Shown: positions 1 through 64,000 of the stretch, piece by piece
Layout: every line of letters begins with the position of its first letter
Numbering within the stretch: the first letter of the stretch is position 1
DNA from: Micavibrio aeruginosavorus
GTDB lineage: Bacteria > Pseudomonadota > Alphaproteobacteria > Micavibrionales > Micavibrionaceae
Direction of reading: 5' to 3'
Length of the DNA: 64,000 nucleotides
Assembly (NCBI GenBank): GCA_003241475.1
Contig: QFQB01000001.1
Coordinates: 24,997 to 88,996, forward strand
Made by a program: the position numbers and the translations under genes
Notes under the pieces: generated by a model
Seen by the model: the letters and a program-made list of their open reading frames with translations, nothing else
What the model was told of the DNA's origin: nothing
Database searches by the model: none

Positions 1-632
1 CCCCGCACAAGCAAGAGATATTCAAGCTGTGCGAAAGCGTGGACGATACGGCGCGCAAAATCGGCGCGGTAAACACGGTTGTTGTTCGGGATGGAAAACT
101 GCACGGCACCAACACGGATGCGTTCGGATTTATCGAGAATGTCCATCGCAACACATTCGGGACGGATTTTCTGCACAAGCCCGCCGTCGTGCTCGGCGCC
201 GGCGGCGCGGCCCGCGCGGTTGTCTATGCGCTGATCGAGGCGGGCGCGAAGAAAATAATCGTGCTCAACCGCACCAAAGAAAAGGCAGAAGAAATTCGCA
301 AAGACTATCCGCTTGAAATTTTTGTCGGCGACTGGGCGGGCCGCAACGCGCTTTTGGACGGCGCCGGACTTTTGGTGAATACAACGGCGTTGGGCATGAG
401 CGGCAAAGATCCGCTGGACATTGATTTGTCCAGCTTGCCGAAAGAGGCAGTCGTGAGCGATATCGTCTATGCGCCGCTGATGACCGATCTTCTTAAGCAG
501 GCGGAGAGCAGGGGCCACCAGATTGTTACGGGCATAGGCATGTTGCTGCATCAGGCGCGCCCCGCGTTTGAAAAATGGTTTGGCGTGTTGCCGGAAGTAT
601 CAGAGGCTCTCGAGAAAAAGGTGCTGACATGA
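1..632 (+). CDS. aroE: shikimate 5-dehydrogenase AroE, C-terminal part (5' end outside window)
   Basis: Frame 3 is open from nt 3 (HKQEIFKLCESVDDTARKIGAVNTVV...), so the M at nt 39 in the ORF track is an internal GTG. GAVNT, NTD and the GAGGAARAV glycine loop are typical of AroE. Stop TGA 630-632 overlaps the coaE ATG (ATGA). Confidence 0.9.
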   Translation, partial: PHKQEIFKLCESVDDTARKIGAVNTVVVRDGKLHGTNTDAFGFIENVHRNTFGTDFLHKPAVVLGAGGAARAVVYALIEAGAKKIIVLNRTKEKAEEIRKDYPLEIFVGDWAGRNALLDGAGLLVNTTALGMSGKDPLDIDLSSLPKEAVVSDIVYAPLMTDLLKQAESRGHQIVTGIGMLLHQARPAFEKWFGVLPEVSEALEKKVLT

Positions 633-1231
633 TCGTGATCGGTCTTACCGGCTCCATCGGCATGGGAAAGTCAACAGCGGCAAAGATGCTGCAATGGCTT
701 GGCGTGCCCGTCCACGACTCCGACAAGGCCGTGCATGATGCGTTGTTGCCCCAAGGAAGCGCGTACGAACAGGTGCGCGGCCTGTTCCCGACAGCTGTGG
801 GAAAAGACGGCATTATCGACCGCAAGGCGCTGGGCGCCATCGTTTTCAAGGACAAGCCGGCGTTGAAGCAGCTGGAAGACATTCTTCATCCCGCAGCCAA
901 ATCCAGCCAGCAGAAATTCATCGCCGGACAAGAAGCGCTGGGCAAAAAGATCGTCGCGCTGGAAATACCGCTACTGTTCGAGACGAACGCGCAAGATCGC
1001 GTTCATAGCGTGATAACGGTGACATCGCCGCCGGATGTGCAACGCGCACGGGTTTTGTCGAGGCCGAATATGAGCGAAGAAAAATTCCAATCCATCCTGA
1101 CAAGTCAGATCCCGGATCAAGAAAAACAGGCGCGAAGCAATTTTGTGATCGATACCGGATCGGGATATTTGAAAACATTTTTCCAGCTCGCCAAAGCGCT
1201 ACGGATCATCAAAAGAAAGAGCAAAGCATGA
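629..1231 (+). CDS. coaE: dephospho-CoA kinase
   Basis: N-terminus MIVIGLTGSIGMGKST (P-loop) is the canonical CoaE start. ATG 629 is preferred over the ORF-track start 575 because it gives the ATGA overlap with aroE. Its stop overlaps the dnaQ ATG (1228-1231). Confidence 0.92.
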   Translation: MIVIGLTGSIGMGKSTAAKMLQWLGVPVHDSDKAVHDALLPQGSAYEQVRGLFPTAVGKDGIIDRKALGAIVFKDKPALKQLEDILHPAAKSSQQKFIAGQEALGKKIVALEIPLLFETNAQDRVHSVITVTSPPDVQRARVLSRPNMSEEKFQSILTSQIPDQEKQARSNFVIDTGSGYLKTFFQLAKALRIIKRKSKA

Positions 1232-1905
1232 GAGAGATCGTTCTCGATACCGAAACGACGGGCATGGACCCCGTCAAGGGCGATAAACTGGTGGAGATCG
1301 GTTGCGTAGAGCTGGAAAATCACCTGCCCACGGGAAAGACCTATCATGTTTATATCAATCCCGAGCGCGAGATTCCGCCCGAAGCCACGGCGGTTCACGG
1401 CATCACCGACGATTTCGTCAAAGACAAGCCGACGTTTGGCGAGATTGTCGGCGATTTCATGGATTTTATCGGCAATGACAGGCTCGTCATCCACAATGCC
1501 GAATTCGACGTAAAATTTTTGAACGCGGAATTAAAAACATTCGGTTTCCCTTCGCTCGATAGCAGACGGGTATTTGATACGCTTCGCATGGCGCGGGAAA
1601 AATTCCCCGGAAGCCCTGCAAACCTCGATGCGTTATGCCGCAGGTTTAATATCGACAACTCGGGCCGTACCTATCACGGGGCGCTACTCGACTCCCAGCT
1701 ACTGGCGGAAGTCTATCTTGAATTGCTCGGCGGACGGCAGCGCGGGCTGGGCATCAGCGAAGCATCAATAGCGGTAGAGAAAACCATTCAAGCATCGAAC
1801 AGGGAGTTTCGTGAAGCGCGCGTCTTTACGCCAAGTGAAGAAGAGCTTGCCGCGCATGAAGAAATGCTCGGAAAATTGAAAGATCCTCTTTGGAAATCGA
1901 ACTGA
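1228..1905 (+). CDS. dnaQ: DNA polymerase III epsilon subunit (3'-5' exonuclease)
   Basis: Exo motifs VLDTETTG, HNAEFD and HGALLDSQLLAEVY; 225 aa. Confidence 0.95.
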   Translation: MREIVLDTETTGMDPVKGDKLVEIGCVELENHLPTGKTYHVYINPEREIPPEATAVHGITDDFVKDKPTFGEIVGDFMDFIGNDRLVIHNAEFDVKFLNAELKTFGFPSLDSRRVFDTLRMAREKFPGSPANLDALCRRFNIDNSGRTYHGALLDSQLLAEVYLELLGGRQRGLGISEASIAVEKTIQASNREFREARVFTPSEEELAAHEEMLGKLKDPLWKSN

Positions 1906-1906
1906 T

Positions 1907-4900
1907 TTAGGGCAGTTCCACGCGGACCGGCAGCTGGTTGTCCGTAGTATCCTGTCCGTCACCGTTTTTACCGAAATTTGTTTCTCCCCAGCACCACATT
2001 CCACCATTGACACGGGTACCGCAGGTATAATCGCTACCCGCGCTGATGGCGACCCAATCCGACCACGTTCCCGTTCCTGCATCGTCCTTGACCTGAACGG
2101 GTTCTGTGCGGTTGGTCGTGGTTTGTCCGTCTCCCAGTCGCCCGTTCGCGGCATTGCCCCAGCACCACGCCGTGCCGTTCGAGCGAATTCCGCAAGCGTG
2201 GCTGTAGCCCGGGCTTATCTGCACCCAGTCATACCAGTATGTGCCAGAACCGTCTTTAACCTGTGTTGGAACATTGGAGTTCGATGTTCCGCCGTTGCCC
2301 AAACGGCCTGAGCTTCCGGTACCCCAGCACCACGCCGACCCGTCGACGCGCAAGCCGCAACTGAATTCATTTCCCGCAATGGCAGAAGTCCAATCCGCCC
2401 ATCCAGCGCCTGCAGAGCTGTTCAGTACTTGCACGGGGCGAGTTTGGTTCGTGAAATCGTTGTTGTTGCCGAGCGCGCCGCCAAAGGGCGTGCCCCAGCA
2501 CCACGCCGTGCCGTTAGTGCGCGTACCACATCCATGTGTTCCCGAAGCGGAAACCCTGACCCAGTCCGACCATCCAGGCGAAGCCGAGTCAGTGTTTACT
2601 TCCGAAGGTGTATCGTAAGTAGACCAGATGGTTCCATTGCCCAATTTTCCAAAGGAGCCAATTCCCCAACAATAAGCACGTCCATTACGTCTTAGACCGC
2701 AGGTGTGATCTTCGCCCGCATCGACCATAGTCCAGTCCGACCACGTTCCCGTTCCTGCGGTATCTTTGACCTGAACGGGACGTGTGCGATCTGTGGAAGT
2801 TTGGTCATCGCCAAGCTGACCGTTGTTGGCGCGTCCCCAGCACCACGCTGTACCATTTGCGCGAACGCCGCATGCATAATCACGTCCTGTCGAAACCGTG
2901 GACCAATCCGCCCATCCGGCAGAGGTGCTGTCAGTTTGCACAAGTGTGGGATTGAGTGAGTTTGTGGTGCTCTGGAAATTACCCAGCGCGCCGAATTCAG
3001 CCTTACCCCAACAGTAAAGTTCACCGTTTGGTTGAATGCTACAGGAAATATTTGTCAGTGCCTCGAAAGTGCCAAGATATTTTTTCCAAATGACCGATGT
3101 CGCCGTTGGCAAAGTTGTCCAAGCCGAGCCGTTGCAATACTGCCATGGCGGCGTTACCGACGTGTTATAGCGCACAGCGCCAGTATTGGCGGCGGCGCAA
3201 TCCGCATCTGTCCCGAACCGCACGGCGCCATTAACATCCACGGCGACGGCGGGCGTTTCCGTACCAATACCCATTTTGCCGTCCGTTGCGATGGCCAGAT
3301 CGGATGAGATGACGTTCATGAAATTCGTCGCCGCAGTGTTGTTGCGCCCGATCTCAAGATTGCTGTTGGCGTGGTCAATCCCGAAAGAGCGGGGAATCTG
3401 AAAACCGCTACTTTCAAAGCCGTAAAGCTGCCGCGCTTCCGCATCCGTAAAGGCTCTGTTGTAAAGTCTTACGCTATCGAGGCCGCCTTTAAAGCGTTGC
3501 GTTGGAGAGGCCGCGCCGTTCTGTCCAAAATAGAGAGAGCCGTTTGCGGTGTTATCGTACTGCACGGCAGTGGCAAGCGTTTTAGAATTGCTTAATGCGC
3601 CGTTTATGTAGATTTTCTTCAGCGAGTTGGTCGGGTTGTAGACCATGATGACATGTGTCCAACTATCGTTACTGATCCGGCTTCCGCTGGCGAGCGTATC
3701 TGTCGTACCCGTATGTCCTGTTTCAAAATTAACAACACCGCTTTGGCCCGTCATGGAGGCAGCATAGCTGTTGAAAATCGGCGAGGCGTTGCTGTTGTAG
3801 GTTTTTGCAATGATCTTTGCGCCCGCAGCTTGTGTACCTGTTGGGTTTACCCAGAACGATAGCGTGAAATCGGCAGGTTGTAACGCTACGTTGCTCGATA
3901 TCGTGATGTTGTCATCCACGCCGTCGAAAATGGCCGCACCGTCAATGCGCCCGTCACTAGGTGCCCAGAGCGTGCCGTTGTTCAATGTCCCGGTATAGCT
4001 ACCACCGTCGCTGGAGGCCGTTCCCGCGCTCTCGTCTAGCTTCCATCGTGCTACATAATCCGTGATATCCGTTGCCGTTGTGTCGGCTGTCGTCTTGAAA
4101 GTAATTTGCGACGAGGTTGTTGCGGCCGTTGTTTCCAGCAAAAGCTGGCTCGGGGCGGACGACTCCCTCACCGCTGCGCGTCCTGCTGCCGTGAATCCAA
4201 ACCCTGTAGCCGAGCCGTCCGGTGAGAGGTAATTCGCCCCGATGCCGACATTCATGCCGGGGCCGATGATGGTCGAAAATGTATCGTTCCATCCCCATAG
4301 CGGATAATTGGGTATTGATTCCACACGTGACGGTGCAGGCTGGTCTGCTGTCAGAACGGACCCGTTACCAAGCTGTCCATATGTATCATCACCCCAGCAA
4401 AGAACGCTGTTGTCTGCCTTCATCGCGCAAGAATGGCTGTTGCCTGCGGCAACGGCAACGGCCTTGCCAGCACTTCCCACTTTAAGCGGAGAGGTAAGTG
4501 GTGAGGGAGTCCCACTATTCCCGAGCTTGCCATCTGCCGTCTGCCCCCAGCAATAGACATCGCCTTCGGCTCGTAAGCCACAGGTGTGGTAGCGGCCGGG
4601 CCTGATATCAATCCACGGTCCGGGTAGGGAAACCAAAGATGGTGATTGCGCATCCGTCGTCGTGTTGTTGCCGAGCTGTCCTTGTGCACCCGCCCCCCAG
4701 CACCATGCAGATCCGTCTGCTTTTATGCCGCAGGCATGGTTTTCAAAAGCGTTGATGTTCACCCATGGCCCGAAGTCATTAACGGTTGCAGGTGCCGATA
4801 CGCTACCACTACTTCCATTGCCAAGTTTCCCGGATGTATCCGAGCCCCAGCAATAGGCGCGGCCATCCGATCTAATACCACAAGTAAATTGATAGCCCGC

Positions 4901-7900
4901 CGTTATATCCGTCCAATCAGTTGCAGTCCCGATTTGCACAGGAGCGGCTTGCGTGGCCGCCGTCGATCCGTTACCAAGTTGCCCTTGCGCTTCCGAACCC
5001 CAGCACCAGAGCGTTCCATTCGCTTTGACCCCGCAGGAATGGTCTGCGCCCGCGACTATTTTGCTCCACGGTATTCCATCGCTTACGACCATGGAAGGTG
5101 TTTCTTGCGTCGAGCTTATGGCTGTGTTGTTGCCAAGCTGGCCTGAAGAATCGCTACCCCAGCAGAAACCATTTCCATCGCCGCGTACGCCACAGCTGTG
5201 CCCCCCATAAGAAGAAATATTCGACCAGCCTGCGTAATTTGCCGCAGGTGTTTGCACAGTTGATGTTGTATTCAGTGTAATGACGACGCTTCCCGAGTTG
5301 CAATTATTTGTCATCGCGTAACGAAGGCGGAGCCTATCCGTTGAGGCAAAAGTTCCCAAATCAACAGAACCTGTAAATGTCTGCGAGGCGCCGACAAGGG
5401 ATATTGTATTGCCAAGTTGTGCTTCGGTTTGCAGTGTGCCACCTGAATTTACGCGCCCGGCATATGCGTTGACGGCGACGCAGTCGGCTGTTGCAGTATC
5501 CGTATAGTTCAATGTGGTTGTATAGGTCCGCGCTCCTTGCCCATCATCACGTCCTGGCGATCCCGCTTCGGTGTACGCATAAAATGTTGAAGTGGCGTAA
5601 GAGTTTATAGCGGTAAGCACAATACTACCCGTTGCTTGAGGTGACATCAAAAGTTGCCATCCCGCAGGGGTTAAGGCTGACGCGACAGTGGATAGATAAT
5701 AGGTATCGGTAGAAATACCGGCAACGGGGTAGGGGGCAACACTGTCCGATACCGCAGATCCATTGCCAAGTTGTCCTGTATTGTCGCGTCCCCAGCACCA
5801 AGGCTCACCTTCTTTTTTGACAATGCATGTGTGATTCTCACCTGCAACCAAAAGTCCCCGTGCCGTATCGATATAAGGGCTGGAACGGATTGGTTGGCGA
5901 ACATCGGCTTCATGCATCGAAACTTTGGAAAGTTGTACAGCTTCCGCAGGAGATAGCGCCCGGCTATAGACGCGTACATCGTCAATACCGCCGTCGAGAT
6001 CCCAGTCTGTGCTACCATTTCCGTGGCGACCAAACCAAGTGTTTGCGCCCGCGCCCGTCCAGACGACATCTGCCGTGTTTTCAACATCTGCCGCCATCAT
6101 TCCATCGACATAAACTCTGAACCGATCATTAGTGCTATCAAAAGTGCCAACAACGTAATGCCATCCCGTTCCTCTTAATTCGCGGTTTGTCGGAACCTGG
6201 TTCCAGCCTCCGCTGTGGTGATAACCCATGCGAAGCCCAAATGTCGTGTCAGCAGAGAACATCACAATATCGCCGATGGAGAACAGGCTCACGCCATTGG
6301 TGTCGTAAGAGTTTATGTTGAGCCAGAAGGCGATCGTTCCTTGGTTGCTTAAATCCAAAAGGCCGGTGGCTTGTGCGGCCGTTCTATCGTCTTTATCAAA
6401 AAGCAGGCTTCCATTTCCATGCGGACCACTGGCCCAATGCGGTTCGAACGAGGACAAGAATGTCGCGGTATGGGAACCGATGCTATCAGCAAAAGTCGTT
6501 CCTGTTTTTTCATCCATCTTCCAATGGGCAACAAGTCCATCATCAAGCGGGTCGTCTAAAGTCTGGCCGCCGGATGTCGAGGTAGGAACCTTGTAGCCTC
6601 CAGGCGGATTGGGGCTACTGCATTCATATCCGGAAAGAATGTAAAAACCGTCATTTTCTGTGGCCACATAAATATAGTTTCCATCGCCCCAAACAGCATT
6701 GGCGCTGGTTGTTCCCGACCATGTTTCCTGTAGTGCGATAGTTGTGCCGTCAAAAGTATAGGCGTTAATGCCGCCACCATTGACCGCCACAAAAATATTA
6801 ACGCCATCAGACCAGATATCATTGGCGGCAACTGCCTCGGAATCGATCATCGTCAGAACACCGCCTGTAAAGCCATAGGCGTAAAGGGTCGATCCGTTGG
6901 TTGTGAAATAATAATCTTGATTTCCTGTAACCTTGCCACCACCGTTTGTTCCTGCCGTGGCCTTGACCGTGAAGGCTGATCCATTGAATCCAAGAGCGGC
7001 AGGCGCCGCCGCACAATCGCCCAGCAATAAAGTTGTCCCATCGCCCCAAGAAGAGCATGCATTGACACCAGCATGAGTGCCCGCCAAGGTAAAGGCTGTT
7101 CCATTGAAAGAATAGGCAGAAAGTCCGCCGCCTGCCGCCGCCGCATAGACGTAATCGCCATCAGACCAGACACTGTTGACGTTGGTGGCGAAGGCCTCAT
7201 TATCAAGTTGGGTAAGATCGGACCCATTGTAAGAAAGAGCGACCAAGCGCTGGCCGCTTGTCGTTGCGCCGGCGTAAACATAGTTGTCATCGCCGCTCAA
7301 TGTGGACCAGCCTGCGCTACCGCCACCGATGGTATCTATTTCGATTAAATTCGTACCGTCATAGTTATAGATGCCGATGCCATCCGATGCGCTGGCGATG
7401 TAGATATCTTGATTGCGGGCGCCGGTACGCGTCCATATGTCCTTGATCCCTGTTGTGGGGGAAAGATTACCGACAGCGGCGAAAGGCCCACCGCGATTGG
7501 CAGTACAGTTCCCCAGTTCGGGACGGAAATCAGTCGGAGCCGCTTCGCCGCTACCTGAAATTCCAACCCAGCCGTTGCCGTTTGCGAAATCACACATCTC
7601 GATTGTCGGCGGCGTAGTTGTCGTGTTGCGTCGAAGCTGACCGTTCTTTGCCTCGGTATCGCAATCTCCGGTGGCGCCTTCAGGCGGCAGAACAATCCCC
7701 TGAGAGGTTAGGTTTACGGCGCCATCAAAGCTCGCACCACCTGTGCTTGTCGATTCAATATTTTTGTCTATTTGCGCGGAATTGGCGTCAGCGCTGTTAA
7801 TTTTCCACAAGCCTCCGCCGATACCGTTGGCTTCCGCATAGGTGTAGCTCAATACAATATCGTCGCTACCGGCTGGTTTGTTGAGCATAGGTGAATCCGG

Positions 7901-8515
7901 TACGCCATCACCATCTAAATCAACGTAATCGTTACAAGACGTTTCAAAGGTGCCATTCTTACCTGCGCTGATAACTGCGATCGCGGGCTGATCATCACGC
8001 GGCGCGCCGGTCAGCCTGTTCATAGAAGCGTCTGCAGGGACATCCGCGCATCCCGGCACTTCGTTTGCAGGAACGGAGTCGTGAATCGTGGTGACTGTGC
8101 CGGGATCCCAAACACAGTAGCCGTATTCTGTTCCCCAAGGATCGGAAACGCTTGTCCCCATCGTGTAAGGAATAAGTCCGCCGCCTGTGGGCACAGGTTT
8201 TGACCCCGGATCACGGTAAGGTAATCCTTCAACAAAGCCGTCGGAATCACAATCGCCGCCGTTCGTTTGCTGGGTGGTAGCGGATGCGATGGCCAGACGT
8301 GTTGAAGCCACAAGATTGTTTTGCGCGATAGTCGAACGGGTAATGTTGGCAGACGTTGCGCCGGGTCCTCGCAAAATCGTATTTAGTCCATAAGTAATGA
8401 CGCCCGCCATTCCGACAGCCGCGAACAGCATCAAGATAGCGTTACCGGCCTCACGACCCCGCTGTTTCTTTCTGTCTATCGCCGTGCTTACGGTCATGTT
8501 GCCATTATCATCCAT
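1907..8515 (-). CDS. giant modular surface protein 1 (pilin-like head, propeller-like repeats, 2 LamG, 2 RCC1 propellers)
   Basis: 2202-aa ORF; ATG 8513-8515 lies 1 nt from the stop of the upstream gene. Modules (aa): 1-45 basic N-terminus plus hydrophobic helix (AGNAILMLFAAVGMAGVITYG); 85-325 GspG-like head (DPWGTEYGYCVWDPG, IAVISAGKNG); 335-632 ~40-aa YVYA/AYSF-G repeats; 658-863 LamG (LVAHWKMDE...IDDVRVYSRALSPAEA); 885-1400 RCC1 x7 with a 170-aa insert; 1486-1699 LamG; 1738-1802 fibre-tip-like motif (MGIGTETPAVAVDVNG...GAVRYN..WQYCNGSAW); 1815-2202 RCC1 x7. Confidence 0.9.
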   Translation of the reverse strand: MDDNGNMTVSTAIDRKKQRGREAGNAILMLFAAVGMAGVITYGLNTILRGPGATSANITRSTIAQNNLVASTRLAIASATTQQTNGGDCDSDGFVEGLPYRDPGSKPVPTGGGLIPYTMGTSVSDPWGTEYGYCVWDPGTVTTIHDSVPANEVPGCADVPADASMNRLTGAPRDDQPAIAVISAGKNGTFETSCNDYVDLDGDGVPDSPMLNKPAGSDDIVLSYTYAEANGIGGGLWKINSADANSAQIDKNIESTSTGGASFDGAVNLTSQGIVLPPEGATGDCDTEAKNGQLRRNTTTTPPTIEMCDFANGNGWVGISGSGEAAPTDFRPELGNCTANRGGPFAAVGNLSPTTGIKDIWTRTGARNQDIYIASASDGIGIYNYDGTNLIEIDTIGGGSAGWSTLSGDDNYVYAGATTSGQRLVALSYNGSDLTQLDNEAFATNVNSVWSDGDYVYAAAAGGGLSAYSFNGTAFTLAGTHAGVNACSSWGDGTTLLLGDCAAAPAALGFNGSAFTVKATAGTNGGGKVTGNQDYYFTTNGSTLYAYGFTGGVLTMIDSEAVAANDIWSDGVNIFVAVNGGGINAYTFDGTTIALQETWSGTTSANAVWGDGNYIYVATENDGFYILSGYECSSPNPPGGYKVPTSTSGGQTLDDPLDDGLVAHWKMDEKTGTTFADSIGSHTATFLSSFEPHWASGPHGNGSLLFDKDDRTAAQATGLLDLSNQGTIAFWLNINSYDTNGVSLFSIGDIVMFSADTTFGLRMGYHHSGGWNQVPTNRELRGTGWHYVVGTFDSTNDRFRVYVDGMMAADVENTADVVWTGAGANTWFGRHGNGSTDWDLDGGIDDVRVYSRALSPAEAVQLSKVSMHEADVRQPIRSSPYIDTARGLLVAGENHTCIVKKEGEPWCWGRDNTGQLGNGSAVSDSVAPYPVAGISTDTYYLSTVASALTPAGWQLLMSPQATGSIVLTAINSYATSTFYAYTEAGSPGRDDGQGARTYTTTLNYTDTATADCVAVNAYAGRVNSGGTLQTEAQLGNTISLVGASQTFTGSVDLGTFASTDRLRLRYAMTNNCNSGSVVITLNTTSTVQTPAANYAGWSNISSYGGHSCGVRGDGNGFCWGSDSSGQLGNNTAISSTQETPSMVVSDGIPWSKIVAGADHSCGVKANGTLWCWGSEAQGQLGNGSTAATQAAPVQIGTATDWTDITAGYQFTCGIRSDGRAYCWGSDTSGKLGNGSSGSVSAPATVNDFGPWVNINAFENHACGIKADGSAWCWGAGAQGQLGNNTTTDAQSPSLVSLPGPWIDIRPGRYHTCGLRAEGDVYCWGQTADGKLGNSGTPSPLTSPLKVGSAGKAVAVAAGNSHSCAMKADNSVLCWGDDTYGQLGNGSVLTADQPAPSRVESIPNYPLWGWNDTFSTIIGPGMNVGIGANYLSPDGSATGFGFTAAGRAAVRESSAPSQLLLETTAATTSSQITFKTTADTTATDITDYVARWKLDESAGTASSDGGSYTGTLNNGTLWAPSDGRIDGAAIFDGVDDNITISSNVALQPADFTLSFWVNPTGTQAAGAKIIAKTYNSNASPIFNSYAASMTGQSGVVNFETGHTGTTDTLASGSRISNDSWTHVIMVYNPTNSLKKIYINGALSNSKTLATAVQYDNTANGSLYFGQNGAASPTQRFKGGLDSVRLYNRAFTDAEARQLYGFESSGFQIPRSFGIDHANSNLEIGRNNTAATNFMNVISSDLAIATDGKMGIGTETPAVAVDVNGAVRFGTDADCAAANTGAVRYNTSVTPPWQYCNGSAWTTLPTATSVIWKKYLGTFEALTNISCSIQPNGELYCWGKAEFGALGNFQSTTNSLNPTLVQTDSTSAGWADWSTVSTGRDYACGVRANGTAWCWGRANNGQLGDDQTSTDRTRPVQVKDTAGTGTWSDWTMVDAGEDHTCGLRRNGRAYCWGIGSFGKLGNGTIWSTYDTPSEVNTDSASPGWSDWVRVSASGTHGCGTRTNGTAWCWGTPFGGALGNNNDFTNQTRPVQVLNSSAGAGWADWTSAIAGNEFSCGLRVDGSAWCWGTGSSGRLGNGGTSNSNVPTQVKDGSGTYWYDWVQISPGYSHACGIRSNGTAWCWGNAANGRLGDGQTTTNRTEPVQVKDDAGTGTWSDWVAISAGSDYTCGTRVNGGMWCWGETNFGKNGDGQDTTDNQLPVRVELP
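1910..3073 (-). repeat. RCC1-like blade array, 7 blades, WSDW type (coding, C-terminus of giant protein 1)
   Basis: Seven ~52-aa units CG.R.NG.AWCWG....G.LG.G...RP.PVQVK....G.WSDW. On the plus strand each blade shows as ccccagcacca. Confidence 0.85.
4316..5863 (-). repeat. RCC1-like blade array, 7 blades, GPW type, with an insert after blade 1 (giant protein 1)
   Basis: PWCWGRDNTGQLGNGS (blade 1), then a non-RCC1 insert at aa 930-1095, then six blades (GFCWGSDSSGQLGNN ... VLCWGDDTYGQLGNGS). Confidence 0.8.
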
Positions 8516-8516
8516 T

Positions 8517-11500
8517 TTATAAAGTTACCCAAGCAGAACCATTGCAATATTGATAGGGTGTCGCACCACCGACATAGCGGATGGCACCCGTGCGCAAGAC
8601 GGTGCAGAGCAGGCTGTTATCGGCACCGATCTTCAGGCCGCCGTTGATTGTAAGTTTGTTTGGAATTGTACCGGAAGTCCCAACTCCAACACCTCCTGTT
8701 GTAGAAATTTCGACTTGTGGCGTAATAGCGTTCATATAGTTGGAGACGCCCGCATTATTTACGCCCAGTTCAAAGAAGGACGTTGTATAGTCAATGCCCG
8801 CGCTACGGGTCGCGCTGGCTGTTACCGTTTTCCAAGATAATTGCGCGGAAGCGTTTGTTCCCGCAGCCTGAAGCAACAATTCAGAACTTCCGGGGTTTTG
8901 CCGCAAGACAGAATTGCCGGCAGACGGGAAGGATAGGCCATTGCCCAGTGAAGAAATGGCAGTCGCATCGTAGCTGATGCCTGCAGATGTTCCCATGGAG
9001 ATATTCGATGCGCCCGCGGCGGACAAAGTCGTACCGTTGTCTGTCCATTGCCACGGTGAAATATTCGGAAAATTTTCAACTCTTGAAGGTATATGCATCG
9101 GGTCGGTCACGATCGCGGTCCCGTTGCCGAGTTCTCCGTTCGCATCCGTGCCCCAACACCACGCCGAACCGTCAGTTTTTAGGCCGCATGCTTTTTCTTT
9201 CCCTGCCACAATCGTGGCCCACGGTCCTGGATCCAGCACGCGGCTTGGAACCGGCATACTAGAGGTCAGCGTGTCTCCATTGCCGAGCTGGCCTTTGTCG
9301 TCTTCGCCCCAGCACCAAGCGGTCCCGTTCGTCTGCACGCCGCAAACGGTTCCGTCGGTCAGAGAAACGGAAACGTCGAGCCATGGCCCGGCGTTGGAAA
9401 CGGGGGCAGGAATAGAATAAAGCGTTGTGTTAATGGCGCCGTTACCGAGTTGTCCGAGTTCGTTTCGACCCCAACACCAAAGAGAGCCATCGAGCTTTAC
9501 TCCGCAAACCGATTCATAGCCGCGGCTGATCTGCACCCATGGCCCTGCGTCGGAGACTTTAAAGGGAGACACTTCATCCGTGCCGGTTGTGCTATTACCG
9601 AGCTGCCCGTAATTGTTACGCCCCCAGCACCACGCCGAACCATCCGATTTGATCCCGCACGAACCATCATAACCCGCGCTGATTTGCGTCCATGTGCTGG
9701 TTGAATCCACGGCGCTAGGCGCTTCTTGTGTGGCTGATCCAGCACCGTTGCCAAGGCGGCCGTTTGTATCTACGCCCCAGCACCAAGCGGTGCCGTCAGC
9801 CTTGATTCCGCAGGCATGTTCCGTTCCTGCTGAAACCTGTATCCATGGCCCCGTTCCGGAAAGGGAGCTTGGAGAAGTTTGGTCCGCGGTCAGCACAGCA
9901 CCGTTGCCAAGGCGCCCACCTGTGTCAGAGCCCCAACAGGAGATGGCACCGTTCGATTGTAGGCCGCAACTGAAATCGTCCCCCGTTGTTATCTGAACAT
10001 ATCCGGCCGTCCCGTTAACGCGGCTCGGTGAGGTTTTGTTGCCAGCGGCGCTACCATTGCCAAGCTGTCCATTATCGGCGGCGCCCCAACACCACGCCGT
10101 TCCATCCGGTTTGACCCCGCAACTGGAGGCTTCGCCTGTTGAAATACGGCCACGGTATTTATCAGCGGCAAGAACGGTGGCGGCCGATAGAGCGGTCGGC
10201 GTATCGCAAGCAAAACCGGTGAAGATATCGATCGGGTCGTTTTGGTATGTAACATACAGGTAACTACCGTCCGTGCGGAAGGCACGGACCTGATCTTCAA
10301 TCGGATAGGATGAAATCACTTTGAAGTTGCTACCATCAAAGCGCAAAGCCTGAATTTGTGTGCTTCCGTAGCCTGCAAAAATATTGACGCCGTCACCAAA
10401 TCCCCAACTTAGTGTTTGGCCGGAATTGTATGTGCCAGCCAGCGTGAGGGCTGTACCGTCAAAAGAATAGGCAAGCAAGTTGTTGGTTGCAATATAGATG
10501 TAATGACCATCTCCCCATGAAGCGCGCGTATCGCCGCCAGCGGGCGTGATTTGCGCGACTTGTGTGAAAGCGCTACCAGAGAAGGTCAGAACGTAAAAAC
10601 CGCCGTTACCGGCAGAGACATATATGTATGTGCCATCCGACCATATATTCGATGCCGTTCCCGCATTGTCGAAAGACCCTGCCAAGGTGAATGTGCCGCC
10701 GCTAAAGCTGTAAGCCCGGACAAAACCACTTTCGGCAACATAAACATAGCGACCGTCTCCCGTAACATCGAGGGCGGCAGAACCTGGTGCGATCTGACCT
10801 GTTTTTGTAAAGCTCGTTCCATCAAAGGAGTAAGCAAGCAGATCATCGCTTCCTTGCGCAACGAAAATGGTCGCGCCGTCGAAATATTGCCCATTGATTG
10901 TGTTGCCATCGACATCTTGCTCATTATCAAGTCGCGTCAGTGTTCCCGCGCCGCGCGCAAAAGCACTCAGGCCGTTATTGTATCCACCGACGTAGAGGTA
11001 ATCTTCGGTCATCAGCGGTGTGCGGTAATAAAATCCATTGTCGGATTGGCCGACCTTTGTGAAGGGCCCGCTACCGGCAGCCTTGCAGACATTCATTTCC
11101 TGATGAACACCCTGAGTATCGGACGCGACATCTTCTTCAATCGTTTGCCCATATGTGCCCTCGTAAAGTGCCACCATTTCATCTGCAGAGAGTGCACGAT
11201 TAAAGAAGCGGATATCGTCCATTTTGCCGTCGAATTTAAGCGAGCCGGAAACGGCGCTTCCGAACGTAAAATTATAAGGAAGGCCGGTCGCCGGTGGACC
11301 CACGGCTACACTACTTCTTTCGATCCCATCGACATAGGTGCGCAAGCGCGTTCCATCATAAGTACAGGCCACAAAATACCATTGGCCCGGTGTGACCGTA
11401 ACGCCAGATGGCCCGGTACCAAACCAATTCCCAGAAGAGGCTTCTTTTTGCTCGCATCCCAGCGGGCTTCCCCAGTCATGGCTCCAGTTAAAAGTTTTAT

Positions 11501-14375
11501 CATCGCTTCGATCATAAAGTTTGGTCGTTGTCGATGTAACGGGCGCCGTGTCGCCGTTGACCCACATGGAAATCGTATAGCGCGTTGCTTCCATAGTGAC
11601 GTCTTTTAAAACCTGTATATAGTTTGTTGCGTTCAGGTTAAGAGCAGTTCCATCCTGTCCAGGAGCAGACACGACACTACCGCCTCCCTCCCAGCTTCCA
11701 TCATTTCCACTGATTGAATCTTCAACGCTTGTTCCTGTTGTCTCGTCTAGTTTCCATCTATGGATCAGGCCGCCCGGCCCTGTTGTGGCGTTGGTTGAAA
11801 AGCGCCGCATGCAACGAATATATTGTGCGACCGGTTTTTGATCGCCCGTTGTCGATGTGGTCCCGTCCTGCATTTTTAAGCGGGCGATATTAAGCGGAGC
11901 ACCCGAGCTACCGGCTTCGGTTGAACTCGTGTAGAAAGAGCCGCTTGTCTCAAAGCCTCCAATCGCCACACGGTTCGGGTAAAAAATTGTGCTCATTTCA
12001 TTGATTGAGGGCAGGAACCAGTCTTCATAACCGCCAGAATTCAGATCACCACAAACTTGTGCGGCGCGATGTGGCTGGAACCCGGTCGTTACGCTATCGG
12101 AATCCGTCCCTTCCAGCGTTGTTGTGTTGGTCGTTCCATCGTCGTTGGTTGTTCCGCCCACATACACCGCACCGCTTGTATTCCCGAAGTTCCAAGGTCT
12201 TGTGCCGCGCGATCCTGTACAACTGGTACCGTTCCATGTCTGACCGAAATCGCAAGGCGTCGTATAATAGTAATATCCTCCGTATTCCCCCATGTAGACA
12301 TTGCCGTTGTTGCAATGATCTCCTATAGCGCTTGCGCCTGCACACAGGCCACTTTCATAAGCGAGCGCAGTGTTTTCGTCATTATAGATATCCATGACTT
12401 CTTCGGCAGAAAGACCGCGGCTGAAAATCATGACATCGTCGATGATGCCATCAAATTTCTCGTCCCCGTTACCCAGGGCGCCGAGACCCACGGCCTGGGA
12501 ATTTACGAGAGGTGTCATTTGCGACGAGGTCGTTTGTACAAGCTCGCCGTCGATATACATCTTCAAATCATTGCCGTCATATGTGCAGGTCAAAAGATAC
12601 CATGTGTCGGCAGGGAAGGCCGAACCGGCAGAAGGTGTGGCAATAAATCCTGAATCGCTACGGTATTCGCAAGCGACGGGCGTGAAGTGCGACCAGAACA
12701 TCGCATAGTTGGCCGTATTATAGGCGATGCCCTTGCCGACAATGCGTTCTACGCCGTTGTTAGGAAGTCCATGCGGTTTGATCCATGCCGATAGCGTGAA
12801 TCTTGTCAAATCGAGGTCGTTGTCGTCGGGAACGGAGACATAATTTGTTCCATTCAAATCGTAAGCGGTACCTTCGTGGCCACTTACCGAAACGACGGAA
12901 CCGCCGCCTTGCCAGCTTCCGTCATGATCGCCGATGGAATCTTCGGCGGCCGTTCCGGTCGTCTCATTCAGTTTCCAGCGACTGATGATTCCTTCGGGAG
13001 GCACGTAATTGGAAACAGATCCCCCCATCGATACGGCTTCCCAGTCGCTACCGCCGCCTGAGAAATCGCAGATGACAAGCACCGGCGGGCTAACGTCGTA
13101 ATTAATGCGAAGCTGTTGGTCCGTCGTCGCGTCGCAGGCATCAACATCGATATTGCCCGGTAGAATAAGACCGGCGTTTTCCAGCGCGAGCGGTCCCGCT
13201 AACGTCGCGCCGCCTGTAACATCGATCTCTTTTTCAATTGTGGCTGTGTCTTTAGAAACGTCCTTGATGCGCCAGAGATCGTTGCCGCTCAGACCGTTCG
13301 CCTCGTTGTAGGTATATTCCATGATAAGGTCGTCCGATCCGGCAGCACGATCGACCGGTGGGCCAGATGGCAGAGAAACCGTCGCATTTTTCTCACAAAC
13401 TGCGCGAAGGTTTGAATTGCAGTTTTCATCTATCCAGTTTCCCGAGCCATACCCGGAAGGGTGCGTGCCTGCGCAGTTTTCACCAGTTCCGCCATTTGGT
13501 TCCCCACTCTGCCAACTTGCGTAATTTCCGCCAAAAGCAGACCCATTCTGATCGCCCTGCCAGAATTGCGTTCCGGATTCCGGGCCTTGCGTCCATCGCC
13601 AAACGCCCTCAGAAGGATCATCTGTTCCTGCAATCCATGTCCAGTTAACGGTTGTAAGATTTGTGATCGCTACCTGTTCGGCCGCGGTCGTCAATGTTGC
13701 AAGATGATCGCCGCCAGCAGAAACACAAGAAGCGTTTGCGCCGGAAAAGTTTGTTGTATTGCTTGTCACAAAAAAACATTTTCCTGTAACAGGATCGTTA
13801 TAGTGATTGTCGCCAAGACCCGTACAATCTGCTGGCGTTGTTACGCCGCCACCTTGCGGGTTGCATTTTGTGCTGAATTGACGGTCTTTGCCGGCGCTGA
13901 TAACGGCAATTACGACATCTGTCGGCTGATCTGACCCTGTCAGCAGGTTTACACCCGCACCGCACGTTCCATTGCCCGGATTCCAGGCGCAGTAGCCGTA
14001 AGGCGTTCCCCACGGATCTTTTTCCGTGACGCCGATATCGTCAGGGAACCAGCCGCCGCCGTCTGGATGCGGCCCGGTAGCCGTTTTAAACGGTAGTGGT
14101 TCCATCATGTCCTGATCGTTGTTGGGCCCGAGCGTGTCTACATCGCAGCCGGCGGATTGCTGGATGGAAATCCGTCCGCCGGAATTCATCCGTTCTTCCG
14201 CAACGGATTTGCGTGTGACATCGGACATGGATGTGACAACGCCTTTGACGACATTGCCTGCGCCTACCGTGAAAACGCCGATCAGGGCGATCGAGGCGAA
14301 CAGCATGAAGAAGATATTTCCGGATTGCGATCCGGATCTTCGTCTCATCAATATGTATGGGCGCGGCATTATCAT
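8517..14375 (-). CDS. giant modular surface protein 2 (pilin-like head with inserted C-type lectin, 2 LamG, DUF1566-like, propeller-like repeats, 1 RCC1 propeller)
   Basis: 1952-aa ORF; ATG 14373-14375 overlaps the stop of the upstream gene (ATGA). Modules (aa): 1-45 anchor (SGNIFFMLFASIALIGVFTVG); 75-196 and 331-450 head (DPWGTPYGYCAWNPG, VIAVISAGKDRQF) split by a CTLD at 198-330; 463-665 LamG; 676-857 DUF1566/Lcl-like; 869-1072 LamG; 1100-1390 YVYV/AYSF-G repeats; 1405-1765 RCC1 x7; conserved linker. The protein ends with ...GAIRYVGGATPYQYCNGSAWVTL. Confidence 0.9.
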   Translation of the reverse strand: MIMPRPYILMRRRSGSQSGNIFFMLFASIALIGVFTVGAGNVVKGVVTSMSDVTRKSVAEERMNSGGRISIQQSAGCDVDTLGPNNDQDMMEPLPFKTATGPHPDGGGWFPDDIGVTEKDPWGTPYGYCAWNPGNGTCGAGVNLLTGSDQPTDVVIAVISAGKDRQFSTKCNPQGGGVTTPADCTGLGDNHYNDPVTGKCFFVTSNTTNFSGANASCVSAGGDHLATLTTAAEQVAITNLTTVNWTWIAGTDDPSEGVWRWTQGPESGTQFWQGDQNGSAFGGNYASWQSGEPNGGTGENCAGTHPSGYGSGNWIDENCNSNLRAVCEKNATVSLPSGPPVDRAAGSDDLIMEYTYNEANGLSGNDLWRIKDVSKDTATIEKEIDVTGGATLAGPLALENAGLILPGNIDVDACDATTDQQLRINYDVSPPVLVICDFSGGGSDWEAVSMGGSVSNYVPPEGIISRWKLNETTGTAAEDSIGDHDGSWQGGGSVVSVSGHEGTAYDLNGTNYVSVPDDNDLDLTRFTLSAWIKPHGLPNNGVERIVGKGIAYNTANYAMFWSHFTPVACEYRSDSGFIATPSAGSAFPADTWYLLTCTYDGNDLKMYIDGELVQTTSSQMTPLVNSQAVGLGALGNGDEKFDGIIDDVMIFSRGLSAEEVMDIYNDENTALAYESGLCAGASAIGDHCNNGNVYMGEYGGYYYYTTPCDFGQTWNGTSCTGSRGTRPWNFGNTSGAVYVGGTTNDDGTTNTTTLEGTDSDSVTTGFQPHRAAQVCGDLNSGGYEDWFLPSINEMSTIFYPNRVAIGGFETSGSFYTSSTEAGSSGAPLNIARLKMQDGTTSTTGDQKPVAQYIRCMRRFSTNATTGPGGLIHRWKLDETTGTSVEDSISGNDGSWEGGGSVVSAPGQDGTALNLNATNYIQVLKDVTMEATRYTISMWVNGDTAPVTSTTTKLYDRSDDKTFNWSHDWGSPLGCEQKEASSGNWFGTGPSGVTVTPGQWYFVACTYDGTRLRTYVDGIERSSVAVGPPATGLPYNFTFGSAVSGSLKFDGKMDDIRFFNRALSADEMVALYEGTYGQTIEEDVASDTQGVHQEMNVCKAAGSGPFTKVGQSDNGFYYRTPLMTEDYLYVGGYNNGLSAFARGAGTLTRLDNEQDVDGNTINGQYFDGATIFVAQGSDDLLAYSFDGTSFTKTGQIAPGSAALDVTGDGRYVYVAESGFVRAYSFSGGTFTLAGSFDNAGTASNIWSDGTYIYVSAGNGGFYVLTFSGSAFTQVAQITPAGGDTRASWGDGHYIYIATNNLLAYSFDGTALTLAGTYNSGQTLSWGFGDGVNIFAGYGSTQIQALRFDGSNFKVISSYPIEDQVRAFRTDGSYLYVTYQNDPIDIFTGFACDTPTALSAATVLAADKYRGRISTGEASSCGVKPDGTAWCWGAADNGQLGNGSAAGNKTSPSRVNGTAGYVQITTGDDFSCGLQSNGAISCWGSDTGGRLGNGAVLTADQTSPSSLSGTGPWIQVSAGTEHACGIKADGTAWCWGVDTNGRLGNGAGSATQEAPSAVDSTSTWTQISAGYDGSCGIKSDGSAWCWGRNNYGQLGNSTTGTDEVSPFKVSDAGPWVQISRGYESVCGVKLDGSLWCWGRNELGQLGNGAINTTLYSIPAPVSNAGPWLDVSVSLTDGTVCGVQTNGTAWCWGEDDKGQLGNGDTLTSSMPVPSRVLDPGPWATIVAGKEKACGLKTDGSAWCWGTDANGELGNGTAIVTDPMHIPSRVENFPNISPWQWTDNGTTLSAAGASNISMGTSAGISYDATAISSLGNGLSFPSAGNSVLRQNPGSSELLLQAAGTNASAQLSWKTVTASATRSAGIDYTTSFFELGVNNAGVSNYMNAITPQVEISTTGGVGVGTSGTIPNKLTINGGLKIGADNSLLCTVLRTGAIRYVGGATPYQYCNGSAWVTL
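9081..10163 (-). repeat. RCC1-like blade array, 7 blades, GPW type (giant protein 2)
   Basis: AWCWGAADNGQLGNGS, ISCWGSDTGGRLGNGA, AWCWGVDTNGRLGNGA, AWCWGRNNYGQLGNST, LWCWGRNELGQLGNGA, AWCWGEDDKGQLGNGD, AWCWGTDANGELGNGT. Confidence 0.85.
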
Positions 14376-17300
14376 TGGAACTGCACCTGCACGGGTATGG
14401 TGGACTGGCTTGTGCTGTTGTTGCCAAGGCGGCCGTTCGAGTTATTACCCCAGCACCATGTCGTGCCGCTTGAGCGAATGCCGCAAGTATGGGAATTACC
14501 GGCGATGACTTGAACCCAGTCATACCAGTAGCCAGTCCCTGCGCTGTCATAAACCTGAACTGGCAGAGATCTGTTCGTACCGGATGTACTGTCGCCCACC
14601 TGACCGTTGGCATTCAATCCCCAGCAATAGGCGCTACCATTTGCACGGATGCCGCACACCTGACCGCCGCCCGCACTAAGGCTCAACCAATCGGAGTAAG
14701 CGCTACCACCGCCGCTGTCTTTTACTTGTACCGGAAGCGATACGTTGTTTGTGGTCAGCCCGTCGCCACGCGAACCCCAGTTGTTGATGCCACCCCAGCA
14801 CCATGCCGTCCCATCTGCACGAATGCCGCAACTCATGCCTGCCCCAGCGGTAATCATTCGCCAATCGGTCCAGTTCCCGCCGCCACCGCTGTTCTTTACC
14901 TGAATGGGCAATGGGTTGTTCGTCGTAGCTGTTGTACCGTTCCCCAATTGTCCATTGGAGCCATTCCCCCAGCACCACGCCGATCCGTCAGTGCGGATAC
15001 CGCATGTTTGCTGATAATAGCCATACACGCTGGTCCAGTCCGACCATGTACCTGCACCACTACTATTTTTTACCTGTACAGGGCGAGCGTTAACGCTGGA
15101 TGTCGTGCCATTACCCATACTTCCATTCGTGTCCGTACCCCAGCACCAGAGTGTTCCGTTGCTACGCAAGCCACAGCTGTAATATCGAGCGATGCTTAGT
15201 TGCTTCCAATCAGACCAGTAACCTGCGCCGGACCCATCGCTGTTTTGAACCCTAACAGGTCTGCTTGAGGATGCTGATCCATTGTTTCCGAGCTGACTGT
15301 TCGTGCCTAGCCCCCAGCACCAAGTAGTGCCATCGGCACGAAGGCCGCACGCATGGTTGCCGCCGCTACCAACTTGTTTCCAATCCGACCATCCAGGTGT
15401 GCCTGTGCTGGTATGAACGGTAACGGCTTTGGTTGCATCGGGGGTTGTTGTTCCGTTTCCAAGTTCGCCATCTGCTGCGCGTCCCCAGCATTTTGCATAG
15501 CCATCAGACATGACGGCGCAACTGCCGTTCACTCCTGCAATATTGGCTTGGCTGTTGGTATTCATCAAGACGCTGGTTGTGGTCATCGTACCCCATGGTC
15601 TCCAGGAACCGCCACTACGGCAATATTGCCACGCGCTACCCGTCCATTGAATTGTTCCAACTTTGCCCGAAGTGCATCCACCGCCGTCATTGCCGATCTT
15701 GATCGCGCCGTTGACATCCAGTTTTGTAGCGGGCGCACCTTTTGTGCGGATGCCGACATTGCCTGTGCTACCAATTTCAAGATCAGGTTGCAGACTTGTC
15801 ACAAGGGCATCAGGGTTATTTGTCGTTCGGGAAATTTCGAACGATCCGGTATTATAATCGAGCCCTACTGAGCGGTTTGCGTAGAGTTGCGATGTGTTCT
15901 CGTAAACCTGTTGTATTTCCGAGGCGCTTAAAGCCCGGTTGTACATACGGACATCGTCCATTGCGCCATTAAACGGACTGGAGCCGTTCGATCCTGCGCC
16001 GATCCCCATATTAGAGGCAGCAGATACAGGAGTTCCGGCAGCAACACTGGAAACCTGATTTCCATCGATGTACATGCGCAAGGTGGTGCCGTCATAGGAG
16101 CAGACGATAAAATACCATTGGTTTGCGACCATATTGATCGGCATTACGGGCGAGGTTACGCGTCCTGACCCATCGTTTTGTTCACAAGTTATCGGATAAC
16201 CCCACTGGTGGCTCCAGTTGACCGAAAAGTTTTCGTTCCGGTCGAACATCTTGCTTGTAACGCTACCCGTGGTAGGCGCCGTATAGCCTTTTGCCCAGAA
16301 AGAAACCGTGTAAAGCGGCAAGTATAAGGACGCGTTATAGGTAACGAGAACAAATCCCGACGATCCGTTGAAGGATAGAGCGCCATTGTCTACACCAGTC
16401 GCAGGTGTCAGAACCCCGGACCATGCCCACCCACCGTCGGTTGTTCCGACAGAATCATCTACAAAGGTTCCATAAGTTTCATCCATCTTCCACCGATGCA
16501 CGAGGCCGCTCGTTACGTCGCCGGAAGCTGTTGCGGAAGCTACATTCAAGCGAATTTGGGATGCATAAGATGTGCCGCGGGCATCAAGAAGTAACTGGTT
16601 TGCCGTACTTTGTGTGATACTTGCCCCATCACTGCGCAGACGCAAGCCGGTCGATGTCCCATCACCGGATATATAACGCGTTGTTCCTATTATGGGGTTT
16701 AGATTCCACAAGGCGGATAAACCCGTGCTGGTTTCATTGGCATACCATGCGCTACGGGTGGGTGTGTCGAGAACCTTGCTTGGCAAAGTGGTAGATCCGA
16801 AAGATGAACCGTTTCCTAGCCGCCCGTTCGTATCCGTACCCCAGCACCATACATTTTCATTAACGTCGGTTGCGCAAGATGCGTTTATACCGGGTTGCGC
16901 GGTCATGAATTTTTGTGCACCCGTAACCCGCACAGGGATTTCTTGTGCTGCGACATTTAAACCATTGCCGATGCGGCCATTGTTACCCGCCCCCCAGCAC
17001 CACGCGCCGCCATAGATATCCGTGCCGCAATTATGCTCTACGCCAGCCGCAATAGACATGAAGGGTGCATTCGTGAAAGCCCTTACAGGAGATGTTTGGT
17101 CTTCAGTTATGTCGCTTCCATTGCCTATAAGACCATTTTCGTCTTTGCCCCAGCACCACACGCTTCCATCGTTTTTCAATCCGCAGGTAGCTTTGCCTGC
17201 AGATATTTTTGCCCATGGTCCGGGATCGTCTACTTGCGAAGGCGTATTTTGTGATGTGTTGAGAACGGCTCCATTGCCGAGCTGTCCGTTCGAATCAGAT

Positions 17301-20300
17301 CCCCAGCACCACGCAGTTCCGTCTTTTTTGATGCCGCAACTCGTGTCAGGCCCGGCAGAAATATCAATCCAAAGGTCATCGCCAGATACTTCAGCAGGCG
17401 AGGAGACGCTTCCGCCACCTGTGCCGAGTTTTCCATTCGAGTTCGATCCCCAGCACCATGCTGTACCATCGGTACGAATACCGCAGGCATGATCTGTTCC
17501 GACGGAAACTTTCGTCCACATAAGCTCATCATCCGCAACATCGACGGCAACAGGAGATGTTTGGTCGCCAGCCCCGCCAGCGCCAAGCTGTCCGTTTGAA
17601 TCAGAACCCCAGCACCACACGCTCCCGTCCGTTTTTAATCCGCAGGTCGAGGTAGAACCAAAGCCGGTAGAGATATCCAGCCAGGGTCCCGCATCACTCA
17701 CTGGACTGGGCTGTTGCTGACTACCGCTAACGGCACCGTTACCAAGTTGTCCGCTACCGTCTTCGCCCCAGCACCACGCAGTTCCGTCTTTTCGCACCAT
17801 ACAGGCATGCTTTTCGGCAGAAGCCAGTTTGACCGGCGCAATATTCGCGCTCGATAGATTTTCCTCACGTACATCAGCAAGAGCCGTTGTAAAAGAATCG
17901 CCTGCCGATACATCGACGTAGCCAAAGCCGTAAGCGCGGACAGGTATGGAACTAGTTCCTGTGTGATCGCCTTTGCCCAACTGGCCACTTGTGTTGCTTC
18001 CCCAGCACCAGATTTCGCCGCCCTTGCGCAAGCCGCAGGCATGGGTGTTGCCAACGGAGACTTTTACAAAATCCGTGATGTTGGAGACTTGTGTAGGACG
18101 AACCTGATCGCTGGTTCCGCCATTCCCGATTTGTCCGTCATCGCCATTCCCCCAGCACCAGATCGTACCAGTACCCCGCACCGCACAACCTTTGTTGCCA
18201 TTGGTGTCTATATCAACGAAATTAGGTTCATCATCATCGTAAACAGCAACGGGCGAATTCTCCTGACCGGTTGCCGTGTCGTTACCCAGGCTTCCGTCAA
18301 CGCCTTCACCCCAGCAATAAGCTTCGCCTGTTTTGGTAATTCCGCAGGCCTGGTTTCCCGCATTCCGTGAGGCCGTGATGGAGACAAAGTCCGTGATGTC
18401 AGACACGATGGCTGGCGTGCTTTGGTTTGCCGTAGATCCGTTGCCGATGACACCTTTCGATCCAGTACCCCAGCAGGCGGCTTCCCCACTTTGACGTACG
18501 CCGCAGGCAAAATTCACGCCCGTAGCGATATCAACGAAATCGGTGTAGGTAGAAACTTCTATAGGTGTAGCGCTGGTCGTAGCGCTTCCACCACCGAGAC
18601 CACCGCTACCGTTGCCCCAACAGTAAGCATGGCCGTTGCGTTTGATCGCACAAGTGCGGTTTGCACTGGCCGAAACTTTTGAAACATTCGACAATTCTTG
18701 AACCTGCACAGGAACGCTGATGCTTGCCGCAGTCGTTTCACCGTTACCAAGCTTGCCGTCTGTCTGGTCACCCCAGCACCAGACCGTTCCGCCCGCGCGA
18801 ACGCCACAAGCATGTTTGGTGCCGGCCGAAACCTGCACAAAATCATAAGCGGAGACAACCGGTTGCAGTCCGTCGTGCTCTTGGTATATCGGACCGTTAC
18901 CCGTGCGCTCATCATCATCGATTCCCCATGCCATTGCTTGCGCCGGACGTTTGGGGCGGCTGAGGCTGACATCCGAAGGGCGCGCCTCATTGTATAGATC
19001 ATTAATATCAGCCGCCGACATCGCGTAGTTATAAATGCGGACATCGTCGATCATTCCGCTCATATACGGCCCGCCTGTGCCGCCCGATCCAATAAAAACC
19101 TTGTCGTTAACAGTTTTGGAATAGGCGATAGCATCTGTAAGCGTTTTGCTGTCCGCTAATTGTCCGTTGATGTAGATTTTTTGTTGTGGCGCTGTGGCTG
19201 AAGGGCTGTAAACACCTACGACATGAACCCATTGACCGTCGCCAGCAGAGCTTGTACCGGACAAAGTGCTTGTCGCACTCGCGGTCCCAATGCCGAACGT
19301 CGGGTAGTAAGATGTTCCCGATTTTTCAAGCGTGAGCGCATAGCTGTAGTTGGGACTACATCCGCTACTACAGCTTTTTGCAACAATAGTCGTGGATGTT
19401 GCTGGTGATCCTGTGCGTTTTACCCATGCAACAACTGTTACCGCCGTTGGCTCTAGACTAGCGCTTCGTTCAACGCTGACATACTGGGAACTGGCGGACG
19501 TAAATTGAAGCGCATTGCCCAGATATCCTGTTGTCCAGGCTGGCGCGTTGACGAGTGTTCCATTGTTGTTGCCGCTGGAATCGGATGCACTTGTTCCGCC
19601 CGTTTCATCCATTTGCCAGTACGATACCAACGTTCCTGTGAGGCTTGCATTTCCGCCGCCACTTTCGCTGGATGTGCCCACGCCCGATAGCGGCGTCCAG
19701 CCCAGCGATTGATCGCAAATTTCAATTGTAGGCGGGTTTGTGCCGGTGTTACGGCGTATCTGCTTGTCATTAACCGTGGCACAAGCGCCGGTCAAAGAAT
19801 TGTCGCCGGGGTCTCCGGGCAAACGAAGGCCCCCACCAGTTAAACTGTTACCGGTAAGAACGACACCACCCGCGATGGTCCCGCCCTGCTTAACTTCGAG
19901 CCCCTTGGGTGTGACGGCGGTTCCGCTGTCGTTCGCTTTAGGCTTCCAAAGGCCCGCGCCAAGATCGTTTGCTTCTCTATAGCTGTAGGCAAGAACGATG
20001 TCGTCGCTTCCGGGCGTGCGTGTAATCAACGATGCGTTCGGTGTCAATGCGTTGAACGCAGTGCAACTTGTCTGAAATTTACGATCCTTCCCTGCACTGA
20101 TGAGTGCGATAACATATTGCTTTTGATCCGATCCGCCTTGCAGGCGCCCTGGCGTTGCGCCGCCGCAGGCCGCAACAGCATCGGAAACGGATATCGATCC
20201 GACATCCCAGGCGCAATACCCGTAGCGTGTATTCCATGGATCCTTGTCATCAGGAACAAGGCCTGTCGGAAGATAGCCGCCGCCCACAGGACTTTCTGCG

Positions 20301-20632
20301 CCGCCCGCATCCGTATAGGGAAGCGGTTCGATCGAACCGTCGCTGTCGCAATCGGAAATATCGGCGTTGGTCAGAGTGTCTTTTTGCTGTGTCGCATTGA
20401 CGATGGCGAGACGCGAAGTCGTGATGACCGTATTTTCGGCCAGCGTTTTGCGCGTGACTTCCGTCATCGTGCTCATCGGGCCGCGCAAGACGCTGTTGAA
20501 TCCGTATCCTACCGCGCCGACCATGGCGAGGGCGGCAAAAAGCGCGAAGAAAATATTCCCCGCGTTGCGTGCAGGAGGATTGGATTCGCGTACCAAAGCA
20601 TGGATGTCTTTGTGCGCGAAGTATTTTTTCAT
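14372..20632 (-). CDS. giant modular surface protein 3 (pilin-like head, 2 LamG, 3 RCC1 propellers)
   Basis: The ORF track (14372..20704) begins at a TTG. The first ATG (20630-20632, MKKYFAHKD...) leaves 24 aa before the GN-hydrophobic anchor, as in protein 1. Modules (aa numbered from 20704): 47-75 anchor (AGNIFFALFAALAMVGAVGYG); 115-345 head (DPWNTRYGYCAWDVG, VIALISAGKDRKF); 358-572 LamG; 615-945 RCC1 x6; 955-1312 RCC1 x7; linker; 1400-1602 LamG; 1638-1704 fibre-tip-like motif; 1715-2110 RCC1 x7. Confidence 0.85.
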   Translation of the reverse strand: MKKYFAHKDIHALVRESNPPARNAGNIFFALFAALAMVGAVGYGFNSVLRGPMSTMTEVTRKTLAENTVITTSRLAIVNATQQKDTLTNADISDCDSDGSIEPLPYTDAGGAESPVGGGYLPTGLVPDDKDPWNTRYGYCAWDVGSISVSDAVAACGGATPGRLQGGSDQKQYVIALISAGKDRKFQTSCTAFNALTPNASLITRTPGSDDIVLAYSYREANDLGAGLWKPKANDSGTAVTPKGLEVKQGGTIAGGVVLTGNSLTGGGLRLPGDPGDNSLTGACATVNDKQIRRNTGTNPPTIEICDQSLGWTPLSGVGTSSESGGGNASLTGTLVSYWQMDETGGTSASDSSGNNNGTLVNAPAWTTGYLGNALQFTSASSQYVSVERSASLEPTAVTVVAWVKRTGSPATSTTIVAKSCSSGCSPNYSYALTLEKSGTSYYPTFGIGTASATSTLSGTSSAGDGQWVHVVGVYSPSATAPQQKIYINGQLADSKTLTDAIAYSKTVNDKVFIGSGGTGGPYMSGMIDDVRIYNYAMSAADINDLYNEARPSDVSLSRPKRPAQAMAWGIDDDERTGNGPIYQEHDGLQPVVSAYDFVQVSAGTKHACGVRAGGTVWCWGDQTDGKLGNGETTAASISVPVQVQELSNVSKVSASANRTCAIKRNGHAYCWGNGSGGLGGGSATTSATPIEVSTYTDFVDIATGVNFACGVRQSGEAACWGTGSKGVIGNGSTANQSTPAIVSDITDFVSITASRNAGNQACGITKTGEAYCWGEGVDGSLGNDTATGQENSPVAVYDDDEPNFVDIDTNGNKGCAVRGTGTIWCWGNGDDGQIGNGGTSDQVRPTQVSNITDFVKVSVGNTHACGLRKGGEIWCWGSNTSGQLGKGDHTGTSSIPVRAYGFGYVDVSAGDSFTTALADVREENLSSANIAPVKLASAEKHACMVRKDGTAWCWGEDGSGQLGNGAVSGSQQQPSPVSDAGPWLDISTGFGSTSTCGLKTDGSVWCWGSDSNGQLGAGGAGDQTSPVAVDVADDELMWTKVSVGTDHACGIRTDGTAWCWGSNSNGKLGTGGGSVSSPAEVSGDDLWIDISAGPDTSCGIKKDGTAWCWGSDSNGQLGNGAVLNTSQNTPSQVDDPGPWAKISAGKATCGLKNDGSVWCWGKDENGLIGNGSDITEDQTSPVRAFTNAPFMSIAAGVEHNCGTDIYGGAWCWGAGNNGRIGNGLNVAAQEIPVRVTGAQKFMTAQPGINASCATDVNENVWCWGTDTNGRLGNGSSFGSTTLPSKVLDTPTRSAWYANETSTGLSALWNLNPIIGTTRYISGDGTSTGLRLRSDGASITQSTANQLLLDARGTSYASQIRLNVASATASGDVTSGLVHRWKMDETYGTFVDDSVGTTDGGWAWSGVLTPATGVDNGALSFNGSSGFVLVTYNASLYLPLYTVSFWAKGYTAPTTGSVTSKMFDRNENFSVNWSHQWGYPITCEQNDGSGRVTSPVMPINMVANQWYFIVCSYDGTTLRMYIDGNQVSSVAAGTPVSAASNMGIGAGSNGSSPFNGAMDDVRMYNRALSASEIQQVYENTSQLYANRSVGLDYNTGSFEISRTTNNPDALVTSLQPDLEIGSTGNVGIRTKGAPATKLDVNGAIKIGNDGGGCTSGKVGTIQWTGSAWQYCRSGGSWRPWGTMTTTSVLMNTNSQANIAGVNGSCAVMSDGYAKCWGRAADGELGNGTTTPDATKAVTVHTSTGTPGWSDWKQVGSGGNHACGLRADGTTWCWGLGTNSQLGNNGSASSSRPVRVQNSDGSGAGYWSDWKQLSIARYYSCGLRSNGTLWCWGTDTNGSMGNGTTSSVNARPVQVKNSSGAGTWSDWTSVYGYYQQTCGIRTDGSAWCWGNGSNGQLGNGTTATTNNPLPIQVKNSGGGGNWTDWRMITAGAGMSCGIRADGTAWCWGGINNWGSRGDGLTTNNVSLPVQVKDSGGGSAYSDWLSLSAGGGQVCGIRANGSAYCWGLNANGQVGDSTSGTNRSLPVQVYDSAGTGYWYDWVQVIAGNSHTCGIRSSGTTWCWGNNSNGRLGNNSTSQSTIPVQVQFQ
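14375..15562 (-). repeat. RCC1-like blade array, 7 blades, WSDW type (C-terminus of giant protein 3)
   Basis: AKCWGRAADGELGNG ... TWCWGNNSNGRLGNN with PVQVK(N/D) and (W/Y)SDW spacers. Codons for C-W-G checked at 15482-15490. Confidence 0.85.
16769..17842 (-). repeat. RCC1-like blade array, 7 blades, GPW type (giant protein 3)
   Basis: AWCWGEDGSGQLGNGA through VWCWGTDTNGRLGNGS, with spacers GPWLDIS and GPWAKIS. Confidence 0.85.
17870..18862 (-). repeat. RCC1-like blade array, 6 blades, TDFV type (giant protein 3)
   Basis: VWCWGDQTDGKLGNGE, AYCWGNGSGGLGGGS, AACWGTGSKGVIGNGS, AYCWGEGVDGSLGNDT, IWCWGNGDDGQIGNGG, IWCWGSNTSGQLGKGD, with spacers (I/Y)TDFV. Confidence 0.8.
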
Positions 20633-20850
20633 AAAGCGTAGCAATGACAAACCCCAGCGAGCCGCCCCCTTCAAGCCGCGAATGGTTCGGACAAAATACC
20701 CCAACCTTTATTATCCGGCCTGAACGGTTAAAAACCGCTAAAATTTTAACTATTTAAGGATTGCGGGCGCAACCCATTGTAAGAGAACAAAAATATGAAA
20801 TCATTCACAGAACGATACACAGCCCTCTCATGCTACTAGAGAAAGGGGGG

Positions 20851-20885
20851 TTCGAAAAGAGGCGTTTGTACAAAAAACGCCCCCC
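20851..20885 (-). terminator. putative intrinsic terminator downstream of secB
   Basis: Minus strand reads GGCGTTT-TTTGTAC-AAACGCC (7-bp stem, 20861-20881) followed by TCTTTTCGAA, 25 nt after the secB stop. Confidence 0.45.
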
Positions 20886-20905
20886 GCTACTGGAGAAAAG
20901 AGGCC

Positions 20906-21388
20906 TTAGGCGGCGAGGCCGTCCGCATCCTTTTTGGCCGAATTGGCATACATGGCGCGGAAATCAATTGGGGTTAGCAACAATGGCGGAAATCCGCCGT
21001 TTGAGACGGCGCTGGCCAGCATCTGGCGGGCGAAGGGAAAGAGCATCTGGGGGATATCGACGTACAAAAGGGATTTGATTTGCGGTCCGGGTATGTCTTT
21101 CACGGTCACCAACGCCGCATAAACGATCTCTGCTATGAAGAGCGGTGCGCCATCGCGCAAGGAACGAACCGTTAGTTTAAGACTGGATTCGTAAAGATCG
21201 GGATTGGATTCGTCGTTGATCTTGGCGGCGTCGAGCACAATGTTCACATCCATATCGGGACGGCCCGCACCGGCGCGCAGGGAATCCGGCGCATTGGGAT
21301 TTTCAAAGGAAAAATCCTTCACATACTGCGCATGGACTTGCACAGGCAGGACGGGCAATTCGACATCGACGCGGGTTTGTTCGGCCAT
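20906..21388 (-). CDS. secB: protein-export chaperone SecB
   Basis: 160 aa. VQVHAQYVKDFSFENPNAP and LLYVDIPQMLFPFARQMLASAVSNGGFPPLLLTPIDF are typical SecB motifs. Confidence 0.95.
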   Translation of the reverse strand: MAEQTRVDVELPVLPVQVHAQYVKDFSFENPNAPDSLRAGAGRPDMDVNIVLDAAKINDESNPDLYESSLKLTVRSLRDGAPLFIAEIVYAALVTVKDIPGPQIKSLLYVDIPQMLFPFARQMLASAVSNGGFPPLLLTPIDFRAMYANSAKKDADGLAA

Positions 21389-21540
21389 AGTTCTTCTTTC
21401 TTGATAAGTCTAATCGTTATGGAGTTAGCACGGATAGGCCCCGGAGGTCCAGTGTCGCAACAAAGGGGGATAAAGTAGGAAAAACCTGTGCAAAATAGGT
21501 TTAAAACACGAAAAATATTTGGCGGATAACTTTGTTGAAA

Positions 21541-21996
21541 TCATGTGTTTTTTGGCGGAACATCATTAGGTTTTTCAATAAATTCCACACTTTCTTCCAC
21601 ACGTACATAGCTTCCGTCGATAACATCGCTGTCGGCGCCTGCAGATGTTGCTAGGGTGCCTTCGGGGATGTACTTGCGCAGTAATTGACGTATTTGTGGA
21701 ACAAGAAGAAAGAATGCCACGATATCACTGACAAAGCCCGGCAGAATCAAAAGCGCTCCCGCCGCAAAAAGGCAGAAGCCGTCAAAAATTTCATCCACAG
21801 GTACAGTTCCGCGATTAAGGGCAGTCTGAATTTTGATGAACGTTTCGAGCCCTTGTCTGCGGACAAGCCAGCTTCCGATGATCGCGGAAATCATCCACAG
21901 CAAGAAGGTTTTCACCAGTCCGATCTTGCTGATCACAGCAAAAAACACAAAAAATTCGAGAAGAAGTAGGCCGACAGCCCCTTGCCAGAAAAACAT
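21541..21996 (-). CDS. fxsA: FxsA family membrane protein
   Basis: From ATG 21994-21996: MFFWQGAVGLLLLEFFVFFAVISKIG...LPGFVSDIVAFFLLVPQIR, the usual ~150-aa FxsA layout. The longer ORF-track start (22182) adds a non-conserved leader. Confidence 0.8.
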   Translation of the reverse strand: MFFWQGAVGLLLLEFFVFFAVISKIGLVKTFLLWMISAIIGSWLVRRQGLETFIKIQTALNRGTVPVDEIFDGFCLFAAGALLILPGFVSDIVAFFLLVPQIRQLLRKYIPEGTLATSAGADSDVIDGSYVRVEESVEFIEKPNDVPPKNT

Positions 21997-22103
21997 ACGT
22001 GGTTTCCATGTCTTGCGTGGTTGTTTTTGTGCGTAAAAATCCCAGATTATAGAGGCCTGTACGCCTGTTAAACCCCTATTAGGACAAAGCTCTTTCCTTT
22101 TCA

Positions 22104-22898
22104 TTGAGAGTCTGTGATAAAGTAAGGAGACGGGGGGCGAATGCAACCAAAAACAAGGATTTTTCAGATTTGGACGCCACATTGATTATTTATGCGCTGG
22201 TTGCTGCCGGACTGGTTTTCTGGCTTCGGAGCGTACTTGGAACCCGCCATGGCGACGAACGCGAGCGCCCGAACCCGTTTACGACACCCGTAGAGGGTAA
22301 TCCTTCTGATCCCTTGACCGATCTTTCGGGTGATAAAGTCGTCACCTTGCCGCTCGCTGATGCCGGACGGCCATCTCTGCCGCGCAATGTAACATTGTCG
22401 GGAGCCGATGCCGAGCGCGTGCTGATGGAGATTTCCCGCGTTGACCGCGATTTCGATCTCGCCCGTTTTGCTACTGGTGCACAAGATGCTTTTGTTATGA
22501 TCGTTGAAGCCTTCGCGGCGGGCGATGAAGAAACATTGAAAGAGTTTTTGGAGCCGCAGGTTTTTGCGGCGTTCCAAAACGCCATCAAGGATCGCGCGGC
22601 GCGCGGCGAAAGCATGAGCACGGAAATTCACGCGGTTCGCAAAATGGACATCATGAATGTGTCGTTCGATGGCCGCAATGCGCATGTTACGGTGCGCTTT
22701 ATCGCCGATGAAACTTGCGTCATTAAAAACCGCGAGGGCGTAATTCTATCCGGCGATCCTGACCGTATCACGGAAATGAACGATATCTGGACATTCTCGC
22801 GCAACGTCAAAAATCGTGATCCGATGTGGTACTTGCAAGAGACACGCGACGGAGATGTGCAAGAAGATCACAAGACGCCCGTTCCGGACGCAGGTTGA
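22104..22898 (+). CDS. Tim44-like domain protein
   Basis: N-terminal TM segment (IIYALVAAGLVFWLRSVLG) followed by a C-terminal Tim44-like fold (FLEPQVFAAFQNAIKDRAARG ... WTFSRNVKNRDPMWYLQET). The start is uncertain: the ORF begins at TTG 22104, and TTG 22170 preceded by AAGGA is an alternative. Confidence 0.75.
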   Translation: MRVCDKVRRRGANATKNKDFSDLDATLIIYALVAAGLVFWLRSVLGTRHGDERERPNPFTTPVEGNPSDPLTDLSGDKVVTLPLADAGRPSLPRNVTLSGADAERVLMEISRVDRDFDLARFATGAQDAFVMIVEAFAAGDEETLKEFLEPQVFAAFQNAIKDRAARGESMSTEIHAVRKMDIMNVSFDGRNAHVTVRFIADETCVIKNREGVILSGDPDRITEMNDIWTFSRNVKNRDPMWYLQETRDGDVQEDHKTPVPDAG

Positions 22899-22971
22899 TA
22901 TTCCCCCCTGTTCGTAATGCCAAAGCCATGCGATAAAGACTCATCTTCTTTTTCGCAAAAGGTCTTGTCGT

Positions 22972-24144
22972 ATGAAAAAAATTCTTATCCTTTGCCTGGT
23001 CCTTATCACGAGCGGTTGCGCTGGTACAGGCACAACGACAAGCGGCGACGATAAAGCGCCGCTGGAACTGAAACCCGCCTCCTTTTCCGATCTTCCAGGA
23101 TGGGGCAATGACAGGCTGGACGGGTTTGTCGGCGCCTATCGTACCTCTTGCGCCCGCATCTTGAAAAAATCGCCAAGCGAGAAATTCTCCTCAAATTCTG
23201 CATTCGGCACATATGGGGAATGGCAGAAGCCATGCCGAGATATAGCATCTGTTGATGCCGGATCGCCTGCGGCTGTACGTTCTTTTCTCGAACGAAACTT
23301 CAAAGTCATGCGGGCGACCGCTGCTGGAAATCCCGAAGGATTATTCACGGGGTATTATGAATCCACGCTCAACGGATCGCGTATAAAGCACGGTGCGTTC
23401 CAATATCCTTTGCTGGGCCGTCCGTCCGATCTTGTGATGGTCGAGCTGGGCGATTTCCGCGAAGAGTTGAAGGGCCAAAGGATTGCGGGCCGCGTGCTTG
23501 ATGGGAAATTGAAGCCGTATGAAAGCCGTGCGCAGATCGAGGCTGGAAAACTGCCCGCGTCGCAATATCGCCCGATTGTCTATCTGGACGATCCGCATGA
23601 CGCGTTTTTCGTGCAGGTGCAAGGATCGGGCGTCGTGCATATGGATGATGGATCAATCATGCGGGTCGGCTATGACGGACAAAACGGCCATCCGTATTAC
23701 GCGATCGGACGCGAGCTTGTGAAGCGCGGCATTTATACCAAAGACGAGGTGTCGATGGATTCTATTCGCGCGTGGCTGACGCAAAATCCAGACAAGGCCG
23801 AAGAACTGATGAACACGAACCCGTCGTTTGTATTCTTTAAAGAACAGCCCAATGACGGCGCGGGCGCAGGCCCGCAAGGCGGTGAGGGCGTGGCTTTGAC
23901 GACCAAGCGCTCGCTCGCCATCGACCGCGGCAAGCTGCCCTATGGATTTCCGGTTTATCTCGATGCCGATTATGCGGATGAAACAGGCGCGAAGTTGCAG
24001 CGTTTGATGATGGCGCAGGACACCGGCGGCGCTATTCGCGGCGCGGTGCGCGGCGATGTATTCTGGGGCGGCGGCGCGATGGCCGAAAAAATGGCAGGCC
24101 CGATGAAGGCCAAGGGCCGCTATTATTTCCTGTTGCCGAAATAA
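22972..24144 (+). CDS. mltA: membrane-bound lytic murein transglycosylase A
   Basis: Lipoprotein signal MKKILILCLVLITSGC. MltA core (YYESTLNGS, FFVQVQGSG) and C-terminal 3D domain (AQDTGGAIRGAVRGDVFWG). Confidence 0.9.
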   Translation: MKKILILCLVLITSGCAGTGTTTSGDDKAPLELKPASFSDLPGWGNDRLDGFVGAYRTSCARILKKSPSEKFSSNSAFGTYGEWQKPCRDIASVDAGSPAAVRSFLERNFKVMRATAAGNPEGLFTGYYESTLNGSRIKHGAFQYPLLGRPSDLVMVELGDFREELKGQRIAGRVLDGKLKPYESRAQIEAGKLPASQYRPIVYLDDPHDAFFVQVQGSGVVHMDDGSIMRVGYDGQNGHPYYAIGRELVKRGIYTKDEVSMDSIRAWLTQNPDKAEELMNTNPSFVFFKEQPNDGAGAGPQGGEGVALTTKRSLAIDRGKLPYGFPVYLDADYADETGAKLQRLMMAQDTGGAIRGAVRGDVFWGGGAMAEKMAGPMKAKGRYYFLLPK

Positions 24145-24154
24145 GCGAACATGT

Positions 24155-24622
24155 TTAGTCGCTGTAAGGATCTTTGCGTAGAACTTTGTGGTAATAATCG
24201 CCGATTTTCTGATAGCCGCTGTCTTCGTACAAAGCGGCAGCGCGCGTCGCGCCGATATCCGTATCCAGTTCGATCAGATAGCATCCTTCTTCGAGCGCGC
24301 GTTCTTCGGCGAATTTAATCAGCTGCGAGCCGTATCCATGACCGCGATGCGCGGCATCGACGACGACATGTTCGATATAGCTGACAAATCCATCATGCAG
24401 ATTGTGGTTCGGACAAACGCCGATCACGCCTACCAACTCGCCGTCGGCTTCGCCCATGAACATGCGGTATCCTGTGGCGCGCGCAACGAAAACGCGGTGC
24501 GCGTAAGTCTGCATATCAAGTTGCGGAAAAAGCTGACGCACGATGGGATAGGAAAGATGGTAGTCCTCATCGGATCGCGCTTCGCGGATGGAGAGGATTT
24601 TTTCAGAATTTTGGTCGGTCAT
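24155..24622 (-). CDS. GNAT family N-acetyltransferase
   Basis: 155 aa with an acetyl-CoA binding motif VVVDAAHRGHGYGSQLIKFAEERA. Confidence 0.85.
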   Translation of the reverse strand: MTDQNSEKILSIREARSDEDYHLSYPIVRQLFPQLDMQTYAHRVFVARATGYRMFMGEADGELVGVIGVCPNHNLHDGFVSYIEHVVVDAAHRGHGYGSQLIKFAEERALEEGCYLIELDTDIGATRAAALYEDSGYQKIGDYYHKVLRKDPYSD

Positions 24623-24738
24623 GACACACGCGATTTACTTTTGTTTGTTAGGGTGAGACTAACACGCCGCGGCTCATTTTGTCGCTTCGAAAGCGAAAAT
24701 ATTCAGTAACTGATTGAAAGTTATTGGATTTCAGCATT

Positions 24739-24765
24739 AAAAAACCCCGCCATGGCGGGGTTTTT
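24739..24765. terminator. bidirectional intrinsic terminator after the TpsA gene
   Basis: AAAAAA-CCCCGCC-AT-GGCGGGG-TTTTT. The GC stem is flanked by an A-run and a T-run and lies 16 nt beyond the TpsA stop (24781). Confidence 0.7.
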
Positions 24766-24780
24766 CGCGTGTTTCAGATC

Positions 24781-27700
24781 TTAGAAGCTGGTCCCGCATT
24801 GTGCGGCCTGATTCAGGTTTGCATCGAAGGAGCCGCTGTAGACAACATTGACGCTCTGGCCGCCGGCCGCCGCGTTGATGGCGTCGCCCCAGCATGCTTG
24901 CGTGTCATTGCCGCCAGCTTCGGTTTCAATCTGTGCAAGATCTTGTGCCTGTGACGCGTTTGGAGTCAGGCTACCCGTGGTCGAGCTACCGCCGGCCGCC
25001 GTTTCGATGTTGTTCAGCGATTCCGGCGTGTTGCTGTCGCCGCCCGCGTAGGTCTGAATCTGGTTCAGGATCGAAGCGGTCGATTGCGGCGTGAATGTTT
25101 GTCCCGGCAATCTTGGCAGACCGACGATGCGAACGTTGAGGCCTGTCAGGTCGCCATTGAAAGGATCATAGGTGTTGAACAGGTCTTCTTGTGCGATCGC
25201 AGGCTGTGCTTCCGGAACGAAACCAAACCAGAAGATATCGGTCGAGCTATTGTCCGGATAGTGTTGGAAGCGGTTTTCGAGGAAATCGAATTGCGCTTGC
25301 GTCAGAACGCCGCCTGTCGAAGAAGGCGCAATGCCGTCGTAGGTGGAATTCAGACCGTTCAGCCAGATTGGCGTGCCGTCATTCGTGAACGCGCCGTCAT
25401 TCAGATAAACATAGAAGTTGCGTGCTCCTGTAAAGCCCGTGAATGTCTGGCTTCCGATGGTGCCGCCGAAGTTCGTTGGCGTCGTCGGGTATGGCGTGGA
25501 GCCGAGCCCGTCATCATCAACAAGGTTGAGGTAGGAATAGTAATACTCGCCTTCACCTTCTGCGATTTTGGCGAAGGCTGGAATACCACCGCCATAGTAT
25601 GGGGAGAAACGAAGGCCAATGCGGTCTGTCGATCCTGCAGGAACGGTGAACGTATTGCCCATGTTCGTGCCCGAAGGTGCGCCAAGCGTAACGCCTGTAA
25701 AGTCGATGAGGCCGGATTCAAATTCAGCGCCGATGGCGAAGTTGCTGAAATTGTTGCGGGTCACAATTACACGGCCGTAGCCATATTCTTCATTCGGGTG
25801 GTAAGCGCCCGAGATGTAAAGGCCATGGTTGCCGGAGTTCGAAACATTTTCGTTCGAATCTACGAGGATCGAATTGGAATATTCCATATCCCATCTGTTG
25901 TTTTCGACCTGAATACCGTCGTCGAAGGATTGATCGACATCATTTTCACGGATAACAACGGAGTACGGTGTATAAGCATAACCTTCGCCCCCCGTAGCGC
26001 GCTCGTAGTAAACGTCGCCAGCATAGCCGCCGACATTGCGGACATGGATGCCGTCCGCGCCGTAATAGTCGCCGGCATAGGTTCCTTCGCCCGTTATGAC
26101 GTAGCCGGAGTTTTTCACTGTGTTGTCGTCGATCAGTGTCGAGCTGGAATTGATGACTTCAATACCATCATCGCCGGAATTGGTTACCGTGTTGCCCAGA
26201 ACGTCAACCGCATAGCCGGAGAATTCGCCATCGCCGATAGAACCGGCGCTGGCATATCCATCGGCGTAAACGTTGGCCACATGGATGCCGTCGCCATTGT
26301 TGTAGTAGTTATAGTCGCCGTCTTGTCCGTAGCCGTAGCCGTCTCCTGGATTTCCGTAGCCGGAATTGGTGATGATGTTGGCTTCCCCTTCACCGAAACC
26401 GCCGACAAGAACGCGACCCGTATCGCCGTAGTAGTAACCTTCACCTTCATAGGCGATAGACACTCTGTCGTCGTAGCCATAGTCGTAGTCCGTGTAGCCG
26501 AGAATTTCGATGCCGTCATCGAGGCTTGTGGAGATCGTATTGCCGGAGACGACGATATTATACTCGCCATTGCCGATATCGCCTTCGCGGATATCGCCGG
26601 AATAATCGCCATAGCCTTGGCTGACATTTTGAATATGGATGCCGTCCGCGCCGAATTCATCGTAATCGCCGTAAACGGTTTCGCCGTCCGTGCCCGAATT
26701 GCTGACTGTATTTTTAGCGACATAGACATAGCCTTCAACGCCGTCAACATCGATTCCGTCATCGCCGCTGATAGCGATCTGGTTGTTCGTGATGCGAACC
26801 GAGCCGTCTTCGTAGTATCCAACAACTTTTTTATAGACGACTTCATCATCGCCTTCGTCGTCACCGTAGACATACTGGCCACCGATACTGCGCACGGAAA
26901 CACCATCGCTACCGCCGTTGAATTCATCATAGCCGTCATATTCCCCCGGCTCTTCCGGAACAATCGTGCCGTATCCGGATTCGGAAATCACGTTGCCGTC
27001 GATTTCGACCCAGTGACCGTTGTGTGCTTCGATTCCGTCGTCGCCGGAACGGCTGATGACGTTTGTTCCGCCCACGAAGGCATTATTGAAGTATTCGATG
27101 TGGATGCCGTCGTAGCCAGCCAAATCAACTCTGTTGCCCGTCACATCAGCATCTTCAAATTCGCCGAGCTTGATGCCGTTTTTTCCGGTGGTGGATACAA
27201 CGTTGCTCAGAACATTCAGATAGCCATTCGAACCATTCAGGTAGATACCGTTGCCGCCCGTATCCGCCACATCGTTTTTCTCAACAACCAGATAGTCGGT
27301 GCTTTCGGAATAGATGCCATCTTCGGTAACGTTGCGGACTTTGTTGCCCCAGATGTAGTTGTCAGTGCCCGCAACGTTGCGCATGCGAACGCCGTAGCCT
27401 CCGTCGGAGATGTTGTTGCTGACCACATAGGCATGATCTCCGCCTTTGACTTCTACGCCTGCGAATTTTTCTGCAGGGAAGTAGATGCCGAAATTGGTGA
27501 TCGTGTTGCCGACGATTGTAACACCGCTCGTGCCTTGGGCAAAGATGCCCTCGCGGCCAGCATCCGTAATGGTATTGTAGTAAAGGTGGTTGTTGGTACC
27601 GCCTTCATCCTTGATGCCGTCCTTACCGACGTTGGCGATCGTGTTGCCTTGCGCCGTGCTGAAATAGCCGCCGACCATGATGTTGTCGGAGTGGTGCAGA

Positions 27701-30543
27701 TAGATACCATGACCGCTATCATGTTCGTTGACCGTAACGTGTTTGATGCGGTTGCTTTCGATGACGGCGCCATCGATGTTGTCTAGATAAATCCCGTTGC
27801 CGTGGATTTCAGTCTCATCTTCGCCGATTTCGTTGTTGAAGATTTTCAGCGTGCCGGTGGAATTGGTCAGCTGGATGCCGTTGTGGCCCGTATCCGTAAC
27901 TTTGTTGGCTTCGATGATAACGTTTTGCGCGGCATCAACCGTGATACCGTCTTGGTAGGTGTGGCTGATCGTGTTGCCCCAAATGTAGTTTTCATCGCCC
28001 AAAACATTGCTGTCGAAACGAACACCGTATTCCGAATCCGAAATTGTGTTCGATGTAACATAGATGTTCTTGCTGTTCTTGACGCGCACGCCGGCGAAGT
28101 TGCCCGGAACGAGACCAGAATTCTTAACCGTGTTGCCTATGACGTAAAGCTTGTTCGTGCCTTCGCCATAGATTCCTTCGCGGCCCGAATCTGCGATCGA
28201 GTTGTAGTACAGGCTGTTGTTTTCGCCCGCGAACACTTTGATGCCGTCGAGGCCGGAACCTGTAATAATGTTGGCGTCGAGGATCGTAAACCCGCCGACC
28301 AAAACGTTCTGGGTGTTTGAAAGATAGATGCCGTGGCCGTGATCGTATTTGTTTTCCTTGGCATTGGTAATCGTGTTGCGCTGAACGACGCCGCCCTTTG
28401 CATTGATGATATGAATGCCGTTGCCTTTGACGCCTTCGAGCGTTCCGATCTTGTTGTCGGTGATAACAGTATCGGATGCCGTTGTATCGACGAGGATGGC
28501 ATCATCGGTTGTCTTGTCGATCGTGTTGTTCGTGATCTTCAGACCCGTTGCGTCCTTGGCGTAGATGCCTTGCGCCGATGTGTTGTTGATAACGTTGTTT
28601 TTGATCGTGGTGTTGGCCGCGCCATTAACAAACACGCCATAGCCGTCTGCACCCGATGTGTTGACGATGTTAAAGCCGTCAATTGTAACATCGTTGCCTG
28701 TTACAACAAAAGCTGGTGAGTTTGGATCAACAATCGCAACGCCGCCGCCGATAAGGGTTACGGCTTTGCCGATATTGACTGTTTCATTGTATGTCCCTGC
28801 GGCAACATTCACTGTCGCGCCGCCAGCATCATCGGCCAGCCAGACGCCTTGCTGGATTTTAGCCGCATTGGAAAGAACATTGACCGTATTTGCGTTGCTG
28901 GAGATGCGCGTATCGCCCAGCGTGCTACCATCTTTTGCTTTCAGAATGGCATTCAAGTTTACGGTGTTCGCATCAACGGTCACGTTACCGTTGCCCATGG
29001 TAAGATTGCGGTTGAAGTTTACAGTGTCGGAATCAAACGTGATGCTTCCTGCTGTTGTGCCTGTGTCAACGCCAGCGATGATAAACGGGAAGTATGGAAC
29101 GACATTGACAAACGGAATGGCATAGGTGCTCAGGTCGATATTACCATCGGGAAGAGCGTTCAAAATGGCGTCTATAATGGCATTGCCGGTGTTGTAGGAG
29201 CCGGGTTTCGTGCCCACATCAATATATTCATCCGCTTGAACGATGTAGTTGGAATTCTTCATCGAGTTTGCGAGCGCTTGTGCGGACAGAACGTAGCCCA
29301 AGCCAAGCGGCTCGTGCATCAAGCCGGAATGAATAATAGCGAAGGTGGGGTCAAGAAGGACCGTACCCATTGTACCGTTTGTAGCGCTCAAATCCGTGTA
29401 GCCGGAAAAGCCCAGTGCGCCATAGCCGGAAATTTCGACAAAGCCGCCGTTGCCCGCACCCGCGCCGCCGCGGGCGAAGACGGATCCGCGGAAGTCTGCG
29501 TGGTCTTGGGCGATAACCTTGATCGTGCCGCCGTTGCCTGTGTGCGTGGCATCCGCCGAAAGCAACGCCGTGTCTGCGACGTTGATATTGTCGCCTGTTA
29601 CATCGATGGCACCGCCGCCTGTTTTTCCGTCGGCTTTAAGCGAGCCGGAAACTTTTACCGTGCCGCTGTTGCCGCCGGACAGCACGATTTTTCCGCCTTT
29701 TGTAGAAACGGACGAAACATCGATGACGCCTTCCATGTTGATGACATTGTCAACGGCGTCTTTAGCCGCCGCCGCCGTAAGAACGACATTGCCGCCTTCG
29801 GCTTTGATCGTTCCTTTGTTTTCGATCAGGGCGTTGCTGAGTTGGCCTTCAACCGCGACTTCGACGAGATTGTCGCCGTAAAGGTCAAGCGTGACTTTCT
29901 CGCCGGAGGCGGCAACGAATGTTCCCATCTTTGCGTTGATAACGCCGTCGTTTACGACATTCGGCGCAACAAAAGCGGCAAGGCCGCCTTCTGCAACGGT
30001 GATGCTTCCTTCATTGACAACGCCGCCTTCGGCGCGGCCGTTGTCTGCGAAAGGCTTGAATTCAACTGTTCCGCCGTTTTTGATGGTTTCATCATCAATG
30101 TATTTGGTCGAAGCAATAATGCTGCCGACGTTTACGACGGAGTCCCTGCCGAATATGACGCCGTCGCGGTCGAAAATGTAAATCTTGCCGTTCGCATTCA
30201 GGTTACCCATGATTTTCGTTGGGTCGGCTTCGGTGTCGTAGAGAACATATTTGGAAGAACTGGAAGGCTGCGCCACGTTGACGGTCCAGCCCGCGTTGAT
30301 GTCGCCGTCGCCGTGGACTTTCGTGAAATCCGTGTGCTGCGTGATGTTCGTTGTATTCGGCGTCGTTGTATCGATGGAGATGGAGCCTTCGCTTGCAACG
30401 TGATCCGTCCAGTTGTCTGCCAGAGCGGGAGAGGCGATGGCCATCAATCCCGTTGCCGTGAGGGCGGTTGTCGCCAGATAGCGGCGCACGCTTTTTCCAA
30501 CCAGGCCGAAGTTCGCAGCGATACCGTTTTGTGCAAGTTTCAT
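24781..30543 (-). CDS. two-partner-secretion exoprotein (TpsA / filamentous haemagglutinin-like) with parallel beta-helix repeats
   Basis: 1920 aa. Long signal peptide (...LMAIASPALA-DNW). TPS domain at aa ~45-160 (NITQHTDF..., GNLNANGKIYIFDRDGVIFG). Dozens of PbH1-type units follow (GNGIHI.N, DGI.V, N.I..SG..GI). The C-terminus carries three L(N/A)xI(Q/E)TxAGG repeats and two Cys. Confidence 0.85.
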   Translation of the reverse strand: MKLAQNGIAANFGLVGKSVRRYLATTALTATGLMAIASPALADNWTDHVASEGSISIDTTTPNTTNITQHTDFTKVHGDGDINAGWTVNVAQPSSSSKYVLYDTEADPTKIMGNLNANGKIYIFDRDGVIFGRDSVVNVGSIIASTKYIDDETIKNGGTVEFKPFADNGRAEGGVVNEGSITVAEGGLAAFVAPNVVNDGVINAKMGTFVAASGEKVTLDLYGDNLVEVAVEGQLSNALIENKGTIKAEGGNVVLTAAAAKDAVDNVINMEGVIDVSSVSTKGGKIVLSGGNSGTVKVSGSLKADGKTGGGAIDVTGDNINVADTALLSADATHTGNGGTIKVIAQDHADFRGSVFARGGAGAGNGGFVEISGYGALGFSGYTDLSATNGTMGTVLLDPTFAIIHSGLMHEPLGLGYVLSAQALANSMKNSNYIVQADEYIDVGTKPGSYNTGNAIIDAILNALPDGNIDLSTYAIPFVNVVPYFPFIIAGVDTGTTAGSITFDSDTVNFNRNLTMGNGNVTVDANTVNLNAILKAKDGSTLGDTRISSNANTVNVLSNAAKIQQGVWLADDAGGATVNVAAGTYNETVNIGKAVTLIGGGVAIVDPNSPAFVVTGNDVTIDGFNIVNTSGADGYGVFVNGAANTTIKNNVINNTSAQGIYAKDATGLKITNNTIDKTTDDAILVDTTASDTVITDNKIGTLEGVKGNGIHIINAKGGVVQRNTITNAKENKYDHGHGIYLSNTQNVLVGGFTILDANIITGSGLDGIKVFAGENNSLYYNSIADSGREGIYGEGTNKLYVIGNTVKNSGLVPGNFAGVRVKNSKNIYVTSNTISDSEYGVRFDSNVLGDENYIWGNTISHTYQDGITVDAAQNVIIEANKVTDTGHNGIQLTNSTGTLKIFNNEIGEDETEIHGNGIYLDNIDGAVIESNRIKHVTVNEHDSGHGIYLHHSDNIMVGGYFSTAQGNTIANVGKDGIKDEGGTNNHLYYNTITDAGREGIFAQGTSGVTIVGNTITNFGIYFPAEKFAGVEVKGGDHAYVVSNNISDGGYGVRMRNVAGTDNYIWGNKVRNVTEDGIYSESTDYLVVEKNDVADTGGNGIYLNGSNGYLNVLSNVVSTTGKNGIKLGEFEDADVTGNRVDLAGYDGIHIEYFNNAFVGGTNVISRSGDDGIEAHNGHWVEIDGNVISESGYGTIVPEEPGEYDGYDEFNGGSDGVSVRSIGGQYVYGDDEGDDEVVYKKVVGYYEDGSVRITNNQIAISGDDGIDVDGVEGYVYVAKNTVSNSGTDGETVYGDYDEFGADGIHIQNVSQGYGDYSGDIREGDIGNGEYNIVVSGNTISTSLDDGIEILGYTDYDYGYDDRVSIAYEGEGYYYGDTGRVLVGGFGEGEANIITNSGYGNPGDGYGYGQDGDYNYYNNGDGIHVANVYADGYASAGSIGDGEFSGYAVDVLGNTVTNSGDDGIEVINSSSTLIDDNTVKNSGYVITGEGTYAGDYYGADGIHVRNVGGYAGDVYYERATGGEGYAYTPYSVVIRENDVDQSFDDGIQVENNRWDMEYSNSILVDSNENVSNSGNHGLYISGAYHPNEEYGYGRVIVTRNNFSNFAIGAEFESGLIDFTGVTLGAPSGTNMGNTFTVPAGSTDRIGLRFSPYYGGGIPAFAKIAEGEGEYYYSYLNLVDDDGLGSTPYPTTPTNFGGTIGSQTFTGFTGARNFYVYLNDGAFTNDGTPIWLNGLNSTYDGIAPSSTGGVLTQAQFDFLENRFQHYPDNSSTDIFWFGFVPEAQPAIAQEDLFNTYDPFNGDLTGLNVRIVGLPRLPGQTFTPQSTASILNQIQTYAGGDSNTPESLNNIETAAGGSSTTGSLTPNASQAQDLAQIETEAGGNDTQACWGDAINAAAGGQSVNVVYSGSFDANLNQAAQCGTSF

Positions 30544-30928
30544 ATTGTTCTCTCCATCTCACAATAATTACGTAATCTACAAGGGTGAAAACCCGTCTGG
30601 ATTTTCCGAAAAAAATTTATGGCAATAGTTTGCGACCGCGCATCAATGCCACTTTTTGAACATGAAAACAATAGTTTTTAAGGGAATTTTAACCTTTTGC
30701 ATTGCAGTATTACATCAGTCTTTTCTAATTTATTACGGAAAAATGCGGTTTTCCTGCAACAGCCTGCTTTTTATCTCGATATATTAGAGAATGGCATATT
30801 GTCGGCGGGTACAAATTCCCGTATTTTTTCACACGGACCGACTTGTTAGGTCCTTGTATTTTCGAAATATCTGTAATAGCTCTACGTCCGTTTTATACAC
30901 ACATCCAAAATTTTAGGGGCGCTTTATA

Positions 30929-32665
30929 ATGAAAGCCATGGGTCAGTTTCGTTCTTTCTATCTTGCAGGCATCGCTACATCGGCTTTGATGCTCTTCTCG
31001 GGCGGCGCGTACGCGCAGATTGACCAGCAAACAGGTATTGCAGACCCGTCGCGCGCAGGTGATGAAGTCAAGCAACCCGAAATGCCCACGGATACAGGCC
31101 CTGTCGTCAGCGTGAAGGAAGCCAAGCCGATCAACGCGCCGGCCGGAGCGGAAAAAATCACATTCAAGTTGAACGGCATCAATGTTGAAGGCGCGACCGT
31201 TTATAGCGCCGCCGAATTGCAATCCGTTTATGCAAGCGAGATCGGCAAGACGATCAGCCTTGCGGATTTCTACACCATCGCGAACAAGCTGACGCTGAAA
31301 TACCGCAATGACGGCTACATCCTGACTCAGGTGGTTGTTCCGCCGCAGGAAATCGACGGCGGCACGCCCAAGCTTCTCGTCGTTGAAGGCTATGTCGATG
31401 CCGTGACGGTTCAAAAAGAAGATGAATCCGCGCCGATCGATATGGAGAATATCAAGCACTACGCCTCGCAGATCAGCACAGGCGGTCCTTTGAACGCCAA
31501 GGATCTGGAACGCGAACTTCTTATCATCAACGACCTGCCCGGCATCACGGCGCGTAGCATCCTGAGTCCGTCCACGACAAAAACGGGCGCCGCCGATCTT
31601 TTGATTATCCTGACCCATGATCCGGTCGATGGCATCGTCAGCTTGGATGATTACGGCTCGCGCTATCTCGGACCTATTCAGGTTGGTGCCGCGACAACGC
31701 TCAATTCCTTACTGGGGCAAAACGAAGCGATTTCCGCACAGCTCGTGATGGCGCCGCAAAGCTGGTACGAGCTCGCTTACGGTTCTGTGGGCTATGAACA
31801 GCCGATCGGCATCTACGGCACCAAAATCCACTTCAACGCCAGCGCGACGGACACCGATCCGGGCTATGATCTGGAGCAGTTCCATGTCAACGGGCGCTCT
31901 TACCTTTTGAACGTTGGCTTAACGCATCCGTTCATCCGCTCAAGAACCGAAAACCTGTATGGACGCCTGAACTTCGACTGGCGCCGCGTGAAGAGCGAAA
32001 ACAACATCGAGGACACGCGCCGCGACCGCATCAGCTCGTTGCGTCTGGGCGGCCGCTATGAGTTCATCGACACATTGGTAACGGCAGCAGCCAACACTGT
32101 GGATGTCGAGCTTTCCAAAGGCGTCAATATTTTCGGCGCAAGCGAAGAGGGCGACGAAAACATGACGCGCGATCTGGCCGATCCGGAAGCCACGAAACTG
32201 GAAGCCGAAATCCAGCGTCTGCAACGCATTACCGATAACTTCAACGTCTTGCTTGCCGCCCGCGGACAGATCGCCAGCAATGCGCTTTTGTCTTCGGAAG
32301 AATTCGGCGTCGGCGGCATCAATTCGGGCCGCGGCTACGATCCTTCGGAAATCGTGGGCGACCAAGGCGTTTCGGGCAAGGTTGAATTGCAGTGGAGAGA
32401 GCCGCTCAAGCTCGATACGAAATTCCTGGAATCCTACCAGCTGTTCTCCTTCTACGATATCGGCAAGGTCTGGAACACGGATGCCACGACATCCGGCACG
32501 AAAGACGATTCTCTAACATCCGTCGGCTTCGGGGTGCGCATGGATTTGCCGATGGATGTGGATGCCGGCTTTGCCGTGGCGTTCCCGCTGACGCGCGATG
32601 TGCAAACGCAAAGCGGCGACGGCAAGGACCCAAAATATTATTTCAACCTGAGCAAGCGCTTCTAG
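30929..32665 (+). CDS. ShlB/FhaC/HecB-family outer-membrane transporter (TpsB)
   Basis: Signal peptide ...FSGGAYA-Q. POTRA segment (ITFKLNGINVEGATVYSAAEL...LTLKYRNDGYILTQVVVPPQEIDGGTPKLLVVEGYVD) and a C-terminal beta-barrel ending in ...YYFNLSKRF. RBS AGGGG lies 8 nt upstream. Confidence 0.9.
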   Translation: MKAMGQFRSFYLAGIATSALMLFSGGAYAQIDQQTGIADPSRAGDEVKQPEMPTDTGPVVSVKEAKPINAPAGAEKITFKLNGINVEGATVYSAAELQSVYASEIGKTISLADFYTIANKLTLKYRNDGYILTQVVVPPQEIDGGTPKLLVVEGYVDAVTVQKEDESAPIDMENIKHYASQISTGGPLNAKDLERELLIINDLPGITARSILSPSTTKTGAADLLIILTHDPVDGIVSLDDYGSRYLGPIQVGAATTLNSLLGQNEAISAQLVMAPQSWYELAYGSVGYEQPIGIYGTKIHFNASATDTDPGYDLEQFHVNGRSYLLNVGLTHPFIRSRTENLYGRLNFDWRRVKSENNIEDTRRDRISSLRLGGRYEFIDTLVTAAANTVDVELSKGVNIFGASEEGDENMTRDLADPEATKLEAEIQRLQRITDNFNVLLAARGQIASNALLSSEEFGVGGINSGRGYDPSEIVGDQGVSGKVELQWREPLKLDTKFLESYQLFSFYDIGKVWNTDATTSGTKDDSLTSVGFGVRMDLPMDVDAGFAVAFPLTRDVQTQSGDGKDPKYYFNLSKRF

Positions 32666-32675
32666 GTAAAAAAAT

Positions 32676-32702
32676 CGCCCCCGAAAGGGGGCGTTTCTTT
32701 TT
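32676..32702. terminator. bidirectional intrinsic terminator between tpsB and the convergent small gene
   Basis: AAAAAAA-t-CGCCCCC-GAAA-GGGGGCG-TTTCTTTTT. 7-bp GC stem with a GAAA loop and U-tracts on both strands. Confidence 0.8.
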
Positions 32703-32712
32703 GCGCGTTATT

Positions 32713-33063
32713 CTAGTCGGCCTGTCCGACAGGCGGACCGGCTACCGGAATATCCTGCGTTGCGTCCAAAGAGGGCGTTTCGCCGGGAGCTTCTTTCAAG
32801 GCTTGAGGCGCTTCGCCCGTAAATCCGCCTTTAAAGCTATCATCTTTGTCATCCATGTCGCCTGCAGCTGTTTCAATATCGTTCAGGGCTTCGGCGGACA
32901 TGTCTTCCGGAACGGCTGCAATGGTTTCGTCGGCGTCGGCGGCATTCCGGGCGGCTACGTTTTGAGCGGCATCATCGACGCCTTTCATCATATATTGTGC
33001 GCCCGTTGCTATAACGGAAACCGCAACGACAATCATGCAGATATAAATAAAGCGTAACATCAT
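32713..33063 (-). CDS. small acidic secreted or membrane-anchored protein
   Basis: 116 aa. N-terminal hydrophobic segment MMLRFIYICMIVVAVSVIATGA, then a D/E/A-rich tail containing LNDIETAAGD, the motif repeated at the TpsA C-terminus. Confidence 0.5.
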   Translation of the reverse strand: MMLRFIYICMIVVAVSVIATGAQYMMKGVDDAAQNVAARNAADADETIAAVPEDMSAEALNDIETAAGDMDDKDDSFKGGFTGEAPQALKEAPGETPSLDATQDIPVAGPPVGQAD

Positions 33064-33094
33064 GGATCGTTCTCCTGTGTTAGGGACGATCGGA

Positions 33095-33223
33095 TCAGAA
33101 CGTATTCTGCATCCACTCGCCCATGTTTTCTATGTCGCGTCCAGCCCCGTTGGCTGTGTTGGAGCACCCCGGCAGGACACCGATTACCATAATTAAACAT
33201 AATACTGCAATTAATTTTTTCAT
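33095..33223 (-). CDS. entericidin-like small lipoprotein (42 aa, absent from the ORF track)
   Basis: Hand translation: MKKLIAVLCLIMVIGVLPGCSNTANGAGRDIENMGEWMQNTF. The lipobox LPGC and the GC(S)NTA.G.G.DI...G pattern match my memory of EcnA/EcnB. GAGG lies 8 nt upstream of the ATG, and the gene sits 31 nt upstream of the next gene. Confidence 0.7.
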   Translation of the reverse strand: MKKLIAVLCLIMVIGVLPGCSNTANGAGRDIENMGEWMQNTF

Positions 33224-33523
33224 CTATGAACCTCTATGCCGATAGTCTAGCGGCAGCGCCGCATCCCCAAAAGAGGAAAAAACACTTTACGAACAAGCAG
33301 ATCGGGTAAACACATATCTTCTTATAGGACCATGAGTTTAAGCCATGGCACGCCCCGCCCACCGGATGGTCCCGGAATGGGTGCCCCAAACATTGCTCAC
33401 CAAGACCTTGCAACAGACGGCGATAAAACTCTGGTGCGTACGAAGGGGCAGTCTTATAACTGTAGCGAAAGCGAGCGCGCCGTCTTCGGGTAGCTCGGAG
33501 AGTTTCTAAGCAAAAAGCGCGAT

Positions 33524-34768
33524 ATGGAAGACGAACAGGACGACAAGCATCAGGGCCAGTTTTCCCTTTTCGAAGGCGATCTTGTCAACCGCGCCTTCGC
33601 CAAGCTGGGCATAGGCGCAAGAAAGCCTCTGGATCTTTTGGCCCGCATTGTTCTTCTCATCGGAATAACATGGTGTCCGATGGCTGTGATGGCGTCTTTT
33701 ACGGTCATCCCTGATGCTCTTCCCGAAGACGCCAGGATTGCGATGAATTTTTTCTATGATTTCGCGGCCTACACGCAATTCTTTATCGGTTTGCCGCTGT
33801 TCATCATCGCCGAGAAGATTCTGTCCGACAACATCCTTGCCGCCGCCCGCGATTTTGAAGGATCGGGCATTGTTTCCGCGCAGGATCGACCCAAACTTCG
33901 CGCGATAGAAGACGAGGTCGCCAGATTGCGCCGCAAGGCTTCCCCTGAAATTATCTGTTTCATCATCGCTTTTGTTCTGTCCTTGATGACCATAGGGCCG
34001 GAGCTGTTCTGGCCGGGCGACGCCATGCAGACATGGCACGTGGCCAAGGACCCGGTTTCCCATGCCCGCAATTTCACCATGACGGGAGCATGGGAAACTT
34101 TTGTAGCGCTACCGATCCAGATTTTCTGGTGGGTGCGCTGGATTTGGAAGATCGGTCTTTGGTATTGGTACCTGCGCCAAGTGTCCAAATTCAAACTGGT
34201 ATTGGTGGCGTCCCATCCGGACCACACCGGCGGAATAGGGTTTCTAAGCGAAACGCAAGCCAAATTCGCTATCGTCATCCTTGCCTTCGGCGTGAGCAAC
34301 ATCGTTTCCACCATCGGGTATAAAATCGCCGTAGAGCATGCGCCGCTGGATCTTCCGCCTGTTTGGGGACCGGTCGTAGGCTTTGTCATCGGCGCGCCGC
34401 TGATCTTTCTTTCACCCCTGCTGCTGTTTACCAAACAGCTCGCCCGCACCAAAAAGCGCGCCATGGACCAGTTTCGTGAACGCGCCATGGCCGCGGCTTT
34501 GCGCGTAGAGGAGCAGTGGCTCAATTCCAGATGTGCCAACGATGAATGCGATGTAAACGCCCGCGGCGAATTGTCGCAATTGAATCTCCTGAGCGGTTTT
34601 TACGACCGCATCCACGGCATGCGTGTCATTCCATTCGATTTGCGCTCTGCGCTACAGTTGACAGGATCGGCCGTTGGCCCGATGATCCCGCTGCTTCCGT
34701 ATTTCGTGAAATTGCCGGAGCCTTGGCAAGCGATTTTGGAAGCCATGACCAAATGGCTGCCGCACTGA
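33524..34768 (+). CDS. hypothetical multi-pass membrane protein
   Basis: 414 aa with several hydrophobic segments (IVLLIGITWCPMAVMASF, FFIGLPLFIIAE, IICFIIAFVLSLMTIG, FAIVILAFGVSNIVSTIG, VVGFVIGAPLIFLSPLLLF). I recognise no family. Confidence 0.6.
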   Translation: MEDEQDDKHQGQFSLFEGDLVNRAFAKLGIGARKPLDLLARIVLLIGITWCPMAVMASFTVIPDALPEDARIAMNFFYDFAAYTQFFIGLPLFIIAEKILSDNILAAARDFEGSGIVSAQDRPKLRAIEDEVARLRRKASPEIICFIIAFVLSLMTIGPELFWPGDAMQTWHVAKDPVSHARNFTMTGAWETFVALPIQIFWWVRWIWKIGLWYWYLRQVSKFKLVLVASHPDHTGGIGFLSETQAKFAIVILAFGVSNIVSTIGYKIAVEHAPLDLPPVWGPVVGFVIGAPLIFLSPLLLFTKQLARTKKRAMDQFRERAMAAALRVEEQWLNSRCANDECDVNARGELSQLNLLSGFYDRIHGMRVIPFDLRSALQLTGSAVGPMIPLLPYFVKLPEPWQAILEAMTKWLPH

Positions 34769-34786
34769 TCTTGTGAAGGAATCCCC

Positions 34787-35953
34787 GTGACTGAATTTAT
34801 CATCCTTATGGCATCGCTGATGTCTATCGTCGCCATCTCTATCGATGCGATGATGCCCGCTCTCGGAATCATGGGCGGTGACCTGAATGTCGCCTTTCCC
34901 AATCAGGTGCAGTTCATTATTGTCTTTATTTTCGTAGGCATGGGGATCGGCGAACTGTTCTTCGGTCCGCTGTCCGATGCCATCGGACGAAAGAAAGTTT
35001 TATATTGCGGGTTTGCCATTTATATTCTGGGTAGCCTCGTTTGTTATCTCGCGCACGATATCGATATGTTGCTTGTGGGCCGCGTTATTCAGGGGATCGG
35101 CGTGTCGGCCCCCTATGTGACGGCCGTGGCCATCGTGCGCGACAAGTTTTCCGGCAATGAAATGGCCCGCATCATGTCGCTTGTGATGATGATCTTTATA
35201 CTCGTGCCGGCAATCGCGCCTATGATCGGCCAAGGGCTTTTGTTCATTGCATCATGGCGCGCACTCTTCATTCTCTACATCGTGATGGCGCTCGCTCTGT
35301 CTGTGTGGGTCTATTTCCGGCTGGAAGAAACATTGCACCCTGAAGACAAAATCCCGTTCAGCATGAAGGCCATTTTCCATGGCTTCGGAATCGTTTTTAA
35401 AACCCGCGTGACGGTTTGCTATACTCTCGCCATGGGGCTGTGTTTCGGAAGTTTCTTCGGCTACCTGAATTCCTGCCAGCAAATATTTATGGAGCGCTAT
35501 GCCGTCGGCACTGATTTTTCGCTCTATTTCGGCGGTCTCGCGCTGGTGCTCGGCGCGGCCAGTCTTTTCAACTCTCGTATCGTGAAAAAATTCACGCTTC
35601 CCGCTATTTGCGCCTGGTCCACGATGGGCATCATCGCGGCATCATCGCTCTTTCTCGTTGTGAATTTGCTGATGGATGTGCCGGTCTGGATGTTTGTTGC
35701 GTATGCAGGAGCTGTCTTTTTTGCCTTCGGTTTATTGTTCGGCAATCTTAATGCCGTCGCTATGGAACCTATGGGACATCTCGCAGGTATTGCCGCCGCT
35801 GTCACTGGGGCTATGACGTCGGCCATGTCCACGGTCGCAGGTTCGGTTATTGGCCAGATGTATGACGGTACACTGATGCCGGTGGCCGCAGGATTTCTGG
35901 TACTGAACATCTTTTCCTTGATTGCAATCAAGTTTGGCAATCTGGAGCGCTGA
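34787..35953 (+). CDS. MFS transporter, Bcr/CflA drug-resistance subfamily
   Basis: GTG start with GAAGGA 6 nt upstream. 12-TM layout, DAMMPALGIMGGDL near the N-terminus and the MFS loop GPLSDAIGRKKV. Confidence 0.85.
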   Translation: MTEFIILMASLMSIVAISIDAMMPALGIMGGDLNVAFPNQVQFIIVFIFVGMGIGELFFGPLSDAIGRKKVLYCGFAIYILGSLVCYLAHDIDMLLVGRVIQGIGVSAPYVTAVAIVRDKFSGNEMARIMSLVMMIFILVPAIAPMIGQGLLFIASWRALFILYIVMALALSVWVYFRLEETLHPEDKIPFSMKAIFHGFGIVFKTRVTVCYTLAMGLCFGSFFGYLNSCQQIFMERYAVGTDFSLYFGGLALVLGAASLFNSRIVKKFTLPAICAWSTMGIIAASSLFLVVNLLMDVPVWMFVAYAGAVFFAFGLLFGNLNAVAMEPMGHLAGIAAAVTGAMTSAMSTVAGSVIGQMYDGTLMPVAAGFLVLNIFSLIAIKFGNLER

Positions 35954-35969
35954 TATGTTTTTGGAAAAT

Positions 35970-36045
<76 letters not shown>

Positions 36046-36103
36046 ACGAATGAAGAAAGTCTGGTAGCGGGGAAAATAGGGAAGTTTCTTCATAGTATCA
36101 AGC

Positions 36104-36134
36104 AAAAAAACGGCCCCCGTTTCCGAAAGGCCGT
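36104..36134 (-). terminator. putative intrinsic terminator after mscL
   Basis: Minus strand reads ACGGCC-(13 nt)-GGCCGT followed by TTTTTTT, 22 nt after the mscL stop. The stem is short and the loop large. Confidence 0.45.
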
Positions 36135-36156
36135 CTTGTTAAGTAATTGGTAGAAT

Positions 36157-36561
36157 TTATTTTTTCAAAAGATCGCGGATTTCCGTAAGCAGCTTAATAT
36201 CAGCGGGAGCTTCTTCTGGCGTGGCTTCAACCTTTTTCTTCAGGCGGTTCACGTTTTTTACCAGAATGAACACCACGAAGGAAACGATCAGGAAGTTGAT
36301 GGCGACATTGATGAATTGACCGTAGGTCACAACGGCGGCGCCTGCGTCCTTGGCGGCCTTCAGGTTGGCATAACTCTCGCCGTTCAGGGCGATGAAATAA
36401 TCAGAGAAATCAACGCCAGCCATGATGGCACCGATGATAGGCATGACAAGGTCGCCGACCACGGAATTAACGACGGCGGTAAAAGCTGTCCCGATGATGA
36501 TACCGACGGCAAGGTCGATCACATTTCCGCGGGCGATAAATTCCTTAAATTCCTTGATCAT
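36157..36561 (-). CDS. mscL: large-conductance mechanosensitive channel
   Basis: From ATG 36559-36561: MIKEFKEFIARGNVIDLAVGIIIGTAFTAVVNSVVGDLVMPIIG, the canonical MscL N-terminus; 134 aa. Confidence 0.95.
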   Translation of the reverse strand: MIKEFKEFIARGNVIDLAVGIIIGTAFTAVVNSVVGDLVMPIIGAIMAGVDFSDYFIALNGESYANLKAAKDAGAAVVTYGQFINVAINFLIVSFVVFILVKNVNRLKKKVEATPEEAPADIKLLTEIRDLLKK

Positions 36562-36595
36562 AAGCACTGGTCCCTTGACTGTTTGATGTGAGCCT

Positions 36596-36624
36596 ACCAT
36601 AGAAGGCGGTCTTTAAACGGTCAA
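36596..36624 (-). promoter_or_regulatory. candidate sigma-70-type promoter for mscL
   Basis: Minus strand reads TTGACC-N17-TATGGT (-35 at 36619-36624, -10 at 36596-36601), about 35 nt upstream of the mscL ATG. Confidence 0.35.
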
Positions 36625-36656
36625 GATGGAGAAAAATTACTTTCGAAAAGAGATTT

Positions 36657-38129
36657 TTAAAAATAGTGGCTGGTTTGCTCGCCGGTGTGTTTGTCCCATA
36701 CCATCTTTTTTCGATAAATGGTTGATGGGGATATTTCCAGAAGCGCTGCGGCTTTGGGAATATTGCCTTCGCACAATGCAATGGCATTTTCTATGGCGGT
36801 TCGCTCCACTTTCCACAAGGGCCGTACATTGTCTTCGTCTTCTTTTAAGTGGGGAAACTGGGACTGTAAAAAGGTATTTTGTGGCTGTGAAGATTCCGTC
36901 TCACGTAGCAAATTCATGGGAAGCATGGGAGCCGTCACATAGCGGCCTTCGTGAAGAACGGCAATTCCTCGTACAATATTCTGAAGCTGGCGCACATTTC
37001 CCGGCCAGGAGAAATTGGTCAGCACGTTTTCTGCATCTTGCGCAAAAGATTTGAAAGATTTTCCCTCTTCACGTGCGTACTGTTTCAAGAAATAATCGGC
37101 TAGATCGATAATATCGGTTTTGCGCACCCGCAATGGGGGCATATGGATCGGGATAACATGCAGGCGGTAATACAAGTCTTGCCGTAAATTTCCGGCACGG
37201 ATTTCAGCGATAGGATCGCGGTTCGTGGCACAAACAATACGGACGTTTGCGCGTTCCATCTTGCCGCCACCGACTTTTCGATAAGTTAAGTTTTGTAAAA
37301 AGCGGAGCAGTTTTGTCTGCATTTCCGGTGCCATTTCAGCGATCTCATCTAAGAACAATGTTCCGCCGTTTGCTTGTCCGACAGCGCCCTCACGTTCTGT
37401 GAAGGCGCCCGTGAAGGCACCTTTCATATGACCGAAAAGTTCAGATTCAAGTAACTCGCGCGGGATGGCGGCGCAGTTGATGGCGATGAAAGGTTCATTT
37501 GCGCGACGGGAATAACGGTGGATCGCCTCGGCGCAGATTTCCTTGCCTGTTCCAGATTCTCCCGTGATAAAAACGGTGGCGCTGGACTTCGCGGCGCTTT
37601 CGATCACGTCATAGACAAGTTGCATCGGCGGAGAGATGCCAATGAAACCACCAAAGCCTGTGCGGGTTGGCGCGACAGCGCCTTTGTTTTCAGTTTCAGG
37701 TGCTTTCGCATCAAGATCTTCTTCCGCGAGGCTGATTTCCGCTTTTGTTGCAAGTCCTGTCGCATCAAGAGCGCGGGAAACGCTCTCGGTCAAACGTTCA
37801 AGCGAGAAGGGTTTGACAATGAAGTCCGTCGCCCCAAGGCGCATAGCTTCCACCGCCATGTGGATCGAGCCATGTCCTGTGATGATGATGACGGGAGCAT
37901 CAAACGCGCGCTCCTTCAACCTAGCAAGCATTTGAAGGCCGTCCATATCGGGGAGTTTGACGTCGAGAATGAGAAGATCTGGTGCGAAGGAATCTGTTTC
38001 GAGTATGTGAAAACATTCAGTCCCCGAATAGGCGATCGTAACCTGATATCCCTCAGCTCCGAGCGCCAGCGCATACATTTCGGCTAGGGCTTTTGTATCA
38101 TCGACCAGAACGATATGTCGTTTGTCCAT
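36657..38129 (-). CDS. NtrC-family sigma-54-dependent response regulator
   Basis: From ATG 38127-38129 (MDKRHIVLVDD). Receiver domain with LILDVKLPDMDG; AAA+ sigma-54 interaction domain (GESGTGKE, ESELFGHMKGAFTGA, LFLDEIAEM, RIVCATNRD, FREDLYYRL-like LRQDLYYRL); C-terminal Fis-type HTH (GNIPKAAALLEISPSTIYRK). Confidence 0.9.
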   Translation of the reverse strand: MDKRHIVLVDDTKALAEMYALALGAEGYQVTIAYSGTECFHILETDSFAPDLLILDVKLPDMDGLQMLARLKERAFDAPVIIITGHGSIHMAVEAMRLGATDFIVKPFSLERLTESVSRALDATGLATKAEISLAEEDLDAKAPETENKGAVAPTRTGFGGFIGISPPMQLVYDVIESAAKSSATVFITGESGTGKEICAEAIHRYSRRANEPFIAINCAAIPRELLESELFGHMKGAFTGAFTEREGAVGQANGGTLFLDEIAEMAPEMQTKLLRFLQNLTYRKVGGGKMERANVRIVCATNRDPIAEIRAGNLRQDLYYRLHVIPIHMPPLRVRKTDIIDLADYFLKQYAREEGKSFKSFAQDAENVLTNFSWPGNVRQLQNIVRGIAVLHEGRYVTAPMLPMNLLRETESSQPQNTFLQSQFPHLKEDEDNVRPLWKVERTAIENAIALCEGNIPKAAALLEISPSTIYRKKMVWDKHTGEQTSHYF

Positions 38130-38230
38130 GTATAAGTTCTTCTCCTGACGAATAAACCGGCCCCGCAGATACAACTTATGATTTTATTATGCGCGTTGCA
38201 TCCGTTATCTCAAATTTAATACAAATGTAT

Positions 38231-38277
38231 ATCCAAAAGATTAAAGCCCCGCAGATATTCCTATCCAACGGGGCTTT
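38231..38277 (-). terminator. hairpin downstream of the BI-1 gene (possible terminator)
   Basis: AAAGCCCCG-(17 nt)-CGGGGCTTT (38243-38277). On the minus strand it is followed by AATCTTTTGG. The 9-bp stem is solid but the loop is long and the U-tract weak. Confidence 0.4.
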
Positions 38278-38323
38278 GATAAATATGCACGTATGCAGTT
38301 TTTAGTTGTGCGCCGCAAAATTC

Positions 38324-39049
38324 CTAGTTGCGGTTGCCCAGCAGGTGAAGAATATACTGGAACATTGCGATGAAGCTGACGTACAGGTTCAAGGCGGCAC
38401 TCCAGGCGGCACGAGAGTTCGCGTCCACACCATACGAGGCACGGTACATTTCCTTCGTGGTCTGGGTTTGGTAGGCCGTCATGCCCGAGAAGGCCAGAAG
38501 ACCGATGCCCGAAATAATGGTTTGCATCATCGACGTTTGAACGCCGAACATTGCTGTAATCATCGTGCCGATGGACAAAATAAACACGCCCATGATCGCC
38601 ATGACGGAAAAGGTGCCGAGCGCATCGAGATTTTTCTTGGTCGTATAGCCAAAGATGCTAAGGCCTGCGAACAACGCTGTCGCCATAAAGAAGGCTTGGG
38701 CAATGCTCGGAAGTTTATAAAGCACAAAAATGCTGGCGAAGCTGATCCCGTACAGGATCGACAGAACGCCGAAAGAAAGCATCAGCTGTTTCGGCGCCAT
38801 GCGTTCGGGGCGAAAGCCGAACCACAAAACGGCCAGCGGCGCGAAGACCACGATGTACATTTGCGGGCCACCCAGGAAGAAATTCAAAAGCGCAGGGCTG
38901 TTGCCGACAATCCATGCCGTGACGGCGGTCAAAAGAACGCCTACCGTCATGCGGTTATAGACGCTCTGCATGTGGTTTTTCAGGCCGACATCCACATTCG
39001 CGCCAGCGCGCGTTACGGAAGATTGATAGCCGAAATTGTCAGGTTGCAT
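38324..39049 (-). CDS. BAX inhibitor-1 / YccA family membrane protein
   Basis: 241 aa with seven hydrophobic segments. The N-terminal LKNHMQSVYNRMTVGVLLTAV and the C-terminal ...ALNLYVSFIAMFQYILHLLGNRN are typical of the family. Confidence 0.85.
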   Translation of the reverse strand: MQPDNFGYQSSVTRAGANVDVGLKNHMQSVYNRMTVGVLLTAVTAWIVGNSPALLNFFLGGPQMYIVVFAPLAVLWFGFRPERMAPKQLMLSFGVLSILYGISFASIFVLYKLPSIAQAFFMATALFAGLSIFGYTTKKNLDALGTFSVMAIMGVFILSIGTMITAMFGVQTSMMQTIISGIGLLAFSGMTAYQTQTTKEMYRASYGVDANSRAAWSAALNLYVSFIAMFQYILHLLGNRN

Positions 39050-39258
39050 GGTTTCTCTTCTCCATTGTTAAAACCGTGTCTTTGGTACGGTTATATATAA
39101 AGTGATTTTACCAGATTTCAAAGCCCCATGCGCGAAAATCGTAAAAACCCTTTAAAAACAGGCTTAAATCCGATTCTTGTACGCAACGGGCGGATTTTCT
39201 GATATAAATCGAATTAACGATAAAACTACATAAAAAGACTACAAAACAGGGAGAGTAA

Positions 39259-39897
39259 ATGACTTTAAGCCTCAAGGGCCGCTTTGCAAAAGCGGTCGCC
39301 GGGGTTGCTATTGCTATGAGCCTAGCAGCCTGCCAATCCACCGCCGATATCAATGCAAAACCCGATATCATCAATGGTATGACCGAAGATGCGATTGCTC
39401 TATGCGATCAACAAAAGAGTGCTTCGGATGAGATGCCTTATGAAACGCGTCTTCGCAATGTGCTGTCGGAAGTGTCGCCTTCCACGCTACGGTATTTCAA
39501 GGAAAACAAGATTACTATCTGTCTTGATAAAAGACTGGGTTCCTTGCAAACCTCGGGAATGGAAAGTACGCCGATCGCAATCTACTATCCGTCACAAAAA
39601 AATCCTGTTCTGACCCTTCGCGACAACGGCAAGAATACGGAAGTCAGCCGTTTCATGAGCTGGGATGCCAGTACATTTTCTTCAACAACGACAAGCAAAT
39701 TTACAGGAGCCTATGGTGGATTTTGGGGGACCGAAACACCCGCGGCCAAAACTGGCGAGCGCATGATTTCCTATCGCGGCGGATGCGGCAAAGGCTGCAC
39801 CACCAGCCATTGGGTCAAGGAAAGCAACTGGCGCATGTTCGGCGGGGGTTTTCAGCACGCTTCCGTGGACAGGCCGCCTATCCTATCGGTGAATTAG
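39259..39897 (+). CDS. hypothetical lipoprotein
   Basis: Signal and lipobox AIAMSLAACQ; 212 aa; no recognisable family. Its stop overlaps the convergent htpX-like stop. Confidence 0.6.
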   Translation: MTLSLKGRFAKAVAGVAIAMSLAACQSTADINAKPDIINGMTEDAIALCDQQKSASDEMPYETRLRNVLSEVSPSTLRYFKENKITICLDKRLGSLQTSGMESTPIAIYYPSQKNPVLTLRDNGKNTEVSRFMSWDASTFSSTTTSKFTGAYGGFWGTETPAAKTGERMISYRGGCGKGCTTSHWVKESNWRMFGGGFQHASVDRPPILSVN

Positions 39898-41018
39898 GCC
39901 CACGGATTTCCCGTACGCCGGGATTTATAGCGCGTCCGCGTCGCCCAATTGTCCCGCGGCGGCGCGGGACGGCCGAAGGCATCATTTTCTTCGGCCCGCA
40001 ATTTCGGACGCAGATCGGGAACGGGCAGACCGGAGTAATCGGCGATGGCCTTGAGCCGCGATTGAATGGGCGGATGCGTGGCAAACAATCCCATAAACGC
40101 GCGCGGGTTTTCAAAGCACATGGCGCGGATATCATCGGGCGCCATGGGGATTTCGGAAGTACCGGAGATGCGGATCAATGCGCGCATCATCGCTTCGGGA
40201 TTTTTGGTGATTTTTATCGCACCGGCATCAGCCATATATTCGCGGTTTCGTGAGATGGCAAAACGCGCCAGCAAAGTCGCCATATAGCCGAGCCATAAAA
40301 GCGCCGCCAACGAAAACAAAAGCATCATCCCGCCGCCGCGTTGCCTGCCGTCGCCGGATCTCGGAAAATATAGTCCGTATCGTATATTGCTCCATACAAG
40401 TTGCGCCGATATTCCAAACATGCCCGTAAAGACAACACACACCATCATCAGGCGAACATCGCGGTTCAGAATATGTGTGAGCTCGTGCGCCAGAACGCCT
40501 TCTAGCTCATCCTTTGCAAGAGATTGTAACAATCCGCGCGTAACAGTGATGCAATAGCTGTCTTCATTGATGCCGCTGGCAAAGGCATTACGCGCATGCG
40601 TTTCGACGATTTCAATACGTGGCATGGACGTGCCGGAGGCTATGCAGAGATTTTCGACAAGATTATAAAGTTCCGGTTCGTCCTTGCGGTTGATGCTGTG
40701 CGATTTTGCCATGGCGCGGATCATCATGCCTTGAAAAAAATAGGCAATCACGAACCACACGGCCACAATGGTCAGTACGGTAGGCCAGTATTGCTGAGTG
40801 ACGAAAGAGGCGTATTGAACCGCGCTCTGCCATGTCGATTGCACATGGTCATCGGCATATCCAAGGGCGTGACCGCTTAAAAAGCCGTAGACCATGACAG
40901 CGGCAAACAAGACGGCGCCGAGTATGAAAGGATAAAGGGCTAGAACAACTAATGATTTTATATTGTTGTTCCAGATGGAGGTCTGAAGGCCTGTAACAGG
41001 CGCGGTTTGTTCGTTCAT
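39894..41018 (-). CDS. htpX: M48-family zinc metalloprotease (HtpX-like)
   Basis: Four TM segments, HELTHILNRD (HExxH) and downstream NREYMADAGA. Sits immediately downstream of lemA, a common pairing. Confidence 0.8.
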   Translation of the reverse strand: MNEQTAPVTGLQTSIWNNNIKSLVVLALYPFILGAVLFAAVMVYGFLSGHALGYADDHVQSTWQSAVQYASFVTQQYWPTVLTIVAVWFVIAYFFQGMMIRAMAKSHSINRKDEPELYNLVENLCIASGTSMPRIEIVETHARNAFASGINEDSYCITVTRGLLQSLAKDELEGVLAHELTHILNRDVRLMMVCVVFTGMFGISAQLVWSNIRYGLYFPRSGDGRQRGGGMMLLFSLAALLWLGYMATLLARFAISRNREYMADAGAIKITKNPEAMMRALIRISGTSEIPMAPDDIRAMCFENPRAFMGLFATHPPIQSRLKAIADYSGLPVPDLRPKLRAEENDAFGRPAPPRDNWATRTRYKSRRTGNPWA

Positions 41019-41021
41019 TCC

Positions 41022-41585
41022 TTAAAATTTCACTTCAGGCGCCTTTTCCAGCGTTGCGCGGTCGATTGAAGAATCCTCATAAAACAATTCCGGCTTGAAG
41101 TTTTTGCAGCCGGCAACCATGCTCGCCGGGAATTGTTGTATCATTGTATTGTATTCGGATGTTGCATTGTTGAAAAAACGGCGCGCGGCGGCGATTTTAT
41201 TTTCAACATCGGCCAACTCGTCCATCAACTGCCGGAAATGAATATCAGCTTTCAACGCAGGATAATTTTCGGCCACGGAATAAAGGTCCACAAGAGCGCT
41301 CCCTAAACGTTGTTCTGCGCCAAGACGCGCGCGGTCAACGCCGGACTTTCCGGTTACGCCAGCCCTGGCCTGTGTAACGCTATCCAGAACGTCTTTTTCG
41401 TGGGTGGCATAACCTTTGACAGATTCTACAAGCTGAGGGACCAAGTCATAACGTTGCTTAAGTTGCACATCTATGTCCGCAAAGGCGTTTTTGCGGTTTT
41501 GCTGCAGATAGACCATGCGGTTGAACAGGCCGATGCAATACAGCAAAACAAGAAGCGGCAAACCGATGACAAGAAGAAATTCCAT
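41022..41585 (-). CDS. lemA: LemA family protein
   Basis: From ATG 41583-41585: MEFLLVIGLPLLVLLYCIGLFNRMVYLQQNRKNAFADIDVQLKQRYDLVPQLVESVKGYATHEKDVL, the canonical LemA signature. The ORF-track start 41816 adds 77 non-conserved aa. Confidence 0.88.
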   Translation of the reverse strand: MEFLLVIGLPLLVLLYCIGLFNRMVYLQQNRKNAFADIDVQLKQRYDLVPQLVESVKGYATHEKDVLDSVTQARAGVTGKSGVDRARLGAEQRLGSALVDLYSVAENYPALKADIHFRQLMDELADVENKIAAARRFFNNATSEYNTMIQQFPASMVAGCKNFKPELFYEDSSIDRATLEKAPEVKF

Positions 41586-41691
41586 AGAAATGCTCCATAA
41601 GGGACGATGGTTTTCGGGGGGCATAGTAGCAGAATTCGGCCCGGCGCAATAGGCAATTGAAGCCTTTTGATAAGTGCTTATACTATGAGGG

Positions 41692-42918
41692 ATGAGCGTA
41701 GCAACATCGACCCATTTCACCTGCGCATCGGCCAGCGGCGAAAACTGGCGGGATATTTGCAAGATTGTGCTGGAGCAACTTGAATCCGTGCGCACAGACG
41801 GGTTTCGTCCCAACATCGGCTTTCTTTATATGACGGACGATCTCGCGGCCGATGCGTCAAGCATTCTGACATTGGTTCGTTCCGTTACCGGCGTACGGCA
41901 TTGGTCGGGTTGCGCGGCGCTGGGGATATGTGGTGTGGGTGTGGAATATATCGACAAGTCCGCGATCAGCATCATGATCGGACAAATAGAGAGCGAGGAT
42001 TTCAGGGAGTTTCATGTTGCAACTCCCCGTTTTAAAAATTTGCAACAATCTTTAGAACCTTGGCTGAACAAGCACGACCCTATGCTGGTTTATCTCCATG
42101 CAGATCCCGCACAGGAAAGCCATCCGATGCAGACAATAGAAGAGGTGGAAGCTCTGACAGGCGGGTTTATGGTAGGCGGATTTGCTTCCTCTCGTACGCA
42201 GACGGCTTTGGTTTCAGGTGACATCATGAATGCAGGAGCAAGCGGATTTGTCTTCTCGCAGGCCGCTACTGTTGCCACTGCGCTTTCGCAAGGATGCATT
42301 CCAATGGGCCCTTTGCGTGAAATTTCGGCTATGGGTGAGCATGTGGTTTCTTATCTTGAGGGAAGATCAGCGTTCGAAGTGTTCAGCGACGATATGAAGG
42401 CTATGAGCGAGAAGCGTCTTGGTTATTCTGCGGATGATGTTTTGCTACACGGGGAGGGTGCCGTACCGCAAAATTTGCTACAACTTTTGAACGGTGAAAC
42501 GCATGTGGCTTTTCCCGTTGCGGGCACGGACGTTGGCGATTTCATGGTGCGCAATATTATGGCCATCGACCCCGAACAAGGTATCATTGCCGTTGGTGAG
42601 ACGATCGAGAACGGACAAAAAATGATGTTCGTTTACCGCGACGACGAAACGGTGCGAACGGATTTAGCGGCTACGCTTGTCGCTTTGAGAGCTCGTGTGC
42701 TGCACGAGCATGGCCGGTTTTCTCCCAAAGCTGCGCTTTATGTTTCCTGCGTTGCCCGCACGGCTACGGATTTCGAAAAAAACGGGCAAAGCGGCGGCGA
42801 GATGAAGATGATCCGCGAAATTCTGGGAGATATTCCGATCGCTGGGTTTTATGCCAATGGCGAGATTTCCGGCGGACGCCTTTATAGCTATACAGGAATA
42901 CTGACTCTTTTTCTGTAA
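41692..42918 (+). CDS. FIST-domain sensory protein
   Basis: 408 aa. N-terminal ...PNIGFLYMTDDLAADASSIL..., GCAALGICG, and C-terminal GFYANGEISGGRLYSYTGILTLF resemble FIST_N/FIST_C as I remember them. Confidence 0.65.
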   Translation: MSVATSTHFTCASASGENWRDICKIVLEQLESVRTDGFRPNIGFLYMTDDLAADASSILTLVRSVTGVRHWSGCAALGICGVGVEYIDKSAISIMIGQIESEDFREFHVATPRFKNLQQSLEPWLNKHDPMLVYLHADPAQESHPMQTIEEVEALTGGFMVGGFASSRTQTALVSGDIMNAGASGFVFSQAATVATALSQGCIPMGPLREISAMGEHVVSYLEGRSAFEVFSDDMKAMSEKRLGYSADDVLLHGEGAVPQNLLQLLNGETHVAFPVAGTDVGDFMVRNIMAIDPEQGIIAVGETIENGQKMMFVYRDDETVRTDLAATLVALRARVLHEHGRFSPKAALYVSCVARTATDFEKNGQSGGEMKMIREILGDIPIAGFYANGEISGGRLYSYTGILTLFL

Positions 42919-43006
42919 AGACAAGAGGGCAAGGCTAACTTTGATCTTTGCGCGTTCCTTGTCGTACGATAGATTGACACATCTGTTTCAATAAAGGATC
43001 GGTCCG

Positions 43007-43879
43007 ATGCGCCTTTTCAAGATTTTATCCCTGCTTACCCTTACACTTGTTTTAGCGGCGCCCGCTTATGCGCAAAGCAAAAAGACGCAAGGCATACCGG
43101 ACGTCCCTGATGCCTTGCAATCGCTGGCGGATCGGGGGGCGCAATTCCGCTATTTGGGCAACGAGCATGGCATGGACGGCTGGATCGCCATTTATCAGGG
43201 ACAGGAGCAATATTATTATATCACCCAAGATAAAAAGGCTTTTGTCACCGGACTGATGTTTGCCGATGACGGTCGTCCAATCACGATCGATCAGGTTAAA
43301 ACGTTGCAGGCGGCTGGTGGCGATGTGTTGGATCTTTTGGCTGAAGACAAGACGCCGGAAGAAACGTCGACCCCAACGTCCGTGGTTGAATCTGCCGCCA
43401 TGAAAACGCCGGCCGAGCGGATGTTCGGCGATGTCGAGGCCAGCAACTGGATTCGTCTTGGCTCCGAAGACGCGCCCGCGATCTACAGCTTCGTCGATCC
43501 GAACTGTCCGCACTGCCATGACTTCCTGAACGATATTCGCCAAAAAGACTACCTCGCAAAAAATGTTTTGCAGGTCCGCATCATTCCTGTCGGTTTCCAG
43601 ACAGGCTCGCTGGCGCAGGCCTCTTTCCTGCTCGCCTCGCCGGACGCGCAAGAGCGTTATTTCAAATATCTGGACGGAGACAAGGATCAGCTTCCGGCCA
43701 AGAGCGATATCTCGACGCAGGCGGTCCAGAAAAACATGGCCTTGATGCAGGCCTGGAAATTTAACGTTACGCCATTGACCGTCTACCGCTCAAAATCCGG
43801 TGAGATCAAGATTGTCCGCGGCCGCGCCAAAGACCTGAACGCGATCATCTCCGACCTGCAGGCGCCCAAGGCCCCGTAG
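43007..43879 (+). CDS. periplasmic thiol:disulfide interchange protein (DsbC/DsbG or conjugative TrbB-like)
   Basis: Signal peptide ...VLAAPAYA-Q, an N-terminal dimerisation-like domain and a thioredoxin fold with DPNCPHCHDF (CxxC). Confidence 0.7.
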   Translation: MRLFKILSLLTLTLVLAAPAYAQSKKTQGIPDVPDALQSLADRGAQFRYLGNEHGMDGWIAIYQGQEQYYYITQDKKAFVTGLMFADDGRPITIDQVKTLQAAGGDVLDLLAEDKTPEETSTPTSVVESAAMKTPAERMFGDVEASNWIRLGSEDAPAIYSFVDPNCPHCHDFLNDIRQKDYLAKNVLQVRIIPVGFQTGSLAQASFLLASPDAQERYFKYLDGDKDQLPAKSDISTQAVQKNMALMQAWKFNVTPLTVYRSKSGEIKIVRGRAKDLNAIISDLQAPKAP

Positions 43880-44003
43880 AATCGGCGGAAAATCGGGGAT
43901 TTTCCATTTAATCCTTGGGTTTAGCGGTATCCCGCGCTAAACTGGCGTTAACGATTTTCCGGTTAGAGTACGTTAAAAGTTCAAGAACGGTTTTCTTACA
44001 TCC

Positions 44004-44933
44004 ATGGCTATGACCCCGCGCACATCCTTCATTCTCCAGCTGTTGCAAAAACTGGGCGCCCCGCTTATGGGCGCGGTGAATGCGCATGCGGCTGCGGATT
44101 CCGCCGGCGAAAAAGAAGCGCAAGCCATGGCCCAGCTTTTGTCCGAAAGCGTGAAGGTCGGCATTTCCCTCTCCCAAGCCATGAATCTTAAAACGGATGA
44201 CGGCGATGCGGATGCGATCCGGGTCGCGCTGGCAACCCTTGCCGGCGGTCTCGTCGCGGAATCCTACAAGCAGACGGGCCGCGTTCCGGGCGACGCCGAA
44301 GGCCGCCGCATTTTGAAGGCGCTGGAATCCGTTATCGTCTTTTCCGACAATTTCGCTCCTGCCGCCGAGCATGCGCAGAGATTACAGACGCTGGAGGGCG
44401 CGCCGCCGTTCTTCGATCCTGTCCAGACCAGCATTTACACTTTGCATGCCCTGCTTCCCGCCATCGGCGCGATTTCCGAATTTTCTTTTGGGCAGAGCGA
44501 GACGCGTCTTGTTCAGGAGGTTTCCGAACGCCTAGGCGCGAAAGCCAAAGAACTGTCGCAAACGCTTGGCGGCGGCGCCAATGCCATGAGCGAAATGATA
44601 ATTCTGCAGGCTTTGGGGCAGGTCTATGCAGACGTTCACAAGGCTGAAACCAAAAACCTTAAAGCCAAAGGCGACGAGGCGACAGCCTCCATGGAGGCCG
44701 TCTGGGCTTCTTTCGCACGTCAGGTAACCATGCTTGAAGTCGTTATGGGCTCCATGGGCGCTTCGGGTACAGGTTCCGGCTCGGGCGGCGGGGCTAAGCC
44801 CGCCGTAAACCAGCCCGCCGCTGTTGAAGCGCCAGTTGCTCCTACCCCTCCAGCCGCACCCCCTGCTTCTACCGCGCCCGCCTCCGCGCCGCCTGCGGGC
44901 GGCAATCCGATGTCGTTCTTTAAAAAGAAATAA
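44004..44933 (+). CDS. hypothetical protein with a Pro/Ala-rich C-terminus
   Basis: 309 aa with no signal peptide. Helical-looking body and a tail AVEAPVAPTPPAAPPASTAPASAPPAGGNPMSFFKKK. Confidence 0.5.
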   Translation: MAMTPRTSFILQLLQKLGAPLMGAVNAHAAADSAGEKEAQAMAQLLSESVKVGISLSQAMNLKTDDGDADAIRVALATLAGGLVAESYKQTGRVPGDAEGRRILKALESVIVFSDNFAPAAEHAQRLQTLEGAPPFFDPVQTSIYTLHALLPAIGAISEFSFGQSETRLVQEVSERLGAKAKELSQTLGGGANAMSEMIILQALGQVYADVHKAETKNLKAKGDEATASMEAVWASFARQVTMLEVVMGSMGASGTGSGSGGGAKPAVNQPAAVEAPVAPTPPAAPPASTAPASAPPAGGNPMSFFKKK

Positions 44934-45044
44934 TAGAGCGTCCCAATCGCGCTTTTGATTTTCCACAAGAATCTGCTATCGTTTGATTTCCTTGCGCCGT
45001 TCGGCCACAATAGTTTCTTAACCTTTTCATGACGTAAATATTAG

Positions 45045-45464
45045 ATGACCAAAATCCTTGCAGCCTGCCTGATGTTAGCCGCACAGACATACTCTGTGCC
45101 GCCGGCTGTGCTCGTAGGAATTCACCAAGTAGAAGGCGGAAAAGTGGGGCAGGCCGTCGGCCCGAACGACAACGGCACCTACGATCTCGGTCCCATGCAG
45201 ATCAACACATTGTGGATCCCCGAACTGGCCAGCAAATGGGGCGTGACCGAAGGCACCGCCTATCGCTGGGTCCGCGACGATCCTTGCACCAACATGGGCG
45301 TTTCCGCGTGGATTTTGCGCACGCACATGAACGAAACCGGCTCGCTCTCTCAGGCCATCGCCCATTATCATTCCAGAACCCCCCAATACGGCCATCCCTA
45401 CAAGGGCAAGGTCGTGGCCGCGATGCGGGCCAAGGGTTTGCTTCGCGACGCCAATACGCGCTAA
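45045..45464 (+). CDS. small lytic transglycosylase (SLT domain, VirB1/TrbN-like)
   Basis: 139 aa. Signal-like N-terminus, catalytic region GIHQVEGGKVGQAVGPNDNGTYDLGPMQINTLW, and AIAHYHS. Directly precedes dotD. Confidence 0.75.
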   Translation: MTKILAACLMLAAQTYSVPPAVLVGIHQVEGGKVGQAVGPNDNGTYDLGPMQINTLWIPELASKWGVTEGTAYRWVRDDPCTNMGVSAWILRTHMNETGSLSQAIAHYHSRTPQYGHPYKGKVVAAMRAKGLLRDANTR

Positions 45465-45603
45465 GATAAAAACATCAATTCCGCACTTTCTGTAATCGAT
45501 CAGAACCCGAATAAGGCACTGGATTACTTTATGGATTGTCTTGTCCCGTTCTTGACGAGCGGCTAAAGTATTAACTGCATATAGAACCGAGTCGAAAACC
45601 TTC

Positions 45604-46119
45604 ATGATCCACACCAAGAAAATCAGACGTTTCCTGCCGTGTGCGGCTGTTTTGGGCAGCGCATTGCTTTTGTTGTCCGCTTGCCAGCTGCCGGAAAGAA
45701 AAGCGCAGGTCGTGACCTCGCCCGACAAGGTTTCCTTAATGATGGCCGAAGCCGCCGACAAAGCCTCTACGTCTTTGGAGGCTTTGGCCGCCATCGAACA
45801 GCAAAAGTCTCCCGGCGTTGCCGTGCAGCCGATCAGCAATGCGCCTGAAGAGCTGGCGCGCGCCATCACCATCACATGGGTTGGCCCGCCCGAACAGATT
45901 CTGCGCAAGCTTGCGGATCGCGCCAGCTATAACTTCGTCACGCTCGGAAATCGTCCGCCCGTGCCGCTCGTCATCAATGTCGATGTGCAAAACCAGCCTG
46001 TTATCGAGGTCTTGCGCGATGTCGGCCTGCAACTCGGCGTGCGTGGCGACGTAAAGGTGGATGCCGACAAGAAAATTATCGAACTGCATTACGCGCCGGT
46101 AACGGGCGTGGGAGGCTAG
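45604..46119 (+). CDS. dotD: type IVB secretion lipoprotein DotD/TraH
   Basis: 171 aa. Lipobox LLLLSACQ. C-terminal N0-like domain ITITWVGPPEQILRKLADRASYNFVTLGNRPPVPLVINVDVQNQPVIEVLRDVGLQLG...IELHY matches my memory of DotD. Position upstream of dotC-dotB. Confidence 0.75.
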   Translation: MIHTKKIRRFLPCAAVLGSALLLLSACQLPERKAQVVTSPDKVSLMMAEAADKASTSLEALAAIEQQKSPGVAVQPISNAPEELARAITITWVGPPEQILRKLADRASYNFVTLGNRPPVPLVINVDVQNQPVIEVLRDVGLQLGVRGDVKVDADKKIIELHYAPVTGVGG

Positions 46120-46123
46120 GCTG

Positions 46124-46969
46124 ATGCGCTTTGGCTTCACCACATTCGCAACAATCGGCCTTTCTGTTTTGATGCTTTCCGGCGTCGCTTTTGCGGCCCC
46201 GAACAGCCTGAACGAACTTCCGCCGCCGCCGAGCAAGCAAGAGCTGCAAGCCATCCGCAAGGAAAAGCAGGATGCAGGCGAAGAAGGTAAATCCGCTCTT
46301 CCCATTGATATCCGCAATGACGCAATGAAAGAGTCCGCCTTGTCTTACGGCGCCCGCGGCGGCTTGAATTGGCGCACTTATTACATTCGTCAGGAAATGG
46401 AATCCCGCGCCCGCTACATGGACAAGGTGTTCGATTTTCACCAGCTTTTGATCGCCGCGCCGTCAGGCCTTTTGATCGAGCCTCCTGTCATCGGCGAGAG
46501 CGCGGACGCCATGATTATCGATCAAGGCGGCCTTGAAGCCGCTGTCGCAGACCGCGTTTACAACATTGGACGCAATGCCCGCATCGTTTCCGCCGCGCGC
46601 ACATGGCGCATGTATCTGGAGCGCCAATGGGGCGAGGTCAGCCCGCCACCGGATATTCTTCTTCCTGTAAACAAGGAAGAGCAGAAGAAATGGGATGCTT
46701 GGTTCGACAAAGGCTGGGAAGCCGGTGTCGCGCAGGCCGACGAGATTTTTCAGGCCGACCTCAACAAGCTGTCTTCCGATTATCAAGGAATGGTTCGCTA
46801 CCGCACCTTGCTCGCGCAAGGGATGGTATCCCCTCCCTATGCCTTGCAGGTTGATCGTGGTGTGACGGGCGGCGGTAACGAAATGCGCGTCGGCGATCGC
46901 AATGTCTCCATCACCGGCCTGCCTTCACTTCAGACAGGAACGCAGGAATGGTTGCCCGCAAACCGATAA
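46124..46969 (+). CDS. dotC: type IVB secretion outer-membrane component DotC/TraI
   Basis: 281 aa with a signal peptide. IRNDAMKESALSYGARGGLNWRTYYIRQEME...DKVFDFHQLLI...LIEPPVIGES resembles DotC. RBS GGGAGG. Lies between dotD and dotB. Confidence 0.75.
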   Translation: MRFGFTTFATIGLSVLMLSGVAFAAPNSLNELPPPPSKQELQAIRKEKQDAGEEGKSALPIDIRNDAMKESALSYGARGGLNWRTYYIRQEMESRARYMDKVFDFHQLLIAAPSGLLIEPPVIGESADAMIIDQGGLEAAVADRVYNIGRNARIVSAARTWRMYLERQWGEVSPPPDILLPVNKEEQKKWDAWFDKGWEAGVAQADEIFQADLNKLSSDYQGMVRYRTLLAQGMVSPPYALQVDRGVTGGGNEMRVGDRNVSITGLPSLQTGTQEWLPANR

Positions 46970-48117
46970 GCCTTCTTAAAGGCAAGGACAATATCGCGGA
47001 AACGTGGGCGGAAGAACCGCCGCGCTTTACCGACGATCATATCGACGCATTTCTTTTATGGTGCGTTAAGAAAAACTCTTCGGATGTTACCATCCAGACG
47101 GACCGTCCTGTTTACAACGAAATTTACGGCACGCTCTATCCGGCGACGTATCGTCCCGTCGATGCGGCGGATATGAACGTATTTCTGACCAAGATTTACG
47201 GCCCTGAAGCGGGTGCGCGTCTTGCGTCTGGAACGGATCTCGACTTATCTTACGAAATTCGCCCTGACCGCTATACCCGCATCCGTTTCCGCGTAAACGT
47301 CACGCCCGTTCTGTCGCGTGGCCGCGATTCCGCGCAGATCACAATGCGCGTTCTTCCCAACGAACCGCCGACAATGGTGGATTTGAACGTAGAGCAAGAC
47401 GTCATCAACAGCTGGGCACCGCGTCAGGGAATGGTGATTATCACAGGGCCGACGGGTTCGGGTAAAACGACATTGCTCGCCGCCGGCATCCGCATGCTGA
47501 TGGAGCGCAAGCGCGGATGCGGCAAGGTTGTCTGCTATGAAGCGCCGATCGAATATGTGTATGACGCAATCAAATCCCCGCGCTCGTTGATCTCCCAGAC
47601 GGAAATTCCGCGCCACTTGCCGGATTTCGCCCGTGGCGTGCGCAACGCCCTGCGTCGCAAACCCAATATCATTCTGGTAGGCGAAGCCCGCGACCGCGAA
47701 ACCATTTCCGCCGCGATCGAAGCCTCGCAAACAGGCCACTTGGTCTACACAACAACGCACACCACGGGTGTTGCGGCGACCATCCAGCGTATGGTGGCGA
47801 CGTTCGAACCGAACGAGCGCTCCGAGCGCGCTTATGCCTTGATGGAAACGGTGCGCCTTGTCGTTACCCAGACATTGGTCCCCAAAATTTCGGGCGGGCG
47901 TATGGGTTGCCGCGAATGGATGCGTTTTACGGATGAGGTCCGGGACAAATTGCTCGGCATGGATTTCAAGGAATGGCCCAATGAAATCCAGCGCATGATC
48001 CAGTTTTACGGGCAGCCGATGGCCAAATCTGCCGGTATTGCCTTTGATGCGGGTCTGATTGACCGCCGCACTTACATTACGCTCTCTTCAAGCACGGGTG
48101 CTGGGGGAGGAGACTAA
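46948..48117 (+). CDS. dotB: type IVB secretion ATPase DotB/TraJ (PilT-like)
   Basis: EPPRFTDDHID near the N-terminus, Walker A GPTGSGKTT, SQTEIPRHLPDFARGVRNALRRKPNIILVGEARDRETISAAIEASQTGHLVYTTTHT. These match long stretches of Legionella DotB as I recall it. Overlaps dotC by 22 nt. Confidence 0.92.
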   Translation: MVARKPISLLKGKDNIAETWAEEPPRFTDDHIDAFLLWCVKKNSSDVTIQTDRPVYNEIYGTLYPATYRPVDAADMNVFLTKIYGPEAGARLASGTDLDLSYEIRPDRYTRIRFRVNVTPVLSRGRDSAQITMRVLPNEPPTMVDLNVEQDVINSWAPRQGMVIITGPTGSGKTTLLAAGIRMLMERKRGCGKVVCYEAPIEYVYDAIKSPRSLISQTEIPRHLPDFARGVRNALRRKPNIILVGEARDRETISAAIEASQTGHLVYTTTHTTGVAATIQRMVATFEPNERSERAYALMETVRLVVTQTLVPKISGGRMGCREWMRFTDEVRDKLLGMDFKEWPNEIQRMIQFYGQPMAKSAGIAFDAGLIDRRTYITLSSSTGAGGGD

Positions 48118-48416
48118 TGGGTCAGAAAGAAGATACGGAAGAGGAACGGGCGAACTGGCACTGGCGCAATTCCATGCGGCCTGTCCGGTTTTTCGGACTG
48201 GACGCGCGTGCGGCTATCCCCTTCTTCGTTCTTTTGTTCCATGCGCGGCTGGTCACATTTGTCCTGACCCTCATGTTGACGATGGTTTTTGTCGTCCTTG
48301 AGCGGCGGGGTTTAAGCTTCAGTGCGGCCTTGCGGGCTTTCCGCGCTTGGCTTTTGGGGCAAAAACGCCCGGCGTGGATCAGCTTCCACCGCAAGAGAAT
48401 GCGGGATTTCGGCTAG
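48117..48416 (+). CDS. icmT: type IVB secretion inner-membrane protein IcmT/TraK
   Basis: 99 aa. NWHWRNSMRPVRFFGLDARAAIPFFVLLFHARLVTF fits the IcmT pattern HWR.S.R..FF.LDARA..P. TAATG overlap with dotB. Confidence 0.8.
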   Translation: MGQKEDTEEERANWHWRNSMRPVRFFGLDARAAIPFFVLLFHARLVTFVLTLMLTMVFVVLERRGLSFSAALRAFRAWLLGQKRPAWISFHRKRMRDFG

Positions 48417-48524
48417 GATCAAAGGCTTGGAGCCCGCGATTCATTCTTGTTATTTTACGAGGGTTTCAGTATTTTCGGGGTTCACGTAAAAAATTAACGG
48501 CTCACGCGAAAAGGTTTTTCGTCC

Positions 48525-49544
48525 ATGGCGGCAACTCAGTTCAAGAAACAGGCTCTTTTTCTTTTCGGCGCGGCCATCATGGGATGGTCCATGCCTGCCC
48601 ATGCAGGATTTGAATTCACGCCGCCGCCAAGTGTAGCGCCAGCCGAAGAAACTGCTCAACAGGCTACCGATGCCCCTATGCCGATCGTGTCCACCGAAGC
48701 CGTAACCGCCGAACCATTGCCGGCTCCCGATCACGTGTTGTCCTTGCCTGTCAGCTACCGCCAAACCGAAAAAGCCTATCCTGCTCCTGCCAACGAGCCG
48801 ATGGACACACAGGCGCTTTTAAACGCCACGGAAAACAACCAGATGGTAACACTGCCGGGATCGCCGCGTCCGAACAAAGCCGCGCCGTCCTCCGGACAAC
48901 TGGTCATCAACCCATATCCGCTGGATAGCGGAGAAGCCGTTCACGGCGGCGGCATGGGCCGTCTTGCGATCGAGCAGGGCATGATGGAACAATCGGGGAA
49001 ATTGCACCCTGTTCAGGTACCGGGCAACGGCCGGCCCACAGGCATGATCGCCCGCGCGAAAATCTCTTCGCGTCTTGATTCTGGCGAGCAACAATATCTG
49101 AGCCGCGAAGACCGTGAAGATGGTGCAACATTCGCGATCGCTTCTTCCATGACGCCCATTCCCGGTGGCGAAGGCGAGCCTTTATCTGGCATCGAAGCCA
49201 TGCCGCTAAAGCCGCGCGGACCTTCTGCCGCGCCCACCGCAATGCCGCGCCCTGCTGTTCCGCAAGGCTATCCGCAACCCGCGGCGGCTCCCGTTTTCGG
49301 CACCAATGCAGGTTATGCCGAAGCTGTCGGTTTCGGCCGCGATCTTCCTCTTGCGTTGGCTTTAAGTCAGGTTGTCCCGCCGGAATACAGCTACGCGTTC
49401 GGTCAGGATATCAATGTCGGCACGATGGTATCCTGGCAGGGCGGACGTCCATGGCCTGATGTATTGAACGAGATGCTCGCCCAAAACGGGTTGCGCGCCA
49501 ATATCAACGGCAAGCAAGTCACCATCGTTCCGCTTCGTGGATAA
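48525..49544 (+). CDS. secreted Pro-rich protein with a TcpQ/PilL-like C-terminal domain
   Basis: Signal peptide ...MGWSMPAHA-G, a long P/A-rich linker, and a C-terminal GFGRDLPLALALSQVVPPEYSYAFGQDINVGTMVSWQGGRPWPDVLNEMLAQNGLRANINGKQVTIVP. This resembles the TcpQ domain of PilL-type proteins, recalled from memory. Confidence 0.5.
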   Translation: MAATQFKKQALFLFGAAIMGWSMPAHAGFEFTPPPSVAPAEETAQQATDAPMPIVSTEAVTAEPLPAPDHVLSLPVSYRQTEKAYPAPANEPMDTQALLNATENNQMVTLPGSPRPNKAAPSSGQLVINPYPLDSGEAVHGGGMGRLAIEQGMMEQSGKLHPVQVPGNGRPTGMIARAKISSRLDSGEQQYLSREDREDGATFAIASSMTPIPGGEGEPLSGIEAMPLKPRGPSAAPTAMPRPAVPQGYPQPAAAPVFGTNAGYAEAVGFGRDLPLALALSQVVPPEYSYAFGQDINVGTMVSWQGGRPWPDVLNEMLAQNGLRANINGKQVTIVPLRG

Positions 49545-49553
49545 TTCGGCCGA

Positions 49554-50681
49554 TTAGTTTAGATAATTCGCCAGAGTCAGCTGGGACAGCAACGCCGTTA
49601 CCTGAAACGACGCCTGAAGTTGCGTTTGTATCTGCAACAGTTTCGCGGATGCTTCCGTGATATCGACATCCTCCACTTCGCCGATGACGTCCTTATAGGC
49701 GTTGATTTGATCGGTATGCGATGCCTGAACGTTTGAAATCTGCGCTTGTACCTGCGAAAGTTTGAACTGAACCTGTTCGATCCCGTCGAGTGCGTTGTTC
49801 AATCCGGAGATGATGTTATTTAATACGGCGTAGAAATTTTCCTGTTTTTCTTCCGGTGGGTTTGGTGGCGTGTCACCGGCAATTGTCGTCGCCATCGGAT
49901 CGTTCAGAGCACCTGGTGCATATTCCACAGGCGGCAAAGCCTGCAAAACACCTAGTAATTTTACGATATCTTTCATCGATGTTTTATTGGCCAGAACCGT
50001 ATAATCAAACTCGGAGCTATCGCTGACGCGCACGGTCGTTTTTCCAGCCGTATTATTGGTCAACGCGTTGGAGAACCCAAGTACGGTGTCGGATGTCGCG
50101 TTGAACGAGGCGATAAACTGGTCGGTGGTGATTGTGCCGTCGCCCCAGTCTCCGATCATGCCGGAGGCGACGAGAGGCGGCTGCGTCAAATCGGAAGAAT
50201 CCGGAATAAACTCGCCGAGCGCGCTTTGAAAAAGGCCAGTATCACTAATAGGGGCCTGCGCGGTGTCGCCGCCGGCGAAAAGATAACGCTCGCCATCCGT
50301 CTGGTTGATGTTGTCCAGAATGAAGTTATAGACGTTTTTCGTCAGCTGCTTGATGCTCTCGAGATCGGGATAATCCCCCTCCTGAACGGCTGTCGTGAGG
50401 CCGCTGACGATCGTTCCAACCTGCGTTTTGATTTCGGAAACGGATGTGAGCATCAATTTGATGCGGCGGTCCGCGTTGGTAATGTTGTTGGAATAGGTTT
50501 CAAGCGAGTTTACCCCGGCGCGCGCGCGCGTTGTGCGGATGATATCGCTACCAAGACCGGACAGAGTTTGCGTCTTTTTACCCGAAGAAATCTGCGTGGA
50601 GAGATCGCCCAAAGTGGATTGCTGGGTTTTCAGACGCGAAATCTGGTCAAGATACTGTCCAAGGGTTGAAATATTGGCCAT
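49554..50681 (-). CDS. flgL: flagellar hook-associated protein 3 (hook-filament junction)
   Basis: 375 aa. Flagellin-type N-terminus (ISRLKTQQSTLGDLSTQISSGKK) and C-terminus (DVDITEASAKLLQIQTQLQASFQVTALLSQLTLANYLN). Follows flgK by 17 nt. Confidence 0.85.
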   Translation of the reverse strand: MANISTLGQYLDQISRLKTQQSTLGDLSTQISSGKKTQTLSGLGSDIIRTTRARAGVNSLETYSNNITNADRRIKLMLTSVSEIKTQVGTIVSGLTTAVQEGDYPDLESIKQLTKNVYNFILDNINQTDGERYLFAGGDTAQAPISDTGLFQSALGEFIPDSSDLTQPPLVASGMIGDWGDGTITTDQFIASFNATSDTVLGFSNALTNNTAGKTTVRVSDSSEFDYTVLANKTSMKDIVKLLGVLQALPPVEYAPGALNDPMATTIAGDTPPNPPEEKQENFYAVLNNIISGLNNALDGIEQVQFKLSQVQAQISNVQASHTDQINAYKDVIGEVEDVDITEASAKLLQIQTQLQASFQVTALLSQLTLANYLN

Positions 50682-50698
50682 GTGACTCTCCTGTTACC

Positions 50699-53146
50699 TT
50701 AGATCGAATTTAAAAGTTCCTGAAACATTTCATCCGCCGCGGTAACGGCGCGCGCGGCGGCGGCATAAGCGGTCTGGATAACGATCAGGGTTGAAAGTTC
50801 TTCGTCAATGTTCACTCCCGTTTCATTCAGGAAACGCTCGGACAAAAGATCGTGGAGCGATGTGGCATCTCCTTGCGCAGAAGCATTCTCGATGACGTCC
50901 TGCGCTTGGGCGTTCACCATCTTCTGGCCAAAATCGATAATGGAACCATCGGTCAGAATATCGCTGTTCATATTGGCTTCGGGACCAAGGAAATTGCGTC
51001 GGAATCCCACATAAACGCCCGATCCCGCGTAAGTCTCGGACTGATAGGCGACATTCTGGATGGGAGAGCTTTCCAAAACGCTCGTACCATTAACGGTATA
51101 GCTACCAAAGAGAGCGCTGACGAGACCGACGCCTGCAGGCAGCGCAGCCAATACAGGGTTAACGGCACCTGTTGTCGTGCCGGGACCGGAGATAATGCGA
51201 ATATCTCCACCGAAGTTAGGACCGCCGTTTGTATCGTCCATTCCCGGGCGTAAAGAAATAGTGCCCGCCACGGCATCATAATCTACATAAAGGCCCGGAA
51301 CGCCGGTCTGGGTAAGGGGGTTGAATTCTAGTTTTGCAACAAGGTCTGTAACTGTTTCACCCGGTTCGACAGTAATGCGGTACAGTTCGCCCGTCCCGAC
51401 CTGAATATCAAAATAGGGATCTTCTGTCGTATAACTTGCTTCGGTAAAGCCGAGCGCTCCGAACCCTGTTGCGGTCATCGCATTGGTAAAGCCTGTTGCA
51501 GAAAGCTGGACGTTGGCTCTGGATTGTATCGAAAGTTGCCCATTGGTATTTTTGGTCGCCGTCGTGGTCAGACCAGCGGGTAGTGCGGCGGCGGTGATTT
51601 GTGAGTTGATTTCCGCGATAATTTGATCGAGTGCATTGTTGACCCCAGGCGATCCAATAGGAAAGTTTGTGCCTGCGTCACTCAAATCTATGTCGAAGTT
51701 GACAGGACCAAGGCCAAGGCGCGGCTCTTCAAGCGTTATGCGGAAGCTGTCATCGTTGGGCCAGTTCGGAAAAAACTCCTGCAATTGGTCGGCGATATCG
51801 TTGCCACCTGCGGCAGCATCATCAATTTGCGCAAAAGAGGCAAGGTCAATTCCGCCTACGACATTGTTTCTTGAATAAAGGCCAAGCCATTGCTGAAGGT
51901 CAGTTGCGGGGGCAGTTAGGTTGAGATCGGTTGTTCCCGTTGCTTGCTGGTAATTGGTTTCACCAAAGCCGAATTCTATGACCCGGCGAATGACCTCGTT
52001 GGATGCCGTGGGTATTGAGACATCAGAATTATACGTTCCTTGTTGAATCAAAGACACGTCGTTTACTATGTTCTGGTTGACGCGGATGATTGTGGCAAAA
52101 CCGACGTAAGCAACCGGCGTTGGTGGATTAGTCGAAAGATCCGGCGGCGCATCGGAGGGTACGGCACCAGTCTGGTCGGTGAACAAGCGCAAGCCTTGTG
52201 CGTCCATACGCACAGCAAGCTTGTGCGCCACTTCGTCCGCTTGTGCCTGATACTGGACAAGAGTGTTATCCCGTAAGTCTATCAAGGCTCCGAGCTTTCC
52301 GCTTACGTTCGTCGGTGTGATATCAACGGCGCGCGGGTTTTTGGCTGGGTCGCCGCCTACATAAATTCCGGCAACACTTCCAGGGTAAGTCGTTGACGGG
52401 CCGATAACGGACGGATTAAAGAATACTTCTGTCGGGCGCTCGTCCGTCAATTGTACGCCTGTAACTGTCTGGATAACCAGAACACCGTCGCCGCGTGAAA
52501 AAGAGGTTATGCCGATCAATCCCGACAGTTCCTTGATGGCCTCATCGCGATGGTCTTCAAGACCTGCTGTTGAGCGGCTCAGGTTGGCCGCGCCCTTAAT
52601 CTGACTGTTCAGATTGGCGATAGATTCCAAAAGCGTATTAATCCGATTTACCGTTTCCTCCATTTCGTCCTGTGCGTTGTTACGCTGGTCTGTTATAAGT
52701 TTTCCGAAATCGTTGAGCTTTTGTGCGACGGTTTGGGCTTGCGCCAGTGTGGCTTGTTGCAAAAACCCGTCGGAGGGCGAATCCGACAAAGCGGAAAAAG
52801 AATCCTTCAAATCGGCAATTTCTGCCGCGATCGAAGATTCCTTGTTGGTTACGCCGTGGAATTTTTCGATAGTATCGAGATAGGTGGCCTTCGTGCTCAA
52901 TTCAGAGACCGAACTGACTTGCGTCCATAATTCTTTTTCAAGATTCATGTCCACCTTGCGGATCATGGTCTCACTTTGAACGCCGATAATATCTCCAGTT
53001 GAATCAATAACTTGTGTCGTCTGTGGTAGAATTTTCCGTGTATAGCCGGGGGTGGTGGCATTCGACACGTTGTTCGAAATGACCGTTAACTGTTGCTGGG
53101 CAACGCGGAGCCCCGAGAGGGCGGCATTAAGTGCCTGAAACGACAT
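50699..53146 (-). CDS. flgK: flagellar hook-associated protein 1 (hook-filament junction)
   Basis: MSFQALNAALSGLRVAQQQLTVISNNVSNATTPGYTRK at the N-terminus and GVNIDEELSTLIVIQTAYAAAARAVTAADEMFQELL at the C-terminus. 815 aa with a large central insert. Confidence 0.92.
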   Translation of the reverse strand: MSFQALNAALSGLRVAQQQLTVISNNVSNATTPGYTRKILPQTTQVIDSTGDIIGVQSETMIRKVDMNLEKELWTQVSSVSELSTKATYLDTIEKFHGVTNKESSIAAEIADLKDSFSALSDSPSDGFLQQATLAQAQTVAQKLNDFGKLITDQRNNAQDEMEETVNRINTLLESIANLNSQIKGAANLSRSTAGLEDHRDEAIKELSGLIGITSFSRGDGVLVIQTVTGVQLTDERPTEVFFNPSVIGPSTTYPGSVAGIYVGGDPAKNPRAVDITPTNVSGKLGALIDLRDNTLVQYQAQADEVAHKLAVRMDAQGLRLFTDQTGAVPSDAPPDLSTNPPTPVAYVGFATIIRVNQNIVNDVSLIQQGTYNSDVSIPTASNEVIRRVIEFGFGETNYQQATGTTDLNLTAPATDLQQWLGLYSRNNVVGGIDLASFAQIDDAAAGGNDIADQLQEFFPNWPNDDSFRITLEEPRLGLGPVNFDIDLSDAGTNFPIGSPGVNNALDQIIAEINSQITAAALPAGLTTTATKNTNGQLSIQSRANVQLSATGFTNAMTATGFGALGFTEASYTTEDPYFDIQVGTGELYRITVEPGETVTDLVAKLEFNPLTQTGVPGLYVDYDAVAGTISLRPGMDDTNGGPNFGGDIRIISGPGTTTGAVNPVLAALPAGVGLVSALFGSYTVNGTSVLESSPIQNVAYQSETYAGSGVYVGFRRNFLGPEANMNSDILTDGSIIDFGQKMVNAQAQDVIENASAQGDATSLHDLLSERFLNETGVNIDEELSTLIVIQTAYAAAARAVTAADEMFQELLNSI

Positions 53147-53221
53147 ATTTCTCTTACCGTGTCCTTACATACAATCTGTCCAGCGCCTTAAGATGGCGCA
53201 TTTACATCTCGGATAGGACAT

Positions 53222-53237
53222 TGCAAGGATGGTGCCA
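53222..53237 (-). promoter_or_regulatory. sigma-54 (RpoN) -24/-12 promoter for flgK-flgL
   Basis: Minus strand reads TGGCAC-CATCC-TTGCA, an exact GG-N10-GC match to the consensus TGGCAC-N5-TTGCA. It lies 76-91 nt upstream of the flgK ATG and 12 nt after the stop of the preceding gene. Confidence 0.7.
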
Positions 53238-53249
53238 GAAATACGGTGA

Positions 53250-55043
53250 TTAGTTCTGGGTCTGGGCTTGTGAACCCGTCGATTCCGCCATGGACTGGTC
53301 GGTGGCGTTGTAAACGTCTTCGGCGCGGTCGCGCAGGCGAACTTCCAGAATCATGGATAACAGCATTTCCCGTCGTTGCAGGGCGGCCTGAATATCGCGG
53401 TCTTGCATCAATTTCACGGCCTGCATGGAGGCGCGCATGCGCTGGATGTTGGCGGGCTTGTCATAGAGGTTGGTGTAGAAATTGGGGTTTTGGTAGATTT
53501 TACGCGTCAATACTTCCATTTGTGCATAATAGCTGGGATTTTCACCGAGGTATTTTGTGATTTCCTCTTCTTCCGCAACGCCAAGCTCGCGGATGAGAGC
53601 TTTAAGATAGGGCGCGTTTCCTTGACCGGCCTCGCTATTGGGCGTTGCAGTTTTTAGGGCGATCAGGTTGGCAATGGAGTTGCGTGCAATCCCCCGCATA
53701 GCGGTGATAGAGCGCAGATTCATGTAATGCGTTTGGAACTTTACCATGTCAGTGGCCGAAGCCGGCGGACGTTTTGGCGGATTGTGGGCAAAAAGATAAT
53801 CAACAAGTGCGAAGACTGTTTCCTCATCTTCGGTTGTAACATCGTCTGTAAGGTCGATCGCAAGAGACAAAGGCTGATCAAGCGTTTGTGTGTAATTTAT
53901 ATCGCTATTGCGTAAGTTTTCGGGGCCAGGCTCCGTGCATATTGTTGCCATGCCGGTTGCATTGTCGCCTGGATCGCAAAAACGCTCCCGGTATTGCGTC
54001 CAGCGGGAAAGATTGTCGGAATCCGGATTGCTGGCTAGGCTCTCGCCGCTTGCCATCTCTCTCTGAAGCAGTTGATTTGCGACAGACGCATGCGTTACTT
54101 TTGCCAAGCGGTCGGTCGAGGCAAGATCACGAGCAAAAGTCCCGAACGTGCACATCTGTTCGCTTGGATGATAATCTTTGTGCGCTTCGGCGACTTTGAG
54201 CTGGAATAGGCGTTGCGTTTCCAATTGGTGCTTCGCGTCCAGCATCATGCCGATAGCTTCAACTTGCGCGATCATATTGACCGTGAATTGTTCGGCCATC
54301 AGCGCCAGAGCGGGGAGCCACCAATCGCGCAAAGGATTGGCAGGTCCGTCAAGAACGAGACCGCCGCTACCTGCAATGAAATCCATTTGCGCCTGCGTTG
54401 CGGTTTGGCTACTGATGCCGACGGCATTGTTGGGAACCGGCGTACAGTTTCCCGGCACGGGAAGATCTTTGTGCGCGCAAACATAGTAGGATGCTTGCGT
54501 ATTTCCATCGTTGTCGCCGTGTCCGTTGGCAAGGATCGCCGCACATTGTTTGGGGCCGCCCAAGTGGACGGCGGCAATGAGGCCCGACATGGTCACGTGG
54601 CAGCTTAGAGGGGTTTGACCTGTCTTGGTCCCAGTTACCCATGCTCCGCCGTTGGCAAGCAACTTCTGGCAGGAGCTGTTGTTTTCTATAAGCTTCTGGT
54701 TTTCGGCTGTAAGCGCATCCATCGTACATTCCTGCACGGCCTTGCAATTTTCATTGTGGAGCCATGCTTGAAGGTCCAAACAACTGCTTCCGTTGCATGA
54801 GGGATATTTCCGGATAAAATATTCACGGTTGTATTTGGTAAACTGATATCGGCCTGCGGTTCCTGATGCAGAATTATAAGAGGAATAATTGCCTGTTCCT
54901 GCAGACTCCGTGCTGTGCAATGAATTTTTGATAGCCGTGTAATCGCACGAGGCTGTGCCGACGTTTGTTTGCGCATGCGCCGTGCCTGTTAGCGCAACAA
55001 GCGAAAGGACAAGGGCCAATGTGAGCGCAATCAAGCGGTTCAT
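53250..55043 (-). CDS. secreted protein, paralogue A of a T4BSS-embedded family (N-terminal SLT/lysozyme-like domain)
   Basis: ATG 55041-55043 (MNRLIALTLALVLSLVALTGTAHA-Q) gives an ATGA overlap with the upstream gene; the ORF-track start 55073 is less likely. The N-terminal ~170 aa carry TESAGTGNYSSYNSASGTAGRYQF. The C-terminal ~350 aa are shared with paralogues B and C (MLDAKHQLETQRLFQ, AHKDYHPSEQMCTFGT, NPSYYAQMEVLTRKIYQNPNFYTNLYDKPANIQR). Confidence 0.8.
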   Translation of the reverse strand: MNRLIALTLALVLSLVALTGTAHAQTNVGTASCDYTAIKNSLHSTESAGTGNYSSYNSASGTAGRYQFTKYNREYFIRKYPSCNGSSCLDLQAWLHNENCKAVQECTMDALTAENQKLIENNSSCQKLLANGGAWVTGTKTGQTPLSCHVTMSGLIAAVHLGGPKQCAAILANGHGDNDGNTQASYYVCAHKDLPVPGNCTPVPNNAVGISSQTATQAQMDFIAGSGGLVLDGPANPLRDWWLPALALMAEQFTVNMIAQVEAIGMMLDAKHQLETQRLFQLKVAEAHKDYHPSEQMCTFGTFARDLASTDRLAKVTHASVANQLLQREMASGESLASNPDSDNLSRWTQYRERFCDPGDNATGMATICTEPGPENLRNSDINYTQTLDQPLSLAIDLTDDVTTEDEETVFALVDYLFAHNPPKRPPASATDMVKFQTHYMNLRSITAMRGIARNSIANLIALKTATPNSEAGQGNAPYLKALIRELGVAEEEEITKYLGENPSYYAQMEVLTRKIYQNPNFYTNLYDKPANIQRMRASMQAVKLMQDRDIQAALQRREMLLSMILEVRLRDRAEDVYNATDQSMAESTGSQAQTQN

Positions 55044-55594
55044 GCCGCCCCGCGATCTTGAATCGTGTGACACATGCCTAAAATTTCAGTACGGCCTAAA
55101 ATTTCAACGCAAGCTTCCACCGGCCCCATGGGAAGCGGGGCTTCAAGTTCAAGCCGTCCGCTCCAGTCAAAAGACATAAGGGTATAAGCTTTTTCGCCGT
55201 TCAGGGTAAGGCTTACGGAATCCTCCATTTTAAAGCCGTCGACTAGAACGGTCAGGGCGGGCGTCTGATCGGTTACTGTGAGAATGATATCGCGGTAATC
55301 GCCGGCCGGAAGCTGTATGGCAGAGGAAAGTCTGTATGGGAAGGATGGCGCAGGGAGTGCATCGATATTACCGCTTTGCAAAGCAGTTGCGCGCCCTTTT
55401 TCCGTCAATATGGTTTCAATCCGGCTTTGAGGCGGGACATCGGAAAATGTAAGAAAAGGCGTTTTCTGAACGGAATTTCGTACTACCGCTGTAAATGTGA
55501 AAATCCCGCTACCGCAGAACAACAGCGCCAAAAATAGGGAGATGGCTACGTTGCGGGATTTTTTTGTAAAAGTGGGCAGGTTCATCCGGACCAC
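55040..55594 (-). CDS. small membrane-anchored hypothetical protein
   Basis: 184 aa (GTG 55594 or ATG 55585). One N-terminal TM segment (VAISLFLALLFCGSGIFTFTAV). Sits 3 nt after the stop of paralogue B, and its stop overlaps the ATG of paralogue A. Confidence 0.6.
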   Translation of the reverse strand: MVRMNLPTFTKKSRNVAISLFLALLFCGSGIFTFTAVVRNSVQKTPFLTFSDVPPQSRIETILTEKGRATALQSGNIDALPAPSFPYRLSSAIQLPAGDYRDIILTVTDQTPALTVLVDGFKMEDSVSLTLNGEKAYTLMSFDWSGRLELEAPLPMGPVEACVEILGRTEILGMCHTIQDRGAA

Positions 55595-55597
55595 CCT

Positions 55598-56944
55598 CTA
55601 TTCCAGCGTGACAAGTTCGCCGTCTTCGTTCAACTGGCGGATTTCATTCGACAAGGCATCTTGCTGTTCCATCAATGCGGTTTCCAGCATGACCGATAAA
55701 GTTGCCTCGCTTCGAAGAACGCTACGATACATATCCCGACGTTGCATAAGTTCGATGGCCTGCATGGCGACGGTTTTGCGCTCTACGTTTGCTGGTTTGT
55801 CGTAGAGTTCTGTGTAGAAGTTCGGGTTTTGATACAGTTTTTTAGTCAGAATCTCCATTTGAGCAAAGTAGCTTGGACGATCTCCAAGGAGCTTTTCGAT
55901 CTCCACGTCGCTCTGCACGCCCATTTCCTTCATGATGGCATACAGATAAGGCTCAACTTCTTTTTCACCCTGCGATTTCATTGAAGCGATAGCCGCAAAA
56001 GAGTTGCTTGCGACAGATCGTTTTGCGGCAATGGCGCGGATCGCCATATAGTTTCTTGCCAGATCCGTAGGTTCTCCTGCCTGATTGGTCAAAAATTTCA
56101 GAGCAACGCTCGGGGCCACCCTATGTGCATAGAGATTGGAGGCCAGGGCAAAAAGGTCTTCTTCGTTTGCTGAAATCGTTTGCGCGTGAAGGTTTGCATC
56201 GTGATCCGGGTCGCCCTCCGCCGTAAGATCGAGTTTCAACGTAAGCGGTTCGTCGACAAGATTGGTATAGCTAATGTCATTATTGATACGTGTGCTATCG
56301 ACCGATCCCGCCGGGCATAACGGTTGCAGACCATTTCCGTTATCTGATGTGCTGCAATAAATCTCGCGGTATTGGTTGATACGGCTCAGGGTATCGGCTG
56401 CTTGGCTGCCGCCCGCAAGAGTATCGCCTGAGAGCAATTCACGTTGTATCACTCTGTTCGAAAAGGCCATGGCCGAAAGGTCTGTGTTGCGGTCGGAAGC
56501 GGCAAGAGAACGGGTGATCGTACCGAAGGTGCACATGCCCTCGCTGGGGTGATAGTCCTTGTGCGCGCGCGCCATTAATTCCTGAAAGAGCCTTTGAGTT
56601 TCAAGCTGGTGTTTCGCGTCGAGAAAGCTCCCTATGATCATGACCTGCTGCATGGCTGTTGTCGTCAGCTGTTCGGTCATCAGCATCAGTGCTGGCAGGA
56701 TATTTTGTTCGAAGAAAGTTTTTATCAGCCATTCGCGGTGGTTGGTGAATTCGTCATGAACATGCTGGATCGTTCCTTCGGTCTGTTGCTGGGAAATAGT
56801 CGTACAGTTTCCATCGCAAGCGCTGACTTCGCCGCAGCAAAACTGCGCCTTGGCGCTATTGGCGCCGCCGCCTATCAGGAATGCTACGAGCGCAAGCGCA
56901 AGCGCTGTTTTTTTAAGGATTGATGCGGTTGCGGTATTTTTCAT
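55598..56944 (-). CDS. secreted protein, paralogue B of a T4BSS-embedded family
   Basis: 448 aa. Signal peptide ...GGGANSAKA-Q, Cys cluster FCCGEVSACDGNC, then the shared domain (FLDAKHQLETQRLFQ, AHKDYHPSEGMCTFGT, YCSTSDNGNGLQPLC, RPSYFAQMEILTKKLYQNPNFYTELYDKPANVER). TAATG overlap with paralogue C. Confidence 0.8.
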   Translation of the reverse strand: MKNTATASILKKTALALALVAFLIGGGANSAKAQFCCGEVSACDGNCTTISQQQTEGTIQHVHDEFTNHREWLIKTFFEQNILPALMLMTEQLTTTAMQQVMIIGSFLDAKHQLETQRLFQELMARAHKDYHPSEGMCTFGTITRSLAASDRNTDLSAMAFSNRVIQRELLSGDTLAGGSQAADTLSRINQYREIYCSTSDNGNGLQPLCPAGSVDSTRINNDISYTNLVDEPLTLKLDLTAEGDPDHDANLHAQTISANEEDLFALASNLYAHRVAPSVALKFLTNQAGEPTDLARNYMAIRAIAAKRSVASNSFAAIASMKSQGEKEVEPYLYAIMKEMGVQSDVEIEKLLGDRPSYFAQMEILTKKLYQNPNFYTELYDKPANVERKTVAMQAIELMQRRDMYRSVLRSEATLSVMLETALMEQQDALSNEIRQLNEDGELVTLE

Positions 56945-58989
56945 TAGTTTTTACCTCCCGCAGGATCCATGTTGCCTATGATGTTTTCTATCTTGCCCTG
57001 CTCTTTCTGGAGCATGGTTTCCAGCAAGACGGAAAGGACGGCCTCGCTACGCAACAAACTGTTGTATAGGTCACGGTCCTGCATCAGGCCGATGGCCTGT
57101 AGCGCAGCCCCTTTACGCTCGATGTTGGCGGGTTTGTCGTAAAGGTCTGTGTAGAATACAGGGTTTTGGTATAACTTTTTGGTCAACACTTCCATTTGTG
57201 CGAAATAGCTGGGGTTCGCGCCGAGAAGCTTTTCGATTTCCGCATCATCGGCAACGCCGAGTTCCTTAATGATGGCTTTTGTATAAGGTGCGGAACCGGG
57301 AACATTTCCGGCGGCGCGCATAGCCGTCAAGGCGGCAAAGGAGTTTTGCGCAACAGAGCGTTTTGCGAAAATCGCGCGCTGATCGAGATATTTTTCCTGA
57401 GCGCTCAAGCGGATTCTTTCTTCTTCTTCGCCGTCGGCATAGCCAAACAGCGAAGGAGATATTTTTGTCGGCATTTCATGCGAATACAGGTTTGCAGCCA
57501 ATGCAAAAACATCCGTTTCATCCGCGGTTGCTGCGGGATCAAGCTGGAAGTCCATATCGAGCGTCAGGCGGGATTCGATGTTGCGGGTGTAGTCGACATC
57601 GATATTCCGCCGTGCCGGCGTAACAGCGGCAGGGCAGATAGTGCCAAGTCCGTTGCCGTTGTCTGCCTGATCGCAATAAGTAGATATAAATTGCGCCATG
57701 CGTCCGCGCAGATCGCTGTCTTCGAATTCATAGGAGATGTTTTGCCCCGATGCGGTTTGCCTTTGCATCATGCGGTTGGCATACGCAATCTGAGCGAGAT
57801 TCGAGCGGCGATCGGATTCTGCAAGCGAGCGCACAGCCGTGCCGATTGTACACATACCCTCGCTGGGGTGGTAATCTTTGTGGGCTTCTGCAGTGAGCGT
57901 CTGGAACAAGCGCTGGGTTTCCAGCTGGTGCTTCGCATCGAGGAACGTGCCAATAACCTCAACCTGATAGATGCCGGCAACTGTGAGCTGTTCGGCCATC
58001 AGCATCAATGCGGGCAGGAGGTGTTCGATAAAGAAGGTGGTTAGCAACCAGCGTCTGTGCACTTCGAACTGGTCCGTTACATCGGTGCGGATCTGGACAT
58101 GGTGTTGGGGAATGGAAACCATGCAAATTGTGCAAGCGCAGTTTCCGATAGAGCCAAGACCCAGCGCTGCAAATGCCTGCGACCCGAGGCCGTTGAAAAG
58201 ACCACCCGCCAGCGCGCTGGTTAGGTCGCCGCCAAGCAGGGCGCCAAGAGCATTGTCCACAAGGCCGCCAGCGAGAGCATTCAATCCGCCGATCAAACCC
58301 TCTTGCAAGCCAGCGAGGCCGAGAAGGTCTGCAAGACCTGGAACAGCGGCGGCGATAGTATTCACCAATGCTTCGATTGATTGGTCGTTCAAAAGATTGT
58401 TCATCGCGTTGACATCAAAATTGGAACCAAGCGCGGCTTGTAGAACTTGGTCAATAGCCGTTGCGGCCTTTTCGGGCGAAAGCGAGCTGAGGGCGTTTTT
58501 CAGGCTGGGATCCGATAAAGCTTGTTGCAGGCCTGCGGCAGTTGTTATCTGCCCTAAATTTTTATTGGAAGAGATCGCATTTGCCACATTCGCGTCGACA
58601 GTCCCGGCGAACATCCCGTCCACCAGCGCTGCGGCGGTTTGAGTGCTGGCACCGTTCGCGGACAGGTTGGTAAGAACGCTATTCCATTGCTGTGCCGATG
58701 CGCCTGAGGGATTTGCGGAAAAAAGTGTATTGGCAATGGCCGAAGTATCCGCGCCGCTTTGCAACAACTGCGTTACATTGGTTCCTAGAGCTCCCGGGTT
58801 TTGTAAAAGCGTCTCGGCCGTAACGCCCGTGGCAGATGTTTGGGCGTATGCTGGTTTTAACAAGGCGTTCGCAGGCATGCCTGACACAAATGTCAAAAAC
58901 ATGCATGAGCCTAGTCCAAGCCTGCGTAGTAACCCGTTTCTCACCGATGCCCTCTCCAGCAAAATCCCCGCGCCGCGATGGTAACCCAT
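56944..58989 (-). CDS. secreted protein, paralogue C of a T4BSS-embedded family (N-terminal A/L/G/N-rich low-complexity region)
   Basis: The ORF-track start 59052 is a TTG; ATG 58987-58989 (MGYHRGAG...) with AAGGGA upstream is preferred. Signal peptide ends ...KPAYA-Q. About 230 aa of low complexity follow (GLIGGLNALAGGLVDNALGALLGGDL), then the Cys cluster GNCACTIC and the shared domain. Confidence 0.8.
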   Translation of the reverse strand: MGYHRGAGILLERASVRNGLLRRLGLGSCMFLTFVSGMPANALLKPAYAQTSATGVTAETLLQNPGALGTNVTQLLQSGADTSAIANTLFSANPSGASAQQWNSVLTNLSANGASTQTAAALVDGMFAGTVDANVANAISSNKNLGQITTAAGLQQALSDPSLKNALSSLSPEKAATAIDQVLQAALGSNFDVNAMNNLLNDQSIEALVNTIAAAVPGLADLLGLAGLQEGLIGGLNALAGGLVDNALGALLGGDLTSALAGGLFNGLGSQAFAALGLGSIGNCACTICMVSIPQHHVQIRTDVTDQFEVHRRWLLTTFFIEHLLPALMLMAEQLTVAGIYQVEVIGTFLDAKHQLETQRLFQTLTAEAHKDYHPSEGMCTIGTAVRSLAESDRRSNLAQIAYANRMMQRQTASGQNISYEFEDSDLRGRMAQFISTYCDQADNGNGLGTICPAAVTPARRNIDVDYTRNIESRLTLDMDFQLDPAATADETDVFALAANLYSHEMPTKISPSLFGYADGEEEERIRLSAQEKYLDQRAIFAKRSVAQNSFAALTAMRAAGNVPGSAPYTKAIIKELGVADDAEIEKLLGANPSYFAQMEVLTKKLYQNPVFYTDLYDKPANIERKGAALQAIGLMQDRDLYNSLLRSEAVLSVLLETMLQKEQGKIENIIGNMDPAGGKN

Positions 58990-59231
58990 AATCCCTTGAA
59001 AAAACGAAGTTTCTTCAGGGCTTAGGAAAATTCTACCACAGTTTAAAACCAAAACGCACGTTTGTCTCCCCCGCTTTGAGCGGGTTTTTCATTTTCGGGG
59101 GGACAACTTGCAAGTCGGAAATTGTTCTTTGTGGATGAATATGTTCCAATAGGGAGAGATTTGGCTTTTTGCAGGCCCGATCTGCTACATGACGTAATCA
59201 ACTTTCATCCAGCTGAATCTTTCGGATATCC

Positions 59232-59966
59232 ATGGCAGACGACATAGAAGACAAGGCACAAAACCCTCGCAACTCCAGGCCGCCTGCGCGTCCGGGCGCG
59301 AAACGCCCCCAGAAATCCGCGATGAGCAAGTCCGAGGCGATGGATACAAGCGGCCTTGGCCGCGTTGTTGTCCGTAACGAATTCTACCGTGACGGCTATA
59401 GGCTAGCGCTCCGAGTGGCGGTCATCCAGTGTTTTGTCATTTTTGGCCTTATTGGCGCGATGTTCTTCATTATATATGTTCATCAGCCTGAAAACCGCTA
59501 TTTCGCGACAACCGAGGACGGCCGTTTGATCCCGATGGTCCCGCTCACCCAGCCGAACCTGTCCACGCCGGCCTTGCTATCATGGGTGGCGCAGGCGGCC
59601 TCCGAGACTATGTCGTTCTCATTCAGCAACTACCGCCGCAACCTCCAAGAAGCATCGCGCAATTTCACACGTTCGGGATGGGAGAGCTTTTCGGCGGCGC
59701 TTCAACAGGCGCGAATCATCGAGTCGATCGAGGCGAATACGCAAGAATTGAGCGCCGTCCCGCGGGGTGCGCCGATCCTGAAGTCCGAGGGTATCGTGGC
59801 AGGGCAGTATCAATGGGTCGTTCAGATCCCTATGATACTTAGCTTCGTGTCTGGATCGAAGTCCCGGGCGGAAAACTGGCTGGTCACAATCGTTATCGTG
59901 CGCGTTCCAAGGCTTGAAAGCCCGAACGGTGTGGGGATTGCGCAATGGATTGCCGTGCCGGGTTAA
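59232..59966 (+). CDS. icmL: type IVB secretion inner-membrane protein IcmL/DotI
   Basis: 244 aa. VVVRNEFYRDGYRLALRVAVIQCFVIFGLIGAMFFI (the NxFYRDGY-plus-TM hallmark) and a periplasmic domain with PALLSWVAQAASETMSFSFSNYRRNL. Followed by icmK. Confidence 0.85.
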   Translation: MADDIEDKAQNPRNSRPPARPGAKRPQKSAMSKSEAMDTSGLGRVVVRNEFYRDGYRLALRVAVIQCFVIFGLIGAMFFIIYVHQPENRYFATTEDGRLIPMVPLTQPNLSTPALLSWVAQAASETMSFSFSNYRRNLQEASRNFTRSGWESFSAALQQARIIESIEANTQELSAVPRGAPILKSEGIVAGQYQWVVQIPMILSFVSGSKSRAENWLVTIVIVRVPRLESPNGVGIAQWIAVPG

Positions 59967-60014
59967 CGGGTGCGCTTTGGCCTGCCTGATGTTGCAAAGT
60001 TTGGTATAAAGATT

Positions 60015-61478
60015 ATGACGAGACGAAAAATTTCAATTTCTTTCAGCCGCCGGAGTAAAGCCGCTCTTGCCGCGACCTTGGTTTGCGGCGTAGCGTTGAT
60101 CGCATTGTCGTTGCCGGTGGTGGCTCAAGAGGCTGAGCAACAACTTCCAGATGCGCTGGTGGATCAGCAAATTCCCAATGCCTTTCCGCAAAGCGGCGAG
60201 GCAACGACACAACAAAATACTGATTCGGCCCCAGCGGCAAAAGCGCCAGCGAAAGCGACACCTTCTTCGAAGGCTGTATCCGAGATGGAAAGCAGCGAGC
60301 AAACACAAACTGCGCCAGCTGTGGATAATGCGCCTGCGCAACCCGAGCAGGCCAAATTGGTTCCGTCGCGCGCTATGGGGGCGGCGGCACAAAAGGTTCA
60401 AAGCGGTGGGGCGGCGGCCCCAAGTGCCGATCCGTCCGCAGAAGGGGTTGATCTTTCGCACGATGTTGCGCCTGCTTTGCCCGATATGCTTGATCGGTAT
60501 GCGACTCCTCAAACGGAAGGTGGCGCTCCGGAACAGCAAAATGGCGAAGCGTTGCCAGAAGTGTCCGACCGCACCATGGTTGAATTACAGGCCAGCGGGT
60601 TTGAGAATGCTGGGGCTCAGCGGGTTAAGGTCCCTGTAGATGGTTTCGGCGGCGGCAAAACGCCAGAGGAGATGCAAGAAGAGATCCGTAGCGAGGCTTT
60701 CGATGCGGCGATTACCGGCTTGTTCCCACTTAGTCCCGATCAGATTCAAGGGCTTCTTAAACGCTACGACGGCACGCAAAAAGCTGCCAGCGAACCGACA
60801 TATGCCACGCCGAAGCCGGAAATCAGCGTGCAGAACGTTTCGCTGGATCCCGGCGTTGCGCCGCCTACCATCAAAACGGCTGTCGGCAATGTCACGACGC
60901 TCAACATGCTTGATGCGACAGGCGCTCCTTGGCCTGTGCAGGATGTAACATGGGCTGGGGATTTTGAAATCGTTGAGCCGGAAGAGGGCGGGCATATCGT
61001 GCGGATCACGCCGATGAGCCATTTTGCCCGCGGGAACATCGTTATCCGTCTTCTGACGCTCAAAACGCCTTTGACCCTGACGCTGGAAACCAGCCGCGAT
61101 GTTGTGCAGTACCGCGTCGATGCGCGCATCCCCGAATATGGACCGTTTGCCAATGCGCCTCTTATGCAGGGCGCAAAGTCGACTTTGGTGGCGGGATCAC
61201 CCGATCTGACGTCGCTCTTGGACGGCGTTATGCCGGGCGGCATGACCAAATTGAGCGTGAACGGCGTCGATGGCCGCACCACGGCTTATGAAATGAACGG
61301 CACCACTTATGTTCGCACGCCGCTGACGCTATTGTCGCCTGCGTGGATGAGTTCCGTCTCGTCTGCCGATGGCATGAATGTATATGCCCTGAACAACGCC
61401 CCAGTCTTGTTGCTGTCCGACGGCGGCGAGTTCATGCGGGCCACTTTGAAGGAAAAAGAGGATCTTCTCGATGAGTAA
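60015..61478 (+). CDS. icmK: type IVB secretion outer-membrane core protein IcmK/DotH
   Basis: ATG 60015 (MTRRKISISF...SLPVVAQ-E signal) is preferred over the ORF-track GTG 59970. A/P/Q-rich N-terminal extension. Conserved C-terminal half: LSPDQIQGLLKRY, PKPEISVQNVSLDPGVAPPTIKTAVGNVTTLNMLDATGAPWPV, GNIVIRLLTLKTPLTLTL, VQYRVDARIPEYGP. Confidence 0.85.
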   Translation: MTRRKISISFSRRSKAALAATLVCGVALIALSLPVVAQEAEQQLPDALVDQQIPNAFPQSGEATTQQNTDSAPAAKAPAKATPSSKAVSEMESSEQTQTAPAVDNAPAQPEQAKLVPSRAMGAAAQKVQSGGAAAPSADPSAEGVDLSHDVAPALPDMLDRYATPQTEGGAPEQQNGEALPEVSDRTMVELQASGFENAGAQRVKVPVDGFGGGKTPEEMQEEIRSEAFDAAITGLFPLSPDQIQGLLKRYDGTQKAASEPTYATPKPEISVQNVSLDPGVAPPTIKTAVGNVTTLNMLDATGAPWPVQDVTWAGDFEIVEPEEGGHIVRITPMSHFARGNIVIRLLTLKTPLTLTLETSRDVVQYRVDARIPEYGPFANAPLMQGAKSTLVAGSPDLTSLLDGVMPGGMTKLSVNGVDGRTTAYEMNGTTYVRTPLTLLSPAWMSSVSSADGMNVYALNNAPVLLLSDGGEFMRATLKEKEDLLDE

Positions 61479-62760
61479 CGACGATCTCGACAATGATCTG
61501 GATGTTGAGAACTTCGACGATGGCGAAGGTTTTGACGATTTCAGCAAAAAGGGTTCGCTCGGCGACATGTGGCGAAACAACCCGATGGTCAAAATCGGGG
61601 TTATTCTGGCCGCGTTCGCCATCATTGTCGGCGCTATCATCCTGTTTGGCGGCTCTGCCGAGAAAAAGCAGCGGTCATCCGTGGCGGGCGCATCCGATAT
61701 AACAGAGGCGCCAGGTAGTAGCGAAGTGTCCGCGACCATGAAGGAAGCCATCGACACCAAAAACCTTGAAAATGCCGAAAACGCCCTTCGCACCAGCGGC
61801 TCTGCCGTACCTATTCCTGTCGAGCCGCCCAAAGGCGTTATTCCCGTGCCTGTCGAGGAGATGAGTGGCGAAGATCCGCTTGAGCGCTGGCGCCGGATGC
61901 AAGAAGAGCGCGTCCGCCAGCAGGAAATGCTGGCGCAAGCCAAACCGCAAACGGCTCCGGTGGCGCCGCCCGTCGATACAAAAACACCGGCTGTCAATGC
62001 CATGTCGCAGGCGATGGTGACGCAAATGCAGTCGATTTTGCAAAACCAGAAAATTCCCGAGCCGCGATTCAAGAAAATCACGGGCGTGACATTCGTCGAA
62101 GATTCCGAACGCAAGAAAATGGAAAAACTGGCCGCCGCCCAGCGCGAGATGCAGCAAATGCAGGCCGCGGCGATGGTGGACGAACAAGTTGAAAATATCA
62201 TTATTCCGGCAGGCACGATTGAATACGGTCAGCTTTTGATCGAGGCGAACACGGATGCGCCCGGTCCTGTTCTGGCGCAGATCGTCTCCGGTCCCTTGAA
62301 AGGTTCGCGCGTTTTGGGTTCCTTCAAATCCACGGACCAATATCTGACGCTGGAATTCTCCCAGCTTGTTCTGGACGGCATCAGCTATCCTATTCAGGCT
62401 ATAGCGATCGACCCTGATACGACGATGCCGGGCATGATCACGGAGATCGACCATCGTTATTTCAAGCGTGTTATTTTGCCTGCCGCAGCAGCTTTTGTTT
62501 CGGGCTTCGCCGATGCGGTGTCCGAATCCGGCACGACCAGCGTTTACATTTCGGATAGCTCTGTTACGCAGTCCACATCCGATAAGGACAGCAAACAAGA
62601 AGTAGCTTCGGGGATCAGCGAGGCCGGCGATGAGCTAAGCGATATTATGGATGAAGAGGCCGATCGTACCCAGCCGATGCTACGGGTTGCCGCTGGAACG
62701 CCTATGGGCGTTTTGTTTACCCAGCCGGTGACGGACACAAACCTTGCATCAACGCGCTAA
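61471..62760 (+). CDS. icmE: type IVB secretion core protein IcmE/DotG (VirB10/TrbI-like C-terminus)
   Basis: 429 aa. Acidic N-terminus, TM segment (VKIGVILAAFAIIVGAIILFGG), Pro-rich linker, and a TrbI/VirB10-type domain IIIPAGTIEYGQLLIEANTDAPGPVLAQIVSGPLKGSRVLGSF...LVLDGISYPIQAIAIDPDT. 8-nt overlap with icmK. Confidence 0.8.
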   Translation: MSNDDLDNDLDVENFDDGEGFDDFSKKGSLGDMWRNNPMVKIGVILAAFAIIVGAIILFGGSAEKKQRSSVAGASDITEAPGSSEVSATMKEAIDTKNLENAENALRTSGSAVPIPVEPPKGVIPVPVEEMSGEDPLERWRRMQEERVRQQEMLAQAKPQTAPVAPPVDTKTPAVNAMSQAMVTQMQSILQNQKIPEPRFKKITGVTFVEDSERKKMEKLAAAQREMQQMQAAAMVDEQVENIIIPAGTIEYGQLLIEANTDAPGPVLAQIVSGPLKGSRVLGSFKSTDQYLTLEFSQLVLDGISYPIQAIAIDPDTTMPGMITEIDHRYFKRVILPAAAAFVSGFADAVSESGTTSVYISDSSVTQSTSDKDSKQEVASGISEAGDELSDIMDEEADRTQPMLRVAAGTPMGVLFTQPVTDTNLASTR

Positions 62761-62820
62761 ATTCCCTATTTGTAAGGGCTAGGGGTCCATAGATCGCTTT
62801 GAGGAAAACGGGCGCAAAAC

Positions 62821-64000
62821 ATGACGAACAAGAATAAAAATCAAGGTTCCGGCGAATTCGAAGATGATTTCGAAGATATCGAGGATTTTTCCGATGCGGA
62901 TTTTGACGCTTCGGCCTATGAAGACGTCGATTATGACGATCTCCCCGGTGAAGAGGGCGACGATTTCGAAGGCGATGACTTTGAGGGCGACGAATGGGGC
63001 GACGAAGAAGAGGGCTCAACCGACAAGAAGGGCAAAAAGAAGAAGGAAAAAAGCGGCGGCGGTCTTTCTTTTAATGCCATGATGATTATCGGCGCAGTCG
63101 TCGTCGGCGGCGGCGTCATGGCTCTGAACATCATGAATCAAACGGCGGCCGTGAAGGCTGAAGAAAAACCGATCTGGCGCTCCATGCTGAATATCAGCGG
63201 CGTCATGGATGGAATGCTTTTCGGCGATGCGGAGGAAGGACCTTCCGCAGAAGAAATTGCCAAGCAAGAAGCCGCGCAACAGGAGGGCTTCCTCAATAAC
63301 CCCGAATTGGCAGTTCCGCCGCCTGTGGAAACAACGCAAAATACGCCGCCGCAGCCGATGCCGATCGCACCTGACAGCGGCGCTGTTCCCGGCGAACAGT
63401 TGACGCCGATGCCGACACCGTCTGCCGAAGCGCCGCGCGGTCCGGATGAAACGCCTCCTGTATTGGTGGAAGCAACCCCTCCCGTTGTTCCCGATACGCC
63501 GATTACGCCGGATGCGCCCGTCGAGGCTACAGAAAGTGCGCCGTCTGCCGAAGACATTTTGAAAAAGGCGATCGCAAACCGCGAACAAAAAGGACAGGCC
63601 GAAGAAAGGGCGCCTGAAACATCAGCTGAAGCGTCTAAGCCCGTTATAGAAGCCAAACCGGTTGAATTGGCTTTGGAAGAAAAGACGGAAGAGCCAACAC
63701 CAATCGTTACGTCCACACCAACGGTTTCACCACAAGAGGTTGAGGCCAACAAGCAGGCTGTGTCCTCATTGGAAACCAAACTGGACTCTTTGCTCAAACG
63801 TATGGATCAGATCGAAAGCGATCTGGGCGCCGTAAAGCAGGGTAGTGGTACGAGCACGCAGGAACTGGAGCAAACAGTGGCGGCGCTTCGTGCGGAAATC
63901 GATACGCTCAAAAAACGCCCCGCGCAGGTTGAAAAAGTTGTCGAGAAGATTGTCGAAAAAAAATCGGCGCCGATTGCTGATGCGGCGGAAGCTGACGAGG
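62821..64000 (+). CDS. icmG: IcmG/DotF-like bitopic membrane protein (3' end outside window)
   Basis: Not in the ORF track because it has no stop. Hand translation from ATG 62821 stays open to nt 64000. Very acidic N-terminus (EFEDDFEDIEDFSDADFD), one TM segment (MMIIGAVVVGGGVMALNIM), a Pro-rich periplasmic region, then coiled-coil-like LETKLDSLLKRMDQIESDL. The call rests on position after icmE and on topology only. Confidence 0.5.
   Translation, partial: MTNKNKNQGSGEFEDDFEDIEDFSDADFDASAYEDVDYDDLPGEEGDDFEGDDFEGDEWGDEEEGSTDKKGKKKKEKSGGGLSFNAMMIIGAVVVGGGVMALNIMNQTAAVKAEEKPIWRSMLNISGVMDGMLFGDAEEGPSAEEIAKQEAAQQEGFLNNPELAVPPPVETTQNTPPQPMPIAPDSGAVPGEQLTPMPTPSAEAPRGPDETPPVLVEATPPVVPDTPITPDAPVEATESAPSAEDILKKAIANREQKGQAEERAPETSAEASKPVIEAKPVELALEEKTEEPTPIVTSTPTVSPQEVEANKQAVSSLETKLDSLLKRMDQIESDLGAVKQGSGTSTQELEQTVAALRAEIDTLKKRPAQVEKVVEKIVEKKSAPIADAAEADE

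Follow-up and report, generated by a model that had tools for sequence, protein, structure and literature searches.

[quoted passage not shown] Not until 2025 was IcmX located in the Dot/Icm structure, where it caps a DotA channel that, according to a proposal, is driven outwards to the target cell. In IncI plasmids (R64-type), TraW (PF28212), an exported T4BSS protein of ~400 aa, is deemed the conjugative counterpart of IcmX. The first Micavibrio genome paper reported no type IV system (PMC3189940), and in later work such systems are merely listed for the Micavibrionales from automated scans (PMC9418006).

Here we analysed a 64,000-nucleotide stretch of Micavibrio aeruginosavorus DNA (the window), in which a T4BSS locus holds three related secreted proteins, paralogues A, B and C. 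We consider these to be probably Sec-exported, highly divergent IcmX/TraW-type (VirB5-like) subunits of a chromosomal Dot/Icm-like system of predatory, Micavibrio-type Alphaproteobacteria.

A tandem array within a T4BSS locus

Four tightly coupled genes in the ORF list occupy 53250–59052 on the reverse strand. These are paralogue A (56944–59052; 702 aa from a TTG, or 681 aa from the ATG at 58989, which is the likely start), paralogue B (55598–56944; 448 aa), a small ORF (55040–55594; 184 aa) and paralogue C (53250–55073; 607 aa from a GTG, or 597 aa from the ATG at 55043). The original description of the junctions holds: base 56944 is common to the stop of A and the start of B (TAATG), a 3-nt gap follows B (55595–55597), and the stop of the small ORF overlaps the ATG of C (ATGA, 55040–55043).

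The three larger products have in common a C-terminal domain of ~370 aa at 43–50% identity (A and B, 50% over 424 aa, E = 6e-136; B and C, 43% over 376 aa, E = 2e-99), and their paralogy is well above chance. The identical runs listed with the original prediction all appear in the three-way alignment, except that B reads RPSYF in place of NPSYF. The Cys cluster reported before the conserved helix in B and C is present, but is not confined to them, as A also has one (NCACTIC). Signal peptides had been predicted on all three products; judged heuristically rather than with SignalP, they are clear in B (a hydrophobic N-terminal segment, then AKA↓Q) and C (the same pattern, AHA↓Q), with a weaker h-region in A before AYA↓Q. 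By the same heuristic, also not SignalP, a hydrophobic N-terminal stretch is found in 261 of 264 complete family members from related loci. The family also conserves a Cys arrangement in which a single residue follows the N helix and two more form a C-x12-C pair.

The T4BSS context of the array is as first described. Upstream of A and divergent from it, on the forward strand, lie icmL/dotI (59232–59966; Pfam T4BSS_DotI_IcmL, 1.7e-60), icmK/dotH (59970–61478; T4BSS_DotH_IcmK, 2.8e-80) and icmE/dotG (61471–62760; TrbI, 2e-11), after which a frame read as an IcmG/DotF-like single-TM ORF begins at 62821 and runs off the window. The intergenic region between A and icmL/dotI (59053–59231) is presumably the promoter region of both units, and contains no convincing sigma-70 match. 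Past the other end of the array, the forward strand carries genes for an SLT lytic transglycosylase (45045–45464), DotD (45604–46119), DotC/TraI (46124–46969), DotB (46948–48117), an IcmT-like protein (48117–48416; 73% identical to the product of a PF28014-bearing gene in syntenic position) and a conserved ORF of 339 aa (48525–49544). Between these and the array, directly 3' of paralogue C and on the same strand, are a flgL-like gene (49554–50681) and flgK (50699–53146), with Pfam matches to FlgK_D1 (9e-36), Flagellin_N and Flagellin_C; both are missing from the earlier description.

This arrangement recurs in 74 related loci, every one from Micavibrio-like Alphaproteobacteria, in agreement with the suggestion that the family is lineage-specific. 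Arrays lie between icmL/K/E and flgK-flgL/dotB-C-D, and the icmL-K-E-G-C-D-J-B order continues in the related loci as it does in the Legionella Dot/Icm cluster. The dotI gene adjoins the array in 67 of the 74, so homologues are not mostly found outside T4BSS loci; six of the remaining seven end at a contig end, and the one true exception, the untruncated locus L063, keeps the array and flgKL with no dotI or dotB within 8 kb. All 56 arrays that are bounded on both sides have three (27 loci), four (10) or five (19) copies. The tandem expansion with different N-terminal parts is real and lineage-wide, not a peculiarity of one genome. In metagenomes the family forms more than 1000 clusters at 50% identity, none of them annotated, which leaves an annotation gap.

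The position of flgK and flgL (conserved in 60 and 57 of the 74 loci) raises the alternative of a flagellar family, for example a periplasmic partner of the hook-filament junction proteins FlgK and FlgL. In 60 loci the array is followed by a flgK-flgL pair of the same orientation, which also stays with it in L063, where T4BSS genes are not nearby, and no terminator-like site was found in the gap between C and flgK, hence read-through is possible. Nevertheless, that gap contains a sigma-54 promoter consensus, TGGCACCATCCTTGC (53223–53237, reverse strand, after the stop codon of C and ahead of the flgK start codon), which has a single match in the window and recurs at the same intergenic spot in 25 related loci. 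With its own conserved promoter flgK is a separate unit, and the site marks the downstream end of the operon. Arrays without flgK nearby also occur (L069 and L024), the Sec signals of the family are unlike those of flagellar export substrates, A, B and C contain no Flg Pfam domains, and the fold match described below is to IcmX, with the hook-filament junction complex reaching just E = 1.8 in the search with B. We regard a flagellar role as very improbable.

Fold of the shared domain

At the sequence level the domain is unassigned, as was originally noted: no match was obtained in Pfam, NCBIfam, PDB sequences or TraW profiles, and none to a well-characterised family unrelated to secretion. The precomputed Pfam column of the family is blank, where TraW proteins carry PF28212, and hhalign comparison of the family profile with TraW profiles gave a probability of 1.6% or less, in a test of low power given that the TraW profile itself misses IcmX in the PDB. 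A tblastn search with B against 72,556 plasmids returned zero matches. TraW and TraY queries likewise had no tblastn match in the window or in 75 loci, where no DotA/TraY homologue was found; as the same search detected homologues of TraM/N/O/T/U, there is no rival IcmX candidate in the loci searched.

Paralogue B, which a Micavibrio aeruginosavorus MAG encodes as a hypothetical protein of 100% identity, represents the minimal form of the family, with a signal peptide (residues 1–33) followed by a Cys-rich linker. Its AF2 model (pLDDT 84.8) has a long N helix (48–131), a second helix (135–169), a mixed middle domain and C-terminal helices to residue 436. Searched with Foldseek against 350,542 PDB chains, the best match was 9ngy_AP1 (E = 7.4e-5, prob 1.00, 279 columns; runner-up E = 0.66). 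The independent model of paralogue C (pLDDT 68.7) gave the same chain as best match (E = 0.017, prob 1.00; runner-up E = 0.55), so that for the two models the E-value of this chain is 30 to 10,000 times better than that of any other. The entry 9NGY is the Legionella DotA-IcmX protochannel, and the 417 residues of chain AP1 fit IcmX and not DotA, the extended domain of which alone spans residues 154–685; this assignment was made by chain length. Both models show a three-part fold in which a long N helix and long C-terminal helices flank an extended middle domain, and B agrees with the published IcmX in layout and size (448 versus 466 aa). VirB5 structures were absent from the top 50 fold matches.

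The idea of an IcmX/TraW-type component, raised in the original prediction from position and export signal, thus finds support in the only outstanding fold match of B and C, but not in profile comparison with TraW. In superposition the match scores low (TM 0.32–0.35, rmsd 8.7 Å, identity 13–14%); low TM-scores are to be expected of long flexible helices, and the match is still short of proof. These values, together with the negative profile-profile comparison, could indicate a helical-protein artefact, in which case the family would be a lineage-specific periplasmic component merely co-localised with T4BSS genes. Two separately modelled paralogues nevertheless picked out the same chain from the whole search space, and size, signal peptide, domain order and gene neighbourhood are all in line with IcmX, which makes an artefact improbable.

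Variable N-terminal modules

The regions between signal peptide and shared domain differ among the paralogues. In A, the signal peptide is followed by a variable region rich in Ala, Gly, Leu and Asn (nt 58081–58842), a Cys cluster and the IcmX-like domain (nt 56947–58080); this type of N-region is present in 12 related loci, mostly at array position one. Middle-position copies are mostly B-like and short (median 456 aa). C-type copies form a separate group, mostly in last position, with the C-terminal signature RREM.

Paralogue C itself comprises the signal peptide, a Cys-rich N-terminal domain (nt 54438–54962, aa ~38–212) and the IcmX-like domain (nt 53253–54335). Among 19 aligned orthologues the N-domain has an invariant Glu in a TES motif (E56) and several invariant Cys, along with the motifs G-x-YQF (G74-x-x-Q77-F78 invariant) and SG(L/I)..H.GG, hence both the catalytic Glu in an E-S motif and the G-x-x-Q motif of GH23-type enzymes are there. 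PHROG matches include baseplate hub/tail lysozyme (five members, 2e-6) and endolysin; those to tail lysozyme, lytic tail protein and transglycosylase lie at 1e-4 to 1e-6 in two to five of the 19 members. Pfam SLT and Transglycosylas matches were weak (0.003–0.011), no PDB profile match was found, and pLDDT is below 50 over much of the domain in the AF2 model. By its similarity to lytic enzymes, the domain can be described as lysozyme/transglycosylase-like. The motif is confined to last-position paralogues (16 of the 74 loci).

Other members carry further modules. The relative P0126 has a GDSL lipase (residues 29–173) N-terminal to its core (487–917); GDSL lipase is above the Pfam threshold in one relative, and putative C1q and M23 peptidase domains in other members were assigned by E-values only. 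The 184-aa protein has a hydrophobic N-terminal anchor or signal, is translationally coupled to C and had zero matches in family searches; its residues 97–180 resemble the N-terminal region of the family member P0237 (E = 1e-5). It occurs in 14 of the 74 loci, in each case before the last paralogue.

Such differences could also mean that the short B type alone is equivalent to IcmX, with A and C as derived accessory factors and C in a VirB1-like role, opening the predator's own wall during assembly rather than attacking prey. Lytic transglycosylases such as VirB1 routinely serve in T4SS assembly, B matches IcmX in size, and the prevalence of short middle copies and the distinctness of the C type accord with this division. 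We find it rather unlikely: a dedicated SLT enzyme already adjoins dotD, hence the C N-domain is not obviously needed for self-assembly; an essential assembly function cannot reside in the lysozyme-like motif, which just 16 of the 74 last-position copies have; and fused GDSL lipase, C1q and M23 domains do not suit such a purpose.

Alternatively, the family might consist of polymorphic secreted toxins or effectors, in which the payload lies in the N-terminal enzymes and the shared domain, not a channel part, serves only for delivery or as a scaffold. Effector families typically show tandem diversification and variable enzymatic N-domains, and Legionella IcmX itself has been found released into supernatants. 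On the other hand, T4BSS substrates do not usually carry Sec signal peptides, it is the shared domain that is conserved and never missing (at least three copies per complete array) and that has a machine-subunit fold in the B and C models, and B-type copies are without any payload, all of which makes this explanation unlikely.

Comparison with known tip subunits and spikes

Taking A, B and C as IcmX-like subunits, the shared domain (long hydrophobic N helix, Cys-containing middle domain and long C-terminal helices) would by analogy form the channel's periplasmic cap or tip, possibly in contact with DotA. Tip pentamers might be alternative homopentamers or mixed pentamers. The variable segments that follow the signal peptide may be add-on modules borne by an exposed tip (the Ala/Gly/Leu-rich segment in A, the lysozyme/transglycosylase-like domain in C, and GDSL lipase, M23 peptidase or C1q-like domains in relatives), through which the machine could bind or breach the envelope of a target cell, presumably prey.

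A bolder and more tentative proposal is that the Micavibrio-type Dot/Icm is a bacteria-targeting predatory T4BSS, whose IcmX-like tip has been multiplied into interchangeable cargo-bearing heads that are thrust against the prey envelope and set prey range. Candidate heads would be the lysozyme, lipase, M23 peptidase and C1q-like adhesin, possibly as the type IVB equivalent of specialised VgrG/PAAR spikes. On the present findings a type IVB system is a candidate weapon of epibiotic predators, and a lineage with three- to fivefold IcmX-like subunits and fused, putatively wall- or membrane-attacking or adhesive modules offers a natural test of whether the IcmX end meets the target envelope.

The family resembles Legionella IcmX in Sec signal peptide, length and domain order. 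It differs in having no detectable sequence similarity to it, in its extra N-terminal modules and conserved Cys pattern, in its three to five tandem copies (56 complete arrays) where Legionella has one, and in its place between icmL and flgK, whereas IcmX adjoins icmW/icmV/dotA. With TraW it has three colinear short motifs recognised by eye (ETQRL..A[RK]....P..C; YC-x12/13-CP; Y.N..[FY]...L...N..R), but TraW is a single-copy lipoprotein adjoining traX/traY, and the family lacks PF28212.

The nearest precedent for a multiplied tip subunit is the Bartonella Trw system, in which the VirB5 homologue trwJ occurs in tandem copies encoding variant surface-exposed proteins thought to match different target-cell surfaces (PMC3406051). 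In contrast to the family described here, VirB5/TrwJ belongs to a pilus-forming class IVA system, is a much smaller protein without enzymatic fusions, and is directed at eukaryotic targets. Specialised VgrG/PAAR spikes of type VI systems combine a conserved tip module with variable enzymatic or adhesive domains in several variant copies, and the C N-domain matches baseplate hub/tail lysozyme families of phage tail tips. The likeness to these spikes and tail-tip lysozymes is a functional analogy only: VgrG/PAAR folds and machines are unrelated, and in this family the variable module sits at the N-terminus and Sec export comes first.

An operon of exported paralogues in the T4BSS locus

Four genes on the minus strand encode paralogue A (56944–59052; 702 aa, or 681 aa with the ATG at 58989 as start), paralogue B (55598–56944; 448 aa), a 184-aa protein (55040–55594) and paralogue C (53250–55073; 607 aa, or 597 aa when started at the ATG at 55043). 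The tight coupling of these genes in the original prediction was confirmed, the successive junctions being a stop and a start codon that share one base, a gap of 3 nt, and an overlap at ATGA. Paralogy was equally clear, A and B sharing 50% identity over 424 aa (E = 6e-136) and B and C 43% over 376 aa (E = 2e-99), and every identical run quoted for the three products appears in their three-way alignment. Signal peptides had been assigned to all three, and are clear in B and C (ending AKA and AHA, respectively, each before Q), whereas A possesses a weaker hydrophobic core followed by AYA before Q.

A Micavibrio aeruginosavorus metagenome-assembled genome encodes a hypothetical protein with 100% identity to B. 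Micavibrio is placed in Bdellovibrionota by NCBI; in the titles of related records, and in the 2011 genome paper (PMC3189940), it is an alphaproteobacterial epibiotic predator. No type III or IV system was reported in that paper on the ARL-13 genome, and a 2022 survey based on an automated scan lists Dot/Icm-like systems in seven marine Micavibrionales (PMC9418006). Our literature search found no description of this protein family, or of an IcmX equivalent, in these bacteria, hence we rate the family as a new form of a known machine part.

A predicted IcmX-like fold

The C-terminal domain common to A, B and C had been left unassigned, and sequence searches bear this out. Pfam and NCBIfam scans returned no match for any of the four operon proteins, the PDB searched by sequence gave none with B alone or with a 49-sequence family profile, and B had no tblastn match among 72,556 plasmids. 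The family itself is large: the scored candidates included 1,559 proteins with E < 1e-3, and an exhaustive search gave 1,070 50%-identity clusters, of which 712 fell below 1e-30. Its members range from ~420 to 1,070 aa, always carry the common domain at the C-terminus, and none has a precomputed Pfam domain.

Structure prediction was more informative and favours the IcmX-type component that the original prediction had suggested. The AlphaFold2 model of B (49 homologues) is confident, with a mean pLDDT of 84.8. Its signal peptide leads into a disordered linker rich in Cys, followed by an 84-residue helix (48–131), a second helix (135–169), a mixed middle and long C-terminal helices to residue 436. 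In a Foldseek search of 350,542 PDB chains its single significant match was chain AP1 of 9NGY (E = 7.4e-5, probability 1.00, 279 aligned columns), the runner-up having an E-value of 0.66. 9NGY is the in-situ DotA–IcmX protochannel of the Legionella Dot/Icm machine. Chain AP1 has 417 residues, which fits IcmX (466 aa including the signal peptide) and not DotA, whose extended domain alone spans residues 154–685 (9NGY paper), hence we take the chain to be IcmX. The published IcmX, a VirB5-like protein forming a pentamer with a hydrophobic lumen on DotA, consists of a signal peptide, N-terminal helix, extended domain and C-terminal helices (9NGY paper), and the family models show this same architecture.

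A separate model of C has a lower overall pLDDT (68.7) and is good in the common domain; its best match was again 9ngy_AP1 (E = 0.017, probability 1.00; next match 0.55). That only B is structural, with A and C as accessories, is unlikely. TM-scores of the fold matches are low (0.32–0.35): the match ranks strongly, yet it does not prove homology. We regard it as very unlikely that the match is an artefact of long helices.

Profile comparison with TraW, regarded as the IncI plasmid counterpart of IcmX, was less decisive. IncI TraW and four diverse relatives were included, and the family profile had no significant hhalign match to a single TraW, to 19 close TraW or to 10 diverse TraW sequences. 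The proposed profile check of the domain thus yielded neither a TraW nor a Pfam match, but the TraW profile itself did not reach IcmX in the PDB, indicating that sequence tests have little power in the IcmX/TraW superfamily. By eye, the family and IncI TraW share three colinear short motifs, ETQRL..A[RK]....P..C (where the N helix ends), YC-x12/13-CP, and Y.N..[FY]...L...N..R, which we treat as a lead only given the non-significant profile–profile comparison.

Gene neighbourhood, distribution and copy number

Upstream of A, and divergent from it, lie icmL/dotI, icmK/dotH and icmE/dotG, with an IcmG-like single-pass ORF beyond icmE/dotG that runs off the window; in one related contig the cluster runs on as icmL-K-E-(G)-(C)-(D)-(J)-B, the order seen in Legionella. 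Directly downstream of the array, and like the paralogues on the minus strand, are flgK and a flgL-like gene (49554–53237 including the promoter), beyond which an SLT lytic transglycosylase gene, dotD, dotC, dotB, an icmT-like gene and a 339-aa ORF occupy the plus strand.

A genome scan using one genome per species detected 325 encoding stretches, and all locus counts rest on the best 74 of these, all from Micavibrio or unclassified Alphaproteobacteria/Micavibrio-like MAGs, in which neighbours were called with the window's proteins as probes. The survey of whether the family sits in T4BSS loci gave a largely positive answer, with dotI adjacent in 67 of the 74 loci, alongside dotH (62), dotG (60), flgK (60), flgL (57) and dotB (44). 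Gene order was fixed, with dotG, dotH and dotI pointing away from the array on one side, then flgK and flgL in the direction of the array, and orf339, dotB, dotC and dotD in the opposite direction. Six of the seven loci lacking dotI end at a contig end. The seventh, L063 (JADLAT010000021.1, 8593–17059), is the only such untruncated locus, with three family members and flgK–flgL but no dotI/H/G or dotB/C within ~8 kb, and represents either a rearranged genome or a family array without an adjacent T4BSS. In L069 and L024 it is flgK that is missing from the vicinity, the array and dotI both being present. Copy number, also part of the survey, was three to five in the 56 arrays bounded by dotI and flgK (three copies in 27 loci, four in 10, five in 19). 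B orthologues in other genomes reach 68–70% identity, compared with 43–50% for paralogues in the same genome, hence the duplications are old.

The flgK and flgL-like genes, which belong to the hook–filament junction, lie inside the type IVB cluster, right after the array and with their own sigma-54 promoter, a placement kept in 56 of 74 loci (both flanks present). The promoter, between the C stop and the flgK start, is a perfect consensus match on the minus strand (TGGCAC-N5-TTGC, TGGCACCATCCTTGC, 53223–53237) and the sole match in the window; the motif recurs in the equivalent gap of 25 related loci. Although no terminator was seen between the C stop and the flgK start, this conserved promoter indicates that flgKL form their own transcription unit, and on this ground co-transcription with flgK was rejected as the main organising principle. 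A flagellar role for the family, which its position beside flgK and flgL might evoke, is ranked least likely and is highly improbable given the Sec signals, the separate flgK promoter and the fold match to IcmX.

Several other genes in the window are worth recording. The small SLT-type enzyme (45045–45464, plus strand; Pfam SLT, 4e-8), immediately upstream of dotD, is VirB1-like and lies within the type IVB cluster. The 339-aa ORF (48525–49544, plus strand) encodes an exported, Pro/Ala-rich protein with a weak STN-domain match at its C-terminus, has flgL on one side and icmT/dotB on the other in 49 of 74 loci, and may be a lineage-specific T4BSS component. A sigma-54-dependent response regulator (36657–38174, minus strand; receiver, Sigma54_activat and HTH_8 domains), 15 kb from the flgK promoter, is a possible flagellar class regulator. 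An exported thioredoxin-fold (DsbA/DsbC-like) protein (43007–43879, plus strand) near the cluster is possibly relevant to the family, in which many cysteines are conserved, but it is itself not a conserved neighbour, being present in only one of the 74 loci. Three consecutive giant genes (1907–20704, minus strand; 2202, 1952 and 2110 aa; RCC1 repeats and LamG-like domains in the one scanned, 1907–8515) and a 1920-aa beta-helix protein (24781–30543), the latter near a ShlB/TpsB-type outer-membrane transporter (30929–32665), probably represent large proteins that the predator secretes or displays on its surface.

Variable N-terminal modules and comparison with known systems

Copies in the last position tend to be long, with a median of 618 aa, and most of them belong with C and carry its RREM signature. 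The C N-domain (aa ~38–212) is conserved across 19 orthologues, in which the Glu of TES is invariant; further features are G-x-YQF, SG(L/I)..H.GG and numerous cysteines. Its members matched phage baseplate hub/tail lysozyme (five members, 2e-6), lytic tail protein, transglycosylase and endolysin families, with weak Pfam matches to SLT and Transglycosylas, and the lysozyme-like motif is confined to last-position copies (16 of 74 loci). The domain profile had no match in the PDB and hhalign gave none to a plasmid SLT enzyme; the domain alone had none in a large protein collection despite orthologues in related loci, which looks like an index limitation. This region is poorly modelled in the C prediction, hence Foldseek on its fold is not meaningful.

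Pfam hits among 64 long family members included GDSL lipase (two members, 7e-14), C1q (two, 1e-7) and Peptidase_M23 (one, 1e-4). In one protein, P0126, the lipase occupies residues 29–173 (38 bits against a 32.9-bit cut-off) and the common domain follows at 487–917. The A N-region is Ala/Gly/Leu/Asn-rich with hydrophobic stretches and had no family match. The 184-aa protein, present in 14 related loci, resembles residues 94–181 of P0237, a family member of 550 aa encoded in a different genome, hence one and the same module occurs both as a free protein and joined to the IcmX-like domain. Exported proteins with such modules could also be read as a secreted toxin family, which we consider quite unlikely.

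On the best-supported interpretation, a Dot/Icm-like machine has divergent IcmX/VirB5-type subunits in A, B and C, tandemly multiplied and with differing N-terminal modules. In the model put forward for Legionella, the resting DotA–IcmX complex is closed and gains access to the target membrane by being pushed outward (9NGY); it is also noted there that the system releases no machine proteins other than these two. If this behaviour holds here, add-on modules with wall-cutting, lipid-cutting or adhesive activity would be carried to the target envelope. We infer that the family may form pentamers, dock on DotA and act in predation; DotA was not found in the window or in 75 related loci searched. 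A purely self-assembly role for the C N-domain is less necessary, since a separate SLT enzyme already adjoins dotD.

What we rate as new is a known machine part in a multiplied and modular form that is undetectable by sequence. Specialised VgrG/PAAR spikes offer a purely functional analogy to such putative module-bearing tips. The nearest precedent for a multiplied tip subunit is the Bartonella Trw system, with tandem copies of trwJ (VirB5) which are thought to match different host-cell surfaces (PMC3406051).
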